From positions 24,851-88,850 of IMG/VR virus record IMGVR_UViG_3300032320_002249: 64,000 nucleotides of DNA; one strand, written 5' to 3'. Below the pieces are notes generated by a model. That model saw only the letters and a program-made list of their open reading frames with translations. It was not told the origin of the DNA and searched no databases. Position 1 is the stretch's first letter. Each line of letters begins with the position of its first letter. Both the position numbers and the translations under genes were made by a program. This DNA comes from a virus (Duplodnaviria; Caudoviricetes). Positions 1 to 64,000 of the stretch are shown piece after piece.

Positions 1-1
1 A

Positions 2-85
2 GAAGACATTATTATGCTAGTAAGGGCAACTGATTTTATTGTTAACAGTTATTATGAGAGTAAAGGTCACCGAATTTATTCTTAA
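2..85 (+). CDS. 3' end of an LRV/HEAT-like repeat protein (array member 1, truncated by the window edge)
   Basis: Manual translation EDIIMLVRATDFIVNSYYESKGHRIYS* matches the C-cap motif (ED.I.L.RA..FI) shared by all downstream paralogs. Confidence 0.85.
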   Translation, partial: EDIIMLVRATDFIVNSYYESKGHRIYS

Positions 86-87
86 CC

Positions 88-508
88 ATGAATTATACCA
101 AAAAAAATAAGACTAGCTAACAATCCAAATACATCACCTGAGATGTTATCACGTCTCTCTAAGGATCATAATCTTTGGGTTCGTTGTCATATTGCAAGGA
201 ATCCCAATACACCAACAAATGATCTCATAAAACTTACCAGGGATACCTCTCCCACAGTTCGACTGTGCCTTGCACATAGGGCCAATTTAACAACTGAGAT
301 TCTTTGTATTCTTAGTAAAGATTTTTCCTGGGACGTTAGAAGGGCAGTATCCTTTAATCCTAATACACCATTAGATATTCTTATGGAACTTGCTAGAGAT
401 AGTAGTAGTCTAGTTCGTGGCAAGGTTATAAACAATCCCAAGGCCCCGGAAGATGCTATCATACTAGCCAGGGCCATTAATTTTATTATATCTATGAGGT
501 TCTTATGA
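88..508 (+). CDS. LRV/HEAT-like repeat protein 2 (4 repeats + C-cap); A8-tract frameshift near the 5' end
   Basis: The ORF from 143 has NPNTP..L..L..D....VR..VA repeats. ATG at 88 gives MNYTKK-IRLANNPNTSPEML only if one A is removed from A8 (100-107), which restores register with paralog MNYLDKYKIAGDPNTSPETL. Confidence 0.8.
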
Positions 509-945
509 GCTACTATGATGAGAAATTTATTCAAAGGGTGATGCTAGCTAGGAATCCAAATACATCGCCTGATGTGTTATTAAGTCTTTCTAGAGATATT
601 ACCATTCATATTCGATGTGATGTTGTAACTAATCCTTCTGTCACAACGGAAATCCTAGAAATCCTTAGTAAGGATACTTCTTGGCTTGTTCGGGCTGTAG
701 TCGCCAATACCACCAAAACACCTCCAGGCATTCTTAGGAAACTTGCTGGAGATGCAGCTGAGCGTGTAAGGTGTATGGTTGCCTCTAATCCTAGTACCCC
801 ACCTGATGTTATTATGACCCTTGCTGGGGATGGGGATTGGTGGGTAAGGAATGGTGTCATATTGAACCCCAAGGCCACAGAGGATGTTATAATGTTAACC
901 AGGGCCATTGGTTTTATTGGATCTATTAAAAACATTACACCATGA
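505..945 (+). CDS. LRV/HEAT-like repeat protein 3 (4 repeats + C-cap)
   Basis: 26-aa repeats (78-nt period, e.g. 787 to 865); C-cap NPKATEDVIMLTRAIGFI; ATGA overlap with the previous gene. Confidence 0.9.
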   Translation: MSYYDEKFIQRVMLARNPNTSPDVLLSLSRDITIHIRCDVVTNPSVTTEILEILSKDTSWLVRAVVANTTKTPPGILRKLAGDAAERVRCMVASNPSTPPDVIMTLAGDGDWWVRNGVILNPKATEDVIMLTRAIGFIGSIKNITP

Positions 946-1442
946 ATTATCTTGACAAATATAAAATTGCTGGTGATCCAAATACCTCACCCGAGACCTT
1001 ATCAATTCTTGCTAGGGATGATAATTCTAGTGTTCGTTATAAGGTAGCAGGTAATCCTAATTGTCCACCAAAAATCCTAGAAATTCTTAGTGAGGATCTC
1101 GATAATTCGGTTCGGACAAGGGTTGCATTTAACAAGAATACACCCCAGAAAATTCTGGAAATTCTTAGTAAGGAGAGTGATTACTGGATTCTAAGAACAG
1201 TAGCACAAAATCCCAATAATTCCTTGGACACCCTTAGGAAACTTTCTAGGTCAAATTATAGATGGATCAGATCTTTAGTTGCCTCTAATCCTAGTACCCC
1301 ACCTGATGTTCTTATGACCCTTGCTGGGGATGAGGATGAACTGGTTCGTCGTTGGATCGGACGCAACCCAAGTGCCCCGGAGGATGCTATCATACTGGTC
1401 AGGGCCATTAGTTTCATGGAGGACCTAATGTATGGATTATAG
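942..1442 (+). CDS. LRV/HEAT-like repeat protein 4 (5 repeats + C-cap)
   Basis: Same repeat framework; C-cap NPSAPEDAIILVRAISFM. Confidence 0.9.
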   Translation: MNYLDKYKIAGDPNTSPETLSILARDDNSSVRYKVAGNPNCPPKILEILSEDLDNSVRTRVAFNKNTPQKILEILSKESDYWILRTVAQNPNNSLDTLRKLSRSNYRWIRSLVASNPSTPPDVLMTLAGDEDELVRRWIGRNPSAPEDAIILVRAISFMEDLMYGL

Positions 1443-1923
1443 TTATTTGTTAGATCTCGCTAAGGATCCCAGAACCTCACCAGAGGTTCTATTAAATCTT
1501 GCTCATTCGGTATATTGGGTTGTCAGGAAATATGTTGCAGATAACCCAAAATGTCCCCCCGAGGCCCTATCAATTCTTGCTGGGGATGAGAATGTTAGTG
1601 TTCGCAGTTCCGTGGCATATAATACCAGAACCCCACTAGAGGACCTTAGGAGGCTTGCAAAGGATGGTCGCTCGGCGGTTAGGCTAGAAGTAGCCAATAA
1701 CACCAAAACCCCTCCAGAGGCCCTTAGGGAGCTTGCTGGGGATTTCTATGAGTCTGTCAAAAATTATGTTGCCCAAAACCCCAATACTCCACCGGATGTT
1801 CTTATGGAATTTGCTGGTGGTAAATCTACATTTCATCGTAGGGCAATTGTAAGAAACCCAAATGCCACGGAGGATGCTATCATGTTAGCAAAGGCCCTTG
1901 ATTTTATTCAATATTATGGATAG
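1432..1923 (+). CDS. LRV/HEAT-like repeat protein 5 (5 repeats + C-cap)
   Basis: Same repeat framework; C-cap NPNATEDAIMLAKALDFI. Confidence 0.9.
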   Translation: MDYSYLLDLAKDPRTSPEVLLNLAHSVYWVVRKYVADNPKCPPEALSILAGDENVSVRSSVAYNTRTPLEDLRRLAKDGRSAVRLEVANNTKTPPEALRELAGDFYESVKNYVAQNPNTPPDVLMEFAGGKSTFHRRAIVRNPNATEDAIMLAKALDFIQYYG

Positions 1924-2329
1924 TGTAAAATTTGATCTCGCAAGGAATCCTAATACAACCCCAGAAACTCTTAGGGAGCTTGCTGGAGACAAGGAACCTT
2001 ATGTTAGGGAATTAGTTGCAAATAACCCAAATTGTCCCCCAGAGGTCCTATCAATTCTTGCTGGTGATAAAGATTATCATGTGAGATATAATGTCGCTAG
2101 GAATATTAATACTCCTCCAGATTCTCTTAGGGAGCTTGCTTGTGATAAAGATGTTTCTGTCAGGAATTATGTTGCCCAAAACCCCAATACTCCACCGGAT
2201 GTTCTTATGGAGCTTGCTGGTGATAAATTTCCTCTTGTAAGATATGAAGTTCGGCACAATCCAAAGTCCCCGGAGGATGCTATCATGTTATCAATGGCCC
2301 TTGATTTTGTTCTTTATGAATTATCTTGA
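1916..2329 (+). CDS. LRV/HEAT-like repeat protein 6 (4 repeats + C-cap)
   Basis: Start moved to ATG 1916 (MDSVKFDLARNPNTTPETL) by comparison with paralogs; C-cap NPKSPEDAIMLSMALDFV. Confidence 0.9.
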   Translation: MDSVKFDLARNPNTTPETLRELAGDKEPYVRELVANNPNCPPEVLSILAGDKDYHVRYNVARNINTPPDSLRELACDKDVSVRNYVAQNPNTPPDVLMELAGDKFPLVRYEVRHNPKSPEDAIMLSMALDFVLYELS

Positions 2330-2572
2330 AAAATGATTTTGGCAAACAGTCCAGATACTCTACCAGAAACTCTAGGCATCCTTTCTATGGATTCTGATTC
2401 TGTTATTCGTCATTTGGTTGCACTAAATCCTTCTACTCCACCTGAGGCTCTTAGAGAACTTGCTTCTGATCTTCTTTCTCAGGTTCGTGATGGGGTTCTA
2501 TACAATCCTAATGTTACCGAAGAAATTATACTTTTATCTAAGGGAATCGCATTCATTTTAAAAAATAAATAG
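2316..2572 (+). CDS. LRV/HEAT-like repeat protein 7 (2 repeats + C-cap); A5-tract frameshift near the 5' end, with an in-frame ATG at 2333
   Basis: Adding one A to A5 (2329-2333) gives MNYLEKMILANSPDTLPETL, in exact register with MNYLDKYKIAGDPNTSPETL; C-cap NPNVTEEIILLSKGIAFI. Confidence 0.8.
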
Positions 2573-2596
2573 TAATTATTAGAGACACTTGCACCG

Positions 2597-4282
2597 ATGG
2601 TTACTTATTCAGAGTTTATACAAATTGCAGAGAGATATTATCAACCAGATGAACCTCTACAATCAGGAAAAACCCCATATGGTAAGGCAGTTTCTTCTAC
2701 CTATAGACAGAAAGGAGAATTCAAAAGATCCTCTCCAGATAAGAAAACCCCGGATGCAGAGTCTCGTATTGAAAGGCAACGTCGTAACACTTACTCAAAA
2801 GTAAAACACGGGGCAGATAATCCTAATTTTAATTTAACCCCTGATTCTAATTATGATGTGAAAGGAAAAGGAGGCGATAATCTAGAAGTGACAGATACTA
2901 AACGTGGATATTCAATGCAATTATCTAGGTTAAATTCTACTGTTATGGGTAAGCCCGAATATGATGTTACATGGACCAACAAAAATAGAAGAAGAGATGG
3001 AGCTAATCCTGGAAAATCCAGAAGGGTAGTTAGGGATATTACTCGTATGTGGAAGCAACAGGTGTCGCCTCGTCTTCCTTATAATTCTGTATTATCAAAC
3101 TATCCCCAATTTAATGATACAAGTGACAGAAATACAAGAGCTAAGTTTTATTCAAAGTATGCTGGATTCGGTGATATGGCTGACTTTGATAGTGCCCAAT
3201 ATGCAAAGGTAGAAAGAGAACCCTCATCCCGCCAAGCCGCAAAAGGAGTATTACGAACTAAACCTATAGATGCCCGTGCTGCAGAAGATAGTATAGTGGA
3301 TCTTAGTAGTAAGATTCGCGCAAGATTAGATGCTACAAGACAGCATAAGCCAATTCCACGCCAAACAGAACCCCGTAAAATTGCACCTGCCAAACCATCG
3401 AGACCATCTATTATTTCACCTCCAATTAGATCATCAGTTCAACGTTTTAGACCAATAACACCAAAACTTCGTGGAAGACTTGCCCTGGCTGGAGCTGCCC
3501 TTACTGGTGCCGGGGCCTTGTATGATTTAATGAGGTCTAAAAGAAAAAAGCCATTCGGTGAAAGTGTAGTATTGAGAGCCCTTAGATCTGCTAGAAATAT
3601 TAGAAGATTATCTTCCTTGCTACCTGGACCTAGATCTACTGGTTATAAAAAACAACTTACAGTAGGTCCAAGTAAAAGTATTGTAGGTCTAGAACGCCAA
3701 AGAAAAGATAGTTCAACTAGGGCCGCATTTCGTAGGGCTGGAATGAATAGATCTCAGGAAGGTGGTAATAGAATAAGATTTAATTCTACAGATGAAAAGA
3801 ATAAATTCTCTAAAACCGCTATATCTTCATATCCATCCCAATCCTCGTATGCCCTAGATATGATTCCTGATAAAGTAAAGGAAAGAATGTATGGTAATGG
3901 AGTGAGATCAACTCAAGAAAGATCCTTATATTTAAGAAGATTAAGAAGACAACTTGGAGGAAGTCGTACTAGAAGAGGTGTTCATAATGTAGATATTTTA
4001 CCTAGGGGTAGTTATATGAAAAATGATCCAAAAGAGTTAGTTAGTAGGGGAAAGGAGTACAATAGGGTTGTTAGGGAACTACCCCAGGAAGTGAAAAATG
4101 TAGGTGGAAATAGGGGGGATAAGATTGTAGGAAAGGCATCTGAGGTCATGATTGGAGCAACTGATACTGAGAAAGGAAGAAGAAAAAGAAGGGATTTATA
4201 TTCAAGAGCACTCGGAGCAAGTTCCTGGGATCCAATTACAAGAGTTCAGGTTGCTAGTATAAGAGAAGAATTGATGTATTAA
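2597..4282 (+). CDS. Highly basic 561-aa protein, probable internal head (poly)protein
   Basis: N-terminus MVTYSEFIQIAE resembles the T4 internal-protein capsid-targeting sequence MKTYQEFIAE; R/K-rich; late-promoter-like AATAAATA at 2564-2571. Confidence 0.6.
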   Translation: MVTYSEFIQIAERYYQPDEPLQSGKTPYGKAVSSTYRQKGEFKRSSPDKKTPDAESRIERQRRNTYSKVKHGADNPNFNLTPDSNYDVKGKGGDNLEVTDTKRGYSMQLSRLNSTVMGKPEYDVTWTNKNRRRDGANPGKSRRVVRDITRMWKQQVSPRLPYNSVLSNYPQFNDTSDRNTRAKFYSKYAGFGDMADFDSAQYAKVEREPSSRQAAKGVLRTKPIDARAAEDSIVDLSSKIRARLDATRQHKPIPRQTEPRKIAPAKPSRPSIISPPIRSSVQRFRPITPKLRGRLALAGAALTGAGALYDLMRSKRKKPFGESVVLRALRSARNIRRLSSLLPGPRSTGYKKQLTVGPSKSIVGLERQRKDSSTRAAFRRAGMNRSQEGGNRIRFNSTDEKNKFSKTAISSYPSQSSYALDMIPDKVKERMYGNGVRSTQERSLYLRRLRRQLGGSRTRRGVHNVDILPRGSYMKNDPKELVSRGKEYNRVVRELPQEVKNVGGNRGDKIVGKASEVMIGATDTEKGRRKRRDLYSRALGASSWDPITRVQVASIREELMY

Positions 4283-4354
4283 AAAATGTATTAAAAAATA
4301 TAATGCTGTGTTTTTGTTAGGACGTTAAATGATAAAAAAATCTTATGTGAATAG

Positions 4355-4630
4355 ACTTATAATGATCTTATAAACATACCTATAATAGCCTTATAATGTC
4401 TAAATGATCTTATAAACATAGCCTTATAATAGCCTTATAATTCCCTTATAAACATACCCTTATAATAGCCTTATAATGCCTAAATGATCTTATAAACATA
4501 TAAACATACCTATAATAGCCTTATAATATCCTTATAAACATAGCCTTATAATAGCCTTATAATAGCCTTATAATTCCCTTATAAACATACCCTTATAATG
4601 TCCTTATAATGCCTAAATGATCTTATAAAC
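4355..4630. repeat. AT-rich degenerate tandem array of CTTATAA units
   Basis: About 19 CTTATAA copies by eye plus several degenerate ones; the commonest unit TAGCCTTATAA is 11 bp; no ORF. Confidence 0.95.
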
Positions 4631-4792
4631 CCCTCTGGGACTTGTGGACTAAGCCCGCAAGAACTCACACGGGCCTCTATAACACACCCAGGCCCGCGAA
4701 AATTTCTACCAGGGACACTTAAAAAACTGGCATAAGGCCCATACATACCTCATAGGTTTCTCCTATAATAACGACTTGGACACAGAGGACTT

Positions 4793-4939
4793 ATGGATTT
4801 CGAGGCATATACCACTGAAGGCTACGAATATAATGACCCCGGAGATCTCGATGGGGATTATATGAATCTCGACGATCTTCTACAAGAAGAACTAGAGGAT
4901 CGTGCATTTTATATCAACGAACGCATGTTAGTATCATGA
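4793..4939 (+). CDS. Small acidic hypothetical protein (48 aa)
   Basis: Manual ORF MDFEAYTTEGYEYNDPGDLDGDYMNLDDLLQEELEDRAFYINERMLVS with a GAGGA RBS, after the promoter cassette at 4712. Confidence 0.7.
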   Translation: MDFEAYTTEGYEYNDPGDLDGDYMNLDDLLQEELEDRAFYINERMLVS

Positions 4940-5100
4940 ATATTCCAAGGAAACAGCATAAGGTCGTCATTCTAGATGTTGAGTCTTATGATGACCTTCA
5001 TCTAGATCAGCTAGATTGGCACAAACTTCTAAATCTAGAAGGAAGCGAACAGGTTTCTGTAAAGATAAAGGAACCTTATGAAAGCCTTCTTCATAATTGA
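4936..5100 (+). CDS. Small hypothetical protein (54 aa)
   Basis: Manual ORF MNIPRKQHKVVILDVESYDDLHLDQLDWHKLLNLEGSEQV...; ATGA overlap with the previous gene. Confidence 0.7.
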   Translation: MNIPRKQHKVVILDVESYDDLHLDQLDWHKLLNLEGSEQVSVKIKEPYESLLHN

Positions 5101-5137
5101 CCAAAATCTCGACTAGGCCCACCCTTACCTTATAATT

Positions 5138-5455
5138 ATGGACTACCATCAAATTAATCAGATTAACGAGAAAATCAAAGATCTTCAAAAAGAACTCGAC
5201 AGTCTCATTGAGAAAAAGAAAACTTTAGAGGATAGCTTTATTCCCGAAGGGTTTAATCCAGTATGTGCTGAAAAGTGTGTTAATGGAAAAAATTGCCTTA
5301 GATTGGCATTTAGATGGAGTAGTACCCCACAAGGAGATGAATATTGGCGACAACGAACATATGCCCCTACTCTTGATCCTCTAGATACAATCATCATTCT
5401 AAAATGGATTGTAAACTATTATAAGGCCAAGGCCGGCTGTGGGTGCCAAAAATAA
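5138..5455 (+). CDS. Coiled-coil plus F.W..TPQG..YW domain protein (paralog family member 1)
   Basis: N-terminal heptads, AFRWSSTPQGDEYW, LKWIVNYY. Confidence 0.8.
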   Translation: MDYHQINQINEKIKDLQKELDSLIEKKKTLEDSFIPEGFNPVCAEKCVNGKNCLRLAFRWSSTPQGDEYWRQRTYAPTLDPLDTIIILKWIVNYYKAKAGCGCQK

Positions 5456-5524
5456 TACTGTCCACCCAAATCTCGACTAGGCCCAGGCACACCTTATAAT
5501 AAGAAACGTCACCCACAGCATCTC

Positions 5525-5851
5525 ATGAACATTCTAGAAATCAACAAAGAAATTAAAGCGTGCGAAAATAAACTCGTATCTCTCAAGGAACAACGTCAGA
5601 GATGTTTCGAGTCTGTTGATTTTTATCCTCCAGATACGGTGGTTTTAAAATTTGATCCCCCCGACATTCTTAGGATTCTTTCTGGTTCTTTAGATATTCA
5701 ACATCTTAACTCTTGTTTTGACTGGAGTATAACCCCACAAGGATACCAATATTGGGATGGGGTCTCAATGGAGAAAACTCTTTCTAATGAGAATCGGCTA
5801 ATTCTGCTCAATTGGATAACGAATTATTACCGTAAGAACCCGACAGTTTGA
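5525..5851 (+). CDS. Coiled-coil plus F.W..TPQG..YW domain protein (member 2)
   Basis: CFDWSITPQGYQYW and LNWITNYY, paralogous to 5138; has its own promoter cassette. Confidence 0.8.
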   Translation: MNILEINKEIKACENKLVSLKEQRQRCFESVDFYPPDTVVLKFDPPDILRILSGSLDIQHLNSCFDWSITPQGYQYWDGVSMEKTLSNENRLILLNWITNYYRKNPTV

Positions 5852-5923
5852 GAACTGTCCACCAGGGCTCCCTAGTAGGGGGCCTTTCTTGTTACCTTAT
5901 AAGGGTCCCGCCAAGTCACCCAC

Positions 5924-6619
5924 ATGGATCGCAAGGCGCTTTACGAAAAAATTCATGCAATGCTCCGACTCCAGGAGAGCACCAACTTTGAGGGAGAGGC
6001 CGCTGCGGCAGCCGCCCTCATTGATAAGCTCTGTCGGCAGTATGGTGTTACCCTTGATGACATTCTTACCCCAGAGGTCATTGAAGAAGTCTTTGCAGTA
6101 CAGAAGAAACTCAACAATGCAGAGTTCATGTTGTTTACTGCAGTGGGACGATTCTATGATGCTGCACCTATTCTGAGGAAAGTTAACGTCTCTGGACAAC
6201 GGGCTCAGCAGAAATTCGTCTGCGTGGGCACCGAGGCCCAGCAGATTCAGACTAAGCTCTATTACGAATATCTCCATGAGGTTATGGAGAGGGAGTGCAA
6301 AAAGGCCCTTACTGCGGAGAAACTGCTTGCCGAGATCCAGGGCAAGACCTTCCTTGCATATGGTTTTAGCACAAATTTCAAAAAGGCATTTGTCGAAAAG
6401 GTCGAATCTCGTCTTAATGAGATCAAAAAGGCCCAGGGGGATCATCCCCATAAGAACTACACCCTGGCGGTCTATAAGAAGATGAAGCTGGGAACTATCA
6501 AGTCCACTTATAAGATGGGTGCTGGTGCCATGGCTGGGGCACAGGTAGGGGCCTCTGTGGGGCTTTCTAAGCAGGCTAGTGGGGCTGCCAGCACTCCTAT
6601 GCTGTCAGGGTCCTTCTAG
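5924..6619 (+). CDS. DUF2786-like domain protein
   Basis: N-terminal KIHAMLRLQESTNFEGEAAAAAALIDKLCRQYGV matches the recalled DUF2786 pattern (KI.KLL.LA.S.N..EA..A...A..LM.KY). Confidence 0.7.
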   Translation: MDRKALYEKIHAMLRLQESTNFEGEAAAAAALIDKLCRQYGVTLDDILTPEVIEEVFAVQKKLNNAEFMLFTAVGRFYDAAPILRKVNVSGQRAQQKFVCVGTEAQQIQTKLYYEYLHEVMERECKKALTAEKLLAEIQGKTFLAYGFSTNFKKAFVEKVESRLNEIKKAQGDHPHKNYTLAVYKKMKLGTIKSTYKMGAGAMAGAQVGASVGLSKQASGAASTPMLSGSF

Positions 6620-6717
6620 GGGCTTCTGGGTGCCGGTTCAACAACTGGCACCCTATCCGGTCCACCCGGCATCCCTGGTTCTTATAGTTTGATTGTTCAA
6701 CCATTTAACACACACCC

Positions 6718-7026
6718 ATGACTGTTCTCGATTACACCAAGCTGAGTGAGGATGCTGCTCAGATGGTCATGACTGCTGCTGAAGAGGCCGCATCTATTCT
6801 GGATGACATTTATGATCGGGACACCGAATCCCGTGATAATGCTGTCCAGGAACTCTGTGATGAGGCAGGTATCGCCAATGATCCTGAAGTGAATGGTGAT
6901 GAGATCAATGATCTTATCATCGAAAACGAGGATACCCTGCGCGTCAACTACATCAATGATACCTATGGTGAGGGGGTTGATAATCCTCTTGCTGAGGGTG
7001 AACTTGAGGAAGGGGACGAAGACTGA
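6718..7026 (+). CDS. Very acidic 102-aa protein (candidate DNA mimic)
   Basis: 32 D/E versus 4 K/R by manual count; has its own promoter cassette at 6630. Confidence 0.8.
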   Translation: MTVLDYTKLSEDAAQMVMTAAEEAASILDDIYDRDTESRDNAVQELCDEAGIANDPEVNGDEINDLIIENEDTLRVNYINDTYGEGVDNPLAEGELEEGDED

Positions 7027-7104
7027 TCTGGCACACTTCTAGGGGATCTGGGCTTCCGGGTCCCCTATTCTTCTAGAAGCCCCTACAACGTTTTTAAACC
7101 ACCT

Positions 7105-7605
7105 ATGGCTACCAACTACCGCAGGCTGTCCGTTGATCTTCTGAACTGGCTTGCAGCCGCCCCTGAGGGGGATCGGCGGGCCTATCGGATCACTTCAGAG
7201 TTCGCCATTCGTCATCCCAACTTCTTTGGCGAATTCATCAAGAACGATAATTACCTCGACTTCCTCCATTCTATGTTGAGGAGTAATTCTCTCTGTGAGG
7301 GTAATACCATTGCTATTCGCCTGGTCAAGAAGCACCGGAAAGAGATGGTGATTATCTATAAGGATCTCATCAAGAATACCCAGGTTCTCATCAAGAATAC
7401 CCAGGCTCCTCCTACTCACCGGCATTTGAACTGGCTTTGGTCAGACCTTATAAACACCGAACTTCATAAACTCATTGCAGAAGATACTGGCCGCCTCAAT
7501 AAAATCCGTTATATTAAACGGGTCAGAGAATTGTCCGGCCTGGGACTGCGTGATGCTAAGGGCATTGTGGATCGCCTGTATGATACTGCTTTTAGGGGGG
7601 ATTGA
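7105..7605 (+). CDS. Protein with a C-terminal ribosomal protein bL12 (L7/L12) CTD-like motif
   Basis: NKIRYIKRVRELSGLGLRDAKGIVDRL resembles the bL12 signature KI.VIK.VR..TGLGLKEAK..VE. Confidence 0.65.
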   Translation: MATNYRRLSVDLLNWLAAAPEGDRRAYRITSEFAIRHPNFFGEFIKNDNYLDFLHSMLRSNSLCEGNTIAIRLVKKHRKEMVIIYKDLIKNTQVLIKNTQAPPTHRHLNWLWSDLINTELHKLIAEDTGRLNKIRYIKRVRELSGLGLRDAKGIVDRLYDTAFRGD

Positions 7606-7712
7606 CAGACCTGGCCTTCTGTGACTAGAATAGCTATGTCTGGCGCAACCGGGTCGTATAAGAACCCTTAAGGAACTTATAGGACCCTTACAAATCTTTA
7701 GGAGGCAAACTA

Positions 7713-8021
7713 ATGCAATCTGTTCAATTCAATCATATTGACCAAATGATTATCCAACAGATCGTTATGGTCAATATCCGAAAGGACATTGATTATACCG
7801 TTAATCAGATCAAGGAATTCCTTTCTGACAGGTTTCCTAATGTCCTGTTTCAAGTCATTGTTGAGGATAAGGGATCCAATAGGTCCCTTCATATTAAGAG
7901 TGACGCCCGACTTGATAATGTCGTGTTCCACCACAATCGTCCCAATGATGATCGATCTGTAGAAGAAAAGGCCGCAGAACTTGAGGTTACTGTAGATTAT
8001 TACATGATGGAGTTCCAGTAA
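7713..8021 (+). CDS. Hypothetical protein
   Basis: Upstream TTGACA-18-TAGAAT promoter (7602-7631) and AGGAGG RBS. Confidence 0.75.
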   Translation: MQSVQFNHIDQMIIQQIVMVNIRKDIDYTVNQIKEFLSDRFPNVLFQVIVEDKGSNRSLHIKSDARLDNVVFHHNRPNDDRSVEEKAAELEVTVDYYMMEFQ

Positions 8022-8023
8022 TT

Positions 8024-8152
8024 ATGTCAATGTATTATGATGATGAGCAATATTATGATGATGACTATGAGGAACAAAATCTAGACGATGAATCAGAGGA
8101 AGTTACTCTAGATGAATTCGTCAAAAAACTTAATGGTCAATATGACTTTTGA
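8024..8152 (+). CDS. Small acidic peptide (42 aa)
   Basis: Manual ORF MSMYYDDEQYYDDDYEEQNLDDESEEVTLDEFVKKLNGQYDF, ending at the next cassette. Confidence 0.6.
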   Translation: MSMYYDDEQYYDDDYEEQNLDDESEEVTLDEFVKKLNGQYDF

Positions 8153-8231
8153 GGACAGTTCATCAAGTGTCCACTGATCATTCCACCATCCCACTTTCCC
8201 CACTATCATAAAGAAGTCTTAAATCAGACCT

Positions 8232-8480
8232 ATGACCCAAGAACAGTACGAGCAAGCATGTCTGCTTCAAAAGCGAATCAAACATGCCCAAAATTCCATC
8301 GAACGGCTCAAAGATACGAATCCTAATATCCCTCCCTCTGCGGATATTATTGTTTTTTCGAGTGGTCAAAAGCTCACTGAACATAATGAGCTTTTTGGAA
8401 AGAATGTATTCTTCCAAGCTCTCCTAGATTTTTATATCTCCCAGCGAGATAAGGCCCAAGAAGAATTCGAGGCTCTTTGA
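8232..8480 (+). CDS. Hypothetical coiled-coil protein
   Basis: ORF directly after the cassette at 8152. Confidence 0.7.
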   Translation: MTQEQYEQACLLQKRIKHAQNSIERLKDTNPNIPPSADIIVFSSGQKLTEHNELFGKNVFFQALLDFYISQRDKAQEEFEAL

Positions 8481-8485
8481 TAACC

Positions 8486-8617
8486 ATGCCTGACACATAC
8501 ACTTTCATCGGAGACGGGGTTACCTATCTTGGCGGCATTGCCGTTGTAGCTACACCTCTCTTTCTGATCTTTCTCTGGACCTACTTCTGGAAAACCAATC
8601 CTGACCGACGAAATTAA
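8486..8617 (+). CDS. Small single-pass membrane protein (43 aa)
   Basis: Manual ORF MPDTYTFIGDGVTYLGGIAVVATPLFLIFLWTYFWKTNPDRRN. Confidence 0.65.
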   Translation: MPDTYTFIGDGVTYLGGIAVVATPLFLIFLWTYFWKTNPDRRN

Positions 8618-8618
8618 A

Positions 8619-8756
8619 ATGAACATTCTTCAAAGGATCTTCAATCGAGAAGAACAACAAGAACAACAAGAACAACAAGAACAAGAAGAGTCTCCTGTTT
8701 CTAACGAACAGGAAGATGAATCATTTCCTTATATGGAACCCCTGTGTGACATTTGA
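8619..8756 (+). CDS. Small E/Q-rich peptide (45 aa)
   Basis: Manual ORF containing the in-frame (GAACAACAA)3 repeat. Confidence 0.5.
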   Translation: MNILQRIFNREEQQEQQEQQEQEESPVSNEQEDESFPYMEPLCDI

Positions 8757-8813
8757 GGATACCGGGCCTATACTCTAGGCCCATTTCCATTTTTAACTTA
8801 TAGGAGAACTAAT

Positions 8814-8963
8814 ATGATTACTAAGCAAAGTGCTATGCGTAAACTGAATGATGCTGAGAATTCTAGTGAGATTCTAGAAGCCCTGGACAACATCAAAGAA
8901 AAACATACTACAGTCAAGACTCAAAAGCCTTCTGTGCCAGTTGAGAAAGTGGCAACCACCTGA
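8814..8963 (+). CDS. Small hypothetical protein (49 aa)
   Basis: AGGAG RBS; the C-terminal VPVEKVAT is encoded by palindrome 1 at 8934. Confidence 0.65.
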   Translation: MITKQSAMRKLNDAENSSEILEALDNIKEKHTTVKTQKPSVPVEKVATT

Positions 8964-9016
8964 GGCACCCCAGAAATCTCGACTAGTATAATGGGAATGC
9001 TATACAGCTTCTTATC

Positions 9017-9205
9017 ATGAGAACTGCATTTGTTTCCCCCAAGTCCAAAAAAGCAAAGAATAGGTTCATCAACATGATGGATTCTATTGATGAAGTTATC
9101 GTTGAACAGATGACTTCCACCAAGGCATTTGTTACTTCTCTCAATAAGAAGTACCATTGCTGGATCAATCTTGTCAATGATAATGATTGGTCTATTGACT
9201 TCTGA
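9017..9205 (+). CDS. Conserved cyanophage-type hypothetical protein
   Basis: PKSKKAKNRF.N.M pattern recalled from T4-like cyanophage early genes; has its own -10 (8987-8992). Confidence 0.7.
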   Translation: MRTAFVSPKSKKAKNRFINMMDSIDEVIVEQMTSTKAFVTSLNKKYHCWINLVNDNDWSIDF

Positions 9206-9270
9206 GTGGACGGTTGGCTGAGTGTCCCATAAGGACTTTACAGACCGATCCATCCAGGGTATCTTATAAA

Positions 9271-9350
9271 GGTCCGCCTGGACCGTGGACAATTACAAGT
9301 GAAATGAGTATGACTCTCACCTAGGAACCCCTAACCGGGTTCCTTTTTTT
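9271..9350 (+). ncRNA. Candidate sRNA of about 80 nt
   Basis: Palindrome 1 plus TTTACA-17-TATCTT promoter (9237-9265), two hairpins, then intrinsic terminator AGGAACCC-CTAACC-GGGTTCCT-T tract (9323-9350); no ORF in between. Confidence 0.5.
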
Positions 9351-9475
9351 GTCTAGGCACCAGTGGACGGTTGCCTGAGTGTCCATGGTTCTCACACCAG
9401 TCCCCGGAAAGGTCGTATCTTATGTGCATCGGAGGGAAACACGTCACAACCTCCGCTCAAACCACTTCAACTCTC

Positions 9476-9997
9476 ATGGCTACCACTCCCGCTACCGTTG
9501 TCGTCAAGTCCAAGAAAGTTCGTCGTCCTGCAATGAGCACCCTCATCAAGGCACTCGAAAAGCTCGAACCGACTATCAAGGTTTCGGAAATCTCCAAGCT
9601 CTCCGATGAACGTGCCGCCGAAGTCGTGGCCCGTTTCAAGAATGTTACCACTGAGAAGAAGAAGGAAGCCTGCCTCCTCACCTTCTTTAAGGAGGAACTG
9701 AACACTCAATTGAAGGGAGGGGCAATGTTCATTGAAATGCTCTATACCTGCAAGACTGAGAAAACCAACTATGCCCGTCTTCGTCCCGTCTACCGGGATC
9801 TGGTTGGCCGTGGTGAACTTCCGGACTGGGCTCGCCGTCGTGAACTTCTGCTCGCTACTTCTGCGATCTGGCGTTATACCTTCAATGGTCATAGTGCCTC
9901 TCATAAGTTCACCATTGATGCAATGATGGAATGTACTGATTGCTGTGCTTATGTGCAGAAAATGGTGGCCCGTCTGAAGAAAGAAGGGCTCTGGTGA
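9476..9997 (+). CDS. Hypothetical basic protein
   Basis: Start moved to ATG 9476, downstream of the cassette at 9364. Confidence 0.7.
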   Translation: MATTPATVVVKSKKVRRPAMSTLIKALEKLEPTIKVSEISKLSDERAAEVVARFKNVTTEKKKEACLLTFFKEELNTQLKGGAMFIEMLYTCKTEKTNYARLRPVYRDLVGRGELPDWARRRELLLATSAIWRYTFNGHSASHKFTIDAMMECTDCCAYVQKMVARLKKEGLW

Positions 9998-10078
9998 GCC
10001 ACTTCCTAAAGTGACACAAGGGGGATCCACAAGGGGTCCCCTTCCTCTATAATACATACATCTTCGAAATTCAATTTT

Positions 10079-10543
10079 ATGTCTGTTCTTCCTGTTACCG
10101 ATTTTCGTACCTACTTCCTGGATCGCATCTTTACTGATGTGATTGAAGGAAAGATCACCTATCAGAAGGCCGTCAGTATTGTCAATGAGTCTGGCATCAT
10201 TTTCTCGACTAGGGAAGAGGCGCAAACTGTTCTCAATAGTATCTCGCAATCTCCTTCTCGTCCTGCACAAACTTATGCGGATCTGACCAAACAAAAACCT
10301 GTTGAAGATAACAGTGTTGTCACCAGAAATTATGATATGGAGAGTTCAAGTGCGGTGAGTCGCATTATGGTTGATCCTACTCGTTCTCGGGCAGAGATCA
10401 CTTATAGGGGCAATAATCGCACCTATTCTTATACCTGTCCTGGCAATGCGCGAGTGATTCGTGATGCTGTCCGAGATGGTATTGAAAGCCCTGGTGCCTA
10501 TGTGCATAACCTGCGTTCCAGCCGTCTGATCGTCCCTGAGTGA
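10079..10543 (+). CDS. Protein with a C-terminal KTSC-like domain
   Basis: ESSSAVSRIMVDP....AEITYRG..RTYSY...ES.GAYV resembles the KTSC pattern (SS.I..IGYD......V.F..G..Y.Y....S.G.YF). Confidence 0.55.
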   Translation: MSVLPVTDFRTYFLDRIFTDVIEGKITYQKAVSIVNESGIIFSTREEAQTVLNSISQSPSRPAQTYADLTKQKPVEDNSVVTRNYDMESSSAVSRIMVDPTRSRAEITYRGNNRTYSYTCPGNARVIRDAVRDGIESPGAYVHNLRSSRLIVPE

Positions 10544-10612
10544 CACTTGTTGGACTGTCCACTAGGGACTGGTGATTGTCGATCCTGGCCCCTAGTATTG
10601 GATGGTCCTCTT

Positions 10613-10686
10613 GGGGGTGTATCCCAATAGGCAGAGGAAGCGCACTTAAAATGCGTTCAGTGTGGGTTCGAATCCCGCGGCCCCTA
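10613..10686 (+). tRNA. trnL: tRNA-Leu(UAA) with a short variable loop and an imperfect acceptor stem
   Basis: D arm TCC-CAATAGGCAGA-GGA; anticodon arm GCGCA-CTTAAAA-TGCGT; T arm GTGGG-TTCGAAT-CCCGC; acceptor GGGGGTG/GGCCCCT; discriminator A; no CCA; own promoter cassette at 10540. Confidence 0.8.
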
Positions 10687-10704
10687 TTCCCACAATTAAC
10701 TTCA

Positions 10705-10956
10705 ATGACCTACTACACTATTCACGACAAGTTTATTGTTGAGGCAAGAAATGAAGATGGAACACTCTGCTCTTATGAAGAGGAAACAAAGCGGTTTAAT
10801 GCCCATCCTTTCCTGAAGAGAAAGCAGTATTTTACGCTTGATGAGCTTGTATATTGGACAAGTTATGGTGAAGGGAGAAATACTCCCATGGGGCAGGATA
10901 AAGCCTTTGAGTTTCTTAGGTCTATCGGTCTGCCTGCTCGTTACAAGTATTGGTGA
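10705..10956 (+). CDS. Hypothetical protein
   Basis: Start moved to ATG 10705 because the longer ORF call overlaps the tRNA. Confidence 0.7.
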   Translation: MTYYTIHDKFIVEARNEDGTLCSYEEETKRFNAHPFLKRKQYFTLDELVYWTSYGEGRNTPMGQDKAFEFLRSIGLPARYKYW

Positions 10957-11034
10957 CCATAAGGAAAGCTAATCGGTCGGGGCTTGCCAGTCCCCCCGGT
11001 TGGACCCTATAATTCTTTCAGTCGCAACCAAACG

Positions 11035-11697
11035 ATGTTCGTCCGGTTCATTCCCGCCAGCGGAAACTCCAAGACAGGCCCGATCCCAGTCTCCTACACT
11101 GAGCGGGAATCCTGCCCGTCTACCTGCCCGTTCTACAACAAGGGCTGCTATGCCAAGTATGGTCCCACTGGTATGTGGTGGCGCAAGGTTCGGGACCTTG
11201 GCGCGGCCTGGGATAAGTTCTGTAAACAGGTTAAGAAACTGCCTAAGGCTCAACTCTGGCGCCACAATGTTGCTGGGGATCTGCCTCATAAGAATGGCGA
11301 AATCTCCTACATGATGCTTCGCCAGCTCATTATGGCCAATAAAGGAAAGCGTGGTTTCACCTACACTCACCATGAGCTGCATGAGCACAATCGGGTGTGT
11401 CTGGAGAACGCTAATCTTATGGGGTTCACGGTTAATGTCAGCTGCGAGTCTATCGAACAGGCTGACCGGGTTATGACAGACTACAAACTGCCTGCAGTTG
11501 CAGTAGTCAATTCCACTAAGATTGAGCGGTTCTACACTACTGAGAGCGGTCGGAAAGTTATCACTTGCCCGGCGGTTCTTCACGAAGATGTTACCTGCTC
11601 AACCTGTGGTATCTGCCAGAACGCCAAACGTGATACGATTGTAGCCTTCCCGGCCCATGGCATCGCTACTAAGACGGTGAACACAATCGTCTCCTGA
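11035..11697 (+). CDS. Cys-rich gp88/DUF7227-like protein (possible Fe-S enzyme)
   Basis: SGNSKTGPIPVS, CPSTCPFYNKGCYA (C-x3-C-x6-C), WRHNVAGDL, FTYTH and a C-terminal C-x9-CxxCxxC cluster; TTGCCA-18-TATAAT promoter. Confidence 0.6.
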   Translation: MFVRFIPASGNSKTGPIPVSYTERESCPSTCPFYNKGCYAKYGPTGMWWRKVRDLGAAWDKFCKQVKKLPKAQLWRHNVAGDLPHKNGEISYMMLRQLIMANKGKRGFTYTHHELHEHNRVCLENANLMGFTVNVSCESIEQADRVMTDYKLPAVAVVNSTKIERFYTTESGRKVITCPAVLHEDVTCSTCGICQNAKRDTIVAFPAHGIATKTVNTIVS

Positions 11698-11772
11698 TTC
11701 TGTAGTTCAGGGGACCCTAATCGGTCCCCCATTCCTTCCAAAATCTCGACTAAATCACACGCAAAAATCATC

Positions 11773-12249
11773 ATGTCTGTTGTTGAATTTTCTCAGTATT
11801 CTGTCATCAAGGTTCTTCCTCAGTATGACAATCCCGATAAGATCATTCAATTCATTCACCAAAAGATCAATTCTACCAATTGTCTCGATGATCTGTTTGA
11901 TGAAGACAAACAGGAATTCATTGATAATTACATTCTTTACATTTATCCCACCTGGCAAGAACACTATGATGACGTAGATGATTATAGGGAAATGAATAAT
12001 ACCTATTCCTTCCAATCTTCTCCTGACATGTATCTGATTCTGCATGAACCGGAGAAAGATTACTATAATGTTGAAATCTATAATAAAATCAATACCATTC
12101 TTCAGGAGATTCAGGTAGGTCTTAGAGAGGAGAATTGGGTTACTCTCACATCCCGCTCAAGCATTGGCGGCACTAATTACTATGATCCAGATGGTAAGTT
12201 TGTAGATGTTCATAATCTGTATTCTCAGTATAAGCGTATGACAGCCTGA
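11773..12249 (+). CDS. Acidic hypothetical protein (GT.YY..DGK family)
   Basis: The C-terminal GGTNYYDPDGKFVDV resembles the end of the next ORF. Confidence 0.75.
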   Translation: MSVVEFSQYSVIKVLPQYDNPDKIIQFIHQKINSTNCLDDLFDEDKQEFIDNYILYIYPTWQEHYDDVDDYREMNNTYSFQSSPDMYLILHEPEKDYYNVEIYNKINTILQEIQVGLREENWVTLTSRSSIGGTNYYDPDGKFVDVHNLYSQYKRMTA

Positions 12250-12329
12250 CAACTGGCACAAGGGGCACTCTGGATTCTTCTAGGGTGCCTTATTCTTATC
12301 TCATGCGAACCTTCCCGCACAATCCCACC

Positions 12330-12755
12330 ATGAGCACAACTCTTCCCTCCGAGTATTCTGCTGTTGCTACCTGCACAATCCCAGAAGGTACACCAACTGC
12401 CGAGAGTGTTGCAATGGCAGTTTATGACTTTATTGTAAATCATCCTGAGATTAAGATTCCAGAATATACTGAAGAGTTTAATTCTGATGAGTTTTATGAG
12501 GAGTTGCTTCCTTATCTTCAAGTTGAAGATAATCTCCTTGTAATCTCTTATGACGGGTCTTCTCCAGAAAACGGTAATTGGAGAGACCAGATGTTTAATT
12601 TCCTGGTGAATCATTTTGTCACACTTCAGACTTCCGATTACATGATGGTTGTTTGGCAGACTGGAGATAACTACGGAACTGATTACTATGGGAAAGACGG
12701 GAAGATTGATATTGAAGAAGCTATTAAGTTCTATCTGAAGCATAAGAACAACTAA
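12330..12755 (+). CDS. Acidic hypothetical protein (GT.YY..DGK family)
   Basis: C-terminal YGTDYYGKDGKIDI; start placed downstream of the -10 at 12291-12296. Confidence 0.75.
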   Translation: MSTTLPSEYSAVATCTIPEGTPTAESVAMAVYDFIVNHPEIKIPEYTEEFNSDEFYEELLPYLQVEDNLLVISYDGSSPENGNWRDQMFNFLVNHFVTLQTSDYMMVVWQTGDNYGTDYYGKDGKIDIEEAIKFYLKHKNN

Positions 12756-12820
12756 TCAATCGGAGGGGTGCCAGTGGTGCCTCTCCGTGCTACAGTTCTC
12801 ACAGATCACAGGAACCACCT

Positions 12821-13042
12821 ATGGCACTCACTCCTGAACAACACGACGAACTGGCTGAGATCTATGCGAATCGTGTTGTAGATAACATGGATGCTAAATC
12901 CATGGAAAAACTTCTTTTTGATATGCTTCTTGATTCTTATTCCAGTCAGTCAGAATGGGAACTCGAAGAGCTTATTCTGGCGACTGATGGTCAAGAATAC
13001 TATGATGGCCTGGTTCAGTCCGTTACCAATGAGGAAGGCTGA
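12821..13042 (+). CDS. Small acidic cyanophage-type hypothetical protein
   Basis: ORF after the palindrome-2 cassette at 12741. Confidence 0.75.
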   Translation: MALTPEQHDELAEIYANRVVDNMDAKSMEKLLFDMLLDSYSSQSEWELEELILATDGQEYYDGLVQSVTNEEG

Positions 13043-13206
13043 TGACACTCACTCGCTGGAAAGTCACTCTGATTATTGACATTGAGGAAGGATCCCATCC
13101 ACGAAAGTTCGTTACCGAATCAATCAATATGGGATTGCATCAGGAAGAAGATCTAGTAGATTATCATTTCGAGGAAGTTCCTTCCGATTTTTCCTATCCC
13201 AACTAA
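13042..13206 (+). CDS. Small hypothetical protein (54 aa)
   Basis: Manual ORF MTLTRWKVTLIIDIEEGSHPRKFVTESI...; TGATG overlap with the previous gene. Confidence 0.65.
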   Translation: MTLTRWKVTLIIDIEEGSHPRKFVTESINMGLHQEEDLVDYHFEEVPSDFSYPN

Positions 13207-13207
13207 C

Positions 13208-13369
13208 ATGAATTCAGAAACCACAGTTATTGCCAAGGTTGATGACATTAGTATTGAACAAGATCATGAAAATGGTCTTTGCCACATCATTGATGGAGAA
13301 AATGCTATCCGTTTGAGTCTTGAGTACCACCAACTTGAAAGACTGGCTAGTCAAATCATCAAACCATAA
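13208..13369 (+). CDS. Small hypothetical protein (53 aa)
   Basis: Manual ORF MNSETTVIAKVDDISIEQDHENGLCHIIDGENAIRLSL..., coupled to the previous ORF. Confidence 0.6.
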   Translation: MNSETTVIAKVDDISIEQDHENGLCHIIDGENAIRLSLEYHQLERLASQIIKP

Positions 13370-13400
13370 TTCTGCGCCCGACAACCCACTCAATTCTGAA

Positions 13401-13538
13401 ATGACTGAATCCAACGCTCTTTTTTACCTTCTCATTTCTCAGATGTATCTGATGATTGCGAATAAAAATAACCCTGCTTTTCTTTCGCTGTTAGCATGTT
13501 TCTGGATTGTGCTTTCTATCGTTGCTTCGGCCACCTGA
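13401..13538 (+). CDS. Small membrane protein (45 aa)
   Basis: Two hydrophobic stretches; the stop codon lies inside palindrome 1 at 13528. Confidence 0.6.
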   Translation: MTESNALFYLLISQMYLMIANKNNPAFLSLLACFWIVLSIVASAT

Positions 13539-13609
13539 CCAACTGGCACAAGGGGCACTCTGGAGTCTTCTAGGGTGCCCTACAGTTCTCACAGGTTCAC
13601 CAAAACGTC

Positions 13610-14242
13610 ATGAATCCACCTCTTTCCTGCGAAATCCCTTTTTCTGGGTTTTACAATAGTGAGCATGATGCCGCTATTGATCAAGTAACGGATTATTTGT
13701 GGGAAGATCTGGATGATACTCTTTTTCAGACTTTCCATAAAAATGTTAATTGGCAGAGGGTCAATGATCTTTATGCTAGGGGCTATGTGAAATGGCTTGC
13801 AGAAGCCCTCAATACTACCCTGGAGTTTGAGGAATTGCTGTCCCCTAGGGACTACAATTTCACAACAGATCGCATCTTCGCTAAGGTCGGATATGGGTTT
13901 GTCTTCAGAATGCTCAGTGAGGTTCAGTGCAAAAAACTAGACGAGGTTATTGAGGAACGATTCACCAATCGTCCTGGTTTTATATCTCACTATCCCAATA
14001 ATATTTCTGAATGGCCAAGGCTCATTTCTGAGTGGGACTATAACCATCTTGGAACTGTCATGGTAGCCTACATGAGAGATAATGAACTTCGGGATACTGA
14101 TTATGCTGAGTATGCCCTGGAAAAGGATTCTTCTACGGGCTATCTGAAAGATTTGATTCTTTCTTGCGCCAATGTTAAGGCTAAGAAAGCCTTTGAGGAA
14201 GCAGACTATCTTCCTCTGCGAGAGGAACCTGTGACAGTCTGA
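13610..14242 (+). CDS. Conserved phage hypothetical protein (IPFSGFY motif)
   Basis: EIPFSGFYNSEH and SPRDYNFTTDRIF motifs; own cassette; stop codon inside the next palindrome. Confidence 0.8.
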   Translation: MNPPLSCEIPFSGFYNSEHDAAIDQVTDYLWEDLDDTLFQTFHKNVNWQRVNDLYARGYVKWLAEALNTTLEFEELLSPRDYNFTTDRIFAKVGYGFVFRMLSEVQCKKLDEVIEERFTNRPGFISHYPNNISEWPRLISEWDYNHLGTVMVAYMRDNELRDTDYAEYALEKDSSTGYLKDLILSCANVKAKKAFEEADYLPLREEPVTV

Positions 14243-14314
14243 TAACCGGCACAAGGGGCACTCTGGATTCTTCTAGGGTGCTCTATACTACACTCAGTTA
14301 CCCAAAGGACTCTC

Positions 14315-14509
14315 ATGAAAACCGTTGCAGAATTGGTAAAAGAACTCCTGGAACTTCCTCAGGATCTCATTGTGATGGCATTAGATAACATGGGACCCAC
14401 CACAATCGGATCTTGTCGCACTTATACAGTGACACAAAATGATGAAGACGATTCTGGTTCATGTGATGGGCTGGTAGGCAGAGAGATTGTGGTGATTCAT
14501 ATTGATTGA
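14315..14509 (+). CDS. Small hypothetical protein
   Basis: MKTVAELVKELLELPQDLIV N-terminus; own cassette and AAGGA RBS. Confidence 0.75.
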   Translation: MKTVAELVKELLELPQDLIVMALDNMGPTTIGSCRTYTVTQNDEDDSGSCDGLVGREIVVIHID

Positions 14510-14594
14510 TGTGACACCCTGACAACTGGTACACAAGGCGCTATGGATTCTTCTAGGGTGCCCTATACTACATTCAGTCAACCAAAAGACTCTC

Positions 14595-15131
14595 ATGCCT
14601 GATCTTTCTCAGTACCTCGGCAAAAAGGTCGAGGTTGTTCTTCGTTCTGGTTATGTATTCACTGGAGAGATTCTCCGAAATGGGACCCCTTATAGTAAAT
14701 ATCCCTTCATGTTTAGGGGAAATACTTATACGAAAACCGGAAACTTTTGGGACAATCAGAGCATGTCTCACTATGATATTATTTCCATCAAGTCCATTGA
14801 CGATAAGGATTCTTGTGAAGAAATGAAGCAAGAGCTTCAAGAACTGCGTCAGAAAGTGTCAGCTCTTCAGCAAGAAATCGACACTCTGAAGAACGCAAAA
14901 CCGACTATTCCTCATGGCTTTTCACGCAAGGATTGCCTGAAACTTCTGGATGGCGAGACTTCTCGATTAACTGTATGTTATGCGTTCCGTTGGGACAAAA
15001 CTCCACAGGGATACCAATACTGGCAATCTCTTACTGACGACGTTGAAAAGGGGAAGAGTCTTCCTAAAGAGGCACTGGACTACATCAAAGACATGGTGAT
15101 TCTCTCTTATCGACAAGAACAGGGAGAGTGA
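14595..15131 (+). CDS. Modular protein: beta-domain A + coiled coil + F.W..TPQG..YW domain
   Basis: N-terminus shared with 15741; C-terminus (AFRWDKTPQGYQYW) shared with 5138 and 5525. Confidence 0.8.
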   Translation: MPDLSQYLGKKVEVVLRSGYVFTGEILRNGTPYSKYPFMFRGNTYTKTGNFWDNQSMSHYDIISIKSIDDKDSCEEMKQELQELRQKVSALQQEIDTLKNAKPTIPHGFSRKDCLKLLDGETSRLTVCYAFRWDKTPQGYQYWQSLTDDVEKGKSLPKEALDYIKDMVILSYRQEQGE

Positions 15132-15215
15132 TCTAGACACTTCATTCACTGGCACAAGGGGCCTTGAACTCTCCCAAGGCCCTGCAATACTTGATTTGTA
15201 CCCGAGAGGTTCTCA

Positions 15216-15665
15216 ATGGCAAGTCTTCAGCTGACCCGCACCATGCTCCAATACAATCTTGCAGAGGCTCGTAAGCACGATCCTTCCAACAATCTTTCCT
15301 GCCTTGAAAGGCTGCAAGAACTCTATGATGAGTGCAACGGCATTTATCGAGAAATGGGAGTGGTTGATTATAGCATCAAGGTCTTCATTCCCTTCAAGGT
15401 GCGGATGCAAGAGCACCAGGCTGATACCTATCTAGATGAGGCCACAAACTACTGGGAACAACTTGGTCCTCTTCAGGTTCAACGTAGGAATCGCAAAGGT
15501 GCTAAGCATGGTGGCGATCGGATTGTGACTGTCGAGGGTTACATTCTGCGTCGGGTTGATACTCATGGTGTTACTCGTTGGTATTCCAATGACTTCAACT
15601 GGCACTATAAGAGCTTCAAGGAGTTTCGTGCCATCCTGAAAAACTACTTTGGGGCGACAGTCTGA
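15216..15665 (+). CDS. Hypothetical protein
   Basis: Own cassette (15134) and GAGG RBS; stop codon inside the next palindrome. Confidence 0.8.
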   Translation: MASLQLTRTMLQYNLAEARKHDPSNNLSCLERLQELYDECNGIYREMGVVDYSIKVFIPFKVRMQEHQADTYLDEATNYWEQLGPLQVQRRNRKGAKHGGDRIVTVEGYILRRVDTHGVTRWYSNDFNWHYKSFKEFRAILKNYFGATV

Positions 15666-15740
15666 GAACTGGCACAAGGGGCCTTGAGTAATCCCCAAGG
15701 CCCTGTCATACTACATTCAGTCCATCATTCTTCTCTTCTC

Positions 15741-16244
15741 ATGAATTCCGATTATCATTGCTCTTGCCCCATTGATCTTTCTCGTTACCTTTACAACAAG
15801 AAGGTTAAGATGACTTTTCGAAATGGCGATACTCATGTTGATACGATTGTTTCGAATACTTCTGGTAGTTTCCAAGAGACACATCCATATCGTTTGTCAA
15901 AACGGGAATACAGTTATAGAAAAGATGGATCATATCACGCTCAGGTTGGTGAGGTTTTTCCCTACGACATTGTAAAAATTGAGCTTGTTGATCAGCCCAA
16001 GTATCATCACCTTGAAAAACAGGTGAAGGAAATGCAGAGGCAAATTGAGGTGACTCAAGCCGAGATTCAGCGTCTCAAGAATGAGGAAGAAAACACTCTT
16101 GCGGAGTATTCGGGTTATAGAGTAGTGAAGGAAAACCAAGGGGCTGTGAGTGGTTCAGTGGTTTTTTATCGCCCGAACGGTGATCGATGTGATCGTCTCC
16201 CCTATCATGTGATGATGCAGCTGGCCAAGCAAATGTCCAGCTGA
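15741..16244 (+). CDS. Modular protein: beta-domain A + coiled coil + different C-terminal domain
   Basis: DLSRYLYNKKVKMTFRNG...YDIVKIELVD aligns with DLSQYLGKKVEVVLRSG...YDIISIKSID of 14595. Confidence 0.8.
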   Translation: MNSDYHCSCPIDLSRYLYNKKVKMTFRNGDTHVDTIVSNTSGSFQETHPYRLSKREYSYRKDGSYHAQVGEVFPYDIVKIELVDQPKYHHLEKQVKEMQRQIEVTQAEIQRLKNEEENTLAEYSGYRVVKENQGAVSGSVVFYRPNGDRCDRLPYHVMMQLAKQMSS

Positions 16245-16316
16245 TCAACTGGCACAAGGGGCCTTGAGTAACTCCCAAGGTCCTGTCATACTACGTTTGT
16301 TCCTGGAGCAGTGCTC

Positions 16317-16707
16317 ATGAAAAACACCAACGGCGAACCTGTCCTTTCCGCTGCAAGTGTTCGGGTTTATCGCAATCATCGGGAGAACTGCTGGAGCATC
16401 CAGCGCAAGACTTCCAAAGGTTGGAGAGTGTGGCTGCGCTGGGACTATGTTGTTCTTGACAATGTTGATTTCATTGTCAACAAGGCAGGACAAGATCGTG
16501 TCCGAAAAGAGAACAAAAAGTATGTTCATGCCTTTGCCCAAGGTACTCTCATGGCGAACACCTTGGGACCGAGAGAGAATGATTCGGGTGAATTATAATC
16601 CTTATGATACCGATTTCTTCCAAACTCGTCATGGTGATCTACATAAAGCACAACGAGTTTGGTTGACAAATGAGGGTGAAGTTTTCTGCGAGGGTATCAC
16701 AAAATAG
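16317..16707 (+). pseudogene. Conserved phage hypothetical gene (VYRN..., KYVHAF..G, V.YNPY) frameshifted at a (GA)4 repeat
   Basis: The N-half (16317-16598 frame) and C-half (...RVNYNPYDTDFF..., 16357 frame) join into one ORF if one GA is added at about 16570-16579. These motifs are recalled as co-occurring in a single protein family. Confidence 0.6.
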
Positions 16708-16787
16708 ACACCTTCACAACTGTCACAAGAGGCACTCTGGAGACTTATAGGGTGCCCTATCCTAAGAGAGTCGATCCCCCAGGAACC

Positions 16788-16943
16788 ATGAAAACGATCT
16801 ATGTGACCATCAAGGTTCAGATTGAGTCTGATGCTGATGCCCATGAGACCATCCAGGAATGTGACTACTCCATGACAGGAGAGGGTATCCTTGGAACGGA
16901 GATCATCTCAGTAACAGACGAACACGATGTTTCTGTCTTCTGA
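16788..16943 (+). CDS. Small hypothetical protein
   Basis: AGGA RBS; start placed after the cassette at 16705. Confidence 0.7.
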   Translation: MKTIYVTIKVQIESDADAHETIQECDYSMTGEGILGTEIISVTDEHDVSVF

Positions 16944-17023
16944 GGACGGTTTCTGAACTGGCACAGGGACATCCAGTGTGGTGTCCCAGCTGCTAGGATT
17001 ACCTCAGTTCACACGATCCAGTG

Positions 17024-17194
17024 ATGACCACCACTGACTACAGCTGGGCAGAGAACGCCATGCGCTGCTCTGCTGTTCGGGCACAGTCCCTGGTGCCTTA
17101 TGAGGCACAATCCTGGGCACACTACAGACTGCAGCGGGAGCGTGATACCCTGCGGGCCTTGATTGATCTGCATGTTCGCCTACACCCCTGCTGA
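17024..17194 (+). CDS. Small hypothetical protein (56 aa)
   Basis: Manual ORF between the cassettes at 16943 and 17200. Confidence 0.6.
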   Translation: MTTTDYSWAENAMRCSAVRAQSLVPYEAQSWAHYRLQRERDTLRALIDLHVRLHPC

Positions 17195-17283
17195 GTTCAT
17201 GGACGGTCGCTGAACTGGCACAAGGGGCCTTGAGTAACCCCCAAGGCCCATCTATTCTGAATCTGTTCTTGAGGAATCAAACG

Positions 17284-17946
17284 ATGGTGAAGTTCATCCT
17301 TCGGATTGAAGAGCACGAAGAGTATGGCGGTTTGGGTATTGTTTTCAATACCGGCCGGGACTATTTTCAGCCTGCTCTCGATGGTGACATTCTTGCCCAT
17401 GACATTCTGGAGCATCCTGTTACTCCACATTCCAATGGTTACATTGACGAATTGATGGCTTTTGGAGGTATTATTGCAGGGAGAATTACGACTGGTTGGA
17501 TGACAAGATACGGCAGAAGAGCTACTACTAATTGGATTGTTGATGATGTAAGATCTCTAGCAGATGCTGCCCTAAATGCTGAAGATAACGTCTGCCCAGA
17601 GATTTGCACAAGTTATCTGCAAGATAGCGACCTGATGGATGTGATCAAAACGAACGTTCATAAGGGACTTTTGGACGCAGTGAATGAATACGAAGACGAA
17701 GACTATACACGCATCCCAGCAGAGTACGATTATGATCTGGAATCTATTGTCGGTTGGATCTGTCGTGGTTACCAACTATACAGAAAAAGGTTCGGAAACA
17801 ACGTTTATGATGTATCCAATCACCTCTTTGATAAGATCTCGCTAGTATGCAATGACTGGTTGAAAGTTGCAGAAGAGGGAGACTTTGCCGAACTCATTAT
17901 CAACTTTTCCAGCCTCAATGCAGAATTGATCCGCGAAGAGGTTTGA
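17284..17946 (+). CDS. Acidic hypothetical protein with an AHDILEH...DELMA motif (possible metal-binding enzyme)
   Basis: H-x3-EH motif plus a downstream Glu; GAGG RBS after the cassette at 17200. Confidence 0.75.
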   Translation: MVKFILRIEEHEEYGGLGIVFNTGRDYFQPALDGDILAHDILEHPVTPHSNGYIDELMAFGGIIAGRITTGWMTRYGRRATTNWIVDDVRSLADAALNAEDNVCPEICTSYLQDSDLMDVIKTNVHKGLLDAVNEYEDEDYTRIPAEYDYDLESIVGWICRGYQLYRKRFGNNVYDVSNHLFDKISLVCNDWLKVAEEGDFAELIINFSSLNAELIREEV

Positions 17947-18007
17947 CAACTCGGGAGATCTAGTCTAGGATTAGGTCTCCCACTCTCCCCGCAATTCTTC
18001 AATCTCG

Positions 18008-18205
18008 ATGGACTCTCAACAATTTCTCTATGAAACTTATCGCAAGTTTCAACAAGACAATAAGCACCAAAGAATGGGTCAGTTTTACTACAACCAGTTC
18101 AGGGATCAGTTTCCTAACATAGAAGTTCCTGAGGAAGCTGATTGTTACTATGATGACAAAAAGCTAGTGATTTTCTGTATCTTTGTTGGAAACCAGACAC
18201 TCTGA
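18008..18205 (+). CDS. Small hypothetical protein
   Basis: TTGACA-17-TAGGAT promoter at 17943; stop codon inside palindrome 1 at 18194. Confidence 0.7.
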   Translation: MDSQQFLYETYRKFQQDNKHQRMGQFYYNQFRDQFPNIEVPEEADCYYDDKKLVIFCIFVGNQTL

Positions 18206-18276
18206 CAACTGGCACAAGGGGCCTTGATCTACTGGCAAGGCCCTGCAAGGATAGGTTATCCCAAAGGAGGTTCCTC

Positions 18277-18507
18277 ATACCCATCAAACACATTCTCGCT
18301 TCCTGTATTTCTTGTGCTGATGATAAAGGCACAATTTCCTATGGGTTAGCTCTTACTCTTGTGGAGCACTATAACCTGACCGATCAATTCCAAACCGAAT
18401 TCGGTATAGCTGGAGACTGGGAAGATGTAGTGGATGATTCACCTATTGGGCTTGACCTGGGAGAGTTAATTTTGTGGATTTCTGATCGTACCACTCTCAA
18501 CCGATAA
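18277..18507 (+). pseudogene. 76-codon reading frame beginning with ATA behind a strong RBS (mutated or non-canonical start)
   Basis: AAAGGAGGTTCCTC-ATA-CCC... stays open to TAA at 18505 and fills exactly the space between two cassettes. Confidence 0.55.
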
Positions 18508-18585
18508 GCAACACTTATCATTCAGGGGTTGACAGGATCAGCCCCATGCCCTATTCTAAGGAAGTCAACCAAGGGAGGTTTCCCA

Positions 18586-18708
18586 ATGACCAGTTTCCAT
18601 TTTCGTTCTGTCTGCGATCTCCAGACTCGCCGCCTCATGTGGATCAATGAGGAAGGCAAGATTGCAGAAGCCTGGGAGTGGGCTGCAATCTGCCGTAGGA
18701 TGTCCTGA
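18586..18708 (+). CDS. Small hypothetical peptide (40 aa)
   Basis: TTGACA-17-TATTCT promoter and GGGAGG RBS. Confidence 0.65.
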   Translation: MTSFHFRSVCDLQTRRLMWINEEGKIAEAWEWAAICRRMS

Positions 18709-18766
18709 ATCATCTCCGGGGGATGCTACAATCATCCCCTATTCCTCATTCCTTCGCTATCTGATC

Positions 18767-19117
18767 ATGGCAGTTTATCTCAACACCTACGAAACCTGGG
18801 AAGCCTATGGCGGCCCTGAGGAAGGTGGATGGTGGTATGAGTGTGGTTCTCCAGTTCAGTCTCTCCTAATCTCTCACGATGATTATGAGGAATGGATGGA
18901 AAACGCAACCGATGAGTTGCTTTCTATGCGTGAAAAAGCAACCTATAACTACACCCAAGGCCAGGCCCCCACTCCAATCAAGAATGGTATGGGAGGTTAT
19001 ACTTTCGTCCTGGGTAGTGATACCCCTTCAACCTACCAACGGGATAACAGCTTTAATTCATGCTTCGAGGAGCATTTTGCAGAGCCTTATCCTAAGGAAA
19101 GGCCCCACTACTGCTGA
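18767..19117 (+). CDS. Conserved phage protein with a YGGPEEGGWWY motif
   Basis: The motif is recalled as recurrent in phage early genes; start moved to ATG 18767. Confidence 0.75.
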   Translation: MAVYLNTYETWEAYGGPEEGGWWYECGSPVQSLLISHDDYEEWMENATDELLSMREKATYNYTQGQAPTPIKNGMGGYTFVLGSDTPSTYQRDNSFNSCFEEHFAEPYPKERPHYC

Positions 19118-19150
19118 TTCATTCAATCCACAAATACAGGAAGTTTCCTC

Positions 19151-19639
19151 ATGCTTACCGGATCCAGTCTCCTCTCTATTCATTCTCTCGATCTTCCCCT
19201 TAAAGAAAAGACTATCAGGGCTGGATACGGCCCCCGTCCCAATAGAAAAACACCACAGTACACTAGGTATTATGAGAACATCCTAAGAGCAGAAGTGCAA
19301 CGGGATGCAGAGTTGACAGAAGGAAATACAATTGACATGCAAATAGTCAATGCAATTCGAAACAAAAACACTACAACTATTGGAAACAGCAAGATTATAG
19401 TAAATGGAGAAACCGTCAAGGTACATCTCTATTTTGATGAGATTGCCGTTATCTCATACAAAACCAGGAAAGTTCAGGTCTATAGTGTGAACAAGTCCAA
19501 GACTATCAAGACCAGGCTAAACCGAATTCTGATGCACTTCACCGGGACTAAGCTATTCCAAAAAGACCAAAAGTGGTTTATCTCCTCAGCCCTGGAATTA
19601 CATCCGTTTGATTTTATTATGGAAGTTCCCATGATCTGA
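19151..19639 (+). CDS. Cyanophage-type hypothetical protein
   Basis: The C-terminal half (VKVHLY..EIA.I...SKTIKTRLNRIL) resembles a common T4-like cyanophage early family. Confidence 0.7.
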   Translation: MLTGSSLLSIHSLDLPLKEKTIRAGYGPRPNRKTPQYTRYYENILRAEVQRDAELTEGNTIDMQIVNAIRNKNTTTIGNSKIIVNGETVKVHLYFDEIAVISYKTRKVQVYSVNKSKTIKTRLNRILMHFTGTKLFQKDQKWFISSALELHPFDFIMEVPMI

Positions 19640-19726
19640 CCCATAAGCAACACTGATCGTTCAGGGGGTTGACTGGTTCCGGTTTATCCCCTATTCTAAG
19701 AGAGTCAACCAAAGGGAGGTTTCCCC

Positions 19727-20089
19727 GTGATCCGCGACGAAGACTACAAAAAGTATCAGGTTGGTGATCGTACCTTTCCGGGTAAGTTTGCCCCTTATGC
19801 TTGGGTTCCTGTTCAATTCTCCGCACGGTACATCTACTGGCTCAATGAGATGTTTATGGGAGGGATGATTAACCTTCCATTCAATTATCTTCTCTGCCTG
19901 GGTGATTATGCTACCACGATGGATAGCGATGGCGAATACAAGTATGTGGCAGGTTGGAACAAAAAGGCTATTCTTATGAAGGCCCTGAGTGATGAGGAAG
20001 CCAAAGAGTATCAGGAGGCAATTGATGCAGAGGCAGCCTACTTTGCCCATCAGGAAATGAGAGCCGAACAAGGATGGTATGATTATTGA
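19727..20089 (+). CDS. Hypothetical protein (GTG start)
   Basis: Palindrome-2 cassette and GGGAGG RBS. Confidence 0.75.
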   Translation: MIRDEDYKKYQVGDRTFPGKFAPYAWVPVQFSARYIYWLNEMFMGGMINLPFNYLLCLGDYATTMDSDGEYKYVAGWNKKAILMKALSDEEAKEYQEAIDAEAAYFAHQEMRAEQGWYDY

Positions 20090-20261
20090 TTAGATCGAGG
20101 CCCCTTAATCTAGGGGCCTTTTCTTATGAAATCTCGAAGAGATACTATCAGATTATCTTATAGGTCTCAATCATCTCATAAGAACTACTAATCAATCAAC
20201 ACTTGACAAAATCACAAATCCTGGTTATTGTATAAGAGTAAACCACAAAGGAAGGTTTCCA

Positions 20262-20522
20262 ATGGCTGCTGACATCGTTCTGCTCACTAATTCTACCAAA
20301 GAGGTTGGTAAGTATATCGTTTATCACGAATGGGATACGGTTCTTGAATGTGGGGAAATTGACCAATCTACATTTGATACTTTTAAGAAAGCTATTGAAG
20401 GTAGATTGTATTATCATGCACTTGTCTGTCATTGTAAAGGCGAAATGGATGAGGTTGATAAACAGCTGGAGTCTGATTATGAAGAATACAAGAAAGAGTG
20501 GGGCAATACTTATAGCGAATGA
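20262..20522 (+). CDS. Small acidic hypothetical protein
   Basis: Follows module copy 1 (TTGACA-17-TATTGT promoter, AGGAAGG RBS). Confidence 0.75.
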   Translation: MAADIVLLTNSTKEVGKYIVYHEWDTVLECGEIDQSTFDTFKKAIEGRLYYHALVCHCKGEMDEVDKQLESDYEEYKKEWGNTYSE

Positions 20523-20609
20523 CCCATAAGCAACGCTGATCGTTCTGGGGGTTGACCTGATCCGGTTGATCCCCTATTCTGTAGAAGTCAACCAAAGGGA
20601 GGTTCCCCG

Positions 20610-20924
20610 ATGTTCACCGCACACGATTACACCAAAGAACTCTGTAAAGTTCTGGAGGATAACTACACTTCCTACAATAATGGGAAGGGTGGTTATACTT
20701 TCACAATCGAAGAGGGTAAGAAATACCTCAAAGTTATCATGCACACTGAGAGAGGGAGCGGCTCAGTTCATTGTTTCGTTGACAAGAATACAGGCGAAGT
20801 CTACAAGCCCCAGTCATGGAAAGGTCCTGCAAAGATCGTTCGTTTCTGTCTACTCAATGAAGAATCCCGCAAAGAGTGTTTTGAGCGGGCAGACTGGGCC
20901 GGCGGATACCTCTATCTGAGATAG
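20610..20924 (+). CDS. Conserved cyanophage hypothetical protein
   Basis: SVHCFVDKNTGEVYKPQSWKGPAK...ADWAGGYLYLR motif, recalled from T4-like cyanophage early genes. Confidence 0.85.
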   Translation: MFTAHDYTKELCKVLEDNYTSYNNGKGGYTFTIEEGKKYLKVIMHTERGSGSVHCFVDKNTGEVYKPQSWKGPAKIVRFCLLNEESRKECFERADWAGGYLYLR

Positions 20925-21004
20925 TTACAGAATGTTAAGCGGACCCCTCCGGGTCCGCTCGTTCCATGCTAGGATTCCAGAGTCAACCACAGGGAGGTTC
21001 CCCG

Positions 21005-21439
21005 ATGCGTATCCACACCACCAGCAACTATCTCAACCACTGCAAGTTGCAGATGGATTCCATCTTCCGGTCGGCAATACATCACATGCCGACTGCTATT
21101 GAACTCCGCGAAGAGTTCAATAAAGTGTATTCGTCGGATCAGTTCACTCGGATGCCTGATTGGGCTAAGAGTTCTGTGAGACAGCATCACAAACAAATCC
21201 TGCAAAGGATCTACCGGGAGCACACAATGCAGCTTTATGTTCTCCCGAACGGTGATAAAGTTATCACTCAAGGGGCCTGGGATTCGTTTCCCGAAGAGGT
21301 GAGAGAATCTGCCCGGACTGGTGGTAAGTTGCCTCTCAAGTTCTTTTGGTGTGAAATAAAAGAAACCTGCACCCAGAATGGTGTAGTCACCCGTACTTCG
21401 ACTCCCACCGATAAAGTCTATTATGAATCGGTGGAATGA
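21005..21439 (+). CDS. Hypothetical protein
   Basis: GGGAGG RBS before ATG 21005; terminator at 21448. Confidence 0.75.
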   Translation: MRIHTTSNYLNHCKLQMDSIFRSAIHHMPTAIELREEFNKVYSSDQFTRMPDWAKSSVRQHHKQILQRIYREHTMQLYVLPNGDKVITQGAWDSFPEEVRESARTGGKLPLKFFWCEIKETCTQNGVVTRTSTPTDKVYYESVE

Positions 21440-21608
21440 GTAGACCGAGGCCCCTTAATCTAGGGGCCTTTTCTTTATAGAATCTCGAAGAGATACTATC
21501 AGATAATCTTATAGGTCTCAATCATCTCATAAGAAATCTCAATCAATCAACACTTGACAATCTCTCAATTCTCAATTATTCTAAGATAGTCAACAAAGGG
21601 GTTTCCTA

Positions 21609-21863
21609 ATGTTTCAGCTTCGATTCTATTGTTTGGATCCTGACGGAACACTTGACTATGTTGTAGATGGTGAATACATTGCCATAGAACATGCACAATA
21701 CCGGGTAGAACATTCTGGAAGTATGTGGTACTTCTATCCGTTCCCGGTTGTCTTTGTTGATGGCAAGTTTCACTCTGTTCTTTATACTCCATCGGAGGCA
21801 TCTTGTGTTAACCTTATGTCTGACGGTTTGTCTATCAAGAATCGTTTGGAGGCTCTTAGATAA
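21609..21863 (+). CDS. Hypothetical protein
   Basis: Follows module copy 2. Confidence 0.7.
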   Translation: MFQLRFYCLDPDGTLDYVVDGEYIAIEHAQYRVEHSGSMWYFYPFPVVFVDGKFHSVLYTPSEASCVNLMSDGLSIKNRLEALR

Positions 21864-21943
21864 GCAACACTGATCGTTCTGGGGGTTGACCTGATCCGGT
21901 TGATCCCCTATTCTAAGAAAGTCAATCAAAGGGAGGTTCCCTA

Positions 21944-22069
21944 ATGTCGTTTCCGTTTCTTGATGATAAGCAAGTCGAAGAATTGGAGCAATTCGGTATG
22001 GTTGAATGGACTGAAGAACTACAGGAAAGGATCAAAGATCACTACAAGATTGTGGAAGAGAAAGAATAA
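21944..22069 (+). CDS. Small acidic peptide (41 aa)
   Basis: Manual ORF with a GGGAGG RBS between a cassette and a terminator. Confidence 0.65.
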   Translation: MSFPFLDDKQVEELEQFGMVEWTEELQERIKDHYKIVEEKE

Positions 22070-22238
22070 TCAACTGCCCCCCCAATCTAGGGGGCTTTCT
22101 TTATAGAATCTCGAAGAGATCCTATCAGATAATCTTATGAGTCTTCATTCATCTCATAAGAAATCTCAATCAATCAACACTTGACAGGATCTCAACGATC
22201 CCCTATTCTGTAGAAGTCAAGCAAAGGGAGGTTCCCTG

Positions 22239-22448
22239 ATGTCTGCTCAAGGTCATGCAACAGCTGGAGACTTTAGCAGCTGGCAAGCACAAGCTAAGCA
22301 AATGACAGCAGCACAGCTACACTGGACGATCGAAGATTGCCGAAAGGCAATGTGTGCCATGAGTGGCTGGAATCCGGTGAGGGAAGGATACTATAAAGAC
22401 CAAATGCTAACCTATGCAGACGAGGCAAGACGCCGCAGGTCAGTATAA
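22239..22448 (+). CDS. Hypothetical protein
   Basis: Follows module copy 3; terminator at 22454-22478. Confidence 0.75.
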   Translation: MSAQGHATAGDFSSWQAQAKQMTAAQLHWTIEDCRKAMCAMSGWNPVREGYYKDQMLTYADEARRRRSV

Positions 22449-22588
22449 GAAACGGCCCCCAACTCTGGGGCCTTTCTTTATACTTTGGGATTCTCAGGAA
22501 GTCTTAAGGTTTCAGGTCTCGCACCGGGCCTCCCGGTGCCCTATACTGTGGAGGTCCCCACCGCCCCGGCAGGTTGCCGGGTAACACC

Positions 22589-23191
22589 ATGGCCCAGACC
22601 TTCACCGTCACCAGCCGCCGCGATGGCACCACCAGCTTTGATTCCGACCTGAGCGACGCTCAGGTTCAGGCGGCACTTGCGGCCGTGCGCGGCGACTTCG
22701 CCGCTTCCCTGCTGCGGCAGTGGGGCCGCCTGAGCACGGCTCAGCTGGCGTGGGCTCACAAGCTGGCGTTGCAGGTCACGGCGCCGGCTGCTGCGCCGGC
22801 TGGCGATTCTCAGCTGGCGGGGCTGTTCGCTCCGTTCGATCATGCCCGCCAGGGTGGCAGGAAGCGTCTGGCGATTCGGACGCCAGACGCTATCCTAAAG
22901 CCCAGTAAGTGCGGGGATTATCTGTACGTCTCAGATCCAAACAATACCGAGCCCGGTTATTACGGGTCGCAGCCCCGATACCTTGGCAAGGTGAGCCGCC
23001 AGGGTGTAACGAACTGCTCTGCAGAGGTTGCAGATAACCTTCGCCTGATTGCAGCAGACCCGCTATCGGCGGCGGTGGCCTACGGTAGGCTCACAGGATC
23101 CTGCAGCATCTGCGCTAGAACGTTGACCGATCCGGTCAGTATTGAGAGGGGGATCGGTCCCATCTGCGCTGATAATTATGGGTTGCTTTGA
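22589..23191 (+). CDS. DUF6011-like zinc-finger domain protein
   Basis: C-terminal YGRLTGSCSICARTLTDPVSIERGIGPICA (C-x2-C...LTD..S...GIGP.C); GC-rich codons. Confidence 0.75.
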   Translation: MAQTFTVTSRRDGTTSFDSDLSDAQVQAALAAVRGDFAASLLRQWGRLSTAQLAWAHKLALQVTAPAAAPAGDSQLAGLFAPFDHARQGGRKRLAIRTPDAILKPSKCGDYLYVSDPNNTEPGYYGSQPRYLGKVSRQGVTNCSAEVADNLRLIAADPLSAAVAYGRLTGSCSICARTLTDPVSIERGIGPICADNYGLL

Positions 23192-23201
23192 GTAGCCTAT
23201 C

Positions 23202-23227
23202 GGCCCCCAATCCGGGGGCCTTTCTTT
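23202..23227 (+). terminator. Intrinsic terminator
   Basis: GGCCCCC-AATCC-GGGGGCC followed by TTTCTTT. Confidence 0.8.
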
Positions 23228-23335
23228 ATGTTTTCGCCCCTGCTGGCAGGATTCTCACCATCTTTTAAGGTTTCGGGGCTGGCAAGCCCCCCCCCGTGCC
23301 TTATACTGTATAAGTCAACCAACGGGACACCCCCC

Positions 23336-23677
23336 ATGGCTCGCAAGATCATCCCCACCGCTCCCCAGGCCGTCGCTGACGCGGCAGAGGCTTACCGCGT
23401 CGCGCTGGAAGTGTTTGACGCGGCAGAGGCCGCGAAGGTTGCCGCTGCTGCAGCCCTGCTGCAGGCTATGCAGGCTGCAGCCCTGACTAGCGCCCGTGCC
23501 GAGGCCGGCACGGTTTCGGTTATCCCTGGTCGCACAAGTATTAAGATCGTTGATGATGCTTTGGAAGCTGAAATCGAGGCCAAGAAAGCAAGAATCGCGG
23601 CAATTATTGTCGCCGCAGTAAAGAAAGGGAAGGCGAAAGAATCGCAGGGTTCGCCCTACGTTAAGATGAACCGCTGA
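23336..23677 (+). CDS. Ala-rich helical hypothetical protein
   Basis: ATG 23336 after a TATACT -10 at 23302; GC-rich. Confidence 0.7.
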   Translation: MARKIIPTAPQAVADAAEAYRVALEVFDAAEAAKVAAAAALLQAMQAAALTSARAEAGTVSVIPGRTSIKIVDDALEAEIEAKKARIAAIIVAAVKKGKAKESQGSPYVKMNR

Positions 23678-23711
23678 ACATAACCGGGGGAGGGCAATCC
23701 TCCCCTATTCT

Positions 23712-23880
23712 TATACCTATCAAGATCGCTGATAGGTATAAGGCAGACCCATCAGCGATGCTGATCGATCAGCAATGCTGATCTGTCAGTGTCTGACAGA
23801 TAAGCGGCCCTTATGGGCCGCGCCCTGCGGGGCCATGCCCATATAAAAACTAAAGGGTCCTCCTAAGCTATATGCGGACC
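23712..23880. other. Cluster of adjacent perfect inverted repeats (candidate origin, operator array or structured RNA)
   Basis: TATACCTATCA-7-TGATAGGTATA; TGCTGATCGATCAGCA; ATCTGTCAG-3-CTGACAGAT; GCGGCCC-4-GGGCCGC; GGTCC-15-GGACC; no ORF. Confidence 0.75.
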
Positions 23881-24070
23881 AGAGCGAGCTTTAAATATAA
23901 CGAATAATAAAAAAATTTTTCAAGAACAAAATATATAAAAACCAATGGATCCCCCAAGATATAAAAGTAAATATTGACTGTATAATATAAATCAAAACAA
24001 AAATTTCCCCAGGTAAAAAATTTCCCCCAGGATTCGCATATATAATACGAAATTTACCATTAACCAGATA

Positions 24071-24244
24071 ATGAAAAAAAAGAATAGATTTACCTCTACC
24101 TTGCAATCCGACCCGATTTCTGGTGAAATTTTTATTGCCATACCAGAAAAAATTCTAAATGATTTGGAGTGGTATGAGGACACCGAGATAGAAATAGAAA
24201 TAGAAGCAGGCGATCTAATTATAAAAGAAAGCAAAAATGGATGA
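24071..24244 (+). CDS. AbrB/MazE/SpoVT-like small DNA-binding protein (57 aa)
   Basis: Manual ORF MKKKNRFTSTLQSDPISGEIFIAIPEKILNDLEWYEDTEIEIEIEAGDLIIKE; the I.IP..I...L.W..G/D..I.I....G.LII pattern is typical of the swapped-hairpin fold. Missed by the ORF track. Confidence 0.7.
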   Translation: MKKKNRFTSTLQSDPISGEIFIAIPEKILNDLEWYEDTEIEIEIEAGDLIIKESKNG

Positions 24245-24449
24245 GAAAGAAAAAATTTATCACATTTATCTAAGAAATAAATGTATATTTTTCAACCTTA
24301 GTAGAGATCAATTTAAACACATATGGGAATCCTATAAAAGACTTCTTAAAATAAATCCCAGGCCCTTTGAGGATAGTGATTTAACCTATGAAGAGATTCC
24401 ATTTGACAAAACTGACCTCTATACATATTATAGTACAGGAAACATTTGA
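24237..24449 (+). CDS. Conserved cyanophage hypothetical protein
   Basis: YHIYL..KC.F..L...F...W...LTYEE pattern. Confidence 0.75.
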   Translation: MDEKEKIYHIYLRNKCIFFNLSRDQFKHIWESYKRLLKINPRPFEDSDLTYEEIPFDKTDLYTYYSTGNI

Positions 24450-24458
24450 ATTAAATTT

Positions 24459-25349
24459 ATGGCTAAAGGATTTACTGTTAAAACAGCTGAACAACCTGCT
24501 CCAAAATTAGAGTGGGACTATGAAAGTATTAAAAAAAGAATGCGTGGTAAGGTAATTGTATTCTGTTTACCAGGAAGAGGATGTTCATATACTTTTATGA
24601 AGGCATTTGTACAATTATGCTTTGACCTTGTGAATAATCAGATGGGATTTGTTATTTCCCAGGATTATTCATCAATGGTCAATTTTGCTCGTTGTAAGTG
24701 TCTAGGGGCTAATGTTCTCAATGGACCGGATCAACTACCTTTCGATGGTAAAATAAACTATGACTATCAAATGTGGATTGATAGTGACATTGTATTCAAT
24801 ACCGAAAAATTCTGGCAACTATGCGACCTTGCAATTCCAGAAGATGCAGTTACATATGAACAAAAGCCTCATCTGAATGAGAATGGTGAACAACTCTATA
24901 CCACTGATCAAAATGGAAACACTGTTCCTGCGATTCAACTCATTCAGCACATTGACAATACAAAGACCAATCCTATTGCATCTGGATGGTATTGTACTGA
25001 GGATGGTATGACAACCTCATGTGCTCATTGGAGAACCGAGGAAGAATTTAGAAAGAACAGGGGTGTTATGAATCATGAGACCCTTGAATCAATTGAAAAG
25101 AGAAGAAAGCCCTTTTCGGTTGATTATGTTGGATTTGGTTGGGTTTTGATTCAGAAGGGTGTTTTTGAGCATCCAGAGATGAAATACCCCTGGTTTGCAC
25201 CCCAGATGCAGGTATTTGAAAGTGGTGAAGTTCAGGATATGTGTGGAGAAGATGTTTCATTCTGTCTTGAGGCTAAGAAGAAATGTGGATTCGATATTCT
25301 TGTCGATCCTAGAATTAGAGTTGGACACGAAAAGACCAGAATCATCTGA
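24459..25349 (+). CDS. Glycosyltransferase-like (GT-A fold) cyanophage core protein
   Basis: VFCLPGRGCSY, SSMVNFARCKCLGANV, WIDSD (DxD), VDYVGFGWVLI, GEDVSFC and VGHEK motifs. Confidence 0.8.
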   Translation: MAKGFTVKTAEQPAPKLEWDYESIKKRMRGKVIVFCLPGRGCSYTFMKAFVQLCFDLVNNQMGFVISQDYSSMVNFARCKCLGANVLNGPDQLPFDGKINYDYQMWIDSDIVFNTEKFWQLCDLAIPEDAVTYEQKPHLNENGEQLYTTDQNGNTVPAIQLIQHIDNTKTNPIASGWYCTEDGMTTSCAHWRTEEEFRKNRGVMNHETLESIEKRRKPFSVDYVGFGWVLIQKGVFEHPEMKYPWFAPQMQVFESGEVQDMCGEDVSFCLEAKKKCGFDILVDPRIRVGHEKTRII

Positions 25350-25543
25350 TGGCCTATACAATACTCTATGAGAACCAGACCCTTGCTTCTAACCTATCTA
25401 AAGACGAGTGCTTTGATAGGTTAGAAGACCTGGCCCAGGAATACTATAAGGATAAGAAATGGGATCCTTCTAAAATTGGGGTTAGGTGGACACCTGATGA
25501 ACTGTCCACAGATGGGGGTCCGGTCCCTGACCAGGGATTATAA
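25349..25543 (+). CDS. Conserved cyanophage hypothetical protein
   Basis: Coupled ORF with L...E.FD.LEDLAQEYY. Confidence 0.7.
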   Translation: MAYTILYENQTLASNLSKDECFDRLEDLAQEYYKDKKWDPSKIGVRWTPDELSTDGGPVPDQGL

Positions 25544-25572
25544 TGATCAGGTAAACATTGAGATTACTCATC

Positions 25573-25716
25573 ATGGCAGGTCGCAAATCTTTCACCGCTA
25601 AGGTTGAAATTGTTTCTATTCCTAAAAAGTCCCGTCAGGGTCTTGGCAAGCACACTCATTATGGGTCTACTTCCCGTAATGGTCGTAAGAAAAAATATCG
25701 CGGACAAGGACACTAA
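25573..25716 (+). CDS. Small basic conserved cyanophage protein (47 aa)
   Basis: Manual ORF ...PKKSRQGLGKHTHYGSTSRNGRKKKYRGQGH; missed by the ORF track. Confidence 0.8.
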   Translation: MAGRKSFTAKVEIVSIPKKSRQGLGKHTHYGSTSRNGRKKKYRGQGH

Positions 25717-26313
25717 ATGAATCTATCGGTATCAGCAGAATTTCACGGAATACATCCAGAGGACTTATTCATTTATAATAAGCTCCAACTATCATGTCTA
25801 CTGGAGTATAACTGTGGTCCTGCTGGTGCCGAGGTTCCTAGTCCTGGTCACTACATAATAAGACCCGCAATTAATTTTCTTGGAATGGGAAGATATTCTA
25901 GGATAGATTATCTAGAAAAAAGCACCGAACATCTTCATCCAGGTGAGTTTTGGTGTGAGATCTTTACAGGAGATCATTTATCAATAGATTATCAAAACAA
26001 AATTCCAGCATTGTCTGTCCTTGGTCACAGAGATCCCCAATCACCACTCTACAAGTGGTCTAAATGGGAAAAAACAGACAAAACAATCGAATTTCCAAAA
26101 ATTCTAAACAATCTCAAGGGCAACTATGAGTGGATAAATTGCGAATTTATAGGAAATAACCTGATTGAGGTTCACTGTAGACAAAATCCCGATTTTCGCT
26201 ATGGAAATAATACTGCAATTCCTAGTTGGGGCGATGAGAACCTAGAAATAAATCAGGGTTACAAGTTCGTTAGGGATCCAGACTACCTGAGAGAAGGATT
26301 CTGGATTAAATAA
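25717..26313 (+). CDS. Conserved phage protein, possible ATP-grasp fold
   Basis: IIRPAINFLGMG, WCEIFTGDHLSIDY and NCEFIGNNLIEVHCR parallel the ATP-grasp KP..G..G.G / E.fi.G.E.svd / iEiN.R motifs. Confidence 0.55.
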   Translation: MNLSVSAEFHGIHPEDLFIYNKLQLSCLLEYNCGPAGAEVPSPGHYIIRPAINFLGMGRYSRIDYLEKSTEHLHPGEFWCEIFTGDHLSIDYQNKIPALSVLGHRDPQSPLYKWSKWEKTDKTIEFPKILNNLKGNYEWINCEFIGNNLIEVHCRQNPDFRYGNNTAIPSWGDENLEINQGYKFVRDPDYLREGFWIK

Positions 26314-26340
26314 ATATAATGTTATCGGAGATTTTATGAA

Positions 26341-26682
26341 TTGGAAAACTTTTCAATGGGGCGACACCTTCTTCTAGAGGTGTACGGAGTAGAATTTAAT
26401 TTACTTAATGAAGAATTACCTCTTATCAATGTCATAACCAGGGCAATTATAAGAGCAAATATGACAATCCTAAACATATATTGTCATAAATTTAACCCAC
26501 AGGGTCTTACTATTGTAATAGCACTTTCGGAAAGTCATTTTTCATGCCACACCTGGCCAGAAAAAGGAACCATTGCCGTTGATGCCTATACTTGCGGGGA
26601 GGGCCAACCAGAATTAATCATTGAGGACCTTTTAAACTACTTTAAGTCTAAACAATATAATATAAGGGAAATTTCTCGATAA
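26341..26682 (+). CDS. speD: S-adenosylmethionine decarboxylase proenzyme
   Basis: GRHLLLE, HKFNPQGLT, LSESHFSCHTWPE (self-cleavage ES site), DAYTCG. Confidence 0.92.
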   Translation: MENFSMGRHLLLEVYGVEFNLLNEELPLINVITRAIIRANMTILNIYCHKFNPQGLTIVIALSESHFSCHTWPEKGTIAVDAYTCGEGQPELIIEDLLNYFKSKQYNIREISR

Positions 26683-26748
26683 CATACCGTGTGCGATAGA
26701 ACCGCACAAAAATAAAAGTTCTGTTTTTTAACTAAAACAGGAGACACA

Positions 26749-26943
26749 ATGGCTAAATCACCCGTAGATAGAGATAGGGACTTCATGTATCAAAACTGGG
26801 GAACTACCCGTCTTGTTACAGACTATGTTCCAGAACAACCAAAAAAGAAACAAATCATCCAGGAAATCATGCATGATGACCTAGAAGACAAGGAAATGCT
26901 TAGAGAAGATTGGAATTACGGTATCGAACCTTCTTATAAGTAA
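26749..26943 (+). CDS. Conserved cyanophage hypothetical protein
   Basis: PVDRDRDFMYQNWGTTRLVTDY motif; AGGAG RBS. Confidence 0.75.
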   Translation: MAKSPVDRDRDFMYQNWGTTRLVTDYVPEQPKKKQIIQEIMHDDLEDKEMLREDWNYGIEPSYK

Positions 26944-26959
26944 ATAAAATACTCTATCT

Positions 26960-26981
26960 GCCCCTTACCAGGGGCTTTTTT
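26960..26981 (+). terminator. Intrinsic terminator
   Basis: GCCCCT-TACC-AGGGGC-TTTTTT. Confidence 0.85.
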
Positions 26982-27014
26982 GTATCATAAATAAGTTGAG
27001 ATATACATATATTA

Positions 27015-27416
27015 ATGTCAGTAACTAGAATATCTCGTTCATTCAAAGATATAAGCCTTTCCTTTGTTCCTCATCCAGTAACAAAGGACATTGGTGTATT
27101 GAGGAATGAGAATGCTATTATGAGATCCGTTAGAAATATTATAGAAACATCCTTTACTGAGAGATTTTTTAATAGTATTTTTGGTTCTGCAGTAAAGTCA
27201 ACAATTTTTGAAAATGCAGATGTTGACAATGCTAATGCCCTAGAAAGTCAAATTTATTATGCAATAAGAAACTATGAGCCAAGGGTTACCAACATTAATG
27301 TTTTTGTAAATCCTGAGCCAGATCGAAATGCATATGACATAACTATAAATTATGAAATAGTCGGACAGGACTTACCGTTTCAACAATTTACATTTATATT
27401 AGAGGCCACAAGGTAA
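27015..27416 (+). CDS. gp25: Baseplate wedge subunit gp25
   Basis: FKDISLSF..HPVT.D, AIMRSVRNI, ERFFN..FGS, NYEPRV; late promoter CATAAATA upstream. Confidence 0.92.
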   Translation: MSVTRISRSFKDISLSFVPHPVTKDIGVLRNENAIMRSVRNIIETSFTERFFNSIFGSAVKSTIFENADVDNANALESQIYYAIRNYEPRVTNINVFVNPEPDRNAYDITINYEIVGQDLPFQQFTFILEATR

Positions 27417-27417
27417 C

Positions 27418-29319
27418 ATGCCTTTTACTAAATTCACTAATCTAGACTTTGATCAGATAAAAACCTCCATAAAAGATTATCTCAGAGCAAATTCCACCTT
27501 TACGGATTTTGACTTTGAGGGATCTAATTTTTCTGTACTGATCGATACCCTTGCCTATAATACCTACATAACAGCATTTAACTCTAACATGATAGTTAAT
27601 GAGTCCTTTTTGGACTCGGCAACCCTAAGAGAGAATGTTGTTTCCCTTGCAAGGCAAATTGGATATGTTCCAAGATCCAGAACCGCAGCAAAGGCAAATG
27701 TGAGCTTTAATATAGAAACCAACTCATCCGCAAAGTATTTGACCCTAAAAGCCGGTCTGGTTTGTGTTGGTCAGAATGATAACTCGGCATATATGTTCTC
27801 TGCAATAGAAAACATAACTGCCCCAGTAAATCAGGAAACTAATATTGCCCAATTTACAAATATTGAATTATATCAGGGAACCCTTTTAAAGAAACAATTT
27901 GTTGTAAATGGTTCCATAGATCAAAGATTTATTTTAGAAAACCCACACATAGATGCCTCTACTATTATAGTAAAAGTAAAGGAATCCGCAGATCCTGCAG
28001 AAGGTATTGAATATCAAAAAATAGATAATATTCTCAACATAAATTCCACTTCCAGAACATATTTGATTCAGGAAATAAAGGATGAAAAGTATGAAATAAT
28101 TTTTGGGGATGGGTACTTTGGTAAGAAATTAGAAAACGGGGCTATCATCACCGTAACCTATCTTATTACAGATGGAGAAGATGGTAACGGGGCGGCTAAT
28201 TTTACATATATTGGAAGTCTAGAGAATAATATAGTCCCAACAAGTCCTATAACAATCACAACAAATCAATCAGCAATGAATGGTGGTGAAATTGAATCAA
28301 TTGATTCTGTTAAGTACTTTGCCCCAAGATTGTATTCTTCTCAATATAGGGCCGTTACCACTAGGGACTATGAGGCAGTAATACAACAAATCTACCCAAA
28401 CACCGAATCGGTTTCCGTATTTGGAGGAGAAGAATTATCTCCACCTGAGTATGGAACCGTACTTATAAGCATCAAACCAAAGAACGGAACCTTTGTCTCA
28501 GAGTTTGATAAGCAACAAATTCTTTCAAAACTAAAAAATTATTCCATAACTGGTATCAATAAGAAAATTGTTGATCTCAAAATTCTTTATGTTGAATTAG
28601 ATTCTTCCGTTTATTATAATTCTAGTAAGGTCTCGAATGAGAATGATCTAAAGACCCAGGTTATTAACTCATTGAATCTATATTCCTCTTCATTAAATAT
28701 TAATAAATTTGGCGGTAGATTTAAATATAGTAAGGTATTACAAATTATTGATAATGTAGATGATGGAATCACATCTAATATAACAAAAGTAAGGATGAGA
28801 AGAGATCTTCTTGCCCTATTGAACACTTCTGCCCAATATGAGATTTGTTTTGGCAATGAATTCCACTTTAAGGCAGCAGGATATAATATAAAAAGCACTG
28901 GATTTACAATTCAAAATAGTACAGAACTAGTATATTTGACTGATACCCCTGATAAGGATTCTAGTGGAAACTTACTAGGAAATAAAATGGGAACCATATC
29001 AATAGTTACCCCAGTATCGGGAACCTCAGATGTTAGGGTTCTAATAAAATCGGCAGGTAGAGTTGACTATGCTTCTGGTGAGGTTACCTTAAATACTATT
29101 TCTATAACATCTACAGAACTTCCTAATAATATTATAGAAATACAAGCATATCCAGAATCTAATGATGTGATAGGTCTCAAGGATCTTTATTTAAGCTTTG
29201 ACATCTCAAAGAGCACTATAAATATGGTTAAAGATACTATTTCATCTGGAGAACAGATTTCTGGAGTTGGCTATCTAACAACTTCAAGTTATTCAAATGG
29301 TAAATTAAAGAGAGGATAA
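27418..29319 (+). CDS. gp6: Baseplate wedge subunit gp6
   Basis: LDFDQIKTSIKDYL, DFDFEGSNFSVLID, ESFLDSA.LRENVVSLA, YEIIFGDG, RAVT..DY. Confidence 0.95.
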   Translation: MPFTKFTNLDFDQIKTSIKDYLRANSTFTDFDFEGSNFSVLIDTLAYNTYITAFNSNMIVNESFLDSATLRENVVSLARQIGYVPRSRTAAKANVSFNIETNSSAKYLTLKAGLVCVGQNDNSAYMFSAIENITAPVNQETNIAQFTNIELYQGTLLKKQFVVNGSIDQRFILENPHIDASTIIVKVKESADPAEGIEYQKIDNILNINSTSRTYLIQEIKDEKYEIIFGDGYFGKKLENGAIITVTYLITDGEDGNGAANFTYIGSLENNIVPTSPITITTNQSAMNGGEIESIDSVKYFAPRLYSSQYRAVTTRDYEAVIQQIYPNTESVSVFGGEELSPPEYGTVLISIKPKNGTFVSEFDKQQILSKLKNYSITGINKKIVDLKILYVELDSSVYYNSSKVSNENDLKTQVINSLNLYSSSLNINKFGGRFKYSKVLQIIDNVDDGITSNITKVRMRRDLLALLNTSAQYEICFGNEFHFKAAGYNIKSTGFTIQNSTELVYLTDTPDKDSSGNLLGNKMGTISIVTPVSGTSDVRVLIKSAGRVDYASGEVTLNTISITSTELPNNIIEIQAYPESNDVIGLKDLYLSFDISKSTINMVKDTISSGEQISGVGYLTTSSYSNGKLKRG

Positions 29320-29321
29320 AA

Positions 29322-32300
29322 ATGATCTCAACTGGGTTTGAACAAAAAGTAAAAATTCAACAAATAATAGAAAGTCAATTTCCAGAATTTGTAGTAACAG
29401 AGAGTCCAAATGCTGTTGAATTTTTAAGGCAATATTATATTTCCCAGGAGTATCAGAGTGGTCCAATTGATCTTGCCGATAATTTAGATCAGTACTTAAA
29501 ACTAGACAATATAACACCAGAAGTTATTATTGGAGAAACAGTTTTATCCCAGTCAATAACAAGTTCTTCTAGTGTAATTCAGGTTGGAACAACAAAAGGA
29601 TTTCCAAATGAATACGGATTGTTAAAAATAGATGATGAGATTATAACTTATACAGGAATAACCACTAATACATTTACAGGATGTATTAGGGGATTCAGTG
29701 GCATTTCAAGCTATAAGTCTCCATCAAATCCAGGAGAATTAGTATTTGAGAGCACCGAGGCATCAGCTCACTCTCAAAATAGTAAAGTTTATAATTTAAG
29801 CTCCTTATTCTTAAAAGAATTTTACAAAAAAATTAAATATACTCTTACTCCAGGGTTTGAAAACATCGACTTAGTACCTCAATTGAATGTAAACACATTC
29901 ATTAAAGAGTCAAAGAGTTTTTATCGTTCAAAAGGGACCGAAGAATCCTTTAAAATTCTTTTCAGAGTTCTCTTTGGAATTGATCCAAAGGTAGTAGATT
30001 TAGAGCAATTCTTAATAAAGCCATCATCTGCCGGGTATTTAAGAAGAAATATTCTTTTTGCAGAAAGAATCTCTGGAGATCCTGCAAAATTGGCAGGTCA
30101 AACACTATATAAATCAAATAATTTATCTGCCCAGGTAACTATTTCTGAGGTGGAAATTTTAACAAGAAATAATAAAACCTATTATAAGCTATATGCCTTC
30201 ATAGGATATGATGGCGAAGAATCCTTGTCGCAAGAATTTTCTGCAACAGGAAAAACAAAGGTTGTTCAGTCTGTTTCTTCTAATTCATCCACAATTACTG
30301 TTGATTCCACTATAGGATTTGCCTATTCTGGAAAAATTTCTTATGGTTTAACCATAATCTCATACACCTCAAAAAGTTTAAATCAATTTTTTGGATGTTC
30401 AGGAATACCTACCCTTGGATTGAATACTGCAGACACCCTAATATCAACAGATACTGCTTTTGGTTATGAAAATGGGGACATAACAAAGAAAGTAGAATTG
30501 CGTCTTTGTTCTGTAATTTCTAAATTTGTTCCAACCTTAAATAACTATCTTTTTAACGAAAATGATGAGATAAAAATAAAAAATTTAGGTAAATCCTTGT
30601 ATGATTCTGGTGAAAGTGACTATGATAAGGTCTTCTCTTCTTCTTGGATATACAATACTTGCAATAGATTTTTTATCAAATCTATAAACGGTTCTTCCTT
30701 TACATTATACAATCCATTAGAAAAGTATGACTTAACTATAGGAGATCGTGTTGACATAGTTTCTAGAGGATCTACCCAAATTATCGTAGAAAATGCCCTA
30801 GTTTCTTCAATATCACCAGACAAGTTAGTAGTTGGACTTACATATTCTGTTAATGCGGTTTTTGCAACAGAACAAGAATATGACATAAGAAGAAAGCATG
30901 TATTTGCCAGCAGCTCTGGTGAACCTATTTTGCAAGGAAACTCAACTGTATCTGCAAATATTCAAAATGTCTATCTTGACAATGAAAACTTTTATGTTGC
31001 ATCTAATTCTTTACCATCTTCTGAAATAACAACAAATGTTTCAAAAGTAGTTTTTGATAATGAATTAGACTATCAAATTATAGACTCTAAAATAATTTGC
31101 GAAAATCCTATTCCATTTTTAAGTGGAGATAGGGTGTATTATACTCATACAGGAACACCTATAAATGGTTTGGCAGAAGGATTTTATTATGTTTATGTTG
31201 TAGATTCTTACAAAAAAGAGCTTAGACTTTATTATTCTAATTTATTGATTGGATCTAGCAATTATATCTCTATCTCAAAAAATTCCAATGGGGTTCATTC
31301 CTTCAAACTATACAATCAAAAAAATAATTATATTGCCCCACAAAAGTTATTAAAGAAGTTCTCTAGAACTCAAAATATTAAGAATAGTATAACACCAGAT
31401 ACAACTCCAGGTACTATTGGAATGATGATTGATGGCGTTGAAATATTAAACTATAAATCTAATGATAAAGTTTACTATGGACCTCTTGATAAAATCAATG
31501 TAATAAATGGTGGAAGTGGCTATGACATTATTAGTCCTCCAATTATAGAAATTGGCGGACCTTCTGTAGGAAATACTGCATACTGTCAACCAATCTTAAG
31601 AGGAAATATTAAAAATGTATTGGTAGATCCTCAGAATTTTGATATAGAAAAAGTTCTTTCAATTTCCGTGACTGGTGGAAACGGATCTAGTGCAATTTTA
31701 GATGCAATTGTTGACAAACAATATAGAGAAGTATCTTTTGATGCTAGAATAACCAGTGCTGGTGGTGGAGTGGGAGTAACTTCCGAAGCTACCCCAACAA
31801 GTGATGAAGAGACAATCACATTTTTAGAAGACCATAATTTTAGAAACGGCGAAGCAATTGTTTATAATTCTAATGGAAATGTTCCTCTTGGAGTATCTAC
31901 ATTCAAGGGATCAAATTCAATAGAAAATAATAATTTAGTAAACGGGGTAGTATATTACTCTTCTTTTGTTAATAGCAAAACAATAAAATTATACCCAACA
32001 GAAGAAGATTACATTGCAGGAATCAATACTGTAGGATTTAGTACATTTAACACTAGAGGAATTCATAAATTTAGAACTTTTCTACCAAAAAATAGACTAA
32101 AAGATATAAAAGTAGTAAATCCTGGCTTTAATTATGAAAATAGATTGTTGAGAGTGTCGCCATCTGGCATTTCAACAACAAACAATTTAATTGAATACAA
32201 GAATCATGGATTTAGTTCCGGTGAAAAGGTCATCTATTCATCAACTGGAACCATTGCGTCTCCACTTGTCAATCAAAATGAATACATCATCATCAAAATA

Positions 32301-35300
32301 AGTGATGATGCATTTAGAGTTTGCAGTGGCCTCGATAATTATATAAGAAATGACTATGTAAAACTATCTTCAATAGGTTCGGGCTATCATACATTCAAAT
32401 ATCCTGAAATTCAGGTAAATGTTCTTGTTCAGCACGAAAACGGAGTGGGAATAATTACCGCTACACCGATTGTTAGAGGTGAAATTGTAGGTGCTTATTT
32501 GTATGTAGGTGGTAGTAACTACGGATCAGTTAATATAAACACCCATAAAAAGCCAACTATTACCGTAAAAAGAGGTAAAAATGCCCAATTAAAGGCAAAT
32601 ATAATAGGTGGAAAGATAGTAGATGTTCAAATACTCAATAAGGGTCAGGACTATTATACTATTCCAGATCTAGTTGTGGAAGGTGCTGGAAGTGGTGCAA
32701 AATTAAGGGCTGTAATAAATCAAGGAAAGATTGAAAACATTATTATTATAGATTCTGGTGCATATTACGATAGTAATACTAAAATAACCTTAGTTGAACC
32801 TGGAATTGGTGTAAAATTAGACCCAGAAGTAAGATCCTTAACTGTAAATTACTGTTATAACAATAATGGCGATATTTTACAAGATAGCGATGAGAATTTA
32901 AAGTATAATAGATTATCATATGATGTTGATTTATTCAATGAAAGTCCTAATTCTCATTCTAGTATAATAGGATGGGCTTATGATGGGAATCCAATTTACG
33001 GACCATATGGATATTCTACAGCATTTTCAACATTACAATTAAAAAAATTAAATTCTGGATATACTTTAGACTCATCTTCTGTGACCAACAGACCATCAAA
33101 CTATCCAGACGGATTTTTTGTAGAAGATTATAAATTCGTTGGGGGCGACTTAGATGAATATAATGGTAGATATTGCGTAACCCCAGAATTTAAAAATGGT
33201 GTTTATGCATATTTTGCTGCTATTGATAGTCAAAATCAGCCAATTTTCCCATATTTTATAGGAAACAAGTACCGTTCTAACCTTATAAATCAAGCTGGCT
33301 TGAATCAAGAATTTAATTTTGTAAATTCTGATTTGATACGAAATACTCATCCTTATGGGGTAGACAATGAATATGAGTACAATGAGTTTATTCAAGAAAC
33401 TAATAAATTTATTGCTCAAAATTCTACAATTAAATCTACTTCTACAGGCTCTATAGACAATATTAAAATTGTTTCTAGAGGAGATAATTATAAAGTCGGA
33501 GACCTAATAAAATTCGAAGATATATCTTCTGGATCAGCTAGTGCTTATGTTTCTTATGTAAATGGTAAGGAAGTTGAAAAAATAGAAACAACTGCGAAAA
33601 TCTATGATAATTCCGTTTTAATATGGAAGCCTGATGGAATTTTTGTAAGAACATCTACTCCTCATTTATTCAATGATAATGATCGCATTATTGTTTCTGG
33701 AGTATCTACTTATATTCCAAAACTAACAAAATATCAAAAAATAAACAATAAAACCGAGTCTACTATATTATTAAAGAACGTATCTAGCTCAGCGGGTACT
33801 ACGGACATTTATGTGTCTTCTATTCTACCTTCAGTATCAGCTGGTTCTTCAATCAAGTTAGAGAATGAAGTGGCAACTGTTTTAGCCGTATATCCAGAAA
33901 AATCTGTAATGAGAATTCAAAGATACTCTGGAGCAGTAGGACATACTACTTCATCTCAGGTAACTCTTTTAAATGATTCTTTTACTATTCCATTAACAAC
34001 AAAAAGTTTTACTTCCTACTTAGATTCAACAGTATATTTTAATCCATTTAATTCTGTAGGATTTGGAACAACTGTAGGAATTTCATCAAGTTTAATTTAT
34101 TCTATTGGTGAATCACAGAGTAATATTTCTGTTCCACATGGTAGCATATATATTCCTAATCACCAATTTAACAACAATGAGAAAGTTGCTTTAACTATTC
34201 CAGTTGGAGGAACCCTAGTTGTATATGAAGAAGGTAAGGGCCAATACAACATTCCAAATACATTGTATGTTACAAATAAATCTAAAGATTTTATAGGAAT
34301 AAAAACAACAGTTTCTGGTAATGAAGTATTCTTTGCAAGTAGTTCTTTAAATTCTAATTTATATAAATTAAAAACAGATAGAACCAAGGTATATGGAACT
34401 GTTGAACAATTATACAGTACCATCACCACCATTGAATCCCATCAATTACAAAAAAATGATGTTATTAAATTAGAAGTAAATCCAAATACCACCGTGGGTA
34501 TTGGAACTTCTACAAAAATTAATCTATCATATAACTCAACATTAGATAAAATATTAGCAAATAAGGTTTATTTTAGTAATTCTGGAGTTTCTACTTCATC
34601 TAATTCTATTAATATTCCTAACCATCAGTTTAATTCGGGAGATAAGGTTTACTATAATTCCGATAATACTGTAATGTCTGGAGTTTCTACCGGGGTTTAT
34701 TATGTGTATGTTTCAAGTGAAAATCTCATAAAATTGTGTAAAACCTATGTAGATTCAGCATCTATTCCTACAAATGAGGTATCTTTATTATCCCAAGGAG
34801 GCTCATTGCAGCATTTGACATTGGTATCACCTAGAATCAATGTATTTGGAAAAAATAGTCTGAAGTTCGATCTTAGCGATGCTAGTCTTGCTAATAAAGA
34901 ATTAAAGTTCTTCCTAGATAGAGAGTATAAAAACGAATTTGTATCGGTAGGATCATCTTCTAGTACTAATATCTTGAGTATTGGAACTATAGGTGTTAGC
35001 AATAATGCATCTGTTACTGTTTTATATAATGAAAATAATCCACCTGTACTTTACTATACTCTTAAAAAGTCGGATGGCTCTCTAGTTAGAGATATAGATT
35101 TAATAGATTACAACGAAATTTGCTATGAGAAAAGTTTTTATAATGGTTTTTACGATGTATTAAGTACTACAACAAATACTTTCTCTATCAATTTGTTGAA
35201 TTATCCAGAATCATTTAACTACAATTCTACAAATTCTGAGATTACATATTCAACAAAGTCATTGATTGCAACTGGTGGAATTAGTGACACCATGTTCACA

Positions 35301-38300
35301 AGTAAAGGCTATAACTATAACAAAATACCTAAAATAGTATCCGTAGCGTCCACTCAGGGAAGTGGAGCAGAATTGATTGCGGAGTCGAAGTCTATTGGAA
35401 AGATACAAAAAGTAGCTATTTCTGATCCAGGTTATGATTTTGCTTCTGATAGTACTCTAAAGCCAGAGGCACTTCTTCCATATGTTATAGAGTATTATAA
35501 ATCTAATGAAGTTACCGATATTACCATCATAGATGGTGGTAAAAATTATGCATATGCACCTTCAATAGTTCTTTATGATAAAAATACTAATGAGGTAATA
35601 GCTTCAAACTATTTTACTACAAATATTTCTGGTAGTTCGATAAATTCTGTGACTTTAAATGGAACTCTAAGGGGTCTTTCATCAACAAATTATGAAGTAT
35701 TTGCCGTAAACAATAGTAATGGAGTTGTGATAGAGTCTGCAACCCTTCAAGGAAACAATGTAACAGTAGAATGTAAGATAAGAACTCCTATTAATGGTTA
35801 TACTACCGAGCCTTTTGATGTTAATGACAAGATTTTTGTCGAGGGATTCCCTGCTGGCAGTGGTTTCAATTCTGCTGACAATGATTATCAATTCTTTACA
35901 GTTGTATCATATACAAATGCGGGCACTCAGAACGACAGATACCTTACATATGAGGTTCCTTCTGGAATTAATTACATACCTGTTGGGGTTACCACAAATA
36001 CTAATTCTTATGCATCAGCTATAAACTACCAAAAATATCCAAAATTTAAAGTAGTTCAAAATTCTAGTTTAATAGAATTGGGTGAGAAATTAATTCTATC
36101 AAAAAATAATGAATTTATAACAACTGATCTAGAAGTAGTAGAGGTTGGTTCTAATTTTGTAAAGGTATTAGGAAATTATAAGCTTTCTTTAGGCGATAAA
36201 ATTTCTACCAACATTAATGGTAGCGAATTCACCGTAAAAAATATTCTTATAAATGAAGGTTATTATGAATTAGGATATTATGTCAATAAAAATCTTGGAT
36301 GGAGCGACAACATAGGATTTTTAAATGATGAGACTCAGGTATTACCTGATAATGATTACTATCAGAATCTTTCATATACTATTAAGAGTCCAATAAAATT
36401 TAATGACTTCATAGGTCCAGTAAATTCATTAGTACACCCATCTGGAACTAAGAATTTTGCTGATGTTGGAATAGAAACTTCTAAGGCATTATCAAATACT
36501 GCTATAGATTCTATCGTTGTTTCTAGATATGATATTATAGAAAATAGTAGAGTTGATACTCTTTATAATTATGATTTTGTTTATGATTTTAATGTAGAAA
36601 ATAATAAATCAAAATATCTAGAATTTGTAAATAGAAGACTTACTGATTACATTGATTGTAAAACAAATAAAGTAATTATTATAGATGACATAAGCCCTAA
36701 CTTTAATGGAATCACAACTCATTTTGCATTAACAGAAAAGGGTGACCCTATTACTGGAATTAGAACTGATAATACTTTAATCGCTATAAATGGTGTAACA
36801 CAATATCCACTTTCTTATAGTGCAATAAATTATAATTTAACCAGTGCTGTAAATAATTCCATTAGATACTTGTCAGTTTCAGGAATTTCTTCGGTTTATT
36901 CAAATAGTATTTTAAAAATAGACAATGAGTATGTCCAAGTGACTTCAGTTGGCGTTGGAACTACTACAAATGGACCTATTTCTGAGACTGGAGACTATTA
37001 TGATACTCTGCCATCTGGTAAATATTATCTATTTGAGGTAGATAGAGGATTTTTTGGATCTACTGCCGCATCCCATTTAATAAATTCTTCTGTTAGAGTT
37101 TATAATGGAAATTATAACATAGTAAACAGTACAATATATTTTAGCAGTCCTCCAGCAGGTTCTTCTTCTGGCGAGATCGGTGAAACTGGAATAAAATATC
37201 CAAATGCCGTTTTTGATGGAAGAGTTTATCAACAATTTAGCTATAACAACAACTTAATATATGATGATATATCATATAAATTTGATGGTATCACCGATAC
37301 ATTTACTATAACCAAAAATGGAACAAATGTAACAGGAATTACTACTGGAAATGGTCTAGTTTTCATTAATGGAATATTCCAGAATCCAACTACCTCAAAC
37401 AATTCTGATAATTCTTACAATTTTATAGAAAATGCAGGAATATCTAGTATAGTTTTTAGTGGTGCAGTAAATCCGGAAACATCTACCAAGTATGTTTCTA
37501 GTTCTGATGTAAATAGAAATCAATTGCCTAAGGGTGGCATAATCGTGTCCTTTGGATTTACTGGTGGTTTGGGGTATGCTCCTTTGGTTGGTGCATCCGT
37601 AACCGCAGTGACCTCTGGCGGCGCCATAGTGGCGGTTGGATTGGGTTCTACGGACATTCTAGGCTCTGGATACAATGCGCCTGCTGCAGTCGCTGTGAGA
37701 GACCTTGGAGGAAATGGTGCCGGGGCTGTCATTACTACCAATGTTGGTTTAGGAGGAACCCTATCATTCAATATAAGCAATGGTGGCTCTAATTATGTCA
37801 GACCTATTTTAGATATTTCTGCACCTTCATATTCACTATTACCTGTTACAGGAATATCAAGAAAAGGTGTTGGATTAACTACTCAAACCGGGTTGGGACT
37901 ATTGCTCAATGTAGAAGTTGAGGCATCAAATGAGGTTGGTATAGGTTCCACCTTATTTGCTGTTAAGAACATAGATATAGCGAGACCTGGATATGCATTT
38001 AAAGCCGGTGATGTATTCAGACCAGTTGGATTAGTTACTGCTAAAGGATTAAATAGTCCAATTGAAGAATTAAAATTAACAGTTTTAAGCACTTATAATG
38101 ATAATTTTGCATCCTGGCAATTTGGTGAACTTGATTATATTGATTCTATTAAATCAAAGCAAAATGGAGTAAGAAAACGTTTCCCTCTTTATTACAAGGA
38201 AGAACTATTGAGCTTTGAAACCGATAATCCAGAAATAGATCTTTCTGCAGTATTAGTGATTTTCATTAACGGTGTTTTACAGACACCTAATAAAAATTAT

Positions 38301-39590
38301 ACATTTAAGGGCGGAACATCTTTTAACTTTATATCTGCACCATCTTCAAATGATATTGTTGATATATTCTTCTATAAAGGTACATCTGGCGTTGATTCTA
38401 TTTTAGCAAATGGATCATCTGATGTAAAAATAGGAGATGAGGTGAAGGTAAAAGCTAACCCAGATATTTTAGGAACTATTGAGCAAAGCAATAGAACAAT
38501 TTATGAATATAGCTCCAAGAGTATTGAAACCAATTTATACTACGGGGCCGGAATTGATAGTGAAAATCCTAAACCAATTGATTACATTAAACAAAAAGTT
38601 GATACTACAATTAATGGAGAACTTGTCTATAAATCAAGAGATTCTCTAGAAGGATTAATATTCCCAACTGCTAGAATAATTAAAAATTTCAATTCTGCAG
38701 ATACTATTTTATATGTTGATAATGCAAGCATATTTGCATATGATGAATTGGCACCTTCTACCCAAGAATTTGATTGTTTTATAACTAATTCAGTAGAACC
38801 AGTTGCAGCAGGTTTTTCTGCTGTAGTGTCTGCTGCTGGAACTATTCAGTCTATTCTTGTATTGAATGGTGGTTCTGGTTATTCTGGAGTTTCTACATCT
38901 GTTAAAATTTCTAAGCCAAAATTAATTGGCGTGGGAATTGGAACCACTGCAACTGCTACTGCAACTATTGTTAATGGTTCTATTACCAATGTTTCCATAA
39001 ACAATCCAGGATTTGGTTACACTACATCTATTCTACCACAAGTAATAGCATCAAAGTCCTCTGGAAAATACTCTAGTATAAAAAATGCTAATGTTGTCAA
39101 ATCATACACTGGAATAGTTACTGCAATAGAACCATCGACAGGTATTGGCGGAAATGCGAAGGCACTTAAATTCTACTTAAAGTCAGCAACAAGCATGACC
39201 TTTGAGGTGGGAGATGTTGTTTATATTACAGATACTACTGTTGGTTCTGGAATCACATCTATAAATTCATCAAATTCCGACATAGTAGGAATAGGAACTA
39301 GTTGTGTAAACACTGTTTATTATGTAAATCAAGTCGTTTCTACTGGTAATAACTCTGCTATTGTATGTAATATTCACTCTGGAATAAATACAGCAGGTTT
39401 AACAACCTCTGGTCCAGTTGGATACTTCTCAATGGGCAAATTAGTTAATATACAAAGGACCGATAGTAATAGTTATCTAGTAAATGGATATACCGTCAAC
39501 TCAGGTCTTACTACCTATCCAGTCTTACAGAGAAGAAATTGTGGAATTAGATCTACTGGATCTTTGATAAAAGTTAGACAAATCATTTAA
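29322..39590 (+). CDS. gp7: Large baseplate wedge initiator gp7 (3422 aa)
   Basis: Located between gp6 and gp8; KSFYRSKGTEESFKILFR, GWAYDGNPIYGPY, LDEYNGRYCVTPEF and HPSGTKNF motifs; many G.GY..P.V repeats. Confidence 0.85.
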   Translation: MISTGFEQKVKIQQIIESQFPEFVVTESPNAVEFLRQYYISQEYQSGPIDLADNLDQYLKLDNITPEVIIGETVLSQSITSSSSVIQVGTTKGFPNEYGLLKIDDEIITYTGITTNTFTGCIRGFSGISSYKSPSNPGELVFESTEASAHSQNSKVYNLSSLFLKEFYKKIKYTLTPGFENIDLVPQLNVNTFIKESKSFYRSKGTEESFKILFRVLFGIDPKVVDLEQFLIKPSSAGYLRRNILFAERISGDPAKLAGQTLYKSNNLSAQVTISEVEILTRNNKTYYKLYAFIGYDGEESLSQEFSATGKTKVVQSVSSNSSTITVDSTIGFAYSGKISYGLTIISYTSKSLNQFFGCSGIPTLGLNTADTLISTDTAFGYENGDITKKVELRLCSVISKFVPTLNNYLFNENDEIKIKNLGKSLYDSGESDYDKVFSSSWIYNTCNRFFIKSINGSSFTLYNPLEKYDLTIGDRVDIVSRGSTQIIVENALVSSISPDKLVVGLTYSVNAVFATEQEYDIRRKHVFASSSGEPILQGNSTVSANIQNVYLDNENFYVASNSLPSSEITTNVSKVVFDNELDYQIIDSKIICENPIPFLSGDRVYYTHTGTPINGLAEGFYYVYVVDSYKKELRLYYSNLLIGSSNYISISKNSNGVHSFKLYNQKNNYIAPQKLLKKFSRTQNIKNSITPDTTPGTIGMMIDGVEILNYKSNDKVYYGPLDKINVINGGSGYDIISPPIIEIGGPSVGNTAYCQPILRGNIKNVLVDPQNFDIEKVLSISVTGGNGSSAILDAIVDKQYREVSFDARITSAGGGVGVTSEATPTSDEETITFLEDHNFRNGEAIVYNSNGNVPLGVSTFKGSNSIENNNLVNGVVYYSSFVNSKTIKLYPTEEDYIAGINTVGFSTFNTRGIHKFRTFLPKNRLKDIKVVNPGFNYENRLLRVSPSGISTTNNLIEYKNHGFSSGEKVIYSSTGTIASPLVNQNEYIIIKISDDAFRVCSGLDNYIRNDYVKLSSIGSGYHTFKYPEIQVNVLVQHENGVGIITATPIVRGEIVGAYLYVGGSNYGSVNINTHKKPTITVKRGKNAQLKANIIGGKIVDVQILNKGQDYYTIPDLVVEGAGSGAKLRAVINQGKIENIIIIDSGAYYDSNTKITLVEPGIGVKLDPEVRSLTVNYCYNNNGDILQDSDENLKYNRLSYDVDLFNESPNSHSSIIGWAYDGNPIYGPYGYSTAFSTLQLKKLNSGYTLDSSSVTNRPSNYPDGFFVEDYKFVGGDLDEYNGRYCVTPEFKNGVYAYFAAIDSQNQPIFPYFIGNKYRSNLINQAGLNQEFNFVNSDLIRNTHPYGVDNEYEYNEFIQETNKFIAQNSTIKSTSTGSIDNIKIVSRGDNYKVGDLIKFEDISSGSASAYVSYVNGKEVEKIETTAKIYDNSVLIWKPDGIFVRTSTPHLFNDNDRIIVSGVSTYIPKLTKYQKINNKTESTILLKNVSSSAGTTDIYVSSILPSVSAGSSIKLENEVATVLAVYPEKSVMRIQRYSGAVGHTTSSQVTLLNDSFTIPLTTKSFTSYLDSTVYFNPFNSVGFGTTVGISSSLIYSIGESQSNISVPHGSIYIPNHQFNNNEKVALTIPVGGTLVVYEEGKGQYNIPNTLYVTNKSKDFIGIKTTVSGNEVFFASSSLNSNLYKLKTDRTKVYGTVEQLYSTITTIESHQLQKNDVIKLEVNPNTTVGIGTSTKINLSYNSTLDKILANKVYFSNSGVSTSSNSINIPNHQFNSGDKVYYNSDNTVMSGVSTGVYYVYVSSENLIKLCKTYVDSASIPTNEVSLLSQGGSLQHLTLVSPRINVFGKNSLKFDLSDASLANKELKFFLDREYKNEFVSVGSSSSTNILSIGTIGVSNNASVTVLYNENNPPVLYYTLKKSDGSLVRDIDLIDYNEICYEKSFYNGFYDVLSTTTNTFSINLLNYPESFNYNSTNSEITYSTKSLIATGGISDTMFTSKGYNYNKIPKIVSVASTQGSGAELIAESKSIGKIQKVAISDPGYDFASDSTLKPEALLPYVIEYYKSNEVTDITIIDGGKNYAYAPSIVLYDKNTNEVIASNYFTTNISGSSINSVTLNGTLRGLSSTNYEVFAVNNSNGVVIESATLQGNNVTVECKIRTPINGYTTEPFDVNDKIFVEGFPAGSGFNSADNDYQFFTVVSYTNAGTQNDRYLTYEVPSGINYIPVGVTTNTNSYASAINYQKYPKFKVVQNSSLIELGEKLILSKNNEFITTDLEVVEVGSNFVKVLGNYKLSLGDKISTNINGSEFTVKNILINEGYYELGYYVNKNLGWSDNIGFLNDETQVLPDNDYYQNLSYTIKSPIKFNDFIGPVNSLVHPSGTKNFADVGIETSKALSNTAIDSIVVSRYDIIENSRVDTLYNYDFVYDFNVENNKSKYLEFVNRRLTDYIDCKTNKVIIIDDISPNFNGITTHFALTEKGDPITGIRTDNTLIAINGVTQYPLSYSAINYNLTSAVNNSIRYLSVSGISSVYSNSILKIDNEYVQVTSVGVGTTTNGPISETGDYYDTLPSGKYYLFEVDRGFFGSTAASHLINSSVRVYNGNYNIVNSTIYFSSPPAGSSSGEIGETGIKYPNAVFDGRVYQQFSYNNNLIYDDISYKFDGITDTFTITKNGTNVTGITTGNGLVFINGIFQNPTTSNNSDNSYNFIENAGISSIVFSGAVNPETSTKYVSSSDVNRNQLPKGGIIVSFGFTGGLGYAPLVGASVTAVTSGGAIVAVGLGSTDILGSGYNAPAAVAVRDLGGNGAGAVITTNVGLGGTLSFNISNGGSNYVRPILDISAPSYSLLPVTGISRKGVGLTTQTGLGLLLNVEVEASNEVGIGSTLFAVKNIDIARPGYAFKAGDVFRPVGLVTAKGLNSPIEELKLTVLSTYNDNFASWQFGELDYIDSIKSKQNGVRKRFPLYYKEELLSFETDNPEIDLSAVLVIFINGVLQTPNKNYTFKGGTSFNFISAPSSNDIVDIFFYKGTSGVDSILANGSSDVKIGDEVKVKANPDILGTIEQSNRTIYEYSSKSIETNLYYGAGIDSENPKPIDYIKQKVDTTINGELVYKSRDSLEGLIFPTARIIKNFNSADTILYVDNASIFAYDELAPSTQEFDCFITNSVEPVAAGFSAVVSAAGTIQSILVLNGGSGYSGVSTSVKISKPKLIGVGIGTTATATATIVNGSITNVSINNPGFGYTTSILPQVIASKSSGKYSSIKNANVVKSYTGIVTAIEPSTGIGGNAKALKFYLKSATSMTFEVGDVVYITDTTVGSGITSINSSNSDIVGIGTSCVNTVYYVNQVVSTGNNSAIVCNIHSGINTAGLTTSGPVGYFSMGKLVNIQRTDSNSYLVNGYTVNSGLTTYPVLQRRNCGIRSTGSLIKVRQII

Positions 39591-39619
39591 TACATATAAA
39601 TAAAGAAAAAAGAGATAAA

Positions 39620-41197
39620 ATGGCAGCTATTATAACTGATCAATTCAGAATATCTAATGCTAATAACTTTTTAGATTCTGTTAATAATGATCAAAATTCA
39701 TATTATATTTTCTTGAGTTTACCAAATCCAACTACACCATCTTTAGGATTTGGTAGAAATAGCAATTGGGACACTTCTCCTGATGAGCCGGTTGATAATA
39801 TCAATTATCTCAATCATACCAAAGATGGAATCATTTGTGGTAAAAAGATAACATATGTAAATGCTAGACCAGTTATAAAAAAGCGCCCATGGACAGTAAA
39901 CACTGTTTATGAAATGTACAGACATGATTACAGTGTTTCAAATCCATCTCCAGTTACAAACTCTAATAGACTATATGATGCTTCATATTATGTAATTAAT
40001 AGCAACTATTCGGTTTATGTTTGTATAGATAATGGCTCTAATGGTGACAATGTAAAAGGAAATCCCTCTCTAGACGAACCATTATTTACAGATTTAGAAG
40101 TATCTAAAGCCGGAGAAAGTGGTGATGGATATATCTGGAAATATCTATTTACTGTATCTCCTTCCGATATTATAAAATTCGATTCTACAGAATATATTTG
40201 TGTTCCTAATTCTTGGTCTACTTCTACAGACCCACAAATAGAAGCTATTAGAAAAAATGGAGATTCTTCATTAAATGAAAATCAATTGAAAAAAATCTAT
40301 ATCAATAAAAAAGGACAAGGTTATACCTTAGATGGCACTGTAGAAGTAGATATATTGGGCGATGGAACCGGCGGAAAGGTATTGATTACTGGAAATGGAA
40401 ACAATATAACAAATGCCGTCGTTTCTTCTGGTGGAAAAAATTACACTTATGGAGTAGTAGATTTAGGTGCCTATAATGAAGTAGTTACAGGCAGTTCTAA
40501 CTATGCACAACTAATACCTATAATTCCACCATCAAAAGGTCATGGTTATGACATATACAATGAATTAGGAACCGATAAAGTTTTGCTTTATGCAAGATTT
40601 GATGATTCAACAAGGGACTTCCCAGAAAATACAACCTTTGCTCAAGTTGGAATAATAAAAAATCCTACCATTTATGGTCAAACTGGAATTTTTAGTGGAA
40701 GTAGCTTTAATGGTGTAAGAGCCTTAAAGATAGCCGCAATATCTGGAACAGACCTTAGAACACTAAATCCTGGAGATGTAATAACACAAACTATATCTTC
40801 TACTCAAGTTGCAAAGGGATATGTAGTTTCTTATGATCCAAAAACAAGAGTACTAAAATACTATAAAGATAGAAATTTGTGCTTTGATAGTTCTCAATAT
40901 GATAACGAAACCGACTATAGATTGGTATCTACTGGTGCAAAAGTTGTAGATTTTATTAGAACTGGTGGAACTATAACAGGATCTAATGGATTTACCGGAA
41001 CCATAGAAAACTTTACTGGATCACAAGTATTGGATTCTTCATCTAATATTATTGACCTTGGAACATACTTTACAGAAGGCATCTCTAATCCTGAGATAAA
41101 TAAAAACTCTGGTGAAATTATTTACATTTCAAATAGACCTGTAGTAACCAGAAACATTAGACAAAAAGAAGACGTTAAAATTACCCTGGAATTTTAA
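39620..41197 (+). CDS. gp8: Baseplate wedge subunit gp8
   Basis: MAAIITDQFRI, YEMYRHDY, VYVCIDNG, DGYIWKYLFT, NSGEIIYISNR; late promoter TATAAATA at 39595-39602. Confidence 0.92.
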   Translation: MAAIITDQFRISNANNFLDSVNNDQNSYYIFLSLPNPTTPSLGFGRNSNWDTSPDEPVDNINYLNHTKDGIICGKKITYVNARPVIKKRPWTVNTVYEMYRHDYSVSNPSPVTNSNRLYDASYYVINSNYSVYVCIDNGSNGDNVKGNPSLDEPLFTDLEVSKAGESGDGYIWKYLFTVSPSDIIKFDSTEYICVPNSWSTSTDPQIEAIRKNGDSSLNENQLKKIYINKKGQGYTLDGTVEVDILGDGTGGKVLITGNGNNITNAVVSSGGKNYTYGVVDLGAYNEVVTGSSNYAQLIPIIPPSKGHGYDIYNELGTDKVLLYARFDDSTRDFPENTTFAQVGIIKNPTIYGQTGIFSGSSFNGVRALKIAAISGTDLRTLNPGDVITQTISSTQVAKGYVVSYDPKTRVLKYYKDRNLCFDSSQYDNETDYRLVSTGAKVVDFIRTGGTITGSNGFTGTIENFTGSQVLDSSSNIIDLGTYFTEGISNPEINKNSGEIIYISNRPVVTRNIRQKEDVKITLEF

Positions 41198-41200
41198 AAA

Positions 41201-44200
41201 ATGGCACAAAAAACCAATTTAAATGTATCTCCATACAATGATGATTTTGATAAATCAAAAAATTATTATAGAGTATTATTTAATCCAGGAAAACCTGTTC
41301 AAACTAGAGAATTAATAACTCTACAGTCTATTCTTCAAAATCAAATAGAATCCTTCGGAAGTCATATGTTCAAAGAAGGGTCTATGGTGATTCCAGGGGG
41401 AGTTACTTATGATTCTGATTACTTTGCGGTGCAATTAAATCCAGATCACCTAGGATTGGATGTATCAGTTTACGTTAATAATTTTGTTGGCAAGAAAATT
41501 CAGGGACAGTCTTCAAACATTACAGCAATTGTTGATGGATACGAACTTCCAGGAGACATCAACAATTTAGACAATCTTACCTTATATGTAAAATATCTTA
41601 ATTCAAATTCTTCAAATGAAATTAGTCAATTTGAAGATGGCGAATTGTTAATTTCTCTTGAAGATGTTTCATATGGAAATACCACAATAACATCCGGCTC
41701 ATCTTTTGCATCATTGATAAGTTTTAATGCAACCTCCATTGGAGCTGCTGTTGGTATTTCTGATGGAGTTTATTTTATAAGAGGAACTTTTGTTGATGTT
41801 AATGATGATAAATTAGTTTTAGATCCATTTACTAATTTAGTATCCTACAGAGTGGGATTAGCTATTATTGAAGAGATTGTAAAGTCTGAAGACGATTCTT
41901 CTCTTTATGATAATGCTAAGGGATTTAAAAACTATGCAGCTCCAGGTGCTGATAGATTAAAAATTTACACTAAACTTGATAAAAAATTATTAACAGATTA
42001 TGATGATAAAAATTTCATCGAGTTAATAAGAATCGAAAATGGTGAAGTTAAAAAACTGCAAAATAAATCAGAATATTCTATCGTTAAAGATTACTTTGCA
42101 AAAAGAACTTTTGAAGAATCTGGAGATTATGTAGTAGATAAATTTACAGTAGAAGTTGCAAATTCTTTAAATGATTTAATTGGAAGCAATGGGGTTTATT
42201 TGAGCAATCAAACAACCGAACAAGGCAATACGCCTTCAGATAACTTAATGTGTGTTAAGGTATCACCAGGAAAAGCTTATGTTAGAGGATATGATATTGA
42301 AAAAGTTGGAACTACTTTAATAGATGTAGAAAAACCAAGAGATGTTCAAGAAGTTTCAGCTACAGCAGTTCCATTTCAAATGGGAAATGTTATAAAAGTT
42401 AATAACGTACAAGGAACTCCTTTAATTGGTATTGATAAGGATGATAATGTAGTAGATTTATATTCTACAAGAGGCGCTAATACCAATTTAGTAGGAAAGG
42501 CAAGAGTATATTCTTTCAATTTAAGCGATGATACTTACAGAAATCAAGCATCTGTTTGGGAATTATCTCTTTTTGATATTCAAACCTACACAGAATTAAC
42601 TCTAAACACTGCACTAAATTCTACTCAATGCCCTGCAACCTCTTATATTAAAGGAGTTAGTAGCGGTGCATATGGGTATGTTATAACTGATGCTAGCAGC
42701 TCAACAATACTTTTAACACAAGTAAGTGGAACTTTCTTGTCTGGGGAGCAAATCAGTATAAATGAATCAACTAATGTTGTTAGATCAGTAGCCAAAGTAA
42801 AGCAATATACTTTCGAGGACGTAAAAAGAGTATATCAGAGTACTGTCGTTTCAGGATTATCTACAAACTTTATTGCAGATACTTTCTTATACAAATATCT
42901 TCCTAAAAATTTCAGTGCAACTGATCAATTATTAATTTCTCCTGCAGGTATTGCTACATGTCCTGGTAAGAATTTTATTGGAATAAGAAGCGATGCTATT
43001 ATAAGATACCAAGGCAGTCAGAACTTAGAAATTTTTAATAGAGTTGAATCTGTGTCTAGTGACGGATTGACTATGAAGTTGGTAACAATACCTGGCGTTC
43101 CTGGAGTTTGTTCCAGTATAATTCCGTCTTCAGGTATCATACAAAACTTTACAGTTGGTTCTCCTAAAATCTTAAACCCAGAAAAATCATATCTTTATTC
43201 AAATTTACCAGAAAAAAATATTTCTGCTGTAAGTTTAGCTAATTCTGATATTAATATTGTTGTTCAAGTTACAAATAGAACACATAGCAGCGGAGAATCA
43301 ACGATTAATATTGTTGATACTGGTATTCCAGATACTTTCTTCACCGCATTTGATGCAGAAAGATATTCAGTTATTTCTAATACAGGAGCAGTAGAGCCTT
43401 TAACTAGCGATATGTTCCAATTAAATAATGACTCTTCTCAATTGACCTTGAGAAACTTGACTGTATCCTCTCCTTTCACCTTAGTTGCAACTTTAAGAAA
43501 AATAAATCTAAAAAATAAGAACAAAGTCCGTCTAAGAAGTGAAAAACTAATTGTTTCTAAGACAAGCAAGACAGAAGCTGGAAGAGGTCTTACTACAAAC
43601 AACTTCTACGGACTAAGGTTAGAAGATAGAGAGATTTCTTTAAATGTTCCAGATGCTATAAAAATAGTAGGAATTTTTGAATCTTTAACAGAATCTGATC
43701 CTACTTTAGATGAACTAGTATTTGTTTCTGGATTAAACTTAGATACAAATAGTATAATTGGAGAAACTGTCACTGGTCAATCAAGTGGTACTGTAGCACA
43801 AATAGTAGAAAGAAGTTCTACTGCTATTAAAATATGCTACTTAAATACCAATAAATTTGTTGCAGGAGAGGTTGTAAAATTTGCAGAATCAAATATTGAA
43901 ACTAATCTTTTAGAGTATAATGTTGGTGAATATCTAGATATAACAAAAAATTATAGCCTAGATAAAGGACAAAGATCTCAATTTTATGATTTTTCTAGAA
44001 TAGTTAGAACAAATGATTCTTATATACCTTCTAGAAGAATATTAGTTGTATTTGATTATTTTGGTATTCCAACAAATGATCAAGGTGTTCTTTATACTGT
44101 AAATTCATATCCTTCAAGTTCTTATGGAAAATATATTCCACAAGTTGATGAATCTAATGCATCTGATATTTTAGACTTTAGACCAAGAGTTAAAAAATTC

Positions 44201-47200
44201 ACTTCTATAACCTCTTCTCCTTTTGCGTTCCAAAATAGAGATTTTGGAACAGCTGGAGTAAATTCTACTTTAGTAGTTGCACCTAATGAAAGCTCTATAA
44301 TAGGATACTCAAACTACTTACCAAGAATAGATAAAGTTGTTTTAGATAAATTAGGAAATATCAGTGTGGTTAGAGGTGTTTCCTCTAAAAATCCAAAGCC
44401 ACCTACAAATGTAGAAGAGGCTATGGATTTGGCTACCATAACATTGCCTGCATACTTGTATTCACCATCTGATGCTAATATTTCATTGGTTGATAACAAG
44501 AGATACACCATGAGAGATATTTCTAAACTAGAAGATAGAATCTCTAATATAGAAGAAGTGACCTCTCTATCTCTATTGGAAATCGATACTAAAGCTCTTC
44601 AAATAGAAGATGCGAACAGATTGAATAGATTTAAGTCTGGATTTTTTGTTGATGATTTTAGAAATACAAACTTGATGAACACTAGTGATAATGATAATAA
44701 AGTTGACATTAATGAAAATTCCGAGCTTGTATGTCCAAAAGAGATATATTCATTGAAGCCGCAATTGGCCTTAAATTCCAGCATAAATCCAGATACTGCA
44801 GATTATTCATCTAATCTTTCTTTATTAGATTCTAATGTAAGAAAAACCGGAGATTTAGTAACATTAAATTATAATGAAAAATCTTGGATAAAACAGCCAT
44901 TAGCTACTAGAGTTACTAATGTAAACCCATTCAATATCATAGAATGGGATGGAAATATAATTCTAAACCCAGCTTCAGATAATTGGGTTAGAACTATAGT
45001 TGTTTCTGGAGGAACAAGAAATTTAACTGGTGATTCTGAAAGAACCTATGTTGAAAATGTAAAGATTTCTAGTGAGGCAGATAGCCACATAAGATCTAGA
45101 AACGTACTTTTTAATGCAACAAGCTTAAAACCTCTTACACGTTACTATCCTTTCTTTGATAATGTTTCAAATGTGGATATTATTCCTAAGTTGTTGGAAA
45201 TTTCCATGCTTTCTGGAACATTTAAGTCCGGTGAAACTGTAGATGGATATATTAATGGCCAAAGAGTGATTAGATTTAGAACTTGTAAGCCAAATCATAA
45301 ATCTGGAAATATATTATCACCATCTTTCACATATTCTTTAAATCCATATGATAGAAATTTCACTATTCCTAGTGAATATGGAGCTTCTTCAACCATCATC
45401 AATATAGATACAAACTCTTTGGCTGAAGAGGTTAATGGTAGATTCTTCGGATATGTGTCTTTAGGTGTATTTTTAGTTGGATTAGAATCAAATGCCCAGG
45501 CAACTGTTACTGATACAAAACTAGTAACTGATGTTTATGGCGATGTTCAGGGATCATTCTTTATTAGAAATCCATTTACTTCTCCACCACCACCAATTAG
45601 ATTTACTTTAGGAACAAAAACCTTTAAACTATCTTCTAGTTCAACAAATCAAGCAAACACTCCTGGTAGTTTGTCTATAAGTAGTGCAGAAACAACATAT
45701 TCGGCTAGTGGTATAGTAGATACTTATACTTCTACTAACGTAGTTGTTAGAAGACCACCTCCACCTGTAATTCCTCCTCGTCAAAATCAAAACGATGATG
45801 AACGAAGAAGAAGGGCACGCAGAGTAGATCCTGTTGCACAATCTTTCACTGTAGATGAAAACGGAGCATATTTAACATCATTAGACATATTTTTTGCTTC
45901 AAAAGACGCTACAGAAAAATTAACAGTTGAAATAAGAACTGTAGAATTGGGCACTCCAACTAATTTACTTATTCAGGATTTTGCTAGAGTTCAATTAGAA
46001 CCCTCACAAATAAATGTATCGTCTGATGCATCTATTGTAACCAGAGTTACATTCCCTTCGCCAATTTACTTACCACCAAATAATGAATATGCAGTGGTAC
46101 TACTAGCACCATCTACTAATAATTATGAAGTTTGGTGTGCAAGAAGTGGAGAAAGAACCGTAAATACACAAAATCTACCAGATGCTGAAAGTGTAATTTA
46201 TAGCAAACAGTATTTGGGAGGAAGTCTATTTAAGTCTCAGAATGGAACAATTTGGACACCATCTCAATACGAAGACTTGACATTTGTTCTATATAAGGCT
46301 CAATTTACTTCAACCTCTGGTACTGTGTATTTCTATAATCCTCCACTAAGAGCGGATGAAGGAATATTAACCGATTTAGTCACCAATCCTATCAAAGTTT
46401 ATCCTAGAAAGGGTATTGTTGGAATAAACACCACCAGTAGTTCGGTGTTTTCTACCGGCAGAAAACTTAAAACAAATGTTTCAGGAACAGATGTTTTTGG
46501 TTATGTTGAAAGAACTGGAGGACCTATCCCAAGTAGCACTTCTTTAACAATGTTTAATTCAGGAGAAGGATATACTTCTACTGGATCTCCATTTTCAAAT
46601 GTTCCATTGTATAGTATCACTGGAAATGGTTCTGGGGCGCAGGCTACTGTTACAACTTCTAATGGAAAAGTAACTAATGTAGTAATATCCAAAGCAGGTA
46701 ATGGTTACTCTAACGGAGATATTCTCGGAATAACCACATCCTCTGTGGGCAATGTTGGTAAAAATGCAACAGTAACGGTTTCAGGGGTTGTTCAACTAGA
46801 TACAATTTTTGCAACTAGTTTAACCGGAGATAGTTTTGGAAATCTTGAAGAAGTATTTTATCTTGATGGTGCTAGTTATGTAACTTCCAGTGTTAATACT
46901 AGAAGTGAAACCGTGGCATTATCAGATCTATATGAGGGAAATATAATAGAAGTTACTCACTATAATCATGGAATGCAATCTGATACTAATACAGTTGAGA
47001 TAAAAGGAGTTGAACCAAACACTCCACATACTATCTTGGCACAAGAATTATCAATAAATGCTAATACTATTTTAGTTCAGGATGCAGCTGCTGGTGGATT
47101 CTCTACCTTTGAAGGACTTGCAAACTCTATTGGATTCTTAAAGATTAATAATGAGATAATTTATTATGATTCTATTAATTCCAATACAATAAATATCGGA

Positions 47201-48280
47201 ACACTAACTGGTGTTTTGGGTAGAGGTGTTGATGGTAGTGTTAAGAGAACTCATCCAGCAGGGTCAATAGTTCAAAAATATGAACTAAGTGGAGTTTCTT
47301 TGAGAAGAATTAATAGTGTTCATACATTACCTTCTGATACTTTCCTAAAATCTTTGAGAGGTATTGATAATTATCATTTAAAGATTACTAGAAATGATAG
47401 AACTGGGGCTACCTTATTAAACTTCACTGAAGAACGTTCTTTGGGTGGAGAAAATGTCTCTGCAAGTAGAAATGTTCAGTATGATACTGTGACTCCACAG
47501 TTTAATATATTGACTCCTGGAGAAACTACAACAATAAGATCCCAAATAAGAAGTGTTACTGGAACTAGTGCTGGTGGAAATGAAACCTCATTCGTAGATG
47601 TTGGATTTGAGTCTGTACAATTAAATAATTCAAATAAACTATCTTCAACTAGAATCGTTTGTTCCGAAAGAAATGAACTAGCTAGATTAACTGCACTTCC
47701 AAGTAAAAAATCATTTACCTTAGGTCTAACTTTATCATCTGCTGATAGTAATCTTTCACCAGTAATAGATTTACAAAATGGAACGGTGATATTTGAAAGA
47801 AGTAGATTAAATAATCCTATAAAAGATTACACTAAGGATGGCAGAGTAAATTCTGCTACAAATGATCCCCATGCCGCAATTTATATAACAAATAAAGTTG
47901 CCTTACAGCAACCAGCTACTTCTTTAAAAGTGTTAATGAGTGCTTATAGACATTCTTCAGCAGATTTTAGAGTTCTTTATAAACTATATAAGGCGGATTC
48001 TAGTGAAGTAGAACCATCATATGTATTGTTCCCTGGTTATGATAACATGAATGATACTGACGGCGATGGATTTGGAGATACAATAATAAATTATTCAAAT
48101 AATAGTGGAAGACCAGATGCCAGAGTGCCTTCGAGTTTAGAAAATCAATTTTTAGATTATCAATTTACCGCTGATAATTTAGAACCTTTTGTTGGGTTTG
48201 TTATAAAAGTTGTTTTTAGTGGAACTAACGAGGCATACTCTCCTAGATTCAAAGACTTTAGAACAATTGCATTAGCATGA
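41201..48280 (+). CDS. Large virion structural protein (VrlC-like / DUF4815)
   Basis: TNLNVSPYNDDFD..KNYYRVLF.PG.PVQTREL, RTFEESGDY, RFKSGFFVDDF, DPVAQSF, GSLFKSQNG. Confidence 0.85.
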   Translation: MAQKTNLNVSPYNDDFDKSKNYYRVLFNPGKPVQTRELITLQSILQNQIESFGSHMFKEGSMVIPGGVTYDSDYFAVQLNPDHLGLDVSVYVNNFVGKKIQGQSSNITAIVDGYELPGDINNLDNLTLYVKYLNSNSSNEISQFEDGELLISLEDVSYGNTTITSGSSFASLISFNATSIGAAVGISDGVYFIRGTFVDVNDDKLVLDPFTNLVSYRVGLAIIEEIVKSEDDSSLYDNAKGFKNYAAPGADRLKIYTKLDKKLLTDYDDKNFIELIRIENGEVKKLQNKSEYSIVKDYFAKRTFEESGDYVVDKFTVEVANSLNDLIGSNGVYLSNQTTEQGNTPSDNLMCVKVSPGKAYVRGYDIEKVGTTLIDVEKPRDVQEVSATAVPFQMGNVIKVNNVQGTPLIGIDKDDNVVDLYSTRGANTNLVGKARVYSFNLSDDTYRNQASVWELSLFDIQTYTELTLNTALNSTQCPATSYIKGVSSGAYGYVITDASSSTILLTQVSGTFLSGEQISINESTNVVRSVAKVKQYTFEDVKRVYQSTVVSGLSTNFIADTFLYKYLPKNFSATDQLLISPAGIATCPGKNFIGIRSDAIIRYQGSQNLEIFNRVESVSSDGLTMKLVTIPGVPGVCSSIIPSSGIIQNFTVGSPKILNPEKSYLYSNLPEKNISAVSLANSDINIVVQVTNRTHSSGESTINIVDTGIPDTFFTAFDAERYSVISNTGAVEPLTSDMFQLNNDSSQLTLRNLTVSSPFTLVATLRKINLKNKNKVRLRSEKLIVSKTSKTEAGRGLTTNNFYGLRLEDREISLNVPDAIKIVGIFESLTESDPTLDELVFVSGLNLDTNSIIGETVTGQSSGTVAQIVERSSTAIKICYLNTNKFVAGEVVKFAESNIETNLLEYNVGEYLDITKNYSLDKGQRSQFYDFSRIVRTNDSYIPSRRILVVFDYFGIPTNDQGVLYTVNSYPSSSYGKYIPQVDESNASDILDFRPRVKKFTSITSSPFAFQNRDFGTAGVNSTLVVAPNESSIIGYSNYLPRIDKVVLDKLGNISVVRGVSSKNPKPPTNVEEAMDLATITLPAYLYSPSDANISLVDNKRYTMRDISKLEDRISNIEEVTSLSLLEIDTKALQIEDANRLNRFKSGFFVDDFRNTNLMNTSDNDNKVDINENSELVCPKEIYSLKPQLALNSSINPDTADYSSNLSLLDSNVRKTGDLVTLNYNEKSWIKQPLATRVTNVNPFNIIEWDGNIILNPASDNWVRTIVVSGGTRNLTGDSERTYVENVKISSEADSHIRSRNVLFNATSLKPLTRYYPFFDNVSNVDIIPKLLEISMLSGTFKSGETVDGYINGQRVIRFRTCKPNHKSGNILSPSFTYSLNPYDRNFTIPSEYGASSTIINIDTNSLAEEVNGRFFGYVSLGVFLVGLESNAQATVTDTKLVTDVYGDVQGSFFIRNPFTSPPPPIRFTLGTKTFKLSSSSTNQANTPGSLSISSAETTYSASGIVDTYTSTNVVVRRPPPPVIPPRQNQNDDERRRRARRVDPVAQSFTVDENGAYLTSLDIFFASKDATEKLTVEIRTVELGTPTNLLIQDFARVQLEPSQINVSSDASIVTRVTFPSPIYLPPNNEYAVVLLAPSTNNYEVWCARSGERTVNTQNLPDAESVIYSKQYLGGSLFKSQNGTIWTPSQYEDLTFVLYKAQFTSTSGTVYFYNPPLRADEGILTDLVTNPIKVYPRKGIVGINTTSSSVFSTGRKLKTNVSGTDVFGYVERTGGPIPSSTSLTMFNSGEGYTSTGSPFSNVPLYSITGNGSGAQATVTTSNGKVTNVVISKAGNGYSNGDILGITTSSVGNVGKNATVTVSGVVQLDTIFATSLTGDSFGNLEEVFYLDGASYVTSSVNTRSETVALSDLYEGNIIEVTHYNHGMQSDTNTVEIKGVEPNTPHTILAQELSINANTILVQDAAAGGFSTFEGLANSIGFLKINNEIIYYDSINSNTINIGTLTGVLGRGVDGSVKRTHPAGSIVQKYELSGVSLRRINSVHTLPSDTFLKSLRGIDNYHLKITRNDRTGATLLNFTEERSLGGENVSASRNVQYDTVTPQFNILTPGETTTIRSQIRSVTGTSAGGNETSFVDVGFESVQLNNSNKLSSTRIVCSERNELARLTALPSKKSFTLGLTLSSADSNLSPVIDLQNGTVIFERSRLNNPIKDYTKDGRVNSATNDPHAAIYITNKVALQQPATSLKVLMSAYRHSSADFRVLYKLYKADSSEVEPSYVLFPGYDNMNDTDGDGFGDTIINYSNNSGRPDARVPSSLENQFLDYQFTADNLEPFVGFVIKVVFSGTNEAYSPRFKDFRTIALA

Positions 48281-48483
48281 TACCAGTAGAAGGACATTCA
48301 AATCTTTATAGAGATCCTAAATCAGGGGCCATAATTAATTGTGATAATATAGAATATAACAGATATATGGCCCAAGTTAGGAATATGAAGAACCAAAAAC
48401 AGGAGATGGCAAATCTCAAAAATGAGGTTTCAGAATTAAAAAATATGATGGAAAAGGTTTTGAGATTGCTTGATGATAAATAA
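48277..48483 (+). CDS. Conserved cyanophage small coiled-coil protein
   Basis: VEGHSNLYRD..SGAIIN plus a heptad C-terminus. Confidence 0.85.
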   Translation: MIPVEGHSNLYRDPKSGAIINCDNIEYNRYMAQVRNMKNQKQEMANLKNEVSELKNMMEKVLRLLDDK

Positions 48484-48504
48484 TTTTATCTGTAGGTTGA
48501 TAAA

Positions 48505-48849
48505 ATGGCAGTTTATGTTAGTAATATTATAATTAACTGTGGGGCAGATTTTAGAACTATTTTTGAGTTGGAAGACGTTCTTACTAATTCAACAACAAAT
48601 TTAACAAATAAAATAGTAAAATCTCAACTAAGAAAACATTATAAAAGCAAAACTGCAGTTAATTTTGATGCAGCAGTAGTAGGTAATCCTATATACGGAA
48701 AGGTCCAAGTTAGTTTGGCGTCATCTATCACCTCAGGTTTAAGAGGTGGTAGGTATCTTTATGATGTAGTTTTGGAAGATTCTCTCAGTGGGGAAAAGAC
48801 TAGAATCGTAGAAGGATCTGCTTTAGTTAGAGAAGGAGTAACCAGTTAA
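48505..48849 (+). CDS. Conserved virion-associated protein
   Basis: MAVYVSNI.I..G.DF, GRYLYDV, RIVEG...V..GVT. Confidence 0.8.
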   Translation: MAVYVSNIIINCGADFRTIFELEDVLTNSTTNLTNKIVKSQLRKHYKSKTAVNFDAAVVGNPIYGKVQVSLASSITSGLRGGRYLYDVVLEDSLSGEKTRIVEGSALVREGVTS

Positions 48850-49577
48850 TGTCTAACATTAAGGTAAGAGTTGGACAACAAAATGCCGTAAAGGTATTGT
48901 CCTCTAACAGTGCAGTTTTAGCAGGAATAACCATAAAAGACGAAGGAGTTATTATAGGTTCTCCTGGTGGATTTAATGTATTAAATTTTGTTGGAAATGG
49001 ATTTGAGGCAACCGGAAATTCATCTGAAGTAACAATAACAATATATGATGCTACTACATCAACTAAAGGTGTGGCCTCATATAATCCTCTAGAATTTTAT
49101 GTTTTAAATGGAGTAGTAGGTCTAGTAACTGAAAGAATAACAGATATTATAGGTGCTACTGTAACTCTAGGAATTCAAACAAACATCTCTTTAACATATG
49201 ATGATTTTAATAATGTAATAAATGCATATGTTGCTACTGCCACCACAACTACACTTGGAGTTGCTGCTTTTAATCCAAATGGTCTTTCTGTGCAAAATGG
49301 ATATGTAAGTGTAAAGGTGGGTGCTGGTATTACTATTGAGAATGAGAAGATTTCCTTTAGAAATAATACTAGTTTACAGAATAACAAGTTAGTAAAGTGG
49401 GATACTACAAATTTACAACTAACAAATACTTTAATTGGAGATAACAGCAGTTATGTAACCGTATATAGTGATTTATACTTTAATAATCCTTGTACTGATG
49501 GTGAAGTTAAAGTATTGGGATGTGATAGTAATGAACTGTCACTGTTAAATACTGTTATAGATTGTGGAGAATACTGA
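48849..49577 (+). CDS. Fibre-like structural protein
   Basis: Repeated ATT.T.GVA.(Y/F)NP..F/L.V.NG.V units; C-terminal IDCGEY. Confidence 0.65.
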   Translation: MSNIKVRVGQQNAVKVLSSNSAVLAGITIKDEGVIIGSPGGFNVLNFVGNGFEATGNSSEVTITIYDATTSTKGVASYNPLEFYVLNGVVGLVTERITDIIGATVTLGIQTNISLTYDDFNNVINAYVATATTTTLGVAAFNPNGLSVQNGYVSVKVGAGITIENEKISFRNNTSLQNNKLVKWDTTNLQLTNTLIGDNSSYVTVYSDLYFNNPCTDGEVKVLGCDSNELSLLNTVIDCGEY

Positions 49578-49720
49578 TGAATGAGGTTGATGTTAAAGTT
49601 TTGTTAGCTAAATATCAAGAAAAAATTTCAGAGTTGACTAATTTAGTTATTTTTTATGAATCACTTATAGAAACTTTAACTAATCAACTAAAAGAAAGTA
49701 ATACTACTCCCACAGAATAA
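49577..49720 (+). CDS. Small coiled-coil protein (47 aa)
   Basis: Manual ORF MNEVDVKVLLAKYQEKISELTNLVIFYESLIETL...; TGATG overlap with the previous gene. Confidence 0.75.
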   Translation: MNEVDVKVLLAKYQEKISELTNLVIFYESLIETLTNQLKESNTTPTE

Positions 49721-49741
49721 ATATTAAAAAAGATATAGATA

Positions 49742-50584
49742 ATGGCAAAACCTAATTCCAGACAAGAACTAATAGATTATTGTTTAAGAAAACTTGGAGC
49801 ACCCATTTTAGAAATTAATTTGGATGATGACCAAATAGATGACTGTGTGGATGATGCTTTACAATACTTCCAAGAAAGACACTTTGATGGTGTTGAAAGA
49901 ATGTATTTAAAGTATGCAGTTACTCAGGATGATATTAATAGAGGTAAGGCAACCTTACAAAATAATGTCGGTTTAGTAACTACCACTGCTTCTACAACGA
50001 TAAATGGTCAGGTTAAGAATTTTAGTTTTTTTGAAAATTCTAATTTTATTCAAATTCCAGATAGCGTAATAGGAATCGAAAAAATTTGGAAGTTCGACTC
50101 TAGTACAATATCTGGAGGTATGTTCAGTATCAAATATCAAATCTTTTTAAATGACTTATATTATTTTAATTCAATTGAACTTTTAAACTATGCTATGGTT
50201 AAAACTTATTTGGAAGATATTAGTTTTCTTTTAACTCCTGATAAACAAATAAGATTCAATAAAAGACAAAATAGGATGTACCTTGATATAGATTGGGGCT
50301 CTCAAACTGTTGGAAATATTTTCATTATAGATTGCTATAGAATACTAGATCCTAATACTTTCACAAAAGTTTATAATGATAGTTTCTTGAAACGTTATTT
50401 AACTGCATTGTTGCAAAAACAGTGGGGTACAAACTTGTTTAGTAAGTTTAAAGGCGTCAAACTTCCAGGAGGAATCGAATATAATGGAAGTGAATTATAT
50501 GAAAATGCTGTGACAGAATTAGATAAAATAAAATCTGAAATGATGTTAGAGCACGAATTACCACCTTACGACTTTATTGGATAA
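49742..50584 (+). CDS. gp13: Neck protein gp13
   Basis: RQELIDYCLRKLGAPILEIN.DDDQIDD, KQWGTNL.SKF.GV.LPGG, LPPYDFIG. Confidence 0.95.
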   Translation: MAKPNSRQELIDYCLRKLGAPILEINLDDDQIDDCVDDALQYFQERHFDGVERMYLKYAVTQDDINRGKATLQNNVGLVTTTASTTINGQVKNFSFFENSNFIQIPDSVIGIEKIWKFDSSTISGGMFSIKYQIFLNDLYYFNSIELLNYAMVKTYLEDISFLLTPDKQIRFNKRQNRMYLDIDWGSQTVGNIFIIDCYRILDPNTFTKVYNDSFLKRYLTALLQKQWGTNLFSKFKGVKLPGGIEYNGSELYENAVTELDKIKSEMMLEHELPPYDFIG

Positions 50585-51978
50585 TGGCATTAAATCCCTT
50601 CTTTCTCCATGGATCGCCTGGAGAACAACGTCTTTTACAAGATTTAACTAATGAACTTATAAGATCAAGAGGAATAGATGTTCTTTACATTCCTAGAAAA
50701 TTTGTTCGTAAACAAACTATATTAGAGGAAATACAATCTTCAAGATTTGATGATAATTTTGCTATAGAAGCATTCTTATTAAATTATGATGGATATAGTG
50801 GTTCTGGAGATATTCTATCAAAGTTTGGTGTATCTATAAAAGATGATGTTACTCTAGCAATTTCTAAAGAAAGATTTGAAGATTTTATCGGAAACTTCTT
50901 ATCTTCTATGGATCCTAATGAAATAGAAGTATCCTCAAGACCTAGAGAAGGAGATTTAATATATTTTCCTTTAGGACAAAGACTATTCGAAGTAAAAAAT
51001 ACAGAGCACGAATCTCTTTTTTATCCATTAGGAAAACTCTACCATTATGAACTAACTTGTGAATTATTCGAATATGAAGATGAAGTTATTGATACAAATA
51101 TAGAAGAAGTTGACGAAAAGATGGAAGATGTGGGTTATTTAACAGAATTAAGGTTAATAGGATCTGGAACTACAGCAATTGTAACTCCAAACTTAGGAAC
51201 TGGATATGTTAAAGAAGTCACTTTAATACAAGATGGTTATGGTTATATTTCTGCTCCTCAAGTTGTATTTACAGAGGCTCCGTTGGGTGGAATAACTGCG
51301 TCTGCTGTAGCAATAACCACAAGCTTCAATAATGTTTATTCTGTTAAGGAAGTATTAATTACCAATGCTGGAAGAGGGTATCAAGAACCACCACAAATTT
51401 CATTTGTTGGTGGTAGTGGGGGAATAGGCGCAGTAGCAAAATGTTCTATAGAAAAAAATACTTATGGAATAGTTAGTGTAAACATTGTAAATCAAGGAAA
51501 TGGATACACAACTACTCCAACAATAACAGTATCTTCCCCAGGTGGCATAGGAAATACATCAATTTTAGTTTCTAGCATACAAAATAACAGATTGAGTTCT
51601 GTAAAAATTAAGAATGCAGGAAATGGGTATAATATAAATTCACCAGTTACCGTTACCGTTCAAAATCCTTCTCTAATAGCTGGTCAAGGCAATTATATCT
51701 ACAATGAGGTAATTACTGGAAGTATATCAGGAACCACTGCAAGAGTAAGAAGATGGGATGCAGATACAAAGTATTTAAAAGTCTATGTTATTAATGGAGA
51801 ATTTTATCCAGGCGAATTGATCGTTGGTGCCGCATCATCTGCGATCTATGCAGTTAATCAATTTACTGATTATAATGTTACTAACGATAAATATAATCAG
51901 AACAAAGATTTACAAGAAGAAGGAAATAACATAGTAGTTATAGACTTCAATGATAAAAATCCTTTCGGAGAAATATAA
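50584..51978 (+). CDS. gp14: Neck protein gp14 with a repeat-rich extension
   Basis: MALNPFFL.GS..EQRL, SKFG, RPREGDLIYFPL, YELTCELFEY, NPFGE. Confidence 0.93.
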   Translation: MALNPFFLHGSPGEQRLLQDLTNELIRSRGIDVLYIPRKFVRKQTILEEIQSSRFDDNFAIEAFLLNYDGYSGSGDILSKFGVSIKDDVTLAISKERFEDFIGNFLSSMDPNEIEVSSRPREGDLIYFPLGQRLFEVKNTEHESLFYPLGKLYHYELTCELFEYEDEVIDTNIEEVDEKMEDVGYLTELRLIGSGTTAIVTPNLGTGYVKEVTLIQDGYGYISAPQVVFTEAPLGGITASAVAITTSFNNVYSVKEVLITNAGRGYQEPPQISFVGGSGGIGAVAKCSIEKNTYGIVSVNIVNQGNGYTTTPTITVSSPGGIGNTSILVSSIQNNRLSSVKIKNAGNGYNINSPVTVTVQNPSLIAGQGNYIYNEVITGSISGTTARVRRWDADTKYLKVYVINGEFYPGELIVGAASSAIYAVNQFTDYNVTNDKYNQNKDLQEEGNNIVVIDFNDKNPFGEI

Positions 51979-52775
51979 TGTTTGGCAAATACTTTTATCA
52001 CGAAATTATAAGAAAAACAGTTATTGCATTTGGAACTTTATTTAATAATATTCATATTAAACATCAAAATGCAACTGACGATGTAATAAGTGATATTAAA
52101 GTAGATTTGGCATACGGTTCTATACAAAAATTTCTTGCCCGTTTAGAGCAACAGGAAGATTTAAATAAACCAGTGCAAATTACCTTGCCTAGAATGAGCT
52201 TTGAAATGAATGATATTTCATATGATTCTGAACGAAATGCTGCAATAACACAGTCTTTCAGAGCTTTAGAAAACGATAAATTGAAAAAAATATCGTCTCC
52301 AGCTCCTTATAATTTAGGATTTGAACTAAATATAATAACAAAAACTAATGATGATGGTTTACAAATACTAGAGCAAATTTTGCCCTATTTTAAAGATACA
52401 TTAATATTGTCGATTAGATATATTGAAAATATTAATGAGATAGTAGATGTTCCTTTAACATTAGACACTGTTGTAAAAGATGATGATTATGAAAGTGATT
52501 TTAATTCTAGACGTACTATAATTTGGACTTTGCAATTTACCGCAAAGGTTAATTTATATGGTCCAATTGATGATGGAACATCAAGTATCATTAGAAAGGT
52601 ATTAATAGATTTTTACTCTTCTACCGATATACTTAATGCTACTAGAGAAATGAGATATACTCTGGTTCCCAACCCAATAGATGCAACACCCAATAGTGAC
52701 TATGGTTTTAAAGAAATTTGGGAAGTTTTTGATGATTCTAAAAATTATAGTTCAATTCAACAAAAGGATATTTAA
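51978..52775 (+). CDS. gp15: Tail sheath stabiliser / tail terminator gp15
   Basis: YFYHEIIRKTVIAFGTLFNNI, LPRMSFE, LQILEQILPYF, RRTIIWTLQFTAK..LYGP. Confidence 0.93.
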   Translation: MFGKYFYHEIIRKTVIAFGTLFNNIHIKHQNATDDVISDIKVDLAYGSIQKFLARLEQQEDLNKPVQITLPRMSFEMNDISYDSERNAAITQSFRALENDKLKKISSPAPYNLGFELNIITKTNDDGLQILEQILPYFKDTLILSIRYIENINEIVDVPLTLDTVVKDDDYESDFNSRRTIIWTLQFTAKVNLYGPIDDGTSSIIRKVLIDFYSSTDILNATREMRYTLVPNPIDATPNSDYGFKEIWEVFDDSKNYSSIQQKDI

Positions 52776-52777
52776 TC

Positions 52778-53224
52778 ATGTCAAGAGAATTTGAAAGTTT
52801 AGATAAGGCTTTTAATATAGAGCCTGATCAAGTAGAAAAAAGTATAGAAAAGGTTAATTCCATAGGGGCAGAAGTTGTTAAGGTTACTTCTGATGATGTG
52901 GAAAAAGATTATAATTATGTTAGAAGTCAACTTTATTCTTTAATAGAAAAAGGAAAAAATGCTATTGATGATTTATATGAAATAGCTAGCCGATGTGAGA
53001 ATCCGGCTCGTTCATATGAAGTTTTATTCCAAGGTATAAAAAATATTGCGGATATTAGTGATAAACTTCCAGACTTGCAGAAAAAAGTTAAGGATATTGA
53101 TGAAGATAGGTCTTCCCCAAAATCTGTTACAAACAATACTGTTTTCTTCGGATCAACTTCAGAACTATCTAAACTTTTAAAACAAGAAGTTCTAAATAAT
53201 ATAGAAGATTTAAACGAGATTTAA
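52778..53224 (+). CDS. gp16: Terminase small subunit gp16
   Basis: DYNYVRSQLYSLIEKG, ARSYEV, NNTVFFGSTSELSKLLK. Confidence 0.9.
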   Translation: MSREFESLDKAFNIEPDQVEKSIEKVNSIGAEVVKVTSDDVEKDYNYVRSQLYSLIEKGKNAIDDLYEIASRCENPARSYEVLFQGIKNIADISDKLPDLQKKVKDIDEDRSSPKSVTNNTVFFGSTSELSKLLKQEVLNNIEDLNEI

Positions 53225-54001
53225 ATGTATAATTCATTCGATGAACAAGTTGCATGTATTCTAACAACTAAGAAAAAAACACCGGATCAAAGCAAATATA
53301 AAGATCCTAATGAAAAATTTAGTATTGCTAGAGTACATCCTACCAACGAAAGTGTATTGTTAAAAATATTGGTTCCTGCGACTGGAGCTGCAATTGGAGG
53401 TATGATGCTTCCAAAAGCAAAAGAAGCTGCAGACAAATTAAAAAAGAAAGGTGAGGAAAGAACAAAACTTCCTGTATCAGAAGCATGTTGGAAAGGATAT
53501 AAGCAATATGGAATGAAGAAGAAAGGTAAAAAAGAAGTTCCTAATTGCGTTCCAGTAAAAGAACAAATGATTAGAGATCCTCAAACTAAAGCCGATGCAT
53601 ATCTTAGAGGAAATTATTTTAGAGGTCTACCACCTAAAGAAAGACTTGAAGTATTAAAAAGACATGCAGGTATGGTAAAGGGCACCGCTACTCCTGCAGA
53701 TAAACAGTTATTAAATAATTCAAAGACTTATGAAGATTTCATTAGTGAAGCAAGTTCTGCTGCATGGCAAAAATCTGAAGGTAAGAGTAAGTCTGGTGGA
53801 TTAAATGAAAGGGGTCGTAAATCATATGAAAGAGAAAATCCTGGAAGTGATTTAAAGGCACCATCTAAAAAAGTAGGAAATCCTCGTAGAAAAAGTTTTT
53901 GTGCTCGAATGAAAGGAATGAAGAAGAAACTTACAAGTAAAAAAACTGCAAGAGATCCAGATTCCCGTATTAATAAGTCTCTTAGAGCCTGGAATTGTTG
54001 A
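53225..54001 (+). CDS. Basic multi-module protein with a DUF6321-like C-terminal domain; probable internal head polyprotein
   Basis: ACWKGYKQYGMKKKG.KEVPNCVP module; AWQKSEGK...GGLN..GRKSY...NPGSDLK...RRKSFCARM...SRINKSLRAWNC; internal KTYEDFISE motif. Confidence 0.7.
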   Translation: MYNSFDEQVACILTTKKKTPDQSKYKDPNEKFSIARVHPTNESVLLKILVPATGAAIGGMMLPKAKEAADKLKKKGEERTKLPVSEACWKGYKQYGMKKKGKKEVPNCVPVKEQMIRDPQTKADAYLRGNYFRGLPPKERLEVLKRHAGMVKGTATPADKQLLNNSKTYEDFISEASSAAWQKSEGKSKSGGLNERGRKSYERENPGSDLKAPSKKVGNPRRKSFCARMKGMKKKLTSKKTARDPDSRINKSLRAWNC

Positions 54002-54011
54002 TTAAAATACT

Positions 54012-55904
54012 ATGGACATTAAAGATATTCAGTTAACTCAAAAAAATGCATATTTGTCAAACCCTAATTTAAAAAAGGCAAATATACCTATTGAATATAC
54101 TGAAGAACACGTTAAAGAATACCTAAAGTGTCAAAAAAATCCGATATATTTTGCTAAAAAATATATCAAAATTGTTTCTCTTGATGATGGATTGATACCT
54201 TTTAAAATGTATCCATTCCAGGAAAAGCTGATTACAAATTTCCATAATAATAGATTCAATATTTGTAAGATGCCTCGTCAGACGGGGAAAGCTTTAGCAC
54301 TTGATACTCCGATTCCAACACCTAATGGTTGGACTACCATGGGCGACTTAAAGGTTGGAGATATTATTCTTTCCCCCTCTGGAAATAGTGTTTCAGTTAC
54401 TATGAAAACTGAAGTAATGCATAATCATGATTGCTATAAAATATACTTTGATAATGGTGAAGAAATAGTTGCTGATGTCGATCATTTGTGGGAAGTTAAC
54501 AGCTCTTATTGGAGAACCGGGAAAAAAGTCATAACTTCTAAAGATATTTACAATATATACAAAACAAAATCAAGTAACAAAAGAGGTTGTGGTGTTAATG
54601 GATCTTTATACATTAACAAATCAAAAGCTGTCAAGTTCGAAAAAAACGATCTAGAGATTGATCCGTATCTTCTTGGGGTTTGGCTTGGTGATGGGTACTC
54701 CGCTGATGGAAAAATCATAGCACATAAAAATGACTTTGATTTTTACAAAACGAAAATAAATGTAGAGTACGAGAGAGCTTCTGGTAACTGTATTAGATTT
54801 AAGGTCTCAGATTTGCATTCAAAATTAAAATCACTTAATTTATTGAAGAATAAGCACATTCCTATAACTTATTTAAGATCATCAATTGAAGATAGGATGG
54901 AACTTCTTCGTGGATTGATGGACACCGATGGCTATGTAAGAAAAAATACAAGATCTTATGAGTTTTATCAAAAAAATTATGAGCTTATATTACAATTTGT
55001 AGAATTATTGTCAAGTTTAGGAATAAAATCAAATATAAGAAATAAAAAAATAAAAGATAATTATTATCATACAGTATCATTTACAACAAAAGAGAAAGTT
55101 TTTAATCTCCCAAGAAAAGTTTCTTCTTGCGATGTTAATAAATCTTCTAGAGTGCAAGACGATAGACATTATATTCATAAAATAGAAAAGTGTGATAGCG
55201 TTCCTGTTTCTTGCATTCAAGTTGATAGTGAAGATCATTTATTTTTATGTGGTAAAACTTTCATTCCTACACACAATTCAACAACTGTAGTATCTTATCT
55301 TCTTCATTATGCACTATTTAATTCCAGTACAAATATAGCAATTTTGGCACACAAGGCTTCCGCCGCCAAAGAGCTTTTCGGACGACTTCAATTGGCATAC
55401 GAAAATTTGCCAAAGTGGATGCAACAAGGTATATTGTCTTGGAATAAACAATCATTAGAATTAGAGAACGGATCTAAAATAATCGCGTCATCTACCTCAG
55501 CATCTGCTATTAGAGGTGGTTCATATAATGTAATTTTCTTGGACGAATTTGCATTCATTCCGAATCATATTGCAGAACAATTTTTTGCATCAGTATATCC
55601 AACTATCAGCTCTGGTAAAAATACTAAAGTTATTATAGTTTCAACTCCTCGCGGTATGAATCATTTTTACCGCATGTGGCATGATGCTGAAAGAAATAAA
55701 AACGAATATGTTCCTACAGATGTGCATTGGTCTGAGGTTCCTGGTAGAGATCAAAAATGGAAAGAACAAACCATTGCAAACACCAGTGAACAACAGTTCA
55801 AGGTAGAATTTGAATGTCTTAGTGGAGATACATTAATAGAGATCCAGGATGAGAGCGGATTTATACAAAAAGTTTCTATCAAATCTCTATATGATAGAAT
55901 ATAA
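54012..55904 (+). CDS. gp17: Terminase large subunit gp17, N-terminal gene (contains a full intein and ends in a split-intein N fragment)
   Basis: YLSNPNLK, RQTGK|ST Walker A, IFLDEFAF Walker B, IIVSTPRGMNHFY; ends EFE-CLSGDT... Confidence 0.95.
   Translation: MDIKDIQLTQKNAYLSNPNLKKANIPIEYTEEHVKEYLKCQKNPIYFAKKYIKIVSLDDGLIPFKMYPFQEKLITNFHNNRFNICKMPRQTGKALALDTPIPTPNGWTTMGDLKVGDIILSPSGNSVSVTMKTEVMHNHDCYKIYFDNGEEIVADVDHLWEVNSSYWRTGKKVITSKDIYNIYKTKSSNKRGCGVNGSLYINKSKAVKFEKNDLEIDPYLLGVWLGDGYSADGKIIAHKNDFDFYKTKINVEYERASGNCIRFKVSDLHSKLKSLNLLKNKHIPITYLRSSIEDRMELLRGLMDTDGYVRKNTRSYEFYQKNYELILQFVELLSSLGIKSNIRNKKIKDNYYHTVSFTTKEKVFNLPRKVSSCDVNKSSRVQDDRHYIHKIEKCDSVPVSCIQVDSEDHLFLCGKTFIPTHNSTTVVSYLLHYALFNSSTNIAILAHKASAAKELFGRLQLAYENLPKWMQQGILSWNKQSLELENGSKIIASSTSASAIRGGSYNVIFLDEFAFIPNHIAEQFFASVYPTISSGKNTKVIIVSTPRGMNHFYRMWHDAERNKNEYVPTDVHWSEVPGRDQKWKEQTIANTSEQQFKVEFECLSGDTLIEIQDESGFIQKVSIKSLYDRI
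54291..55277 (+). mobile_element. Class-3 intein (Ala1, WCT triplet) with a LAGLIDADG homing endonuclease, 329 aa, inserted in the Walker A motif
   Basis: Starts ALALDTPIPTPNGW and ends FIPTHN|S; block B DHLW, block F VSCIQV, block G THN; YLLGVWLGDG and LLRGLMDTDG motifs. Confidence 0.9.
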
Positions 55905-56240
55905 TTTTTATACTAAATGAGTGTTGGAAAAATGTTTAAACTTAATAGTAAAATAAAAGTAAAAACTCCAAGTGGATTTAAAGATTTTTCTGGCATACAA
56001 AAAATTTATAAACCTTTCTATCATTGGATAATTTTTGAAGATGGATCTGAAATAAAATGCTCCGATAATCATTCTTTTGGAGAGGAAAAAATTAAAGCAT
56101 GTTCTCTTAAGGTGGGCGACTTTTTACAAGGAAAGCGAATAATATATAATGAAATAGTAGAAGAAGAAATATATCTATATGATTTACTTGATGTTGAAGA
56201 CGGAAATCTTTATTATTCTAATGAATTAATTTCTCACAAT
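55815..56240 (+). mobile_element. Atypically split mini-intein: 29-aa IntN (55815-55901) and 108-aa IntC (55917-56240)
   Basis: IntN CLSGDTLIEIQDESGFIQKVSIKSLYDRI*; IntC ...IKVKTPSGFKDFSGIQK...SDNHSF...LYDLLDVEDGNLYYSNELISHN|C; splicing restores EFECEFLGS. Confidence 0.9.
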
Positions 56241-57098
56241 TGTGAATTTTTAGGTTCTGTAGATACCTTAATAAATGCATCTAAACTTAGAACATTAGTA
56301 TATGATGATCCTTTAAAGAGAAATAAAGGATTAGACATATATGAAGATCCTGTAGAAGAAAACAATTATTTAATGACGGTAGACGTTGCCAGGGGTATTG
56401 GTAATGATTACTCCGCATTTGTTGTATTTGATATAACAAATTTCCCGTATAAAATAGTAGGGAAATATCATAATAATGAAATAAAACCTATGCTATTTCC
56501 AAGTATCATAGAGCAGGTTGCAAAAGCATATAATAATGCATGGATTCTTGCTGAGGTAAATGATATTGGAGAACAGGTAGCTAATATATTGCACTTTGAT
56601 TTGGAATACGACAACATTTTGATGTGCGCCATGCGCGGACGCGCAGGACAAATAGTCGGTACTGGATTCAGCGGTAAAAAGTCTCAATTGGGAGTTAGAA
56701 TGACCGCTGCAGTTAAAAAATTAGGCTGTTCTAATTTAAGACTCTTAATAGAAGATGATAAATTACTTTTAAAAGACTACGAAATTATATCTGAACTAAC
56801 TACCTTTATTCAAAAACATAATTCATTTGAAGCAGAAGAAGGTTGTAATGATGATCTAGTGATGTGTCTTGTTATATTTGCATGGCTTGTTGCTCAGGAT
56901 TATTTCAAAGAAATGACCGACAATGATATTCGAAAAAGAATATATGAAGAGCAGAAGAATCAAATTGATCAGGATATGTCCCCGTTTGGATTTATTATAA
57001 CTGGTTTAGAAGATCTAGAGCCAACTGTGGATCAAGATGGCGATATGTGGTTCACAGATGAATATGGTGATAGAAGTTATATGTGGGATTATTTGTAA
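55917..57098 (+). CDS. gp17: Terminase large subunit gp17, C-terminal gene (IntC plus nuclease domain)
   Basis: TVDVARGIGNDYSAF, EVNDIGEQVA, AEEGCNDDLVMCLV. Confidence 0.95.
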   Translation: MSVGKMFKLNSKIKVKTPSGFKDFSGIQKIYKPFYHWIIFEDGSEIKCSDNHSFGEEKIKACSLKVGDFLQGKRIIYNEIVEEEIYLYDLLDVEDGNLYYSNELISHNCEFLGSVDTLINASKLRTLVYDDPLKRNKGLDIYEDPVEENNYLMTVDVARGIGNDYSAFVVFDITNFPYKIVGKYHNNEIKPMLFPSIIEQVAKAYNNAWILAEVNDIGEQVANILHFDLEYDNILMCAMRGRAGQIVGTGFSGKKSQLGVRMTAAVKKLGCSNLRLLIEDDKLLLKDYEIISELTTFIQKHNSFEAEEGCNDDLVMCLVIFAWLVAQDYFKEMTDNDIRKRIYEEQKNQIDQDMSPFGFIITGLEDLEPTVDQDGDMWFTDEYGDRSYMWDYL

Positions 57099-57153
57099 TA
57101 AGTGGGATTTATAAATAGTTTTAGATAATTTTGGATTAGTAGGAGAGTAAAAG

Positions 57154-59340
57154 ATGCCATTAAATTTAGCATCTCCTGGCTATGTAATAAAGGAAGTTGA
57201 TTTAACTCTAGCTAGAGCAACTCCTTCTGCGAATAAAATTGGTGCATTAGTTTCTACCTTTGAAAAAGGTCCTGTAGGAACTCCTATATTTGTAGAGAAT
57301 GAAAATGATCTATTAAATAATTTTGGTAAGCCAAGTAGTGTAGACGATCAATATGAAAGCTGGTATGTAGCGTCATCCTACCTTTCATATGGTGGTGGTC
57401 TTCGTATTGTAAGAGCAGATGGAGATAATTTAAAGAATTCCTTTGTAGGTACTGCATCCAGCATTAAAATCAATAGTACAGAAGATTTTTATAACAAAGG
57501 ATACGATATTAATACTATAACTAACGTAACCTTAGCATCAAAAAACCCAGGATCCTGGGCAAACGGATTAGTAGTTGCTTTAATAGACGCAAAATCAGAT
57601 CAAATCATTACTGTCGGTTCTGGTGTAACTGCTTTGGTTGGCGCTGGCATCACTCAGGCAGTTAATACCCTTGTTGCTGGTGTTGGAACAACTAGTATGC
57701 TTTCTGGTTATTATAAGGGAATTATAACTGGAGTAACTACAGAAGGCACAAACAAAAATCTTGAAGTAAAGATTTTATCTTTCGTAAATTCTTCAGGTGA
57801 AGTTTCAGTAGACTATCAGCCAGGAGGAGTTTATAAGTTCAATAGTGGCACTATTTCAATCAACCCTTCATTGAATACCAATGCAGGAGTTGCAACTACA
57901 TCTGTTAGTGCGGCTATAGACTGGTTCGATGCTCAAAAAATTCAAATAACAACTGGAGTGACCACTACTACAATAAACTGGAACGAGTTAGTTCAAAGAC
58001 CTCAAACAACTTCATATGCTAATGCTAGAAGTTCTAGATTTGATGAAGTTCATGTAGTAGTCATTGATGGAACTGGTAATATTACCGGAAATGCTTTAAC
58101 AATTCTTGAGAAGCATACCAACCTTTCAAAGGCAAAAGATGCAACTTTCTCTTCTGGAAGTTCATCAAACTGGAGAAAATATCTTGCAGACAATTCTTCT
58201 TACATTTTTGGAGGAAGTGAGCCTGTTGGTGTAGTAACAACTGGATTCTCATCTTTGTACAACTTAACTAATACTGGAAGTTGGGATGTTGCTGCAAATG
58301 GCATAAGTTATGAATGCATCGGATCAAAAACTTATGCTCTAGGTGGTGGTAAAAACTATGATGGAAATGAAACCATAAATTCTGCTGGAAGTTTAAAGAC
58401 TACCCTATCTAATGTAGCAGAAGCATATGAGCAATTTGAAAATACTGAAAACTACACTGTTGATTTCCTTTTAATGGGATCCTCAGCATGGTCTTCTTCA
58501 AACCAAAAAGAAGTTGCCCAGGCACTTGCAAATAAACTTATTTCAATTGCTGAATTGAGAAAAGATTCCTTGGCATTCATTTCTCCATATAAAGAAGCAT
58601 TATTAACTGCAACCAATGATAATAAAGGTGTGACAGTTAAAAAGCCTAATGAAATTACTCAAAAACTCATTGAGTTCTATTCTCCTATCACATCATCCTC
58701 TTATGGTATATTTGATAGTGGATACAAATATACCTATGACAGATTTAGCGATAGTTTCAGATATGTTCCTCTAAATGGAGATCTTGCTGGATTATGCGCT
58801 AGAAATGATATTAACAACTTCCCATGGTATTCTCCTGCAGGTACATTGAGAGGTTCTATATTGAACGCAGTTAAGTTGGCATATAATCCAACCAAGGCTC
58901 AGAGAGATCAACTTTATTCTAACAGAATTAACCCAGTTATCTTCTCCCCAGGAGCAGGCATCATTCTATATGGTGACAAGACCGCACTTGGAAGAGCATC
59001 TGCATTTGATAGAATTAATGTTCGTAGATTGTTTATCTACCTTAAAACTGCTATCGCCGGAGCTGCAGAAGATGTATTGTTCCAATTTAACGATGAATTG
59101 ACAAGAACTAATTTTGTTAACTCAGTAGAACCTTTCCTTAGAGACGTTCAATCCAAACGTGGAATTTATGATTATATCGTAGTTTGTGACGAAAGTAATA
59201 ATACTGCATCTGTTATTGACAACAATGAATTTGTTGCAGACATTTACATTAAACCAGCAAAGTCTGTTAATTTCGTGGGTCTAACCTTTATTGCAACTAA
59301 GACTGGCGTGAACTTTGAAGAAATCATCGGAACATTCTAA
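57154..59340 (+). CDS. gp18: Tail sheath protein gp18
   Basis: LASPG..IKEVD, FDSGYKY.YDRF, PWYSPAG, FDRINVRRLF, IYIKPAKSVNF; late promoter TATAAATA at 57110-57117. Confidence 0.96.
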   Translation: MPLNLASPGYVIKEVDLTLARATPSANKIGALVSTFEKGPVGTPIFVENENDLLNNFGKPSSVDDQYESWYVASSYLSYGGGLRIVRADGDNLKNSFVGTASSIKINSTEDFYNKGYDINTITNVTLASKNPGSWANGLVVALIDAKSDQIITVGSGVTALVGAGITQAVNTLVAGVGTTSMLSGYYKGIITGVTTEGTNKNLEVKILSFVNSSGEVSVDYQPGGVYKFNSGTISINPSLNTNAGVATTSVSAAIDWFDAQKIQITTGVTTTTINWNELVQRPQTTSYANARSSRFDEVHVVVIDGTGNITGNALTILEKHTNLSKAKDATFSSGSSSNWRKYLADNSSYIFGGSEPVGVVTTGFSSLYNLTNTGSWDVAANGISYECIGSKTYALGGGKNYDGNETINSAGSLKTTLSNVAEAYEQFENTENYTVDFLLMGSSAWSSSNQKEVAQALANKLISIAELRKDSLAFISPYKEALLTATNDNKGVTVKKPNEITQKLIEFYSPITSSSYGIFDSGYKYTYDRFSDSFRYVPLNGDLAGLCARNDINNFPWYSPAGTLRGSILNAVKLAYNPTKAQRDQLYSNRINPVIFSPGAGIILYGDKTALGRASAFDRINVRRLFIYLKTAIAGAAEDVLFQFNDELTRTNFVNSVEPFLRDVQSKRGIYDYIVVCDESNNTASVIDNNEFVADIYIKPAKSVNFVGLTFIATKTGVNFEEIIGTF

Positions 59341-59357
59341 TATAGAGGTATTAAAAA

Positions 59358-59954
59358 ATGGCTACAAGAAACCAAATAAACCCAGTTGGGTTGAAAACCA
59401 TCAGTAATTTTAAAAATATTTTAACTGGTGGTGGTACAAGATCTAATTTATTCGAAGTGGTTCTTAGCTTTCCTTCCGCTATTGCTATTGAAGGAAAGGA
59501 TACCGTTGTAGAAAAATCTAGATTCTTAGTAAAAGCTGCGGCGATTCCTGCTTCTACAATTAGCTACATCGATGTTGGTTTTAGAGGAAGAAACTTAAAA
59601 GTTGCTAGCGATAGAACTTTTGAAAGTTGGACCATCACTGTTATCAATGATGTGGACTTCTCTATTCGTTCTGCTTTTGAAAAATGGCAGAATGCTTTGA
59701 GTAAAGTATCTGATGCAACTGGTTTAACAAACCCAGCAGATTATCAATCAGATGCATTTGTTCACCAGTTAGATCGTGATGGATCGATTTTGAGAACATA
59801 TCACATGTATGATGCGTTCCCTACTAATCTTGCTCCAATCCCTCTATCTTCTGATCAAGGTGCTATTGAAGAATTCAGTGTAGAATTACAATTCCTATGG
59901 TGGGAAGCAATTAAAGGTGATTCTTCATCTGCTGGAGGCGAGGATATAAACTAA
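59358..59954 (+). CDS. gp19: Tail tube protein gp19
   Basis: GGGTRSNLFEV, FRGR.LKVA.DRTFE.WT.TVIND, AFPTNLA.I.LS, IEEFSVE. Confidence 0.95.
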   Translation: MATRNQINPVGLKTISNFKNILTGGGTRSNLFEVVLSFPSAIAIEGKDTVVEKSRFLVKAAAIPASTISYIDVGFRGRNLKVASDRTFESWTITVINDVDFSIRSAFEKWQNALSKVSDATGLTNPADYQSDAFVHQLDRDGSILRTYHMYDAFPTNLAPIPLSSDQGAIEEFSVELQFLWWEAIKGDSSSAGGEDIN

Positions 59955-59982
59955 ATATATACTACAGAAGTAACATTATAAT

Positions 59983-61650
59983 ATGGCAAGATTTTTTGGA
60001 TTTCAGTTCAAAGAAGAAAATAAATCTAAATCATTAGTCTCCCCCGTTCCTCAGAATAATGAGGACGGGGCAGACTATTATGTACAAAGCAGTTTTTACA
60101 GTCAGACTGTAGATCTAGAAGGTGTCTATAGAACTGAAAATGATTTAATTAGAAGATACAGAGAAATGTCACTCCATCCAGAGTGCAGAGAAGCTGTTGA
60201 AGATATTGTAAATGAAGCTATTGTTAGCGATCTATATGATTCTCCAGTAGAGATTGAATTAAGCAATTTAAATGCTAGCAATAAGTTAAAACAAATTATA
60301 AGAGAAGAATTCAAAGGCATCAAAGAAATGATGGACTTTGATAAAAAGTGTCATGAAATTTTTAGAAATTGGTATGTTGATGGAAGAATTTACTATTTAA
60401 AAGTAATAGATCCAAAGCAATCATCCAAGGGAATTCAAGAACTTAGATTTGTTGATCCCATGAAAATTAAACAAATTAGACAAGAAAAAAAGAAAGGAAA
60501 TAATAAAATTTTATCAAATAAAAAAGACGAAGATTTTAATGGATATGGCTTCCCTGAAATAGAAGAATATTTTGTTTATACTCCAAATCCTCATTATAGT
60601 ACTCCGTTGTCTAGTGGGATTCCTGGGGGCTTTGGTCAAAATAAAAAACCTATTAAAATAACAAAAGACTCTGTTGCATATTGTACCTCTGGATTTTTTG
60701 ATATAAATCGAGGTACTACACTATCATATTTGCATACTGCAATTAAATCTCTCAATCAATTAAGAATGATTGAGGACTCCTTGGTAATTTATAGATTATC
60801 AAGAGCCCCAGAAAGAAGAATATTCTATATTGATGTTGGAAATTTACCAAAAGTCAAGGCAGAGCAATACCTAAAAGAGGTGATGAGTCGTTATAGAAAT
60901 AAATTAGTTTATGATGCATCTACTGGAGAAATAAGAGACGACAAGAAATATATGAGTATGATGGAAGATTTTTGGCTTCCTAGAAGAGAAGGTGGAAGAG
61001 GAACCGAAATTACCACTCTTCCAGGTGGTCAAAATCTTGGTGAATTAACCGACGTAAATTATTTCCAAAGCAAATTATATCGTTCTCTAGGTGTACCTCC
61101 TTCTAGAATTGCTGGAAATAGCGAGGGATTTAATTTGGGTAAGAGTGCAGAAATTCAAAGAGATGAATTAAAGTTCTCTAAATTTGTGGGTAGACTAAGA
61201 AAGAGATTTTCAACATTATTTAATGACATATTACGTTCACAGTTAATATTAAAAAATATAATTACTCCTGAAGATTGGAAAGAAATGGAAGATCATATTC
61301 AATATGATTTCCTTTATGATAACCATTTTGCAGAACTTAAAGAATCTGAGTTACTTCAAGAGAGAATTAATGTTGCAACAATAATAGAACCTTTTGTTGG
61401 AAAATATTATTCCGTTGAATACATTAGAAAGAAAATTCTTCGTCAGACCGATTCTGAAATCATCGAAATCGATGCTCAAATTGAAGATGAAATTAAGAAA
61501 GGAATTTTACCTGATCCTAATCAGGAAGTTGATGAAAATGGTAATCCTATTAACACCGAACCAGCTCCAACTGTTGATGAAAATGGTAATCCTATAGAAC
61601 AACCTATGGAACTTCCACCTCCACCAAAGCCTAAAGGTGGAGATATATAA
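59983..61650 (+). CDS. gp20: Portal protein gp20
   Basis: LIRRYREM..HPE, NQLRMIEDSLVIYRLSRAPERRIFYIDVGNLPK, EDFWLPRREGGRGTEI.TLPGGQNL. Confidence 0.97.
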   Translation: MARFFGFQFKEENKSKSLVSPVPQNNEDGADYYVQSSFYSQTVDLEGVYRTENDLIRRYREMSLHPECREAVEDIVNEAIVSDLYDSPVEIELSNLNASNKLKQIIREEFKGIKEMMDFDKKCHEIFRNWYVDGRIYYLKVIDPKQSSKGIQELRFVDPMKIKQIRQEKKKGNNKILSNKKDEDFNGYGFPEIEEYFVYTPNPHYSTPLSSGIPGGFGQNKKPIKITKDSVAYCTSGFFDINRGTTLSYLHTAIKSLNQLRMIEDSLVIYRLSRAPERRIFYIDVGNLPKVKAEQYLKEVMSRYRNKLVYDASTGEIRDDKKYMSMMEDFWLPRREGGRGTEITTLPGGQNLGELTDVNYFQSKLYRSLGVPPSRIAGNSEGFNLGKSAEIQRDELKFSKFVGRLRKRFSTLFNDILRSQLILKNIITPEDWKEMEDHIQYDFLYDNHFAELKESELLQERINVATIIEPFVGKYYSVEYIRKKILRQTDSEIIEIDAQIEDEIKKGILPDPNQEVDENGNPINTEPAPTVDENGNPIEQPMELPPPPKPKGGDI

Positions 61651-61677
61651 ATAAACATATAACATTATTAAATTTTT

Positions 61678-61914
61678 ATGGATAGTATTGTAGATTTAAT
61701 CGCAACTAATAGTTCACCTGCTTCTATTACAAAAGAAATCAAGAATGCATTGCACACAAAAGCAATCGAAAAGATTGAGGCAGTAAAACCTTATGTTGCT
61801 AATTCTTTATTTGGAGAAACAGATGAAGAAGACGAAACTGAAGATGATTCAAATGAATCAGAAGAGTCTGATGAAGATGATGAGCAAGATTCTAATGAGG
61901 ACGAGGAAGGCTGA
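61678..61914 (+). CDS. Small acidic prohead core protein (gp67-like position)
   Basis: Directly after the portal gene; acidic tail; TATAAATA at 61646-61653. Confidence 0.7.
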   Translation: MDSIVDLIATNSSPASITKEIKNALHTKAIEKIEAVKPYVANSLFGETDEEDETEDDSNESEESDEDDEQDSNEDEEG

Positions 61915-62438
61915 TGGCAGTTAAAATAGTACAAAATGTTGGTGTTGTCTCCGCTCTTACTGGCTATGCGACTACAAGTCGTCCAATTGCCCTAAAAAGC
62001 GGTTACCTAAGACTTTCTACTGAAAATAATGGAGTACATGTCGCTATCGGAACTAATCCCGTTGCAACACCAGATTCTTTTCATATTCCTCCATATTCAA
62101 ACGAAATTATTAAAGAAACTTTGAAGAAGCAAGCAATAGCTGGTATAACCACTGGTACTACCACTACTGTTGACTTTGGTAAAAGTAATGGAAATTATTT
62201 CGAGGTTGGAGATTTTGTTAGCATTGAAGGGTGTTCACCTGTTGGAATTAACACTTATGCATCTATAAGTTCAGTTTCGACAAATGCGGTGATTTTAAAT
62301 TATAATAGTTCATCTGTAACAAATGTTGTAGTGAATCCTGGAGCATGTCTTTCAAAAACAGTTAGAGTTTCTACTTTAGGTAATAGAAATAACACAGAAG
62401 TTAATATTTGTGAAGTTGTAATCTTAGTAACAGAGTAA
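61914..62438 (+). CDS. Conserved cyanophage head-cluster hypothetical protein
   Basis: Coupled ORF between the gp67-like gene and gp21. Confidence 0.75.
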   Translation: MAVKIVQNVGVVSALTGYATTSRPIALKSGYLRLSTENNGVHVAIGTNPVATPDSFHIPPYSNEIIKETLKKQAIAGITTGTTTTVDFGKSNGNYFEVGDFVSIEGCSPVGINTYASISSVSTNAVILNYNSSSVTNVVVNPGACLSKTVRVSTLGNRNNTEVNICEVVILVTE

Positions 62439-62451
62439 TAAATTAAGTAAA

Positions 62452-63108
62452 ATGAAACTAATTACAGAAGAAGCACAAAAAGTAAAATTTATTGTAGAAC
62501 AGGCATCCCCTGAAAAACCCAAAAAAATGTATATTGAGGGTATTTTCTTGCAGGGTGATATTTGCAATAGAAACGGAAGAATGTATCCTATCGAAACTTT
62601 GAAGAAAGAAGTAAATAGATACACCGAAAATTTTATAGCTAAAGGCAGAGCCCTTGGAGAGTTGGGACACCCAATGGGTCCAACCGTAAACCTAGATAGA
62701 GTTTCTCACAAAATTATTTGTCTAGAACAAAAAGGAAGAAACTTTTATGGAAAGGCTCAGTTGCTAGAAACCCCTATGGGTAAAATAGCAAAATCACTCA
62801 TCGATGAAGGAGTTACTCTGGGAGTATCTTCCCGTGGTGTTGGATCACTTAAGCAAACTTCAGGTGGTCATAAAATAGTGGGTGAAGACTTCATGCTAGC
62901 AACAGCTGCAGACATTGTAGCAGATCCATCTGCTCCTGATGCATTCGTGCAGGGAATAATGGAAGATAAAGAATGGGTTTATGATTCTATTAATAACCTA
63001 CGGATAGTAGAATCTATTAAAAGATCCATTGAAAATGATTCAAAAAATAAAGAATTAACCGAAGACCGAAAGCTATTTCACTTCGATCTCTTTATAAATT
63101 CACTCTGA
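62452..63108 (+). CDS. gp21: Prohead core protease gp21
   Basis: MKLITE, YIEGIFLQ, NRNGRMYP, RALGELGHP, GVSSRGVGS, ADIVADPSAPDAFV. Confidence 0.96.
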   Translation: MKLITEEAQKVKFIVEQASPEKPKKMYIEGIFLQGDICNRNGRMYPIETLKKEVNRYTENFIAKGRALGELGHPMGPTVNLDRVSHKIICLEQKGRNFYGKAQLLETPMGKIAKSLIDEGVTLGVSSRGVGSLKQTSGGHKIVGEDFMLATAADIVADPSAPDAFVQGIMEDKEWVYDSINNLRIVESIKRSIENDSKNKELTEDRKLFHFDLFINSL

Positions 63109-63164
63109 CAATCAGTGTAAATTTTGAATTTATAAATAATAGTAGATTATAATAAAGATCTAAA

Positions 63165-64000
63165 ATGTCCGTTGGAAAAAATTTACAAGAAATGGAAAAT
63201 GTAGTAACTAAAGGTGCAGCTCCTGCTGAACCAATGCCACAATTGAAAGGAAACCTTCCCCCAGGACAAAATGGTTACTGGGAAGATTTAGGAGGACCAA
63301 CACCAGAAAATTATCGTCCAGATGACGATTCTGCAAAAATCAAAGACCCTGCAGCTAATCTTTCACAAGTGAAAGATATAGTTACCAGAAATGCAGTGAA
63401 AGAAGAAGTAGAATCCGAAGATGAGGATACCAAGAAAGCTAAAAAGTCTAAGAAATCTCATGACAAGGATGAAGACGATGAAGACGATGAAGATGATGTG
63501 AAATGCGAAGAAGCTGGTGACGATGATGAGTATGATGACGATGACGAGTCTTTTGATGAAGATGAATCTGAAGATGAAGCTGTTGAGTATGAGGAAGAAT
63601 CATACAACATCGAAGATGATGTGAATGCTCTTCTTGAAGGAGAAGGTCTTTCTGAAGAATTCGAACAGAAGGCAAGAACCATTTTTGAGGCGGCAATTAG
63701 ATCAAAAGCTGTTGAAATCAAAGAACAGCTACAAGCGCACTATGAATCTGCACTTGTAGAAGAAGTAGAAAATATTAAAACCGAATTAACAGAAAGAGTA
63801 GATGCATACCTCGAATATGTTTCCGATGTATGGATCAAAGAAAATGCTCTTGCTGTAGAAAAAGGTATTAAATCAGAAATAACCGAATCATTCCTTTCAG
63901 GAATGAAGGACCTTTTTGAAAGTCATTATGTTTCAATCCCTGAAGATAAATATGATGTTCTTGAGAGTATGGTAGATAAACTTGATGAGATGGAAGCTGA
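63165..64000 (+). CDS. gp22: Prohead core scaffold protein gp22 (partial, runs off the window)
   Basis: Manual translation MSVGKNLQEM...EDLGGPTPENYRPDDDSAK...LSEEF..KA.TIFEAA...VDAYLEYV...W..EN.LA; TATAAATA at 63131-63138; absent from the ORF track because it has no stop codon in the window. Confidence 0.93.
   Translation, partial: MSVGKNLQEMENVVTKGAAPAEPMPQLKGNLPPGQNGYWEDLGGPTPENYRPDDDSAKIKDPAANLSQVKDIVTRNAVKEEVESEDEDTKKAKKSKKSHDKDEDDEDDEDDVKCEEAGDDDEYDDDDESFDEDESEDEAVEYEEESYNIEDDVNALLEGEGLSEEFEQKARTIFEAAIRSKAVEIKEQLQAHYESALVEEVENIKTELTERVDAYLEYVSDVWIKENALAVEKGIKSEITESFLSGMKDLFESHYVSIPEDKYDVLESMVDKLDEMEA

Follow-up and report, generated by a model that had tools for sequence, protein, structure and literature searches.

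An array of about 21 tandem LRV paralogs extends over 10.8 kb (genome positions 16657 to 27422) of an uncultured T4-like cyanomyovirus, where it takes up ~12%, or about one eighth, of the 89-kb contig. It begins 8.2 kb ahead of the window, by which we mean the whole 64,000-nt stretch of this contig that was analyzed, and the last 7 of its genes fall within it. Window positions 2-2572 hold the C-terminal end of one paralog and six complete paralogs (Table 1). The first-pass annotation had described at least seven overlapping paralogs here, which is borne out, and the family is larger than that count. A PF01816 profile search of the genome gave 29 LRV repeat matches from genome position 17014 to 27320, and 21 ORFs were counted. 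The array comprises about five same-strand transcription units, sits in a non-structural genome region, outside the structural module, and encodes small (61-166 aa), stand-alone proteins.

Table 1. Features at the downstream end of the LRV array, in window coordinates.
Feature	Position	Strand	Remarks
LRV15 C-terminal end (gene at genome 24552-24935)	2..85	+	Cap helix 2-40, then degenerate second cap-coding copy
LRV16 N-terminal stub, frame 1 (MNYTKKNKTS, stop)	88..120	+	A8 run at 101-108
LRV16 body	110..508	+	Open frame from 110, first ATG 143; 3.5 repeats and cap (434-487); Pfam LRV E 2.3e-12
LRV17, 146 aa	505..945	+	4 repeats and cap (865-918); ATGA overlap with LRV16; Pfam LRV E 1.8e-19
LRV18, 166 aa	942..1442	+	5 repeats and cap (1365-1418); ATGA overlap with LRV17; Pfam LRV E 2.1e-21, LRV_2 E 1.1e-16
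LRV19, 163 aa	1432..1923	+	5 repeats and cap (1855-1908); 11-nt overlap with LRV18; Pfam LRV E 1.2e-24
LRV20, 137 aa from ATG	1916..2329	+	N-terminal half repeat, 4 repeats, cap (2258-2311); 8-nt overlap with LRV19; Pfam LRV E 2.4e-25
LRV21, 79 aa, last gene of the array	2333..2572	+	2 repeats and cap (2504-2557); Pfam LRV E 7.6e-9
561-aa basic, low-complexity ORF	2597..4282	+	Starts 24 nt past the array end

Neighboring genes at positions 2-2572 are separated by gaps of 2 and 3 nt or overlap by 4, 4, 11, and 8 nt, junctions that are compatible with translational coupling. For LRV20, the listed start is a TTG at 1898, with an ATG at 1916. A consensus promoter scan performed at chance level (44 found versus 45 expected), and a repeat scan found no inverted repeats of at least 18 nt. 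The LRV15 translation ends in EDIIMLVRATDFIVNSYYESKGHRIYS directly before the stop codon, and its last stretch contains a 40-nt unit in 2 copies at 9-86 with a 78% match (TRF); this duplicated cap-coding tract is left over from a recombination event there. In LRV16, the family-type N-terminus resumes in frame 2 from position 110, and one A fewer in the A8 run would fuse both frames. This frame break may represent an assembly error, a pseudogene, or slippage. The only exact-protein match lies in a single ENA contig; as this contig and the present record are 100% identical, population variation cannot be read from it. The 561-aa ORF that follows the array has no Pfam or PHROG family and no homolog among the three further LRV-rich records described below.

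All six complete ORFs in the window match the Pfam LRV family PF01816, with 35.8-87.6 bits against a gathering cutoff of 21.6 (E 7.6e-9 to 2.4e-25). HEAT (PF02985) exceeds its 23.5-bit cutoff in two window ORFs (24.1 and 34.3 bits) and is below it or absent in the others, while HEAT_2 is under its cutoff in all of them. Unannotated proteins in BFVD named "Leucine rich repeat variant", from uncultured phages, match at E ~1e-7. The corresponding ESM Atlas clusters have 84-171 members each, most of them viral. An HMM built on the repeats places all units in one 26-residue register, with 2-5 units per protein in the window, and together with the conservation over 67 repeats this agrees with the fixed 26-aa framework that had been proposed. 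The proteins begin with a B-type half repeat and continue with 1-5 repeats of 26 residues, in which helix A occupies positions 6-12 and helix B positions 18-26. They end in the cap, one long helix of 17 residues that takes the place of the next helix A.

Structure prediction, which had been suggested as a check, gave a confident helical solenoid for LRV20. From a single sequence, AlphaFold2 reached a pLDDT of only 41 for LRV19; supplying the paralog alignment remedied this, and the LRV20 model has a pLDDT of 97.8, with 10 alternating helices of 7-9 residues and the cap as helix 120-136. VIA-align of this model gives Z 12-13 to alphaRep, a value of borderline meaning for helical repeats, and Z 10 to the PP2A A subunit. 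Against 1LRV the score is Z 9.8 (rmsd 2.8 A, 123 residues aligned, 28% identity). The model is a HEAT-like solenoid, to which the alphaRep artificial binders come closest.

Sequence variation is distributed very unevenly along the repeat. Entropy over the 67 repeats is 0.4-2.0 bits at the conserved positions (1-5, 7, 9, 12, 13, 15, 20, 21, and 24) and 3.0-4.0 bits at positions 10, 11, 14, 16-19, 22, 23, and 26. All strings around the conserved VR that the first-pass annotation had quoted as variable (LWVRCH, PTVRLC, WDVRRA, IHIRCD, ERVRCM, WWVRNG, YHVRYN, and FHRRA) are found in window repeats. By DSSP of the model, positions 18, 19, 22, 23, and 26 occupy one 140-degree arc opposite the conserved V20, V24, and A25, and from this helix periodicity they are predicted to be exposed on one face of helix B, which upholds the proposed architecture of a scaffold with a variable surface. 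The same five positions are the randomized binding positions in alphaRep libraries (PMC3754942). In the phage proteins this stripe is rich in Trp and Tyr, with Trp enriched 16.5-fold at positions 18/19 and 5.5-fold at 22/23, and the five-residue combination is distinct in 67/67 repeats. A Trp ahead of the VR motif is common among LRV proteins generally, and part of the aromatic bias may therefore be structural.

Over all paralog pairs, pN/pS is 0.98 for variable codons, 0.45 for framework codons, and 0.41 for the cap helix, in site classes that were taken from the same data as the comparison itself, while pS is similar across the three classes (0.54-0.65) and near saturation. A pN/pS of about 1 at variable sites is the value that neutral drift of exposed residues would give. 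The concern raised at the outset, that the variable residues might be buried or evolve neutrally, is answered in part: helix periodicity in the model predicts them to be exposed, but the substitution ratio fits drift. One explanation is then that the array is a tolerated, expanded repeat family in which framework and cap are kept for folding, exposed residues drift neutrally, and there is one shared target or no specific target at all. It is consistent with this explanation that every exposed position of both helices varies, and not the one stripe alone. Two observations on the array itself point the other way: a 16-fold Trp enrichment at positions 18/19 is a misfit with neutral composition in a genome of 37% GC, and twenty intact reading frames have been kept despite saturated synonymous sites, with only one possibly broken. 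We consider neutral drift around a purely structural framework somewhat unlikely, also in view of the properties of the cap and its recurrence in other phages.

The cap motif, NPxA(T/P)E(D/E)xI(M/I)L.(K/R)A..F(I/V), closes 20/21 paralogs, nearly all of the family, as the first-pass annotation had claimed for every member. By itself it matches no Pfam family. In an exhaustive profile search with the last repeat plus cap, 0/157 generic LRV proteins carry it; long multi-repeat LRV proteins dominated this search, and their best stretches mostly stop at profile positions 27-39, ahead of the cap, so that it informs on generic LRV proteins and not on small capped relatives. The cap is thus not the generic LRV ending, a finding that the first-pass annotation had listed among those that would refute its proposal. 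Pattern scans and sequence searches did not find it in IMG/VR, JGI metagenomes, or 5.8 billion protein clusters, a word-based protein search with the cap region gave no candidate, and a search with the full-length LRV protein returned 7 distant LRV proteins, all without a cap. The possibility that the cap is a portable tag was rejected, since in six frames the motif occurs nowhere on the contig outside the array and on no non-LRV protein.

Because pN/pS in the cap is low while pS is similar across classes, the cap is held by selection at the protein level and not by recent gene conversion. Its 13 helix positions, which were not pre-selected, share the low rate of the 13 best-conserved positions among the 26 of the repeat (0.41 versus 0.45), and only 2-3 of them (8, 15, and 16) vary freely, which indicates constraint on more than a packing face. 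Constraint of this breadth argues against drift around a folding cap, the more so as the cap is almost wholly replaced between phage lineages. The cap may still be purely structural: the hydrophobic pattern of its core is common to the lineages, it is confined to LRV proteins, and designed repeat proteins require dedicated caps (PMC3754942).

Comparable arrays are present in three other uncultured phage records in IMG/VR, with 22, 24, and 8 LRV ORFs. Most of these ORFs end in a cap particular to their own record, NPNTPQYI.TYLKIK.FL, NPNTPHYIKKYLKIQEHL, or N.NATREVIQTVRAYEFY. Cap-helix identity is 0.59-0.93 within a genome versus 0.09-0.29 between genomes (0.49 for one closer pair), whereas the adjacent repeat of this phage has an identity of 0.38 within the genome versus 0.39-0.42 between genomes. 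Judged by these identities, the cap is specific to each phage genome, a contrast that the repeats do not display. What the lineages have in common in the cap is a hydrophobic pattern (positions 8, 9, 12, 14, 17, and 18) and a basic residue at position 13; its net charge is acidic in this phage and basic in records G001 and G002. The design of LRV repeats followed by a phage's own cap has therefore been expanded in at least four phage lineages, which again fits poorly with a merely tolerated family. Cultured relatives (Synechococcus phages B3, B23, S-T4, and S-SRM01) have no such LRV genes, and the family is thus dispensable for this phage type. Megablast of window positions 1-6000 against cultured phages gave no match, and the sole tblastn match of LRV18 among cultured phages is in Moorella phage MTATph1. 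Literature searches found no paper on LRV arrays in phages.

A constant, lineage-specific helix is also what would be expected from coevolution with a phage structural protein, and many small paralogs in a T4-like phage bring virion cargo to mind. In T4, internal proteins and Alt carry a short N-terminal capsid targeting sequence, which is cleaved and is found on unrelated proteins. The cap might similarly serve as a packaging signal particular to each phage, by which the LRV proteins would enter the head or tail and be delivered with the DNA. Both elements are shared terminal peptides on small proteins, but the LRV helix is C-terminal and limited to LRV proteins, a consistent L/I-x-E cleavage motif was not seen in an alignment of the LRV N-termini, and the array lies apart from the structural genes. 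We regard packaging as very improbable.

The genes embedded in the array raise a different possibility. A clpS gene (PF02617, E 5.2e-17) lies within it at genome positions 21536-21832; a 61-aa ORF and five LRV genes come next, without a recognizable terminator. Cultured phages seldom carry ClpS (3 tblastn hits among 50,697 records), and in G002, a second LRV-rich record, a clpS of 61% identity has LRV genes on its flanks. The LRV proteins could then capture host proteins such as phycobilisome parts and pass them to host ClpC/ClpP through the cap as docking helix, and phage ClpS and an NblA-like protein from the same operon would act alongside them. Several findings weigh against this scheme. 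Among 80 other ClpS loci in IMG/VR, only one, that of G002, has LRV ORFs within 10 kb, and G002 is also the sole record of the three to have further array-embedded genes in common with this phage (besides ClpS, a PcfJ-like gene and the LRV01 N-terminal domain), so that the adjacency may be plain synteny. No clpS was seen in the two other LRV-rich records, both of which are fragments. The strong lineage dependence of cap chemistry, acidic here and basic in G001 and G002, is a poor fit to one conserved Clp docking site. As to the 61-aa neighbor, an identity as NblA (PF04485) is not supported: no Pfam family matches it at E up to 10, its PDB sequence matches at E up to 10 include no solved NblA chain, and its sole match is the unannotated phrog_27081 (E 3.9e-6). 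The earlier suggestion of Clp or NblA as partners does not hold up well against these results, and we think degradation adaptors improbable.

With a probability of roughly one half, we favor the interpretation that the array encodes a fixed panel of intracellular binders for host takeover or counter-defense, with specificity in the helix-B stripe and the cap as a common contact. Target specificity would lie in the aromatic-rich stripe at positions 18, 19, 22, 23, and 26, with targets that would differ by paralog. The C-terminal helix would shut the hydrophobic end of the solenoid. Given that almost all of its faces are constrained and that each phage lineage has its own version, it probably also makes a common contact, either among the paralogs or with a single partner particular to that lineage. 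These roles are what we infer from the variation and constraint described above. The description of the family as an antibody-like or adaptor repertoire is sustained as far as scaffold and variable stripe are concerned, but "antibody-like" overstates the case for old, fixed paralogs with no diversification machinery among the annotated ORFs. An actively diversified repertoire of the DGR type is not supported, since synonymous sites between paralogs are near saturation, which indicates old fixed paralogs; recent "accordion" amplification was rejected on the same ground. No reverse transcriptase was seen among the annotated ORFs of the 89-kb contig, the annotation of which is not exhaustive.

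A more specific interpretation of the cap, which we hold only tentatively and judge rather unlikely, is that it is a genome-specific dock joining about 20 binders to one phage or host machine or to each other as combinatorial oligomers. Such an adaptor repertoire would redirect one activity toward many host proteins, and the cap and its partner would have coevolved separately in each phage lineage. The docking helix that had been proposed at first is retained here as a distinct, genome-specific element under protein-level selection, but not as a portable tag, and no partner was found: a search for a non-LRV gene common to all four LRV-rich records, all of them fragments, gave none.

The occurrence of three further uncultured phage records with 8-24 LRV ORFs each points to heavy investment by these phages. 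If the helix-B stripes of the proposed binder panel do recognize distinct host proteins, such arrays would correspond in nature to the repeat-protein libraries made by engineering and would provide ready-made probes for the targets of cyanobacterial host takeover or anti-defense. Since the cap is constant within a genome and replaced between lineages, it could be used as bait, and cap swaps could test for a shared partner.

Several known systems share features with this family. Poxvirus ankyrin-repeat/PRANC proteins are likewise a viral multigene family in which a variable repeat domain is joined to a constant C-terminal element, and to that extent the analogy drawn by the first-pass annotation is apt. 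PRANC, however, is a multi-helix, F-box-like domain with Skp1 as partner, whereas the phage cap consists of one 17-residue helix that continues the solenoid, and no PRANC or F-box family is among the Pfam matches of the window ORFs at E up to 0.01. The likely host group, cyanobacteria, has HEAT-like solenoids of its own in CpcE/CpcF and NblB-type PBS-lyase proteins, and CpcE/F scores Z 9.5 to the model. The phage LRV proteins are much shorter than these, with no HEAT_PBS profile match at E up to 0.01. The LRV protein of Azotobacter vinelandii (1LRV; PF01816, PF25591 LRV_2) belongs to the same repeat family by profile and has the same fold in the model, but the phage proteins differ from it in their length of 61-166 aa, their ~21 tandem copies, and their dedicated end helix. 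Typical cellular LRV proteins in the profile search, with 450-2,200 aa and 8-44 repeats, are likewise far larger than the array proteins. The best structural match is to thermostable HEAT-like repeats of the alphaRep/Mth187 type (3LTJ, 3LTM, 4JW2, and 7Z0G). AlphaRep proteins differ in being man-made, with 31-residue repeats and ~20% identity to the phage proteins, and the likeness suggests how the phage LRV proteins could bind, not that they do. Common to both are an N-cap, n repeats, a C-cap, and variation at positions 18, 19, 22, 23, and 26 of the second helix, and in solved alphaRep complexes this variable second-helix surface is the binding surface (PMC3754942).

The first-pass annotation had reported at least seven overlapping LRV/HEAT repeat paralogs at window 2-2572, and this run is real: it holds the end of one ORF and six complete, tightly packed ORFs, all six above the Pfam LRV (PF01816) cut-off, with junctions that overlap by 4, 4, 11 and 8 nt or leave gaps of 2 and 3 nt. 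The array begins upstream of the window and is larger than first noted, with about 21 paralogs (LRV01 to LRV21) recognised by ORF reading. It is interrupted by non-LRV ORFs of 86 aa, 234 aa (phrog_17480) and 61 aa, a PcfJ-like ORF of 288 aa, and clpS. A clear terminator, a terminator-like hairpin, and three AAGTGGCACA modules placed before -10-like boxes suggest that the array comprises about five transcription units, three of which would be headed by AAGTGGCACA. A scan for consensus promoters gave results at chance level.

Features of the record and of three other LRV-rich phage records (window, window coordinates; genome, coordinates of the whole record)
Feature	Position	Remarks
CCA-adding-enzyme-like ORF	genome 553-1320	upstream of window; by eye
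EF-Ts-like ORF	genome 3033-3635	upstream of window; by eye
LRV array, ORF reading	genome 16657-27422	10.8 kb, ~2,600 codons
PF01816 matches	genome 17014-27320	
AAGTGGCACA, three copies	genome 17498-17520, 21461-21490, 23925-23950	directly after LRV02, LRV07 and LRV12 stop codons; all upstream of window
Terminator-like hairpin	near genome 17842-17870	
Terminator	genome 20352-20374	
clpS, inside array	genome 21536-21832	979-683 bases before window start; PF02617, E 5.2e-17
61-aa ORF after clpS	genome 21838-22023	unannotated phrog_27081 sole match (E 3.9e-6)
LRV ORF end	window 2-85	
Degenerate second cap-coding tract	window 9-86	after LRV15 cap
Six complete LRV ORFs	window 88-2572	
A8 run in LRV16	window 101-108	+1 frameshift
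60-nt tract, LRV17 and LRV18	window 778-837 and 1278-1337	96.7% identical
Intergenic repeats	window 4361-4630	after 561-aa gene
166-aa ORF	window 7105-7605	matches C-terminal domain of ribosomal protein L7/L12 at 27.8 bits (cut-off 25.9)
tRNA-Leu (anticodon TAA)	window 10612-10687	single
Large terminase ORF	window 54012-55904	LAGLIDADG_3 (E 2e-12) and Hom_end matches at residues 283-355
G001 (99,981 b)		22 LRV ORFs, 16-17 with own cap, NPNTPQYI.TYLKIK.FL
G002 (125,003 b)		24 LRV ORFs, 17-18 with own cap, NPNTPHYIKKYLKIQEHL
G004 (37,702 b)		8 LRV ORFs, 8 with own cap, N.NATREVIQTVRAYEFY
Second-class LRV proteins, G001	81587-82204, 98720-99136	
Second-class LRV proteins, G002	39712-40326, 47368-47820, 58683-59270, 83882-84286	

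A repeat HMM found 67 internal units, all in one 26-residue register, with conserved positions 1-5 (NPNTP), 7, 9, 12, 13, 15, 20, 21 (Arg) and 24, and entropies of 3.0-4.0 bits at positions 10, 11, 14, 16-19, 22, 23 and 26. The AlphaFold2 model of LRV20 (pLDDT 97.8, with 20 paralogs as alignment) has an N-terminal helix (3-10), four pairs of helix A (repeat positions 6-12) and helix B (18-26), and a long last helix (120-136), a layout by which each LRV protein starts with a B-type half repeat and finishes in an extended A-type helix. From the helix limits of this model, we infer that helix-B positions 18, 19, 22, 23 and 26 lie within one 140-degree arc and that the opposite arc is filled by the conserved V20, R21, V24 and A25. 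The combination of these five residues is different in each of the 67 repeats. Composition at the variable positions is not neutral, with Trp enriched 16.5-fold at 18/19 and 5.5-fold at 22/23 and Tyr 2-3-fold. Among the closest repeat pairs dN/dS was 1.17 at variable positions (1.35 for the helix-B set) versus 0.40 in the framework, and over all pairs pN/pS was 0.98 versus 0.45; the site classes were taken from the same data as the rates, which are no proof of positive selection. Variation extends to the exposed residues of helix A (10 and 11) and to the loops, so that in effect the entire surface varies, and it is the aromatic bias that singles out helix B.

Traces of exchange are found along the array. 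Behind the LRV15 cap lies a second, degenerate cap-coding tract, LRV17 and LRV18 share a near-identical tract, and LRV03 repeat 2 and LRV19 repeat 5, 8.7 kb apart, are 81% identical in DNA and have in common an unusual EFAGGK..H.R signature. Ordinary homologous recombination has thus swapped units and gene ends. A +1 frameshift, which may be an assembly error, divides LRV16: its ATG at window 88 reads MNYTKKNKTS* and the family N-terminus resumes in the next frame from 110, and one A fewer restores a full-length paralog. The frameshifted sequence is identical in an independent ENA scaffold.

Twenty of the 21 paralogs end in a C-terminal cap, NPxA(T/P)E(D/E)xI(M/I)L.(K/R)A..F(I/V), followed by 4-17 variable residues; the exception without a cap is LRV01, which carries a foreign domain at its N-terminus. 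A generic LRV ending is ruled out, since the motif is absent from all 157 LRV proteins that two large protein libraries (1.84 and 5.8 billion sequences) yielded; these proteins usually finish in a complete repeat. Maintenance by gene conversion is likewise ruled out, because 43% of codon pairs for identical cap residues differ and pS is the same in the cap helix (0.56) as in the adjoining repeat (0.54-0.65). The pN/pS of the cap helix, 0.41, is as low as that of hand-picked framework positions, and thus 13 consecutive positions change no faster than the residues buried in the core of a repeat. A cap borne by other, non-LRV proteins of the record was rejected, as in all six frames of the 89 kb the motif occurs only within the array.

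Searches of IMG/VR, JGI metagenomes and a clustered protein set did not recover the exact cap. A DNA pattern for NPNTPP.VL matched 17 IMG/VR stretches, and three of these records, from uncultured phages, are LRV-rich (G001, G002 and G004). When the four cap types are aligned on the NPN motif, positions 8, 9, 12 and 18 are hydrophobic in all of them, position 13 is basic and position 17 is mostly Phe, and nearly all other positions differ. Cap-helix identity within genomes is 0.59 in this phage, 0.69 in G001, 0.72 in G002 and 0.93 in G004; between genomes it is 0.09-0.29, save for 0.49 between G001 and G002. For the last repeat of this phage, next to the cap, identity is in contrast 0.38 within the genome and 0.39-0.42 to other genomes (framework positions, 0.62 within and 0.66-0.72 between), and 13 of 20 cap-less bodies have their best BLAST match in another phage. 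The repeats sit at a constraint plateau and carry little information on age; even so, the universal framework stands clearly apart from the lineage-specific, paralog-invariant cap. This pattern fits a cap that closes the structure and is held fixed by epistasis, and it also fits an interface co-evolving with a lineage-specific partner, possibly the other paralogs. The small number of cap positions that vary freely makes us lean slightly towards a cap that is both structural and an interface. The proposal of a constant C-terminal helix docking onto one shared partner survives in part: the cap is non-generic, selected and genome-specific, and the shared partner would be hypothetical. G001 and G002 also encode a second class of LRV proteins, in which a shared non-repeat C-terminal domain (...EQ..ALK.LI....NP.L...) takes the place of the cap.

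The clpS gene within the array raises the possibility that LRV proteins serve as adaptors for Clp-directed degradation, and the clpS of G002, 61% identical, is likewise flanked by LRV genes. ClpS relatives are rare in cultured phages, with three matches, but occur on at least 128 IMG/VR contigs. LRV neighbours were present at only 1 of 80 viral ClpS loci, that of G002. Among the three LRV-rich records only G002 shares further array-embedded genes with this phage, which makes simple synteny a possible reason for the adjacency. By eye, the 61-aa ORF after clpS is similar to NblA, yet neither Pfam nor PDB sequences gave it a match. We consider a Clp adaptor role improbable, and the suggested link to proteolysis would be conjectural.

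The window covers bases 24851-88850 of an IMG/VR virus record. This 88,850-base record (CheckV completeness estimate 41%) is judged to be a T4-like myovirus because it carries baseplate wedge, head-closure, large terminase and tail-sheath PHROGs; its closest terminases are those of Synechococcus phages B3, B23, S-T4 and S-SRM01. In the large terminase ORF the T4-type N-domain profile matches residues 426-607 only, which together with the LAGLIDADG_3 and Hom_end matches suggests an intein or inserted homing endonuclease. GC content is 38-54% over window 1-24000 (accessory genes) and 31-36% over 24000-64000 (structural module), with a composition boundary near 24 kb. The intergenic stretch after the 561-aa gene is built from an 11-12-nt unit with CCTTATAAT in it, present about 18 times and also readable as a 133-nt unit twice. 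Iterons and stacked -10 boxes are both possible identities for these units.

A 20.5-kb stretch, the array with its flanks, is 100% identical in the same ENA metagenome scaffold, and LRV20 is present letter for letter in the ESM Atlas (model pTM 0.90). The Atlas has at least 20 clusters of LRV proteins 128-149 aa long, each of 84-171 members and mostly assigned to Uroviricota, and BFVD contains unannotated LRV proteins from uncultured phages. Among 50,697 cultured phage records LRV18 matched one, a Moorella phage, and literature searches found no paper describing LRV arrays in phages.

The solved structures nearest to the LRV20 model are artificial alphaRep binders (Z 12-13), followed by the PP2A A subunit (Z 10), 1LRV (Z 9.8, 28% identity) and CpcE/F (Z 9.5). 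AlphaRep libraries randomise positions 18, 19, 22, 23 and 26, and in solved complexes the randomised surface makes the contacts (PMC3754942); these are the same five helix-B positions that vary in the LRV repeats. Of the variable binding surface first proposed, the scaffold and the exposed variable stripe are upheld, and the binding of targets would be hypothetical. We assign the array proteins to the LRV family, within which this stand-alone, capped, multi-copy phage form is new.

Follow-up and report, generated by a model that had tools for sequence, protein, structure and literature searches.

An early-type promoter cassette headed by a palindrome in a T4-like cyanophage, with the host regulator PlmA as candidate activator

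The window, a stretch of 64,000 nt, was analysed together with the remainder of the viral contig from which it was taken. Judged by its portal protein (72% identity to S-SRM01, 69% to P-SSM2) and by the presence of a T4-type structural module, the contig is a T4-like cyanomyovirus. It belongs to an uncultured IMG/VR virus and represents about 41% of a genome. Between positions 4712 and 18215 of the window, 22 copies of a 22-bp palindrome, GTGNCAGTT-N4-AACTGNCAC, were counted (20 clear and 2 weak, the latter at 5443 and 9364). A first-pass annotation had reported 21 copies in this span, and all 12 of the coordinates that it listed were correct. The span itself had been drawn too narrowly: one further copy was found at 25487, and 14 more lie upstream of the window, in 24.8 kb of the same 88.8-kb contig. 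A contig-wide scan gave no copies in the structural module (26-64 kb of the window). About 80 nt from each palindrome a small gene, tRNA-Leu(TAA) or a possible sRNA is found downstream (Table 1). Most genes of the region are without known function.

Table 1. Palindrome-headed cassettes of the window and the units downstream of them.
Feature	Position	Strand	Promoter details	Downstream unit
Early-type cassette	4712-4769	+	22-mer 4712-4733, gap 30 nt, -10 TATAAT 4764-4769	gene 4793-4939
Weak cassette, left arm degenerate	5443-5500	+	-10 TATAAT 5495-5500	gene 5525-5851
Cassette, perfect 18-bp core	5840-5898	+	-10 ambiguous: TACCTT at gap 31 or TATAAG at gap 36	DUF2786 gene 5924-6619
Cassette	6630-6688	+	-10 TATAGT	gene 6718-7026
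Cassette	8152-8209	+	-10 TATCAT	gene 8232-8480
Cassette	8934-8992	+	-10 TATAAT	gene 9017-9205
Cassette + candidate sRNA	9207-9352	+	-10 9260-9265	~70-nt unit, intrinsic terminator 9323-9351
Weak cassette	9364-9421	+	palindrome almost matches 9207 copy	gene 9422-9997
Cassette	9996-10053	+	-10 TATAAT	gene 10079-10543
Cassette + tRNA-Leu(TAA)	10540-10687	+	-10 10593-10598	tRNA 10612-10687
Cassette, sub-family A	12238-12296	+	spacer hairpin GGGGCAC...GTGCC	gene 12303-12755
Cassette, sub-family A	13528-13586	+		gene 13610-14242
Cassette, sub-family A	14231-14289	+		gene 14315-14509
Cassette, sub-family A	14511-14569	+		gene 14595-15131
Cassette, sub-family B	15134-15192	+	spacer hairpin GGGGCCTTG...CAAGGCCC	gene 15216-15665
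Cassette, sub-family B	15654-15712	+		gene 15741-16244
Cassette, sub-family B	16234-16292	+		gene 16317-16598
Cassette, sub-family A	16705-16763	+		gene 16788-16943
Cassette	16943-16999	+	gap 29	gene 17024-17194
Cassette, sub-family B	17200-17258	+		gene 17284-17946
Cassette, sub-family B	18194-18510	+	weak -10	76-codon frame from ATA 18277, 7 nt past SD AAAGGAGG
Outlying cassette	25487-25544	+	-10 TATAAT	gene 25573-25716, immediately ahead of structural module

With up to 3 mismatches allowed, the 22-mer given in the first-pass annotation was matched 10 times, against 0.10 expected. When up to 2 mismatches were tolerated, the 18-bp core GNCAGTT-N4-AACTGNC had 38 matches in the contig (88,850 bp); 50 block shuffles averaged 2.3 and never exceeded 5. 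Palindromes followed by a -10 box at a gap of 29-31 nt numbered 31 in the contig and 0-1 in shuffles; 30 of them are on the + (coding) strand.

The gap separating the 22-mer from the -10 box was 29-31 nt, with three ambiguous -10 assignments set to 31. The palindrome centre thus lies 45.5-47.5 nt from the last base of the -10 box, and the fixed spacing claimed earlier was recovered over a slightly wider range than the 46.5-47.5 nt first given. The position of the upstream gene's stop codon relative to the palindrome shifted from -54 to +46, while the gap to the -10 box stayed fixed. Matches to a -35 box averaged 2.9 of 6 positions vs 2.5 in the background, in agreement with the weak -35 boxes described at first. 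Spacers between palindrome and -10 box had a median identity of 31%, i.e. they are unrelated in most pairs. For these pairs the earlier statement that the intervening sequences differ completely is accurate; it fails for two duplicated spacer sub-families (A and B, 12238-18215), which are 80-92% identical. In orthologous early-gene loci the arms were retained and the spacer had diverged, and the palindrome at 5840 was kept in 3 orthologous loci. The palindrome copies are very probably part of a promoter cassette. With start sites inferred at about 7 nt past the -10 box, the palindrome would span about -65 to -43, with its centre near -54.

The two arms agreed with each other as often as independence predicts at every variable position (15 vs 14.6 and 16 vs 18.1 expected), and this independent variation points to a protein site rather than a hairpin. 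Together with the fixed -10 distance and the lack of a consensus -35 box, it supports the earlier proposal that a dimeric regulator may bind the palindrome. The palindrome is likely to be a protein-bound activator site.

Motif searches in relatives and hosts, as proposed in the first-pass annotation, showed enrichment in Syn9, S-SRM01, P-SSM2 and S-SKS1 and none in five host genomes. Cassettes with the same geometry were counted in each phage (Syn9, 13 vs 0-1 in shuffles; S-SRM01, 30 vs 12; P-SSM2, 20 vs 5; S-SKS1, 15 vs 7). Those of Syn9 were clustered at 43-53 kb ahead of small genes, and their palindromes retained the outer GNCA and TGNCAC, with the inner stem positions weakly conserved. 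At most 2-3 cassettes were found in P-TIM68, a phage of HL-Prochlorococcus, so the element is not universal. A second promoter class, the host-like TTGACn-N17-TATTCT, was found alongside the palindrome cassettes.

An early-gene regulatory element of T4-like cyanophages (Syn9, P-TIM40) is said to have been described by Doron and colleagues in 2016, and the abstract of that work reportedly also gives a host-like promoter class for middle genes. Given its enrichment in the four phages named above, the cassette is most likely that element. In both, a single promoter class that is not of the -35/-10 type stands ahead of numerous small early-region genes of a T4-like cyanophage. Syn9, from which the class was defined, is itself enriched in cassettes of palindrome plus -10 box, and in the present contig a host-like class occurs beside the cassettes. 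The cassette class is probably known already from Syn9, and hence not undescribed. As far as the literature was searched, no factor binding the early element of T4-like cyanophages has been named.

Several other known promoter systems were compared. NtcA-type 'type 2' promoters resemble the cassette in having a -10 box without a -35 box and, upstream, a symmetric site to which a host activator binds as a dimer. They differ in sequence, and the phage site lies at about -54 rather than -41.5, about one helical turn further upstream; its position resembles that of class I rather than class II activation. An NtcA (GTA-N8-TAC) or CRP (TGTGA-N6-TCACA) site at -41.5 was rejected since consensus and position differ, as the first-pass annotation had also concluded. 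T4 middle promoters likewise form a phage-wide class in a T4-type phage, with an upstream element in place of a good -35 box. The T4 MotA box is asymmetric, lies at -30, serves middle genes and needs phage MotA and AsiA, whereas the palindrome is symmetric, lies at about -54 and precedes early-type genes. The MotA_activ domain was not found in the contig or in four cyanophages, in a domain search run without a positive control. A MotA-dependent middle promoter was rejected on symmetry, position and this search, and the analogy with the MotA box drawn at first is a loose one. Sigma-54 (TGGCAC-N5-TTGC, -24/-12) was also rejected, because the TGGCAC of the right arm is separated by about 30 nt from the -10-type box downstream of it and is not followed by TTGC at N5. 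Sigma-54 is not known from cyanobacteria.

The arms were compared with the host site CGRE1, which belongs to the yfr2 sRNA promoters of marine picocyanobacteria. An RNA homology search over 61 genomes of the picocyanobacterial family located yfr2 genes in 56, and 10 yfr2 promoters carried (C)AACTG[G/T]CAC-N1-2-GTG[A/C]CAGTT(G). The phage arm AACTG[G/T]CAC(A) equals the CGRE1 half-site over 9-10 bp, one degenerate position included. In 11 yfr2 promoters (two of them without a recognisable distal arm), 42-44 nt separate the end of the host GTGNCAGTT arm from the -10 box; the distal GTGNCAGTT arm of the phage, in the same orientation, ends 42-44 nt from its -10 box as well (the gap of 29-31 plus 13). 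These distances agree with the placing of the proximal CGRE1 edge at positions -55 to -57 relative to the transcription start (PMC6191309), in the phage for the GTGNCAGTT arm only. Phage and host half-site matrices gave a correlation of 0.94, reached by 0 of 5000 column permutations and inflated by the selection of the host sites with a phage-derived pattern. CGRE1 is an activator site and, like the phage palindrome, sits upstream of promoters without a clear -35 box.

CGRE1 is bound by PMM1637 in pull-down and EMSA, and binding is lost in the R50A mutant (Lambrecht et al., 2018; PMC6191309). Wild-type PMM1637 raises GFP from the yfr2 and yfr4 promoters (PMC6191309). Searched at the Pfam cut-off, five host genomes yielded a single GntR-domain protein apiece; none was found in the contig or in four complete cyanophage genomes (one Pfam model; contig about 41% of a genome). 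The match of the arms to the half-site of CGRE1, the host activator site of PlmA, suggests that the factor is supplied by the host and is not specific to the phage. The best candidate reader of the palindrome, put forward tentatively, is PlmA, the GntR-type regulator of the host that is PMM1637 in Prochlorococcus MED4.

The two sites differ in several respects. Arm order is swapped (AAC..CAC-N1-2-GTG..GTT in the host, GTG..GTT-N4-AAC..CAC in the phage), the host site is centred at about -66 and the phage site at about -54, and the phage palindrome reaches 13 bp further towards the promoter than the GTGNCAGTT arm. With opposite arm order and spacing, one rigid symmetric dimer could not read both sites. 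The host arrangement CAC-N1-2-GTG (a 21-22 bp palindrome) was absent from the contig and from Syn9. The phage arrangement GTT-N4-AAC was not enriched in five host genomes, so host promoters offer no example of its use by PlmA. The host site drives only yfr2 sRNAs, CGRE1 having been found nowhere else in MED4 (PMC6778093), whereas the phage site heads dozens of protein genes and a tRNA. PlmA-dependent induction of yfr2 is conditional (nitrogen starvation, high light). Early phage genes, in contrast, are expected to be on in any condition, and this argues against PlmA.

The explanation favoured here is an early-type promoter cassette with an upstream palindrome that would be activated by host PlmA, and its probability was put at roughly 0.45. 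The cassette would consist, in order, of the palindrome, 29-31 nt of free sequence, the -10 box, some 25 nt of leader and the small gene. A dimeric DNA-binding protein on the palindrome would recruit the host RNA polymerase holoenzyme, with activator dependence as in cyanobacterial 'type 2' promoters. PlmA would suit this role as a protein already in the cell at DNA injection that activates yfr2 promoters through CGRE1. As reader of the phage site it would have to dimerise in another geometry, with the centre roughly one helical turn nearer the polymerase. It is possible, if doubtful, that T4-like cyanophages start their infection programme via PlmA, the single GntR regulator of the host, using rearranged copies of CGRE1. 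Early phage transcription would then be tied to PII-PipX-PlmA nitrogen/light signalling, and cells could acquire intracellular phage resistance by losing or altering PlmA. The PlmA match offers a testable candidate for the switching on of cassette genes.

Activation could instead come from a phage protein, virion-borne or made right after injection, that shares the half-site preference and acts independently of PlmA. Such a protein would fit an arrangement seen in phages and not enriched in the five host genomes and a spacing unlike that of CGRE1, and could be hidden among the genes without known function. This was considered unlikely: no GntR-type winged helix was found within the scope of the search given above, a protein made after injection cannot launch the very first transcription, and identity with a host activator site in both half-site (9-10 bp) and register is hardly chance. 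Slightly less probable still is an operator at which a phage or host repressor turns early genes off as middle or late transcription starts. It would account for a symmetric site across the whole early class, a class needing joint shut-off, and would be compatible with activation early on; the site nevertheless lies clear of the -10 box and start site (about -65 to -43), promoters without a -35 box need help to fire, and its counterpart in the host serves activation. T4-like cyanophages are without AsiA and MotA (PMC5780444) and need another shut-off route, as a repressor would provide.

A role as nucleic-acid structure was judged very improbable, whether as a 3' hairpin (terminator, RNase site or stabiliser), a cruciform or a recombination site for cassette shuffling. 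The palindrome does lie where the preceding gene ends, and the N4 loop often contains that gene's TGA stop; two cassette sub-families of 80-92% identity are what duplication or recombination predicts. The arrangement is also reminiscent of the PeSL (promoter-early stem-loop) cassettes reportedly described in T4-type phages by Arbiol and colleagues in 2010. PeSL units, which mediate gene shuffling, are repeated intergenic combinations of early promoter and stem-loop in a plastic genome region, and sub-families A and B may be comparable in having a GC-rich spacer hairpin; most cassettes here, however, share only the palindrome and -10 box and not the whole unit. Against a structural role, compensatory covariation between the arms was absent, no U-tract was found behind the palindrome, its spacing is fixed towards the -10 box and variable towards the stop codon, and in Syn9 the inner stem is poorly conserved with the outer motifs kept.

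The palindrome had also been placed ahead of a tRNA and a candidate sRNA. The tRNA was confirmed as tRNA-Leu(TAA). For the sRNA, the unit behind 9207 is the better candidate; that behind the 18194 palindrome resembles a protein gene that starts at ATA.

The first-pass annotation had described a 22-bp palindrome in 21 copies at 4712-18215 and read it as the site of a phage-wide regulon. The 22-mer gave 10 matches with up to three mismatches, against 0.1 expected, and its 18-bp core (GNCAGTT-N4-AACTGNC) gave 38 matches in the contig with up to two mismatches, against 2.3 in block shuffles. A position matrix found all sites on either strand; their flank was asymmetric, with CACA 3′ of the right arm. 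The motif was not recovered by an exact-palindrome enrichment scan, for which the criterion was too strict. Thirty-one cassettes carried a -10-like hexamer 29-31 nt past the 22-mer, 30 of them on the plus strand, and shuffles produced 0-1. On these counts and this narrow gap the repeated palindrome was correctly described, and only its span was drawn too narrowly: 20 clear and two weak sites were located inside it, one further palindrome elsewhere in the window, and 14 in the 24.8 kb of contig preceding the window. None was present in the structural module when the contig was scanned.

Every site was placed at a gene junction, with the next start codon approximately 80 nt downstream. Relative to the site, the upstream stop codon lay anywhere between -54 and +46, and it was often a TGA inside N4. 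Spacers were unrelated (median identity 31%), except in two duplicated sub-families with GC-rich hairpins. The best -35 match averaged 2.9 of 6 positions, compared with 2.5 at random positions. The cassette can be used as a marker of transcription-unit starts when annotating uncultured cyanophage contigs.

Agreement between the two arms at each variable position was that expected of independent arms (15 vs 14.6 at the A/C position, 16 vs 18.1 at the G/C position), and therefore no compensatory change was seen. No U-tract followed the palindrome. Of four related viral contigs, three had an orthologue of the DUF2786 gene with the palindrome kept at the same position and a diverged spacer. The hairpin or terminator reading was rejected on the covariation result; the pattern as a whole argues against a terminator or processing hairpin and would fit a dimeric protein reading each arm separately. 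The earlier interpretation, a dimeric regulator's site analogous to the T4 MotA box, was thus partly supported, by the symmetry of the site and the independence of its arms, and failed in its MotA part on sequence and position; no MotA domain was found in the contig or in four cyanophages in a search run without a positive control. NtcA and CRP, from which the site had already been distinguished, were excluded on sequence and position, as was sigma-54. MotA and AsiA, the T4 proteins that reprogram host polymerase, are absent from T4-like cyanophages (PMC5780444).

CGRE1, a host element in the yfr2 sRNA promoters of marine picocyanobacteria, is a 21-22 bp palindrome with its edge 55-57 nt upstream of the yfr2 start site (PMC6191309). 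Pull-down and gel shift (EMSA) showed binding of the GntR-type regulator PMM1637 (PlmA), lost in R50A, and with GFP as reporter in E. coli PMM1637 stimulated both the yfr2 and the yfr4 promoter (PMC6191309). The yfr2 gene was located in Synechococcus MIT S9451 using the published GGAAACA repeat, and the family genomes were then searched by homology, yielding homologues in 56 of the 61 genomes of the picocyanobacterial family; Rfam gave no match in eight host loci. Ten of the yfr2 promoters read out contained (C)AACTG[G/T]CAC-N1-2-GTG[A/C]CAGTT(G). The phage arm was identical to the host arm, degenerate position and flanking T/A included. Half-site matrices correlated at 0.94, a value reached by 0 of 5000 permutations, with the host sites selected using the phage-derived pattern. 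In 11 yfr2 promoters, 42-44 nt separated the end of the host GTGNCAGTT arm from the -10 box, and the distal phage arm ended at the same distance (29-31 + 9 + 4). Taking the -10 box as -12 to -7 puts the edge of the distal phage arm and of the host arm at -55 to -57, the published position of CGRE1. Half-site sequence and the register of one arm with the -10 box are thus common to both elements. No literature linking PlmA or CGRE1 to cyanophages was found.

On arm order, however, the phage element fails as CGRE1 proper. CAC and GTG face inward in the host, separated by 1-2 nt, whereas GTT and AAC face inward in the phage, separated by 4 nt; because the arms are in opposite order, the palindrome is centred near -54 in the phage and at about -66 in the host. 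Five picocyanobacterial genomes (Synechococcus WH7803, RCC307, MIT S9451 and MIT S1220, and one Cyanobium) were scanned with the phage 18-mer, with the right arm combined with a -10 box, and with the outer 22-mer frame. In none of these scans was the phage arrangement commoner than the reversed-pattern control, and the matches, when read, were coding sequence. Neither the contig nor Syn9 contained the host arrangement; one Syn9 site has its arms in the host-like order but with a 4-nt spacer, and may be a chance occurrence. Both arrangements are beyond the reach of a single rigid dimer: either the winged-helix domains of PlmA would have to be flexibly tethered, or the protein involved would be a different one of the same specificity. 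Induction of yfr2 by PlmA depends on conditions.

A rigid cassette without a -35 box, a symmetric site whose arms vary independently, and a half-site and register identical to those of a host activator site were the features obtained by sequence analysis. A dimeric activator on the palindrome would recruit host RNA polymerase, sitting about one helical turn nearer to it than on yfr2 promoters. Exactly one GntR-domain protein of approximately 340 aa was found in each of five host genomes. Host PlmA is the favoured candidate for the activator, with a probability set at roughly 0.4. Reading of the palindrome by a phage-borne factor is unlikely; no GntR-domain protein was found in the contig or in four complete cyanophage genomes with the one Pfam model used. 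That the palindrome is a shut-off operator is quite improbable, although such a role is compatible with activation and the two could coexist. A structural or recombination role is very improbable. The arms are the half-sites found in a host activator site whose biochemistry is known, which supplies a candidate factor for the early element. Were PlmA the activator, early phage gene expression would be tied to the nitrogen and light status of the host.

Among the viruses that infect the main primary producers of the ocean, T4-like cyanophages rank with the most abundant. A novel regulatory element is said to control the early genes of Syn9 and P-TIM40, and middle genes are reportedly driven by host-like promoters, both the early element and these promoters being conserved among T4-like cyanophages. 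To our knowledge, and in the searchable literature, no factor reading the early-gene element has been named so far. The palindrome cassette is most likely the early element reported by Doron et al. 2016; the element is a further member of the cyanophage early-promoter class. Cassettes were enriched in Syn9 (13 vs 0-1 in shuffles), clustered before small genes at 43-53 kb, and the core exceeded the reversed-pattern control in S-SRM01 (30 vs 12), P-SSM2 (20 vs 5) and S-SKS1 (15 vs 7). P-TIM68, a phage of high-light Prochlorococcus scanned as a test of universality, showed hardly any enrichment and at most 2-3 cassettes. Palindrome cassettes end where a second promoter cassette starts; the latter probably represents the host-like (middle) class, and its taking over at this point agrees with the early/middle scheme reported by Doron et al. 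2016.

The window covers bases 24851-88850 of the IMG/VR viral contig. The contig is classed by sequence as a T4-like cyanomyovirus because the right half of the window carries the genes of a T4-type structural module (gp6-like and gp8-like baseplate proteins, neck proteins, terminase, sheath, portal and scaffold) and the portal protein shares 72% identity with that of S-SRM01, a phage of freshwater Synechococcus, and 69% with that of P-SSM2. Completeness of the 88,850-bp contig was estimated by CheckV at approximately 41% of a genome, and a near-identity search of 50,697 phage records returned no match. There is a strong step in GC content within the contig. Its cause could be an assembly chimera, acquisition of DNA or a difference in codon pressure; cassettes with the palindrome were found on either side of the first rise. 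The large terminase subunit is encoded by two adjacent ORFs, and this split, with a faint LAGLIDADG-type match, suggests a fractured gene or a split-intein arrangement.

Coordinates of features (window positions unless a genome is named)
Position	Feature	Details
1-26000	Early region	GC 42-47%, up to 54% at 22-24 kb
4360-4630	Non-coding array	~24 copies of an 11-nt unit, CCTTATAAT type; TATAAT boxes spaced about one helical turn, immediately 5′ of first palindrome cassette
9260-9352	Candidate small RNA	Unit of only ~70 nt after the 9207 cassette; intrinsic terminator at end (8-bp GC-rich stem + T7)
9364	Palindrome	Near-identical copy of the 9207 site
10612-10687	tRNA-Leu(TAA)	Driven directly by a palindrome cassette
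12238-18215	Duplicated spacer sub-families	
18277-18510	76-codon open frame	Past palindrome at 18194, no ATG gene; opens at ATA, 7 nt past Shine-Dalgarno sequence AAAGGAGG
18529-22210	Second promoter cassette	Six copies, ~100 nt; consensus sigma-70 boxes TTGACn-N17-TATTCT; conserved upstream stretch and conserved leader with Shine-Dalgarno; several copies follow hairpin terminators
25487	Palindrome	
26000-64000	Structural module	GC 31-33%
29322-39590	Giant ORF, baseplate region	3422 aa
41201-48280	Giant ORF, baseplate region	2359 aa
54012-55904	Large terminase, first ORF	630 aa; faint LAGLIDADG-type match
55917-57098	Large terminase, second ORF	393 aa
Syn9 (NC_008296) 113545-113564	Site with arms in CGRE1-like order	TACTGTCA-TGAA-TGACAGTT, spacer 4 nt

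Rfam gave the tRNA as sole match in window 1-27000. The small RNA candidate after the 9207 cassette had an unremarkable fold (z-score -0.8). The open frame past the palindrome at 18194 probably encodes a protein, from a start codon that is non-canonical or mutated, rather than representing an sRNA.
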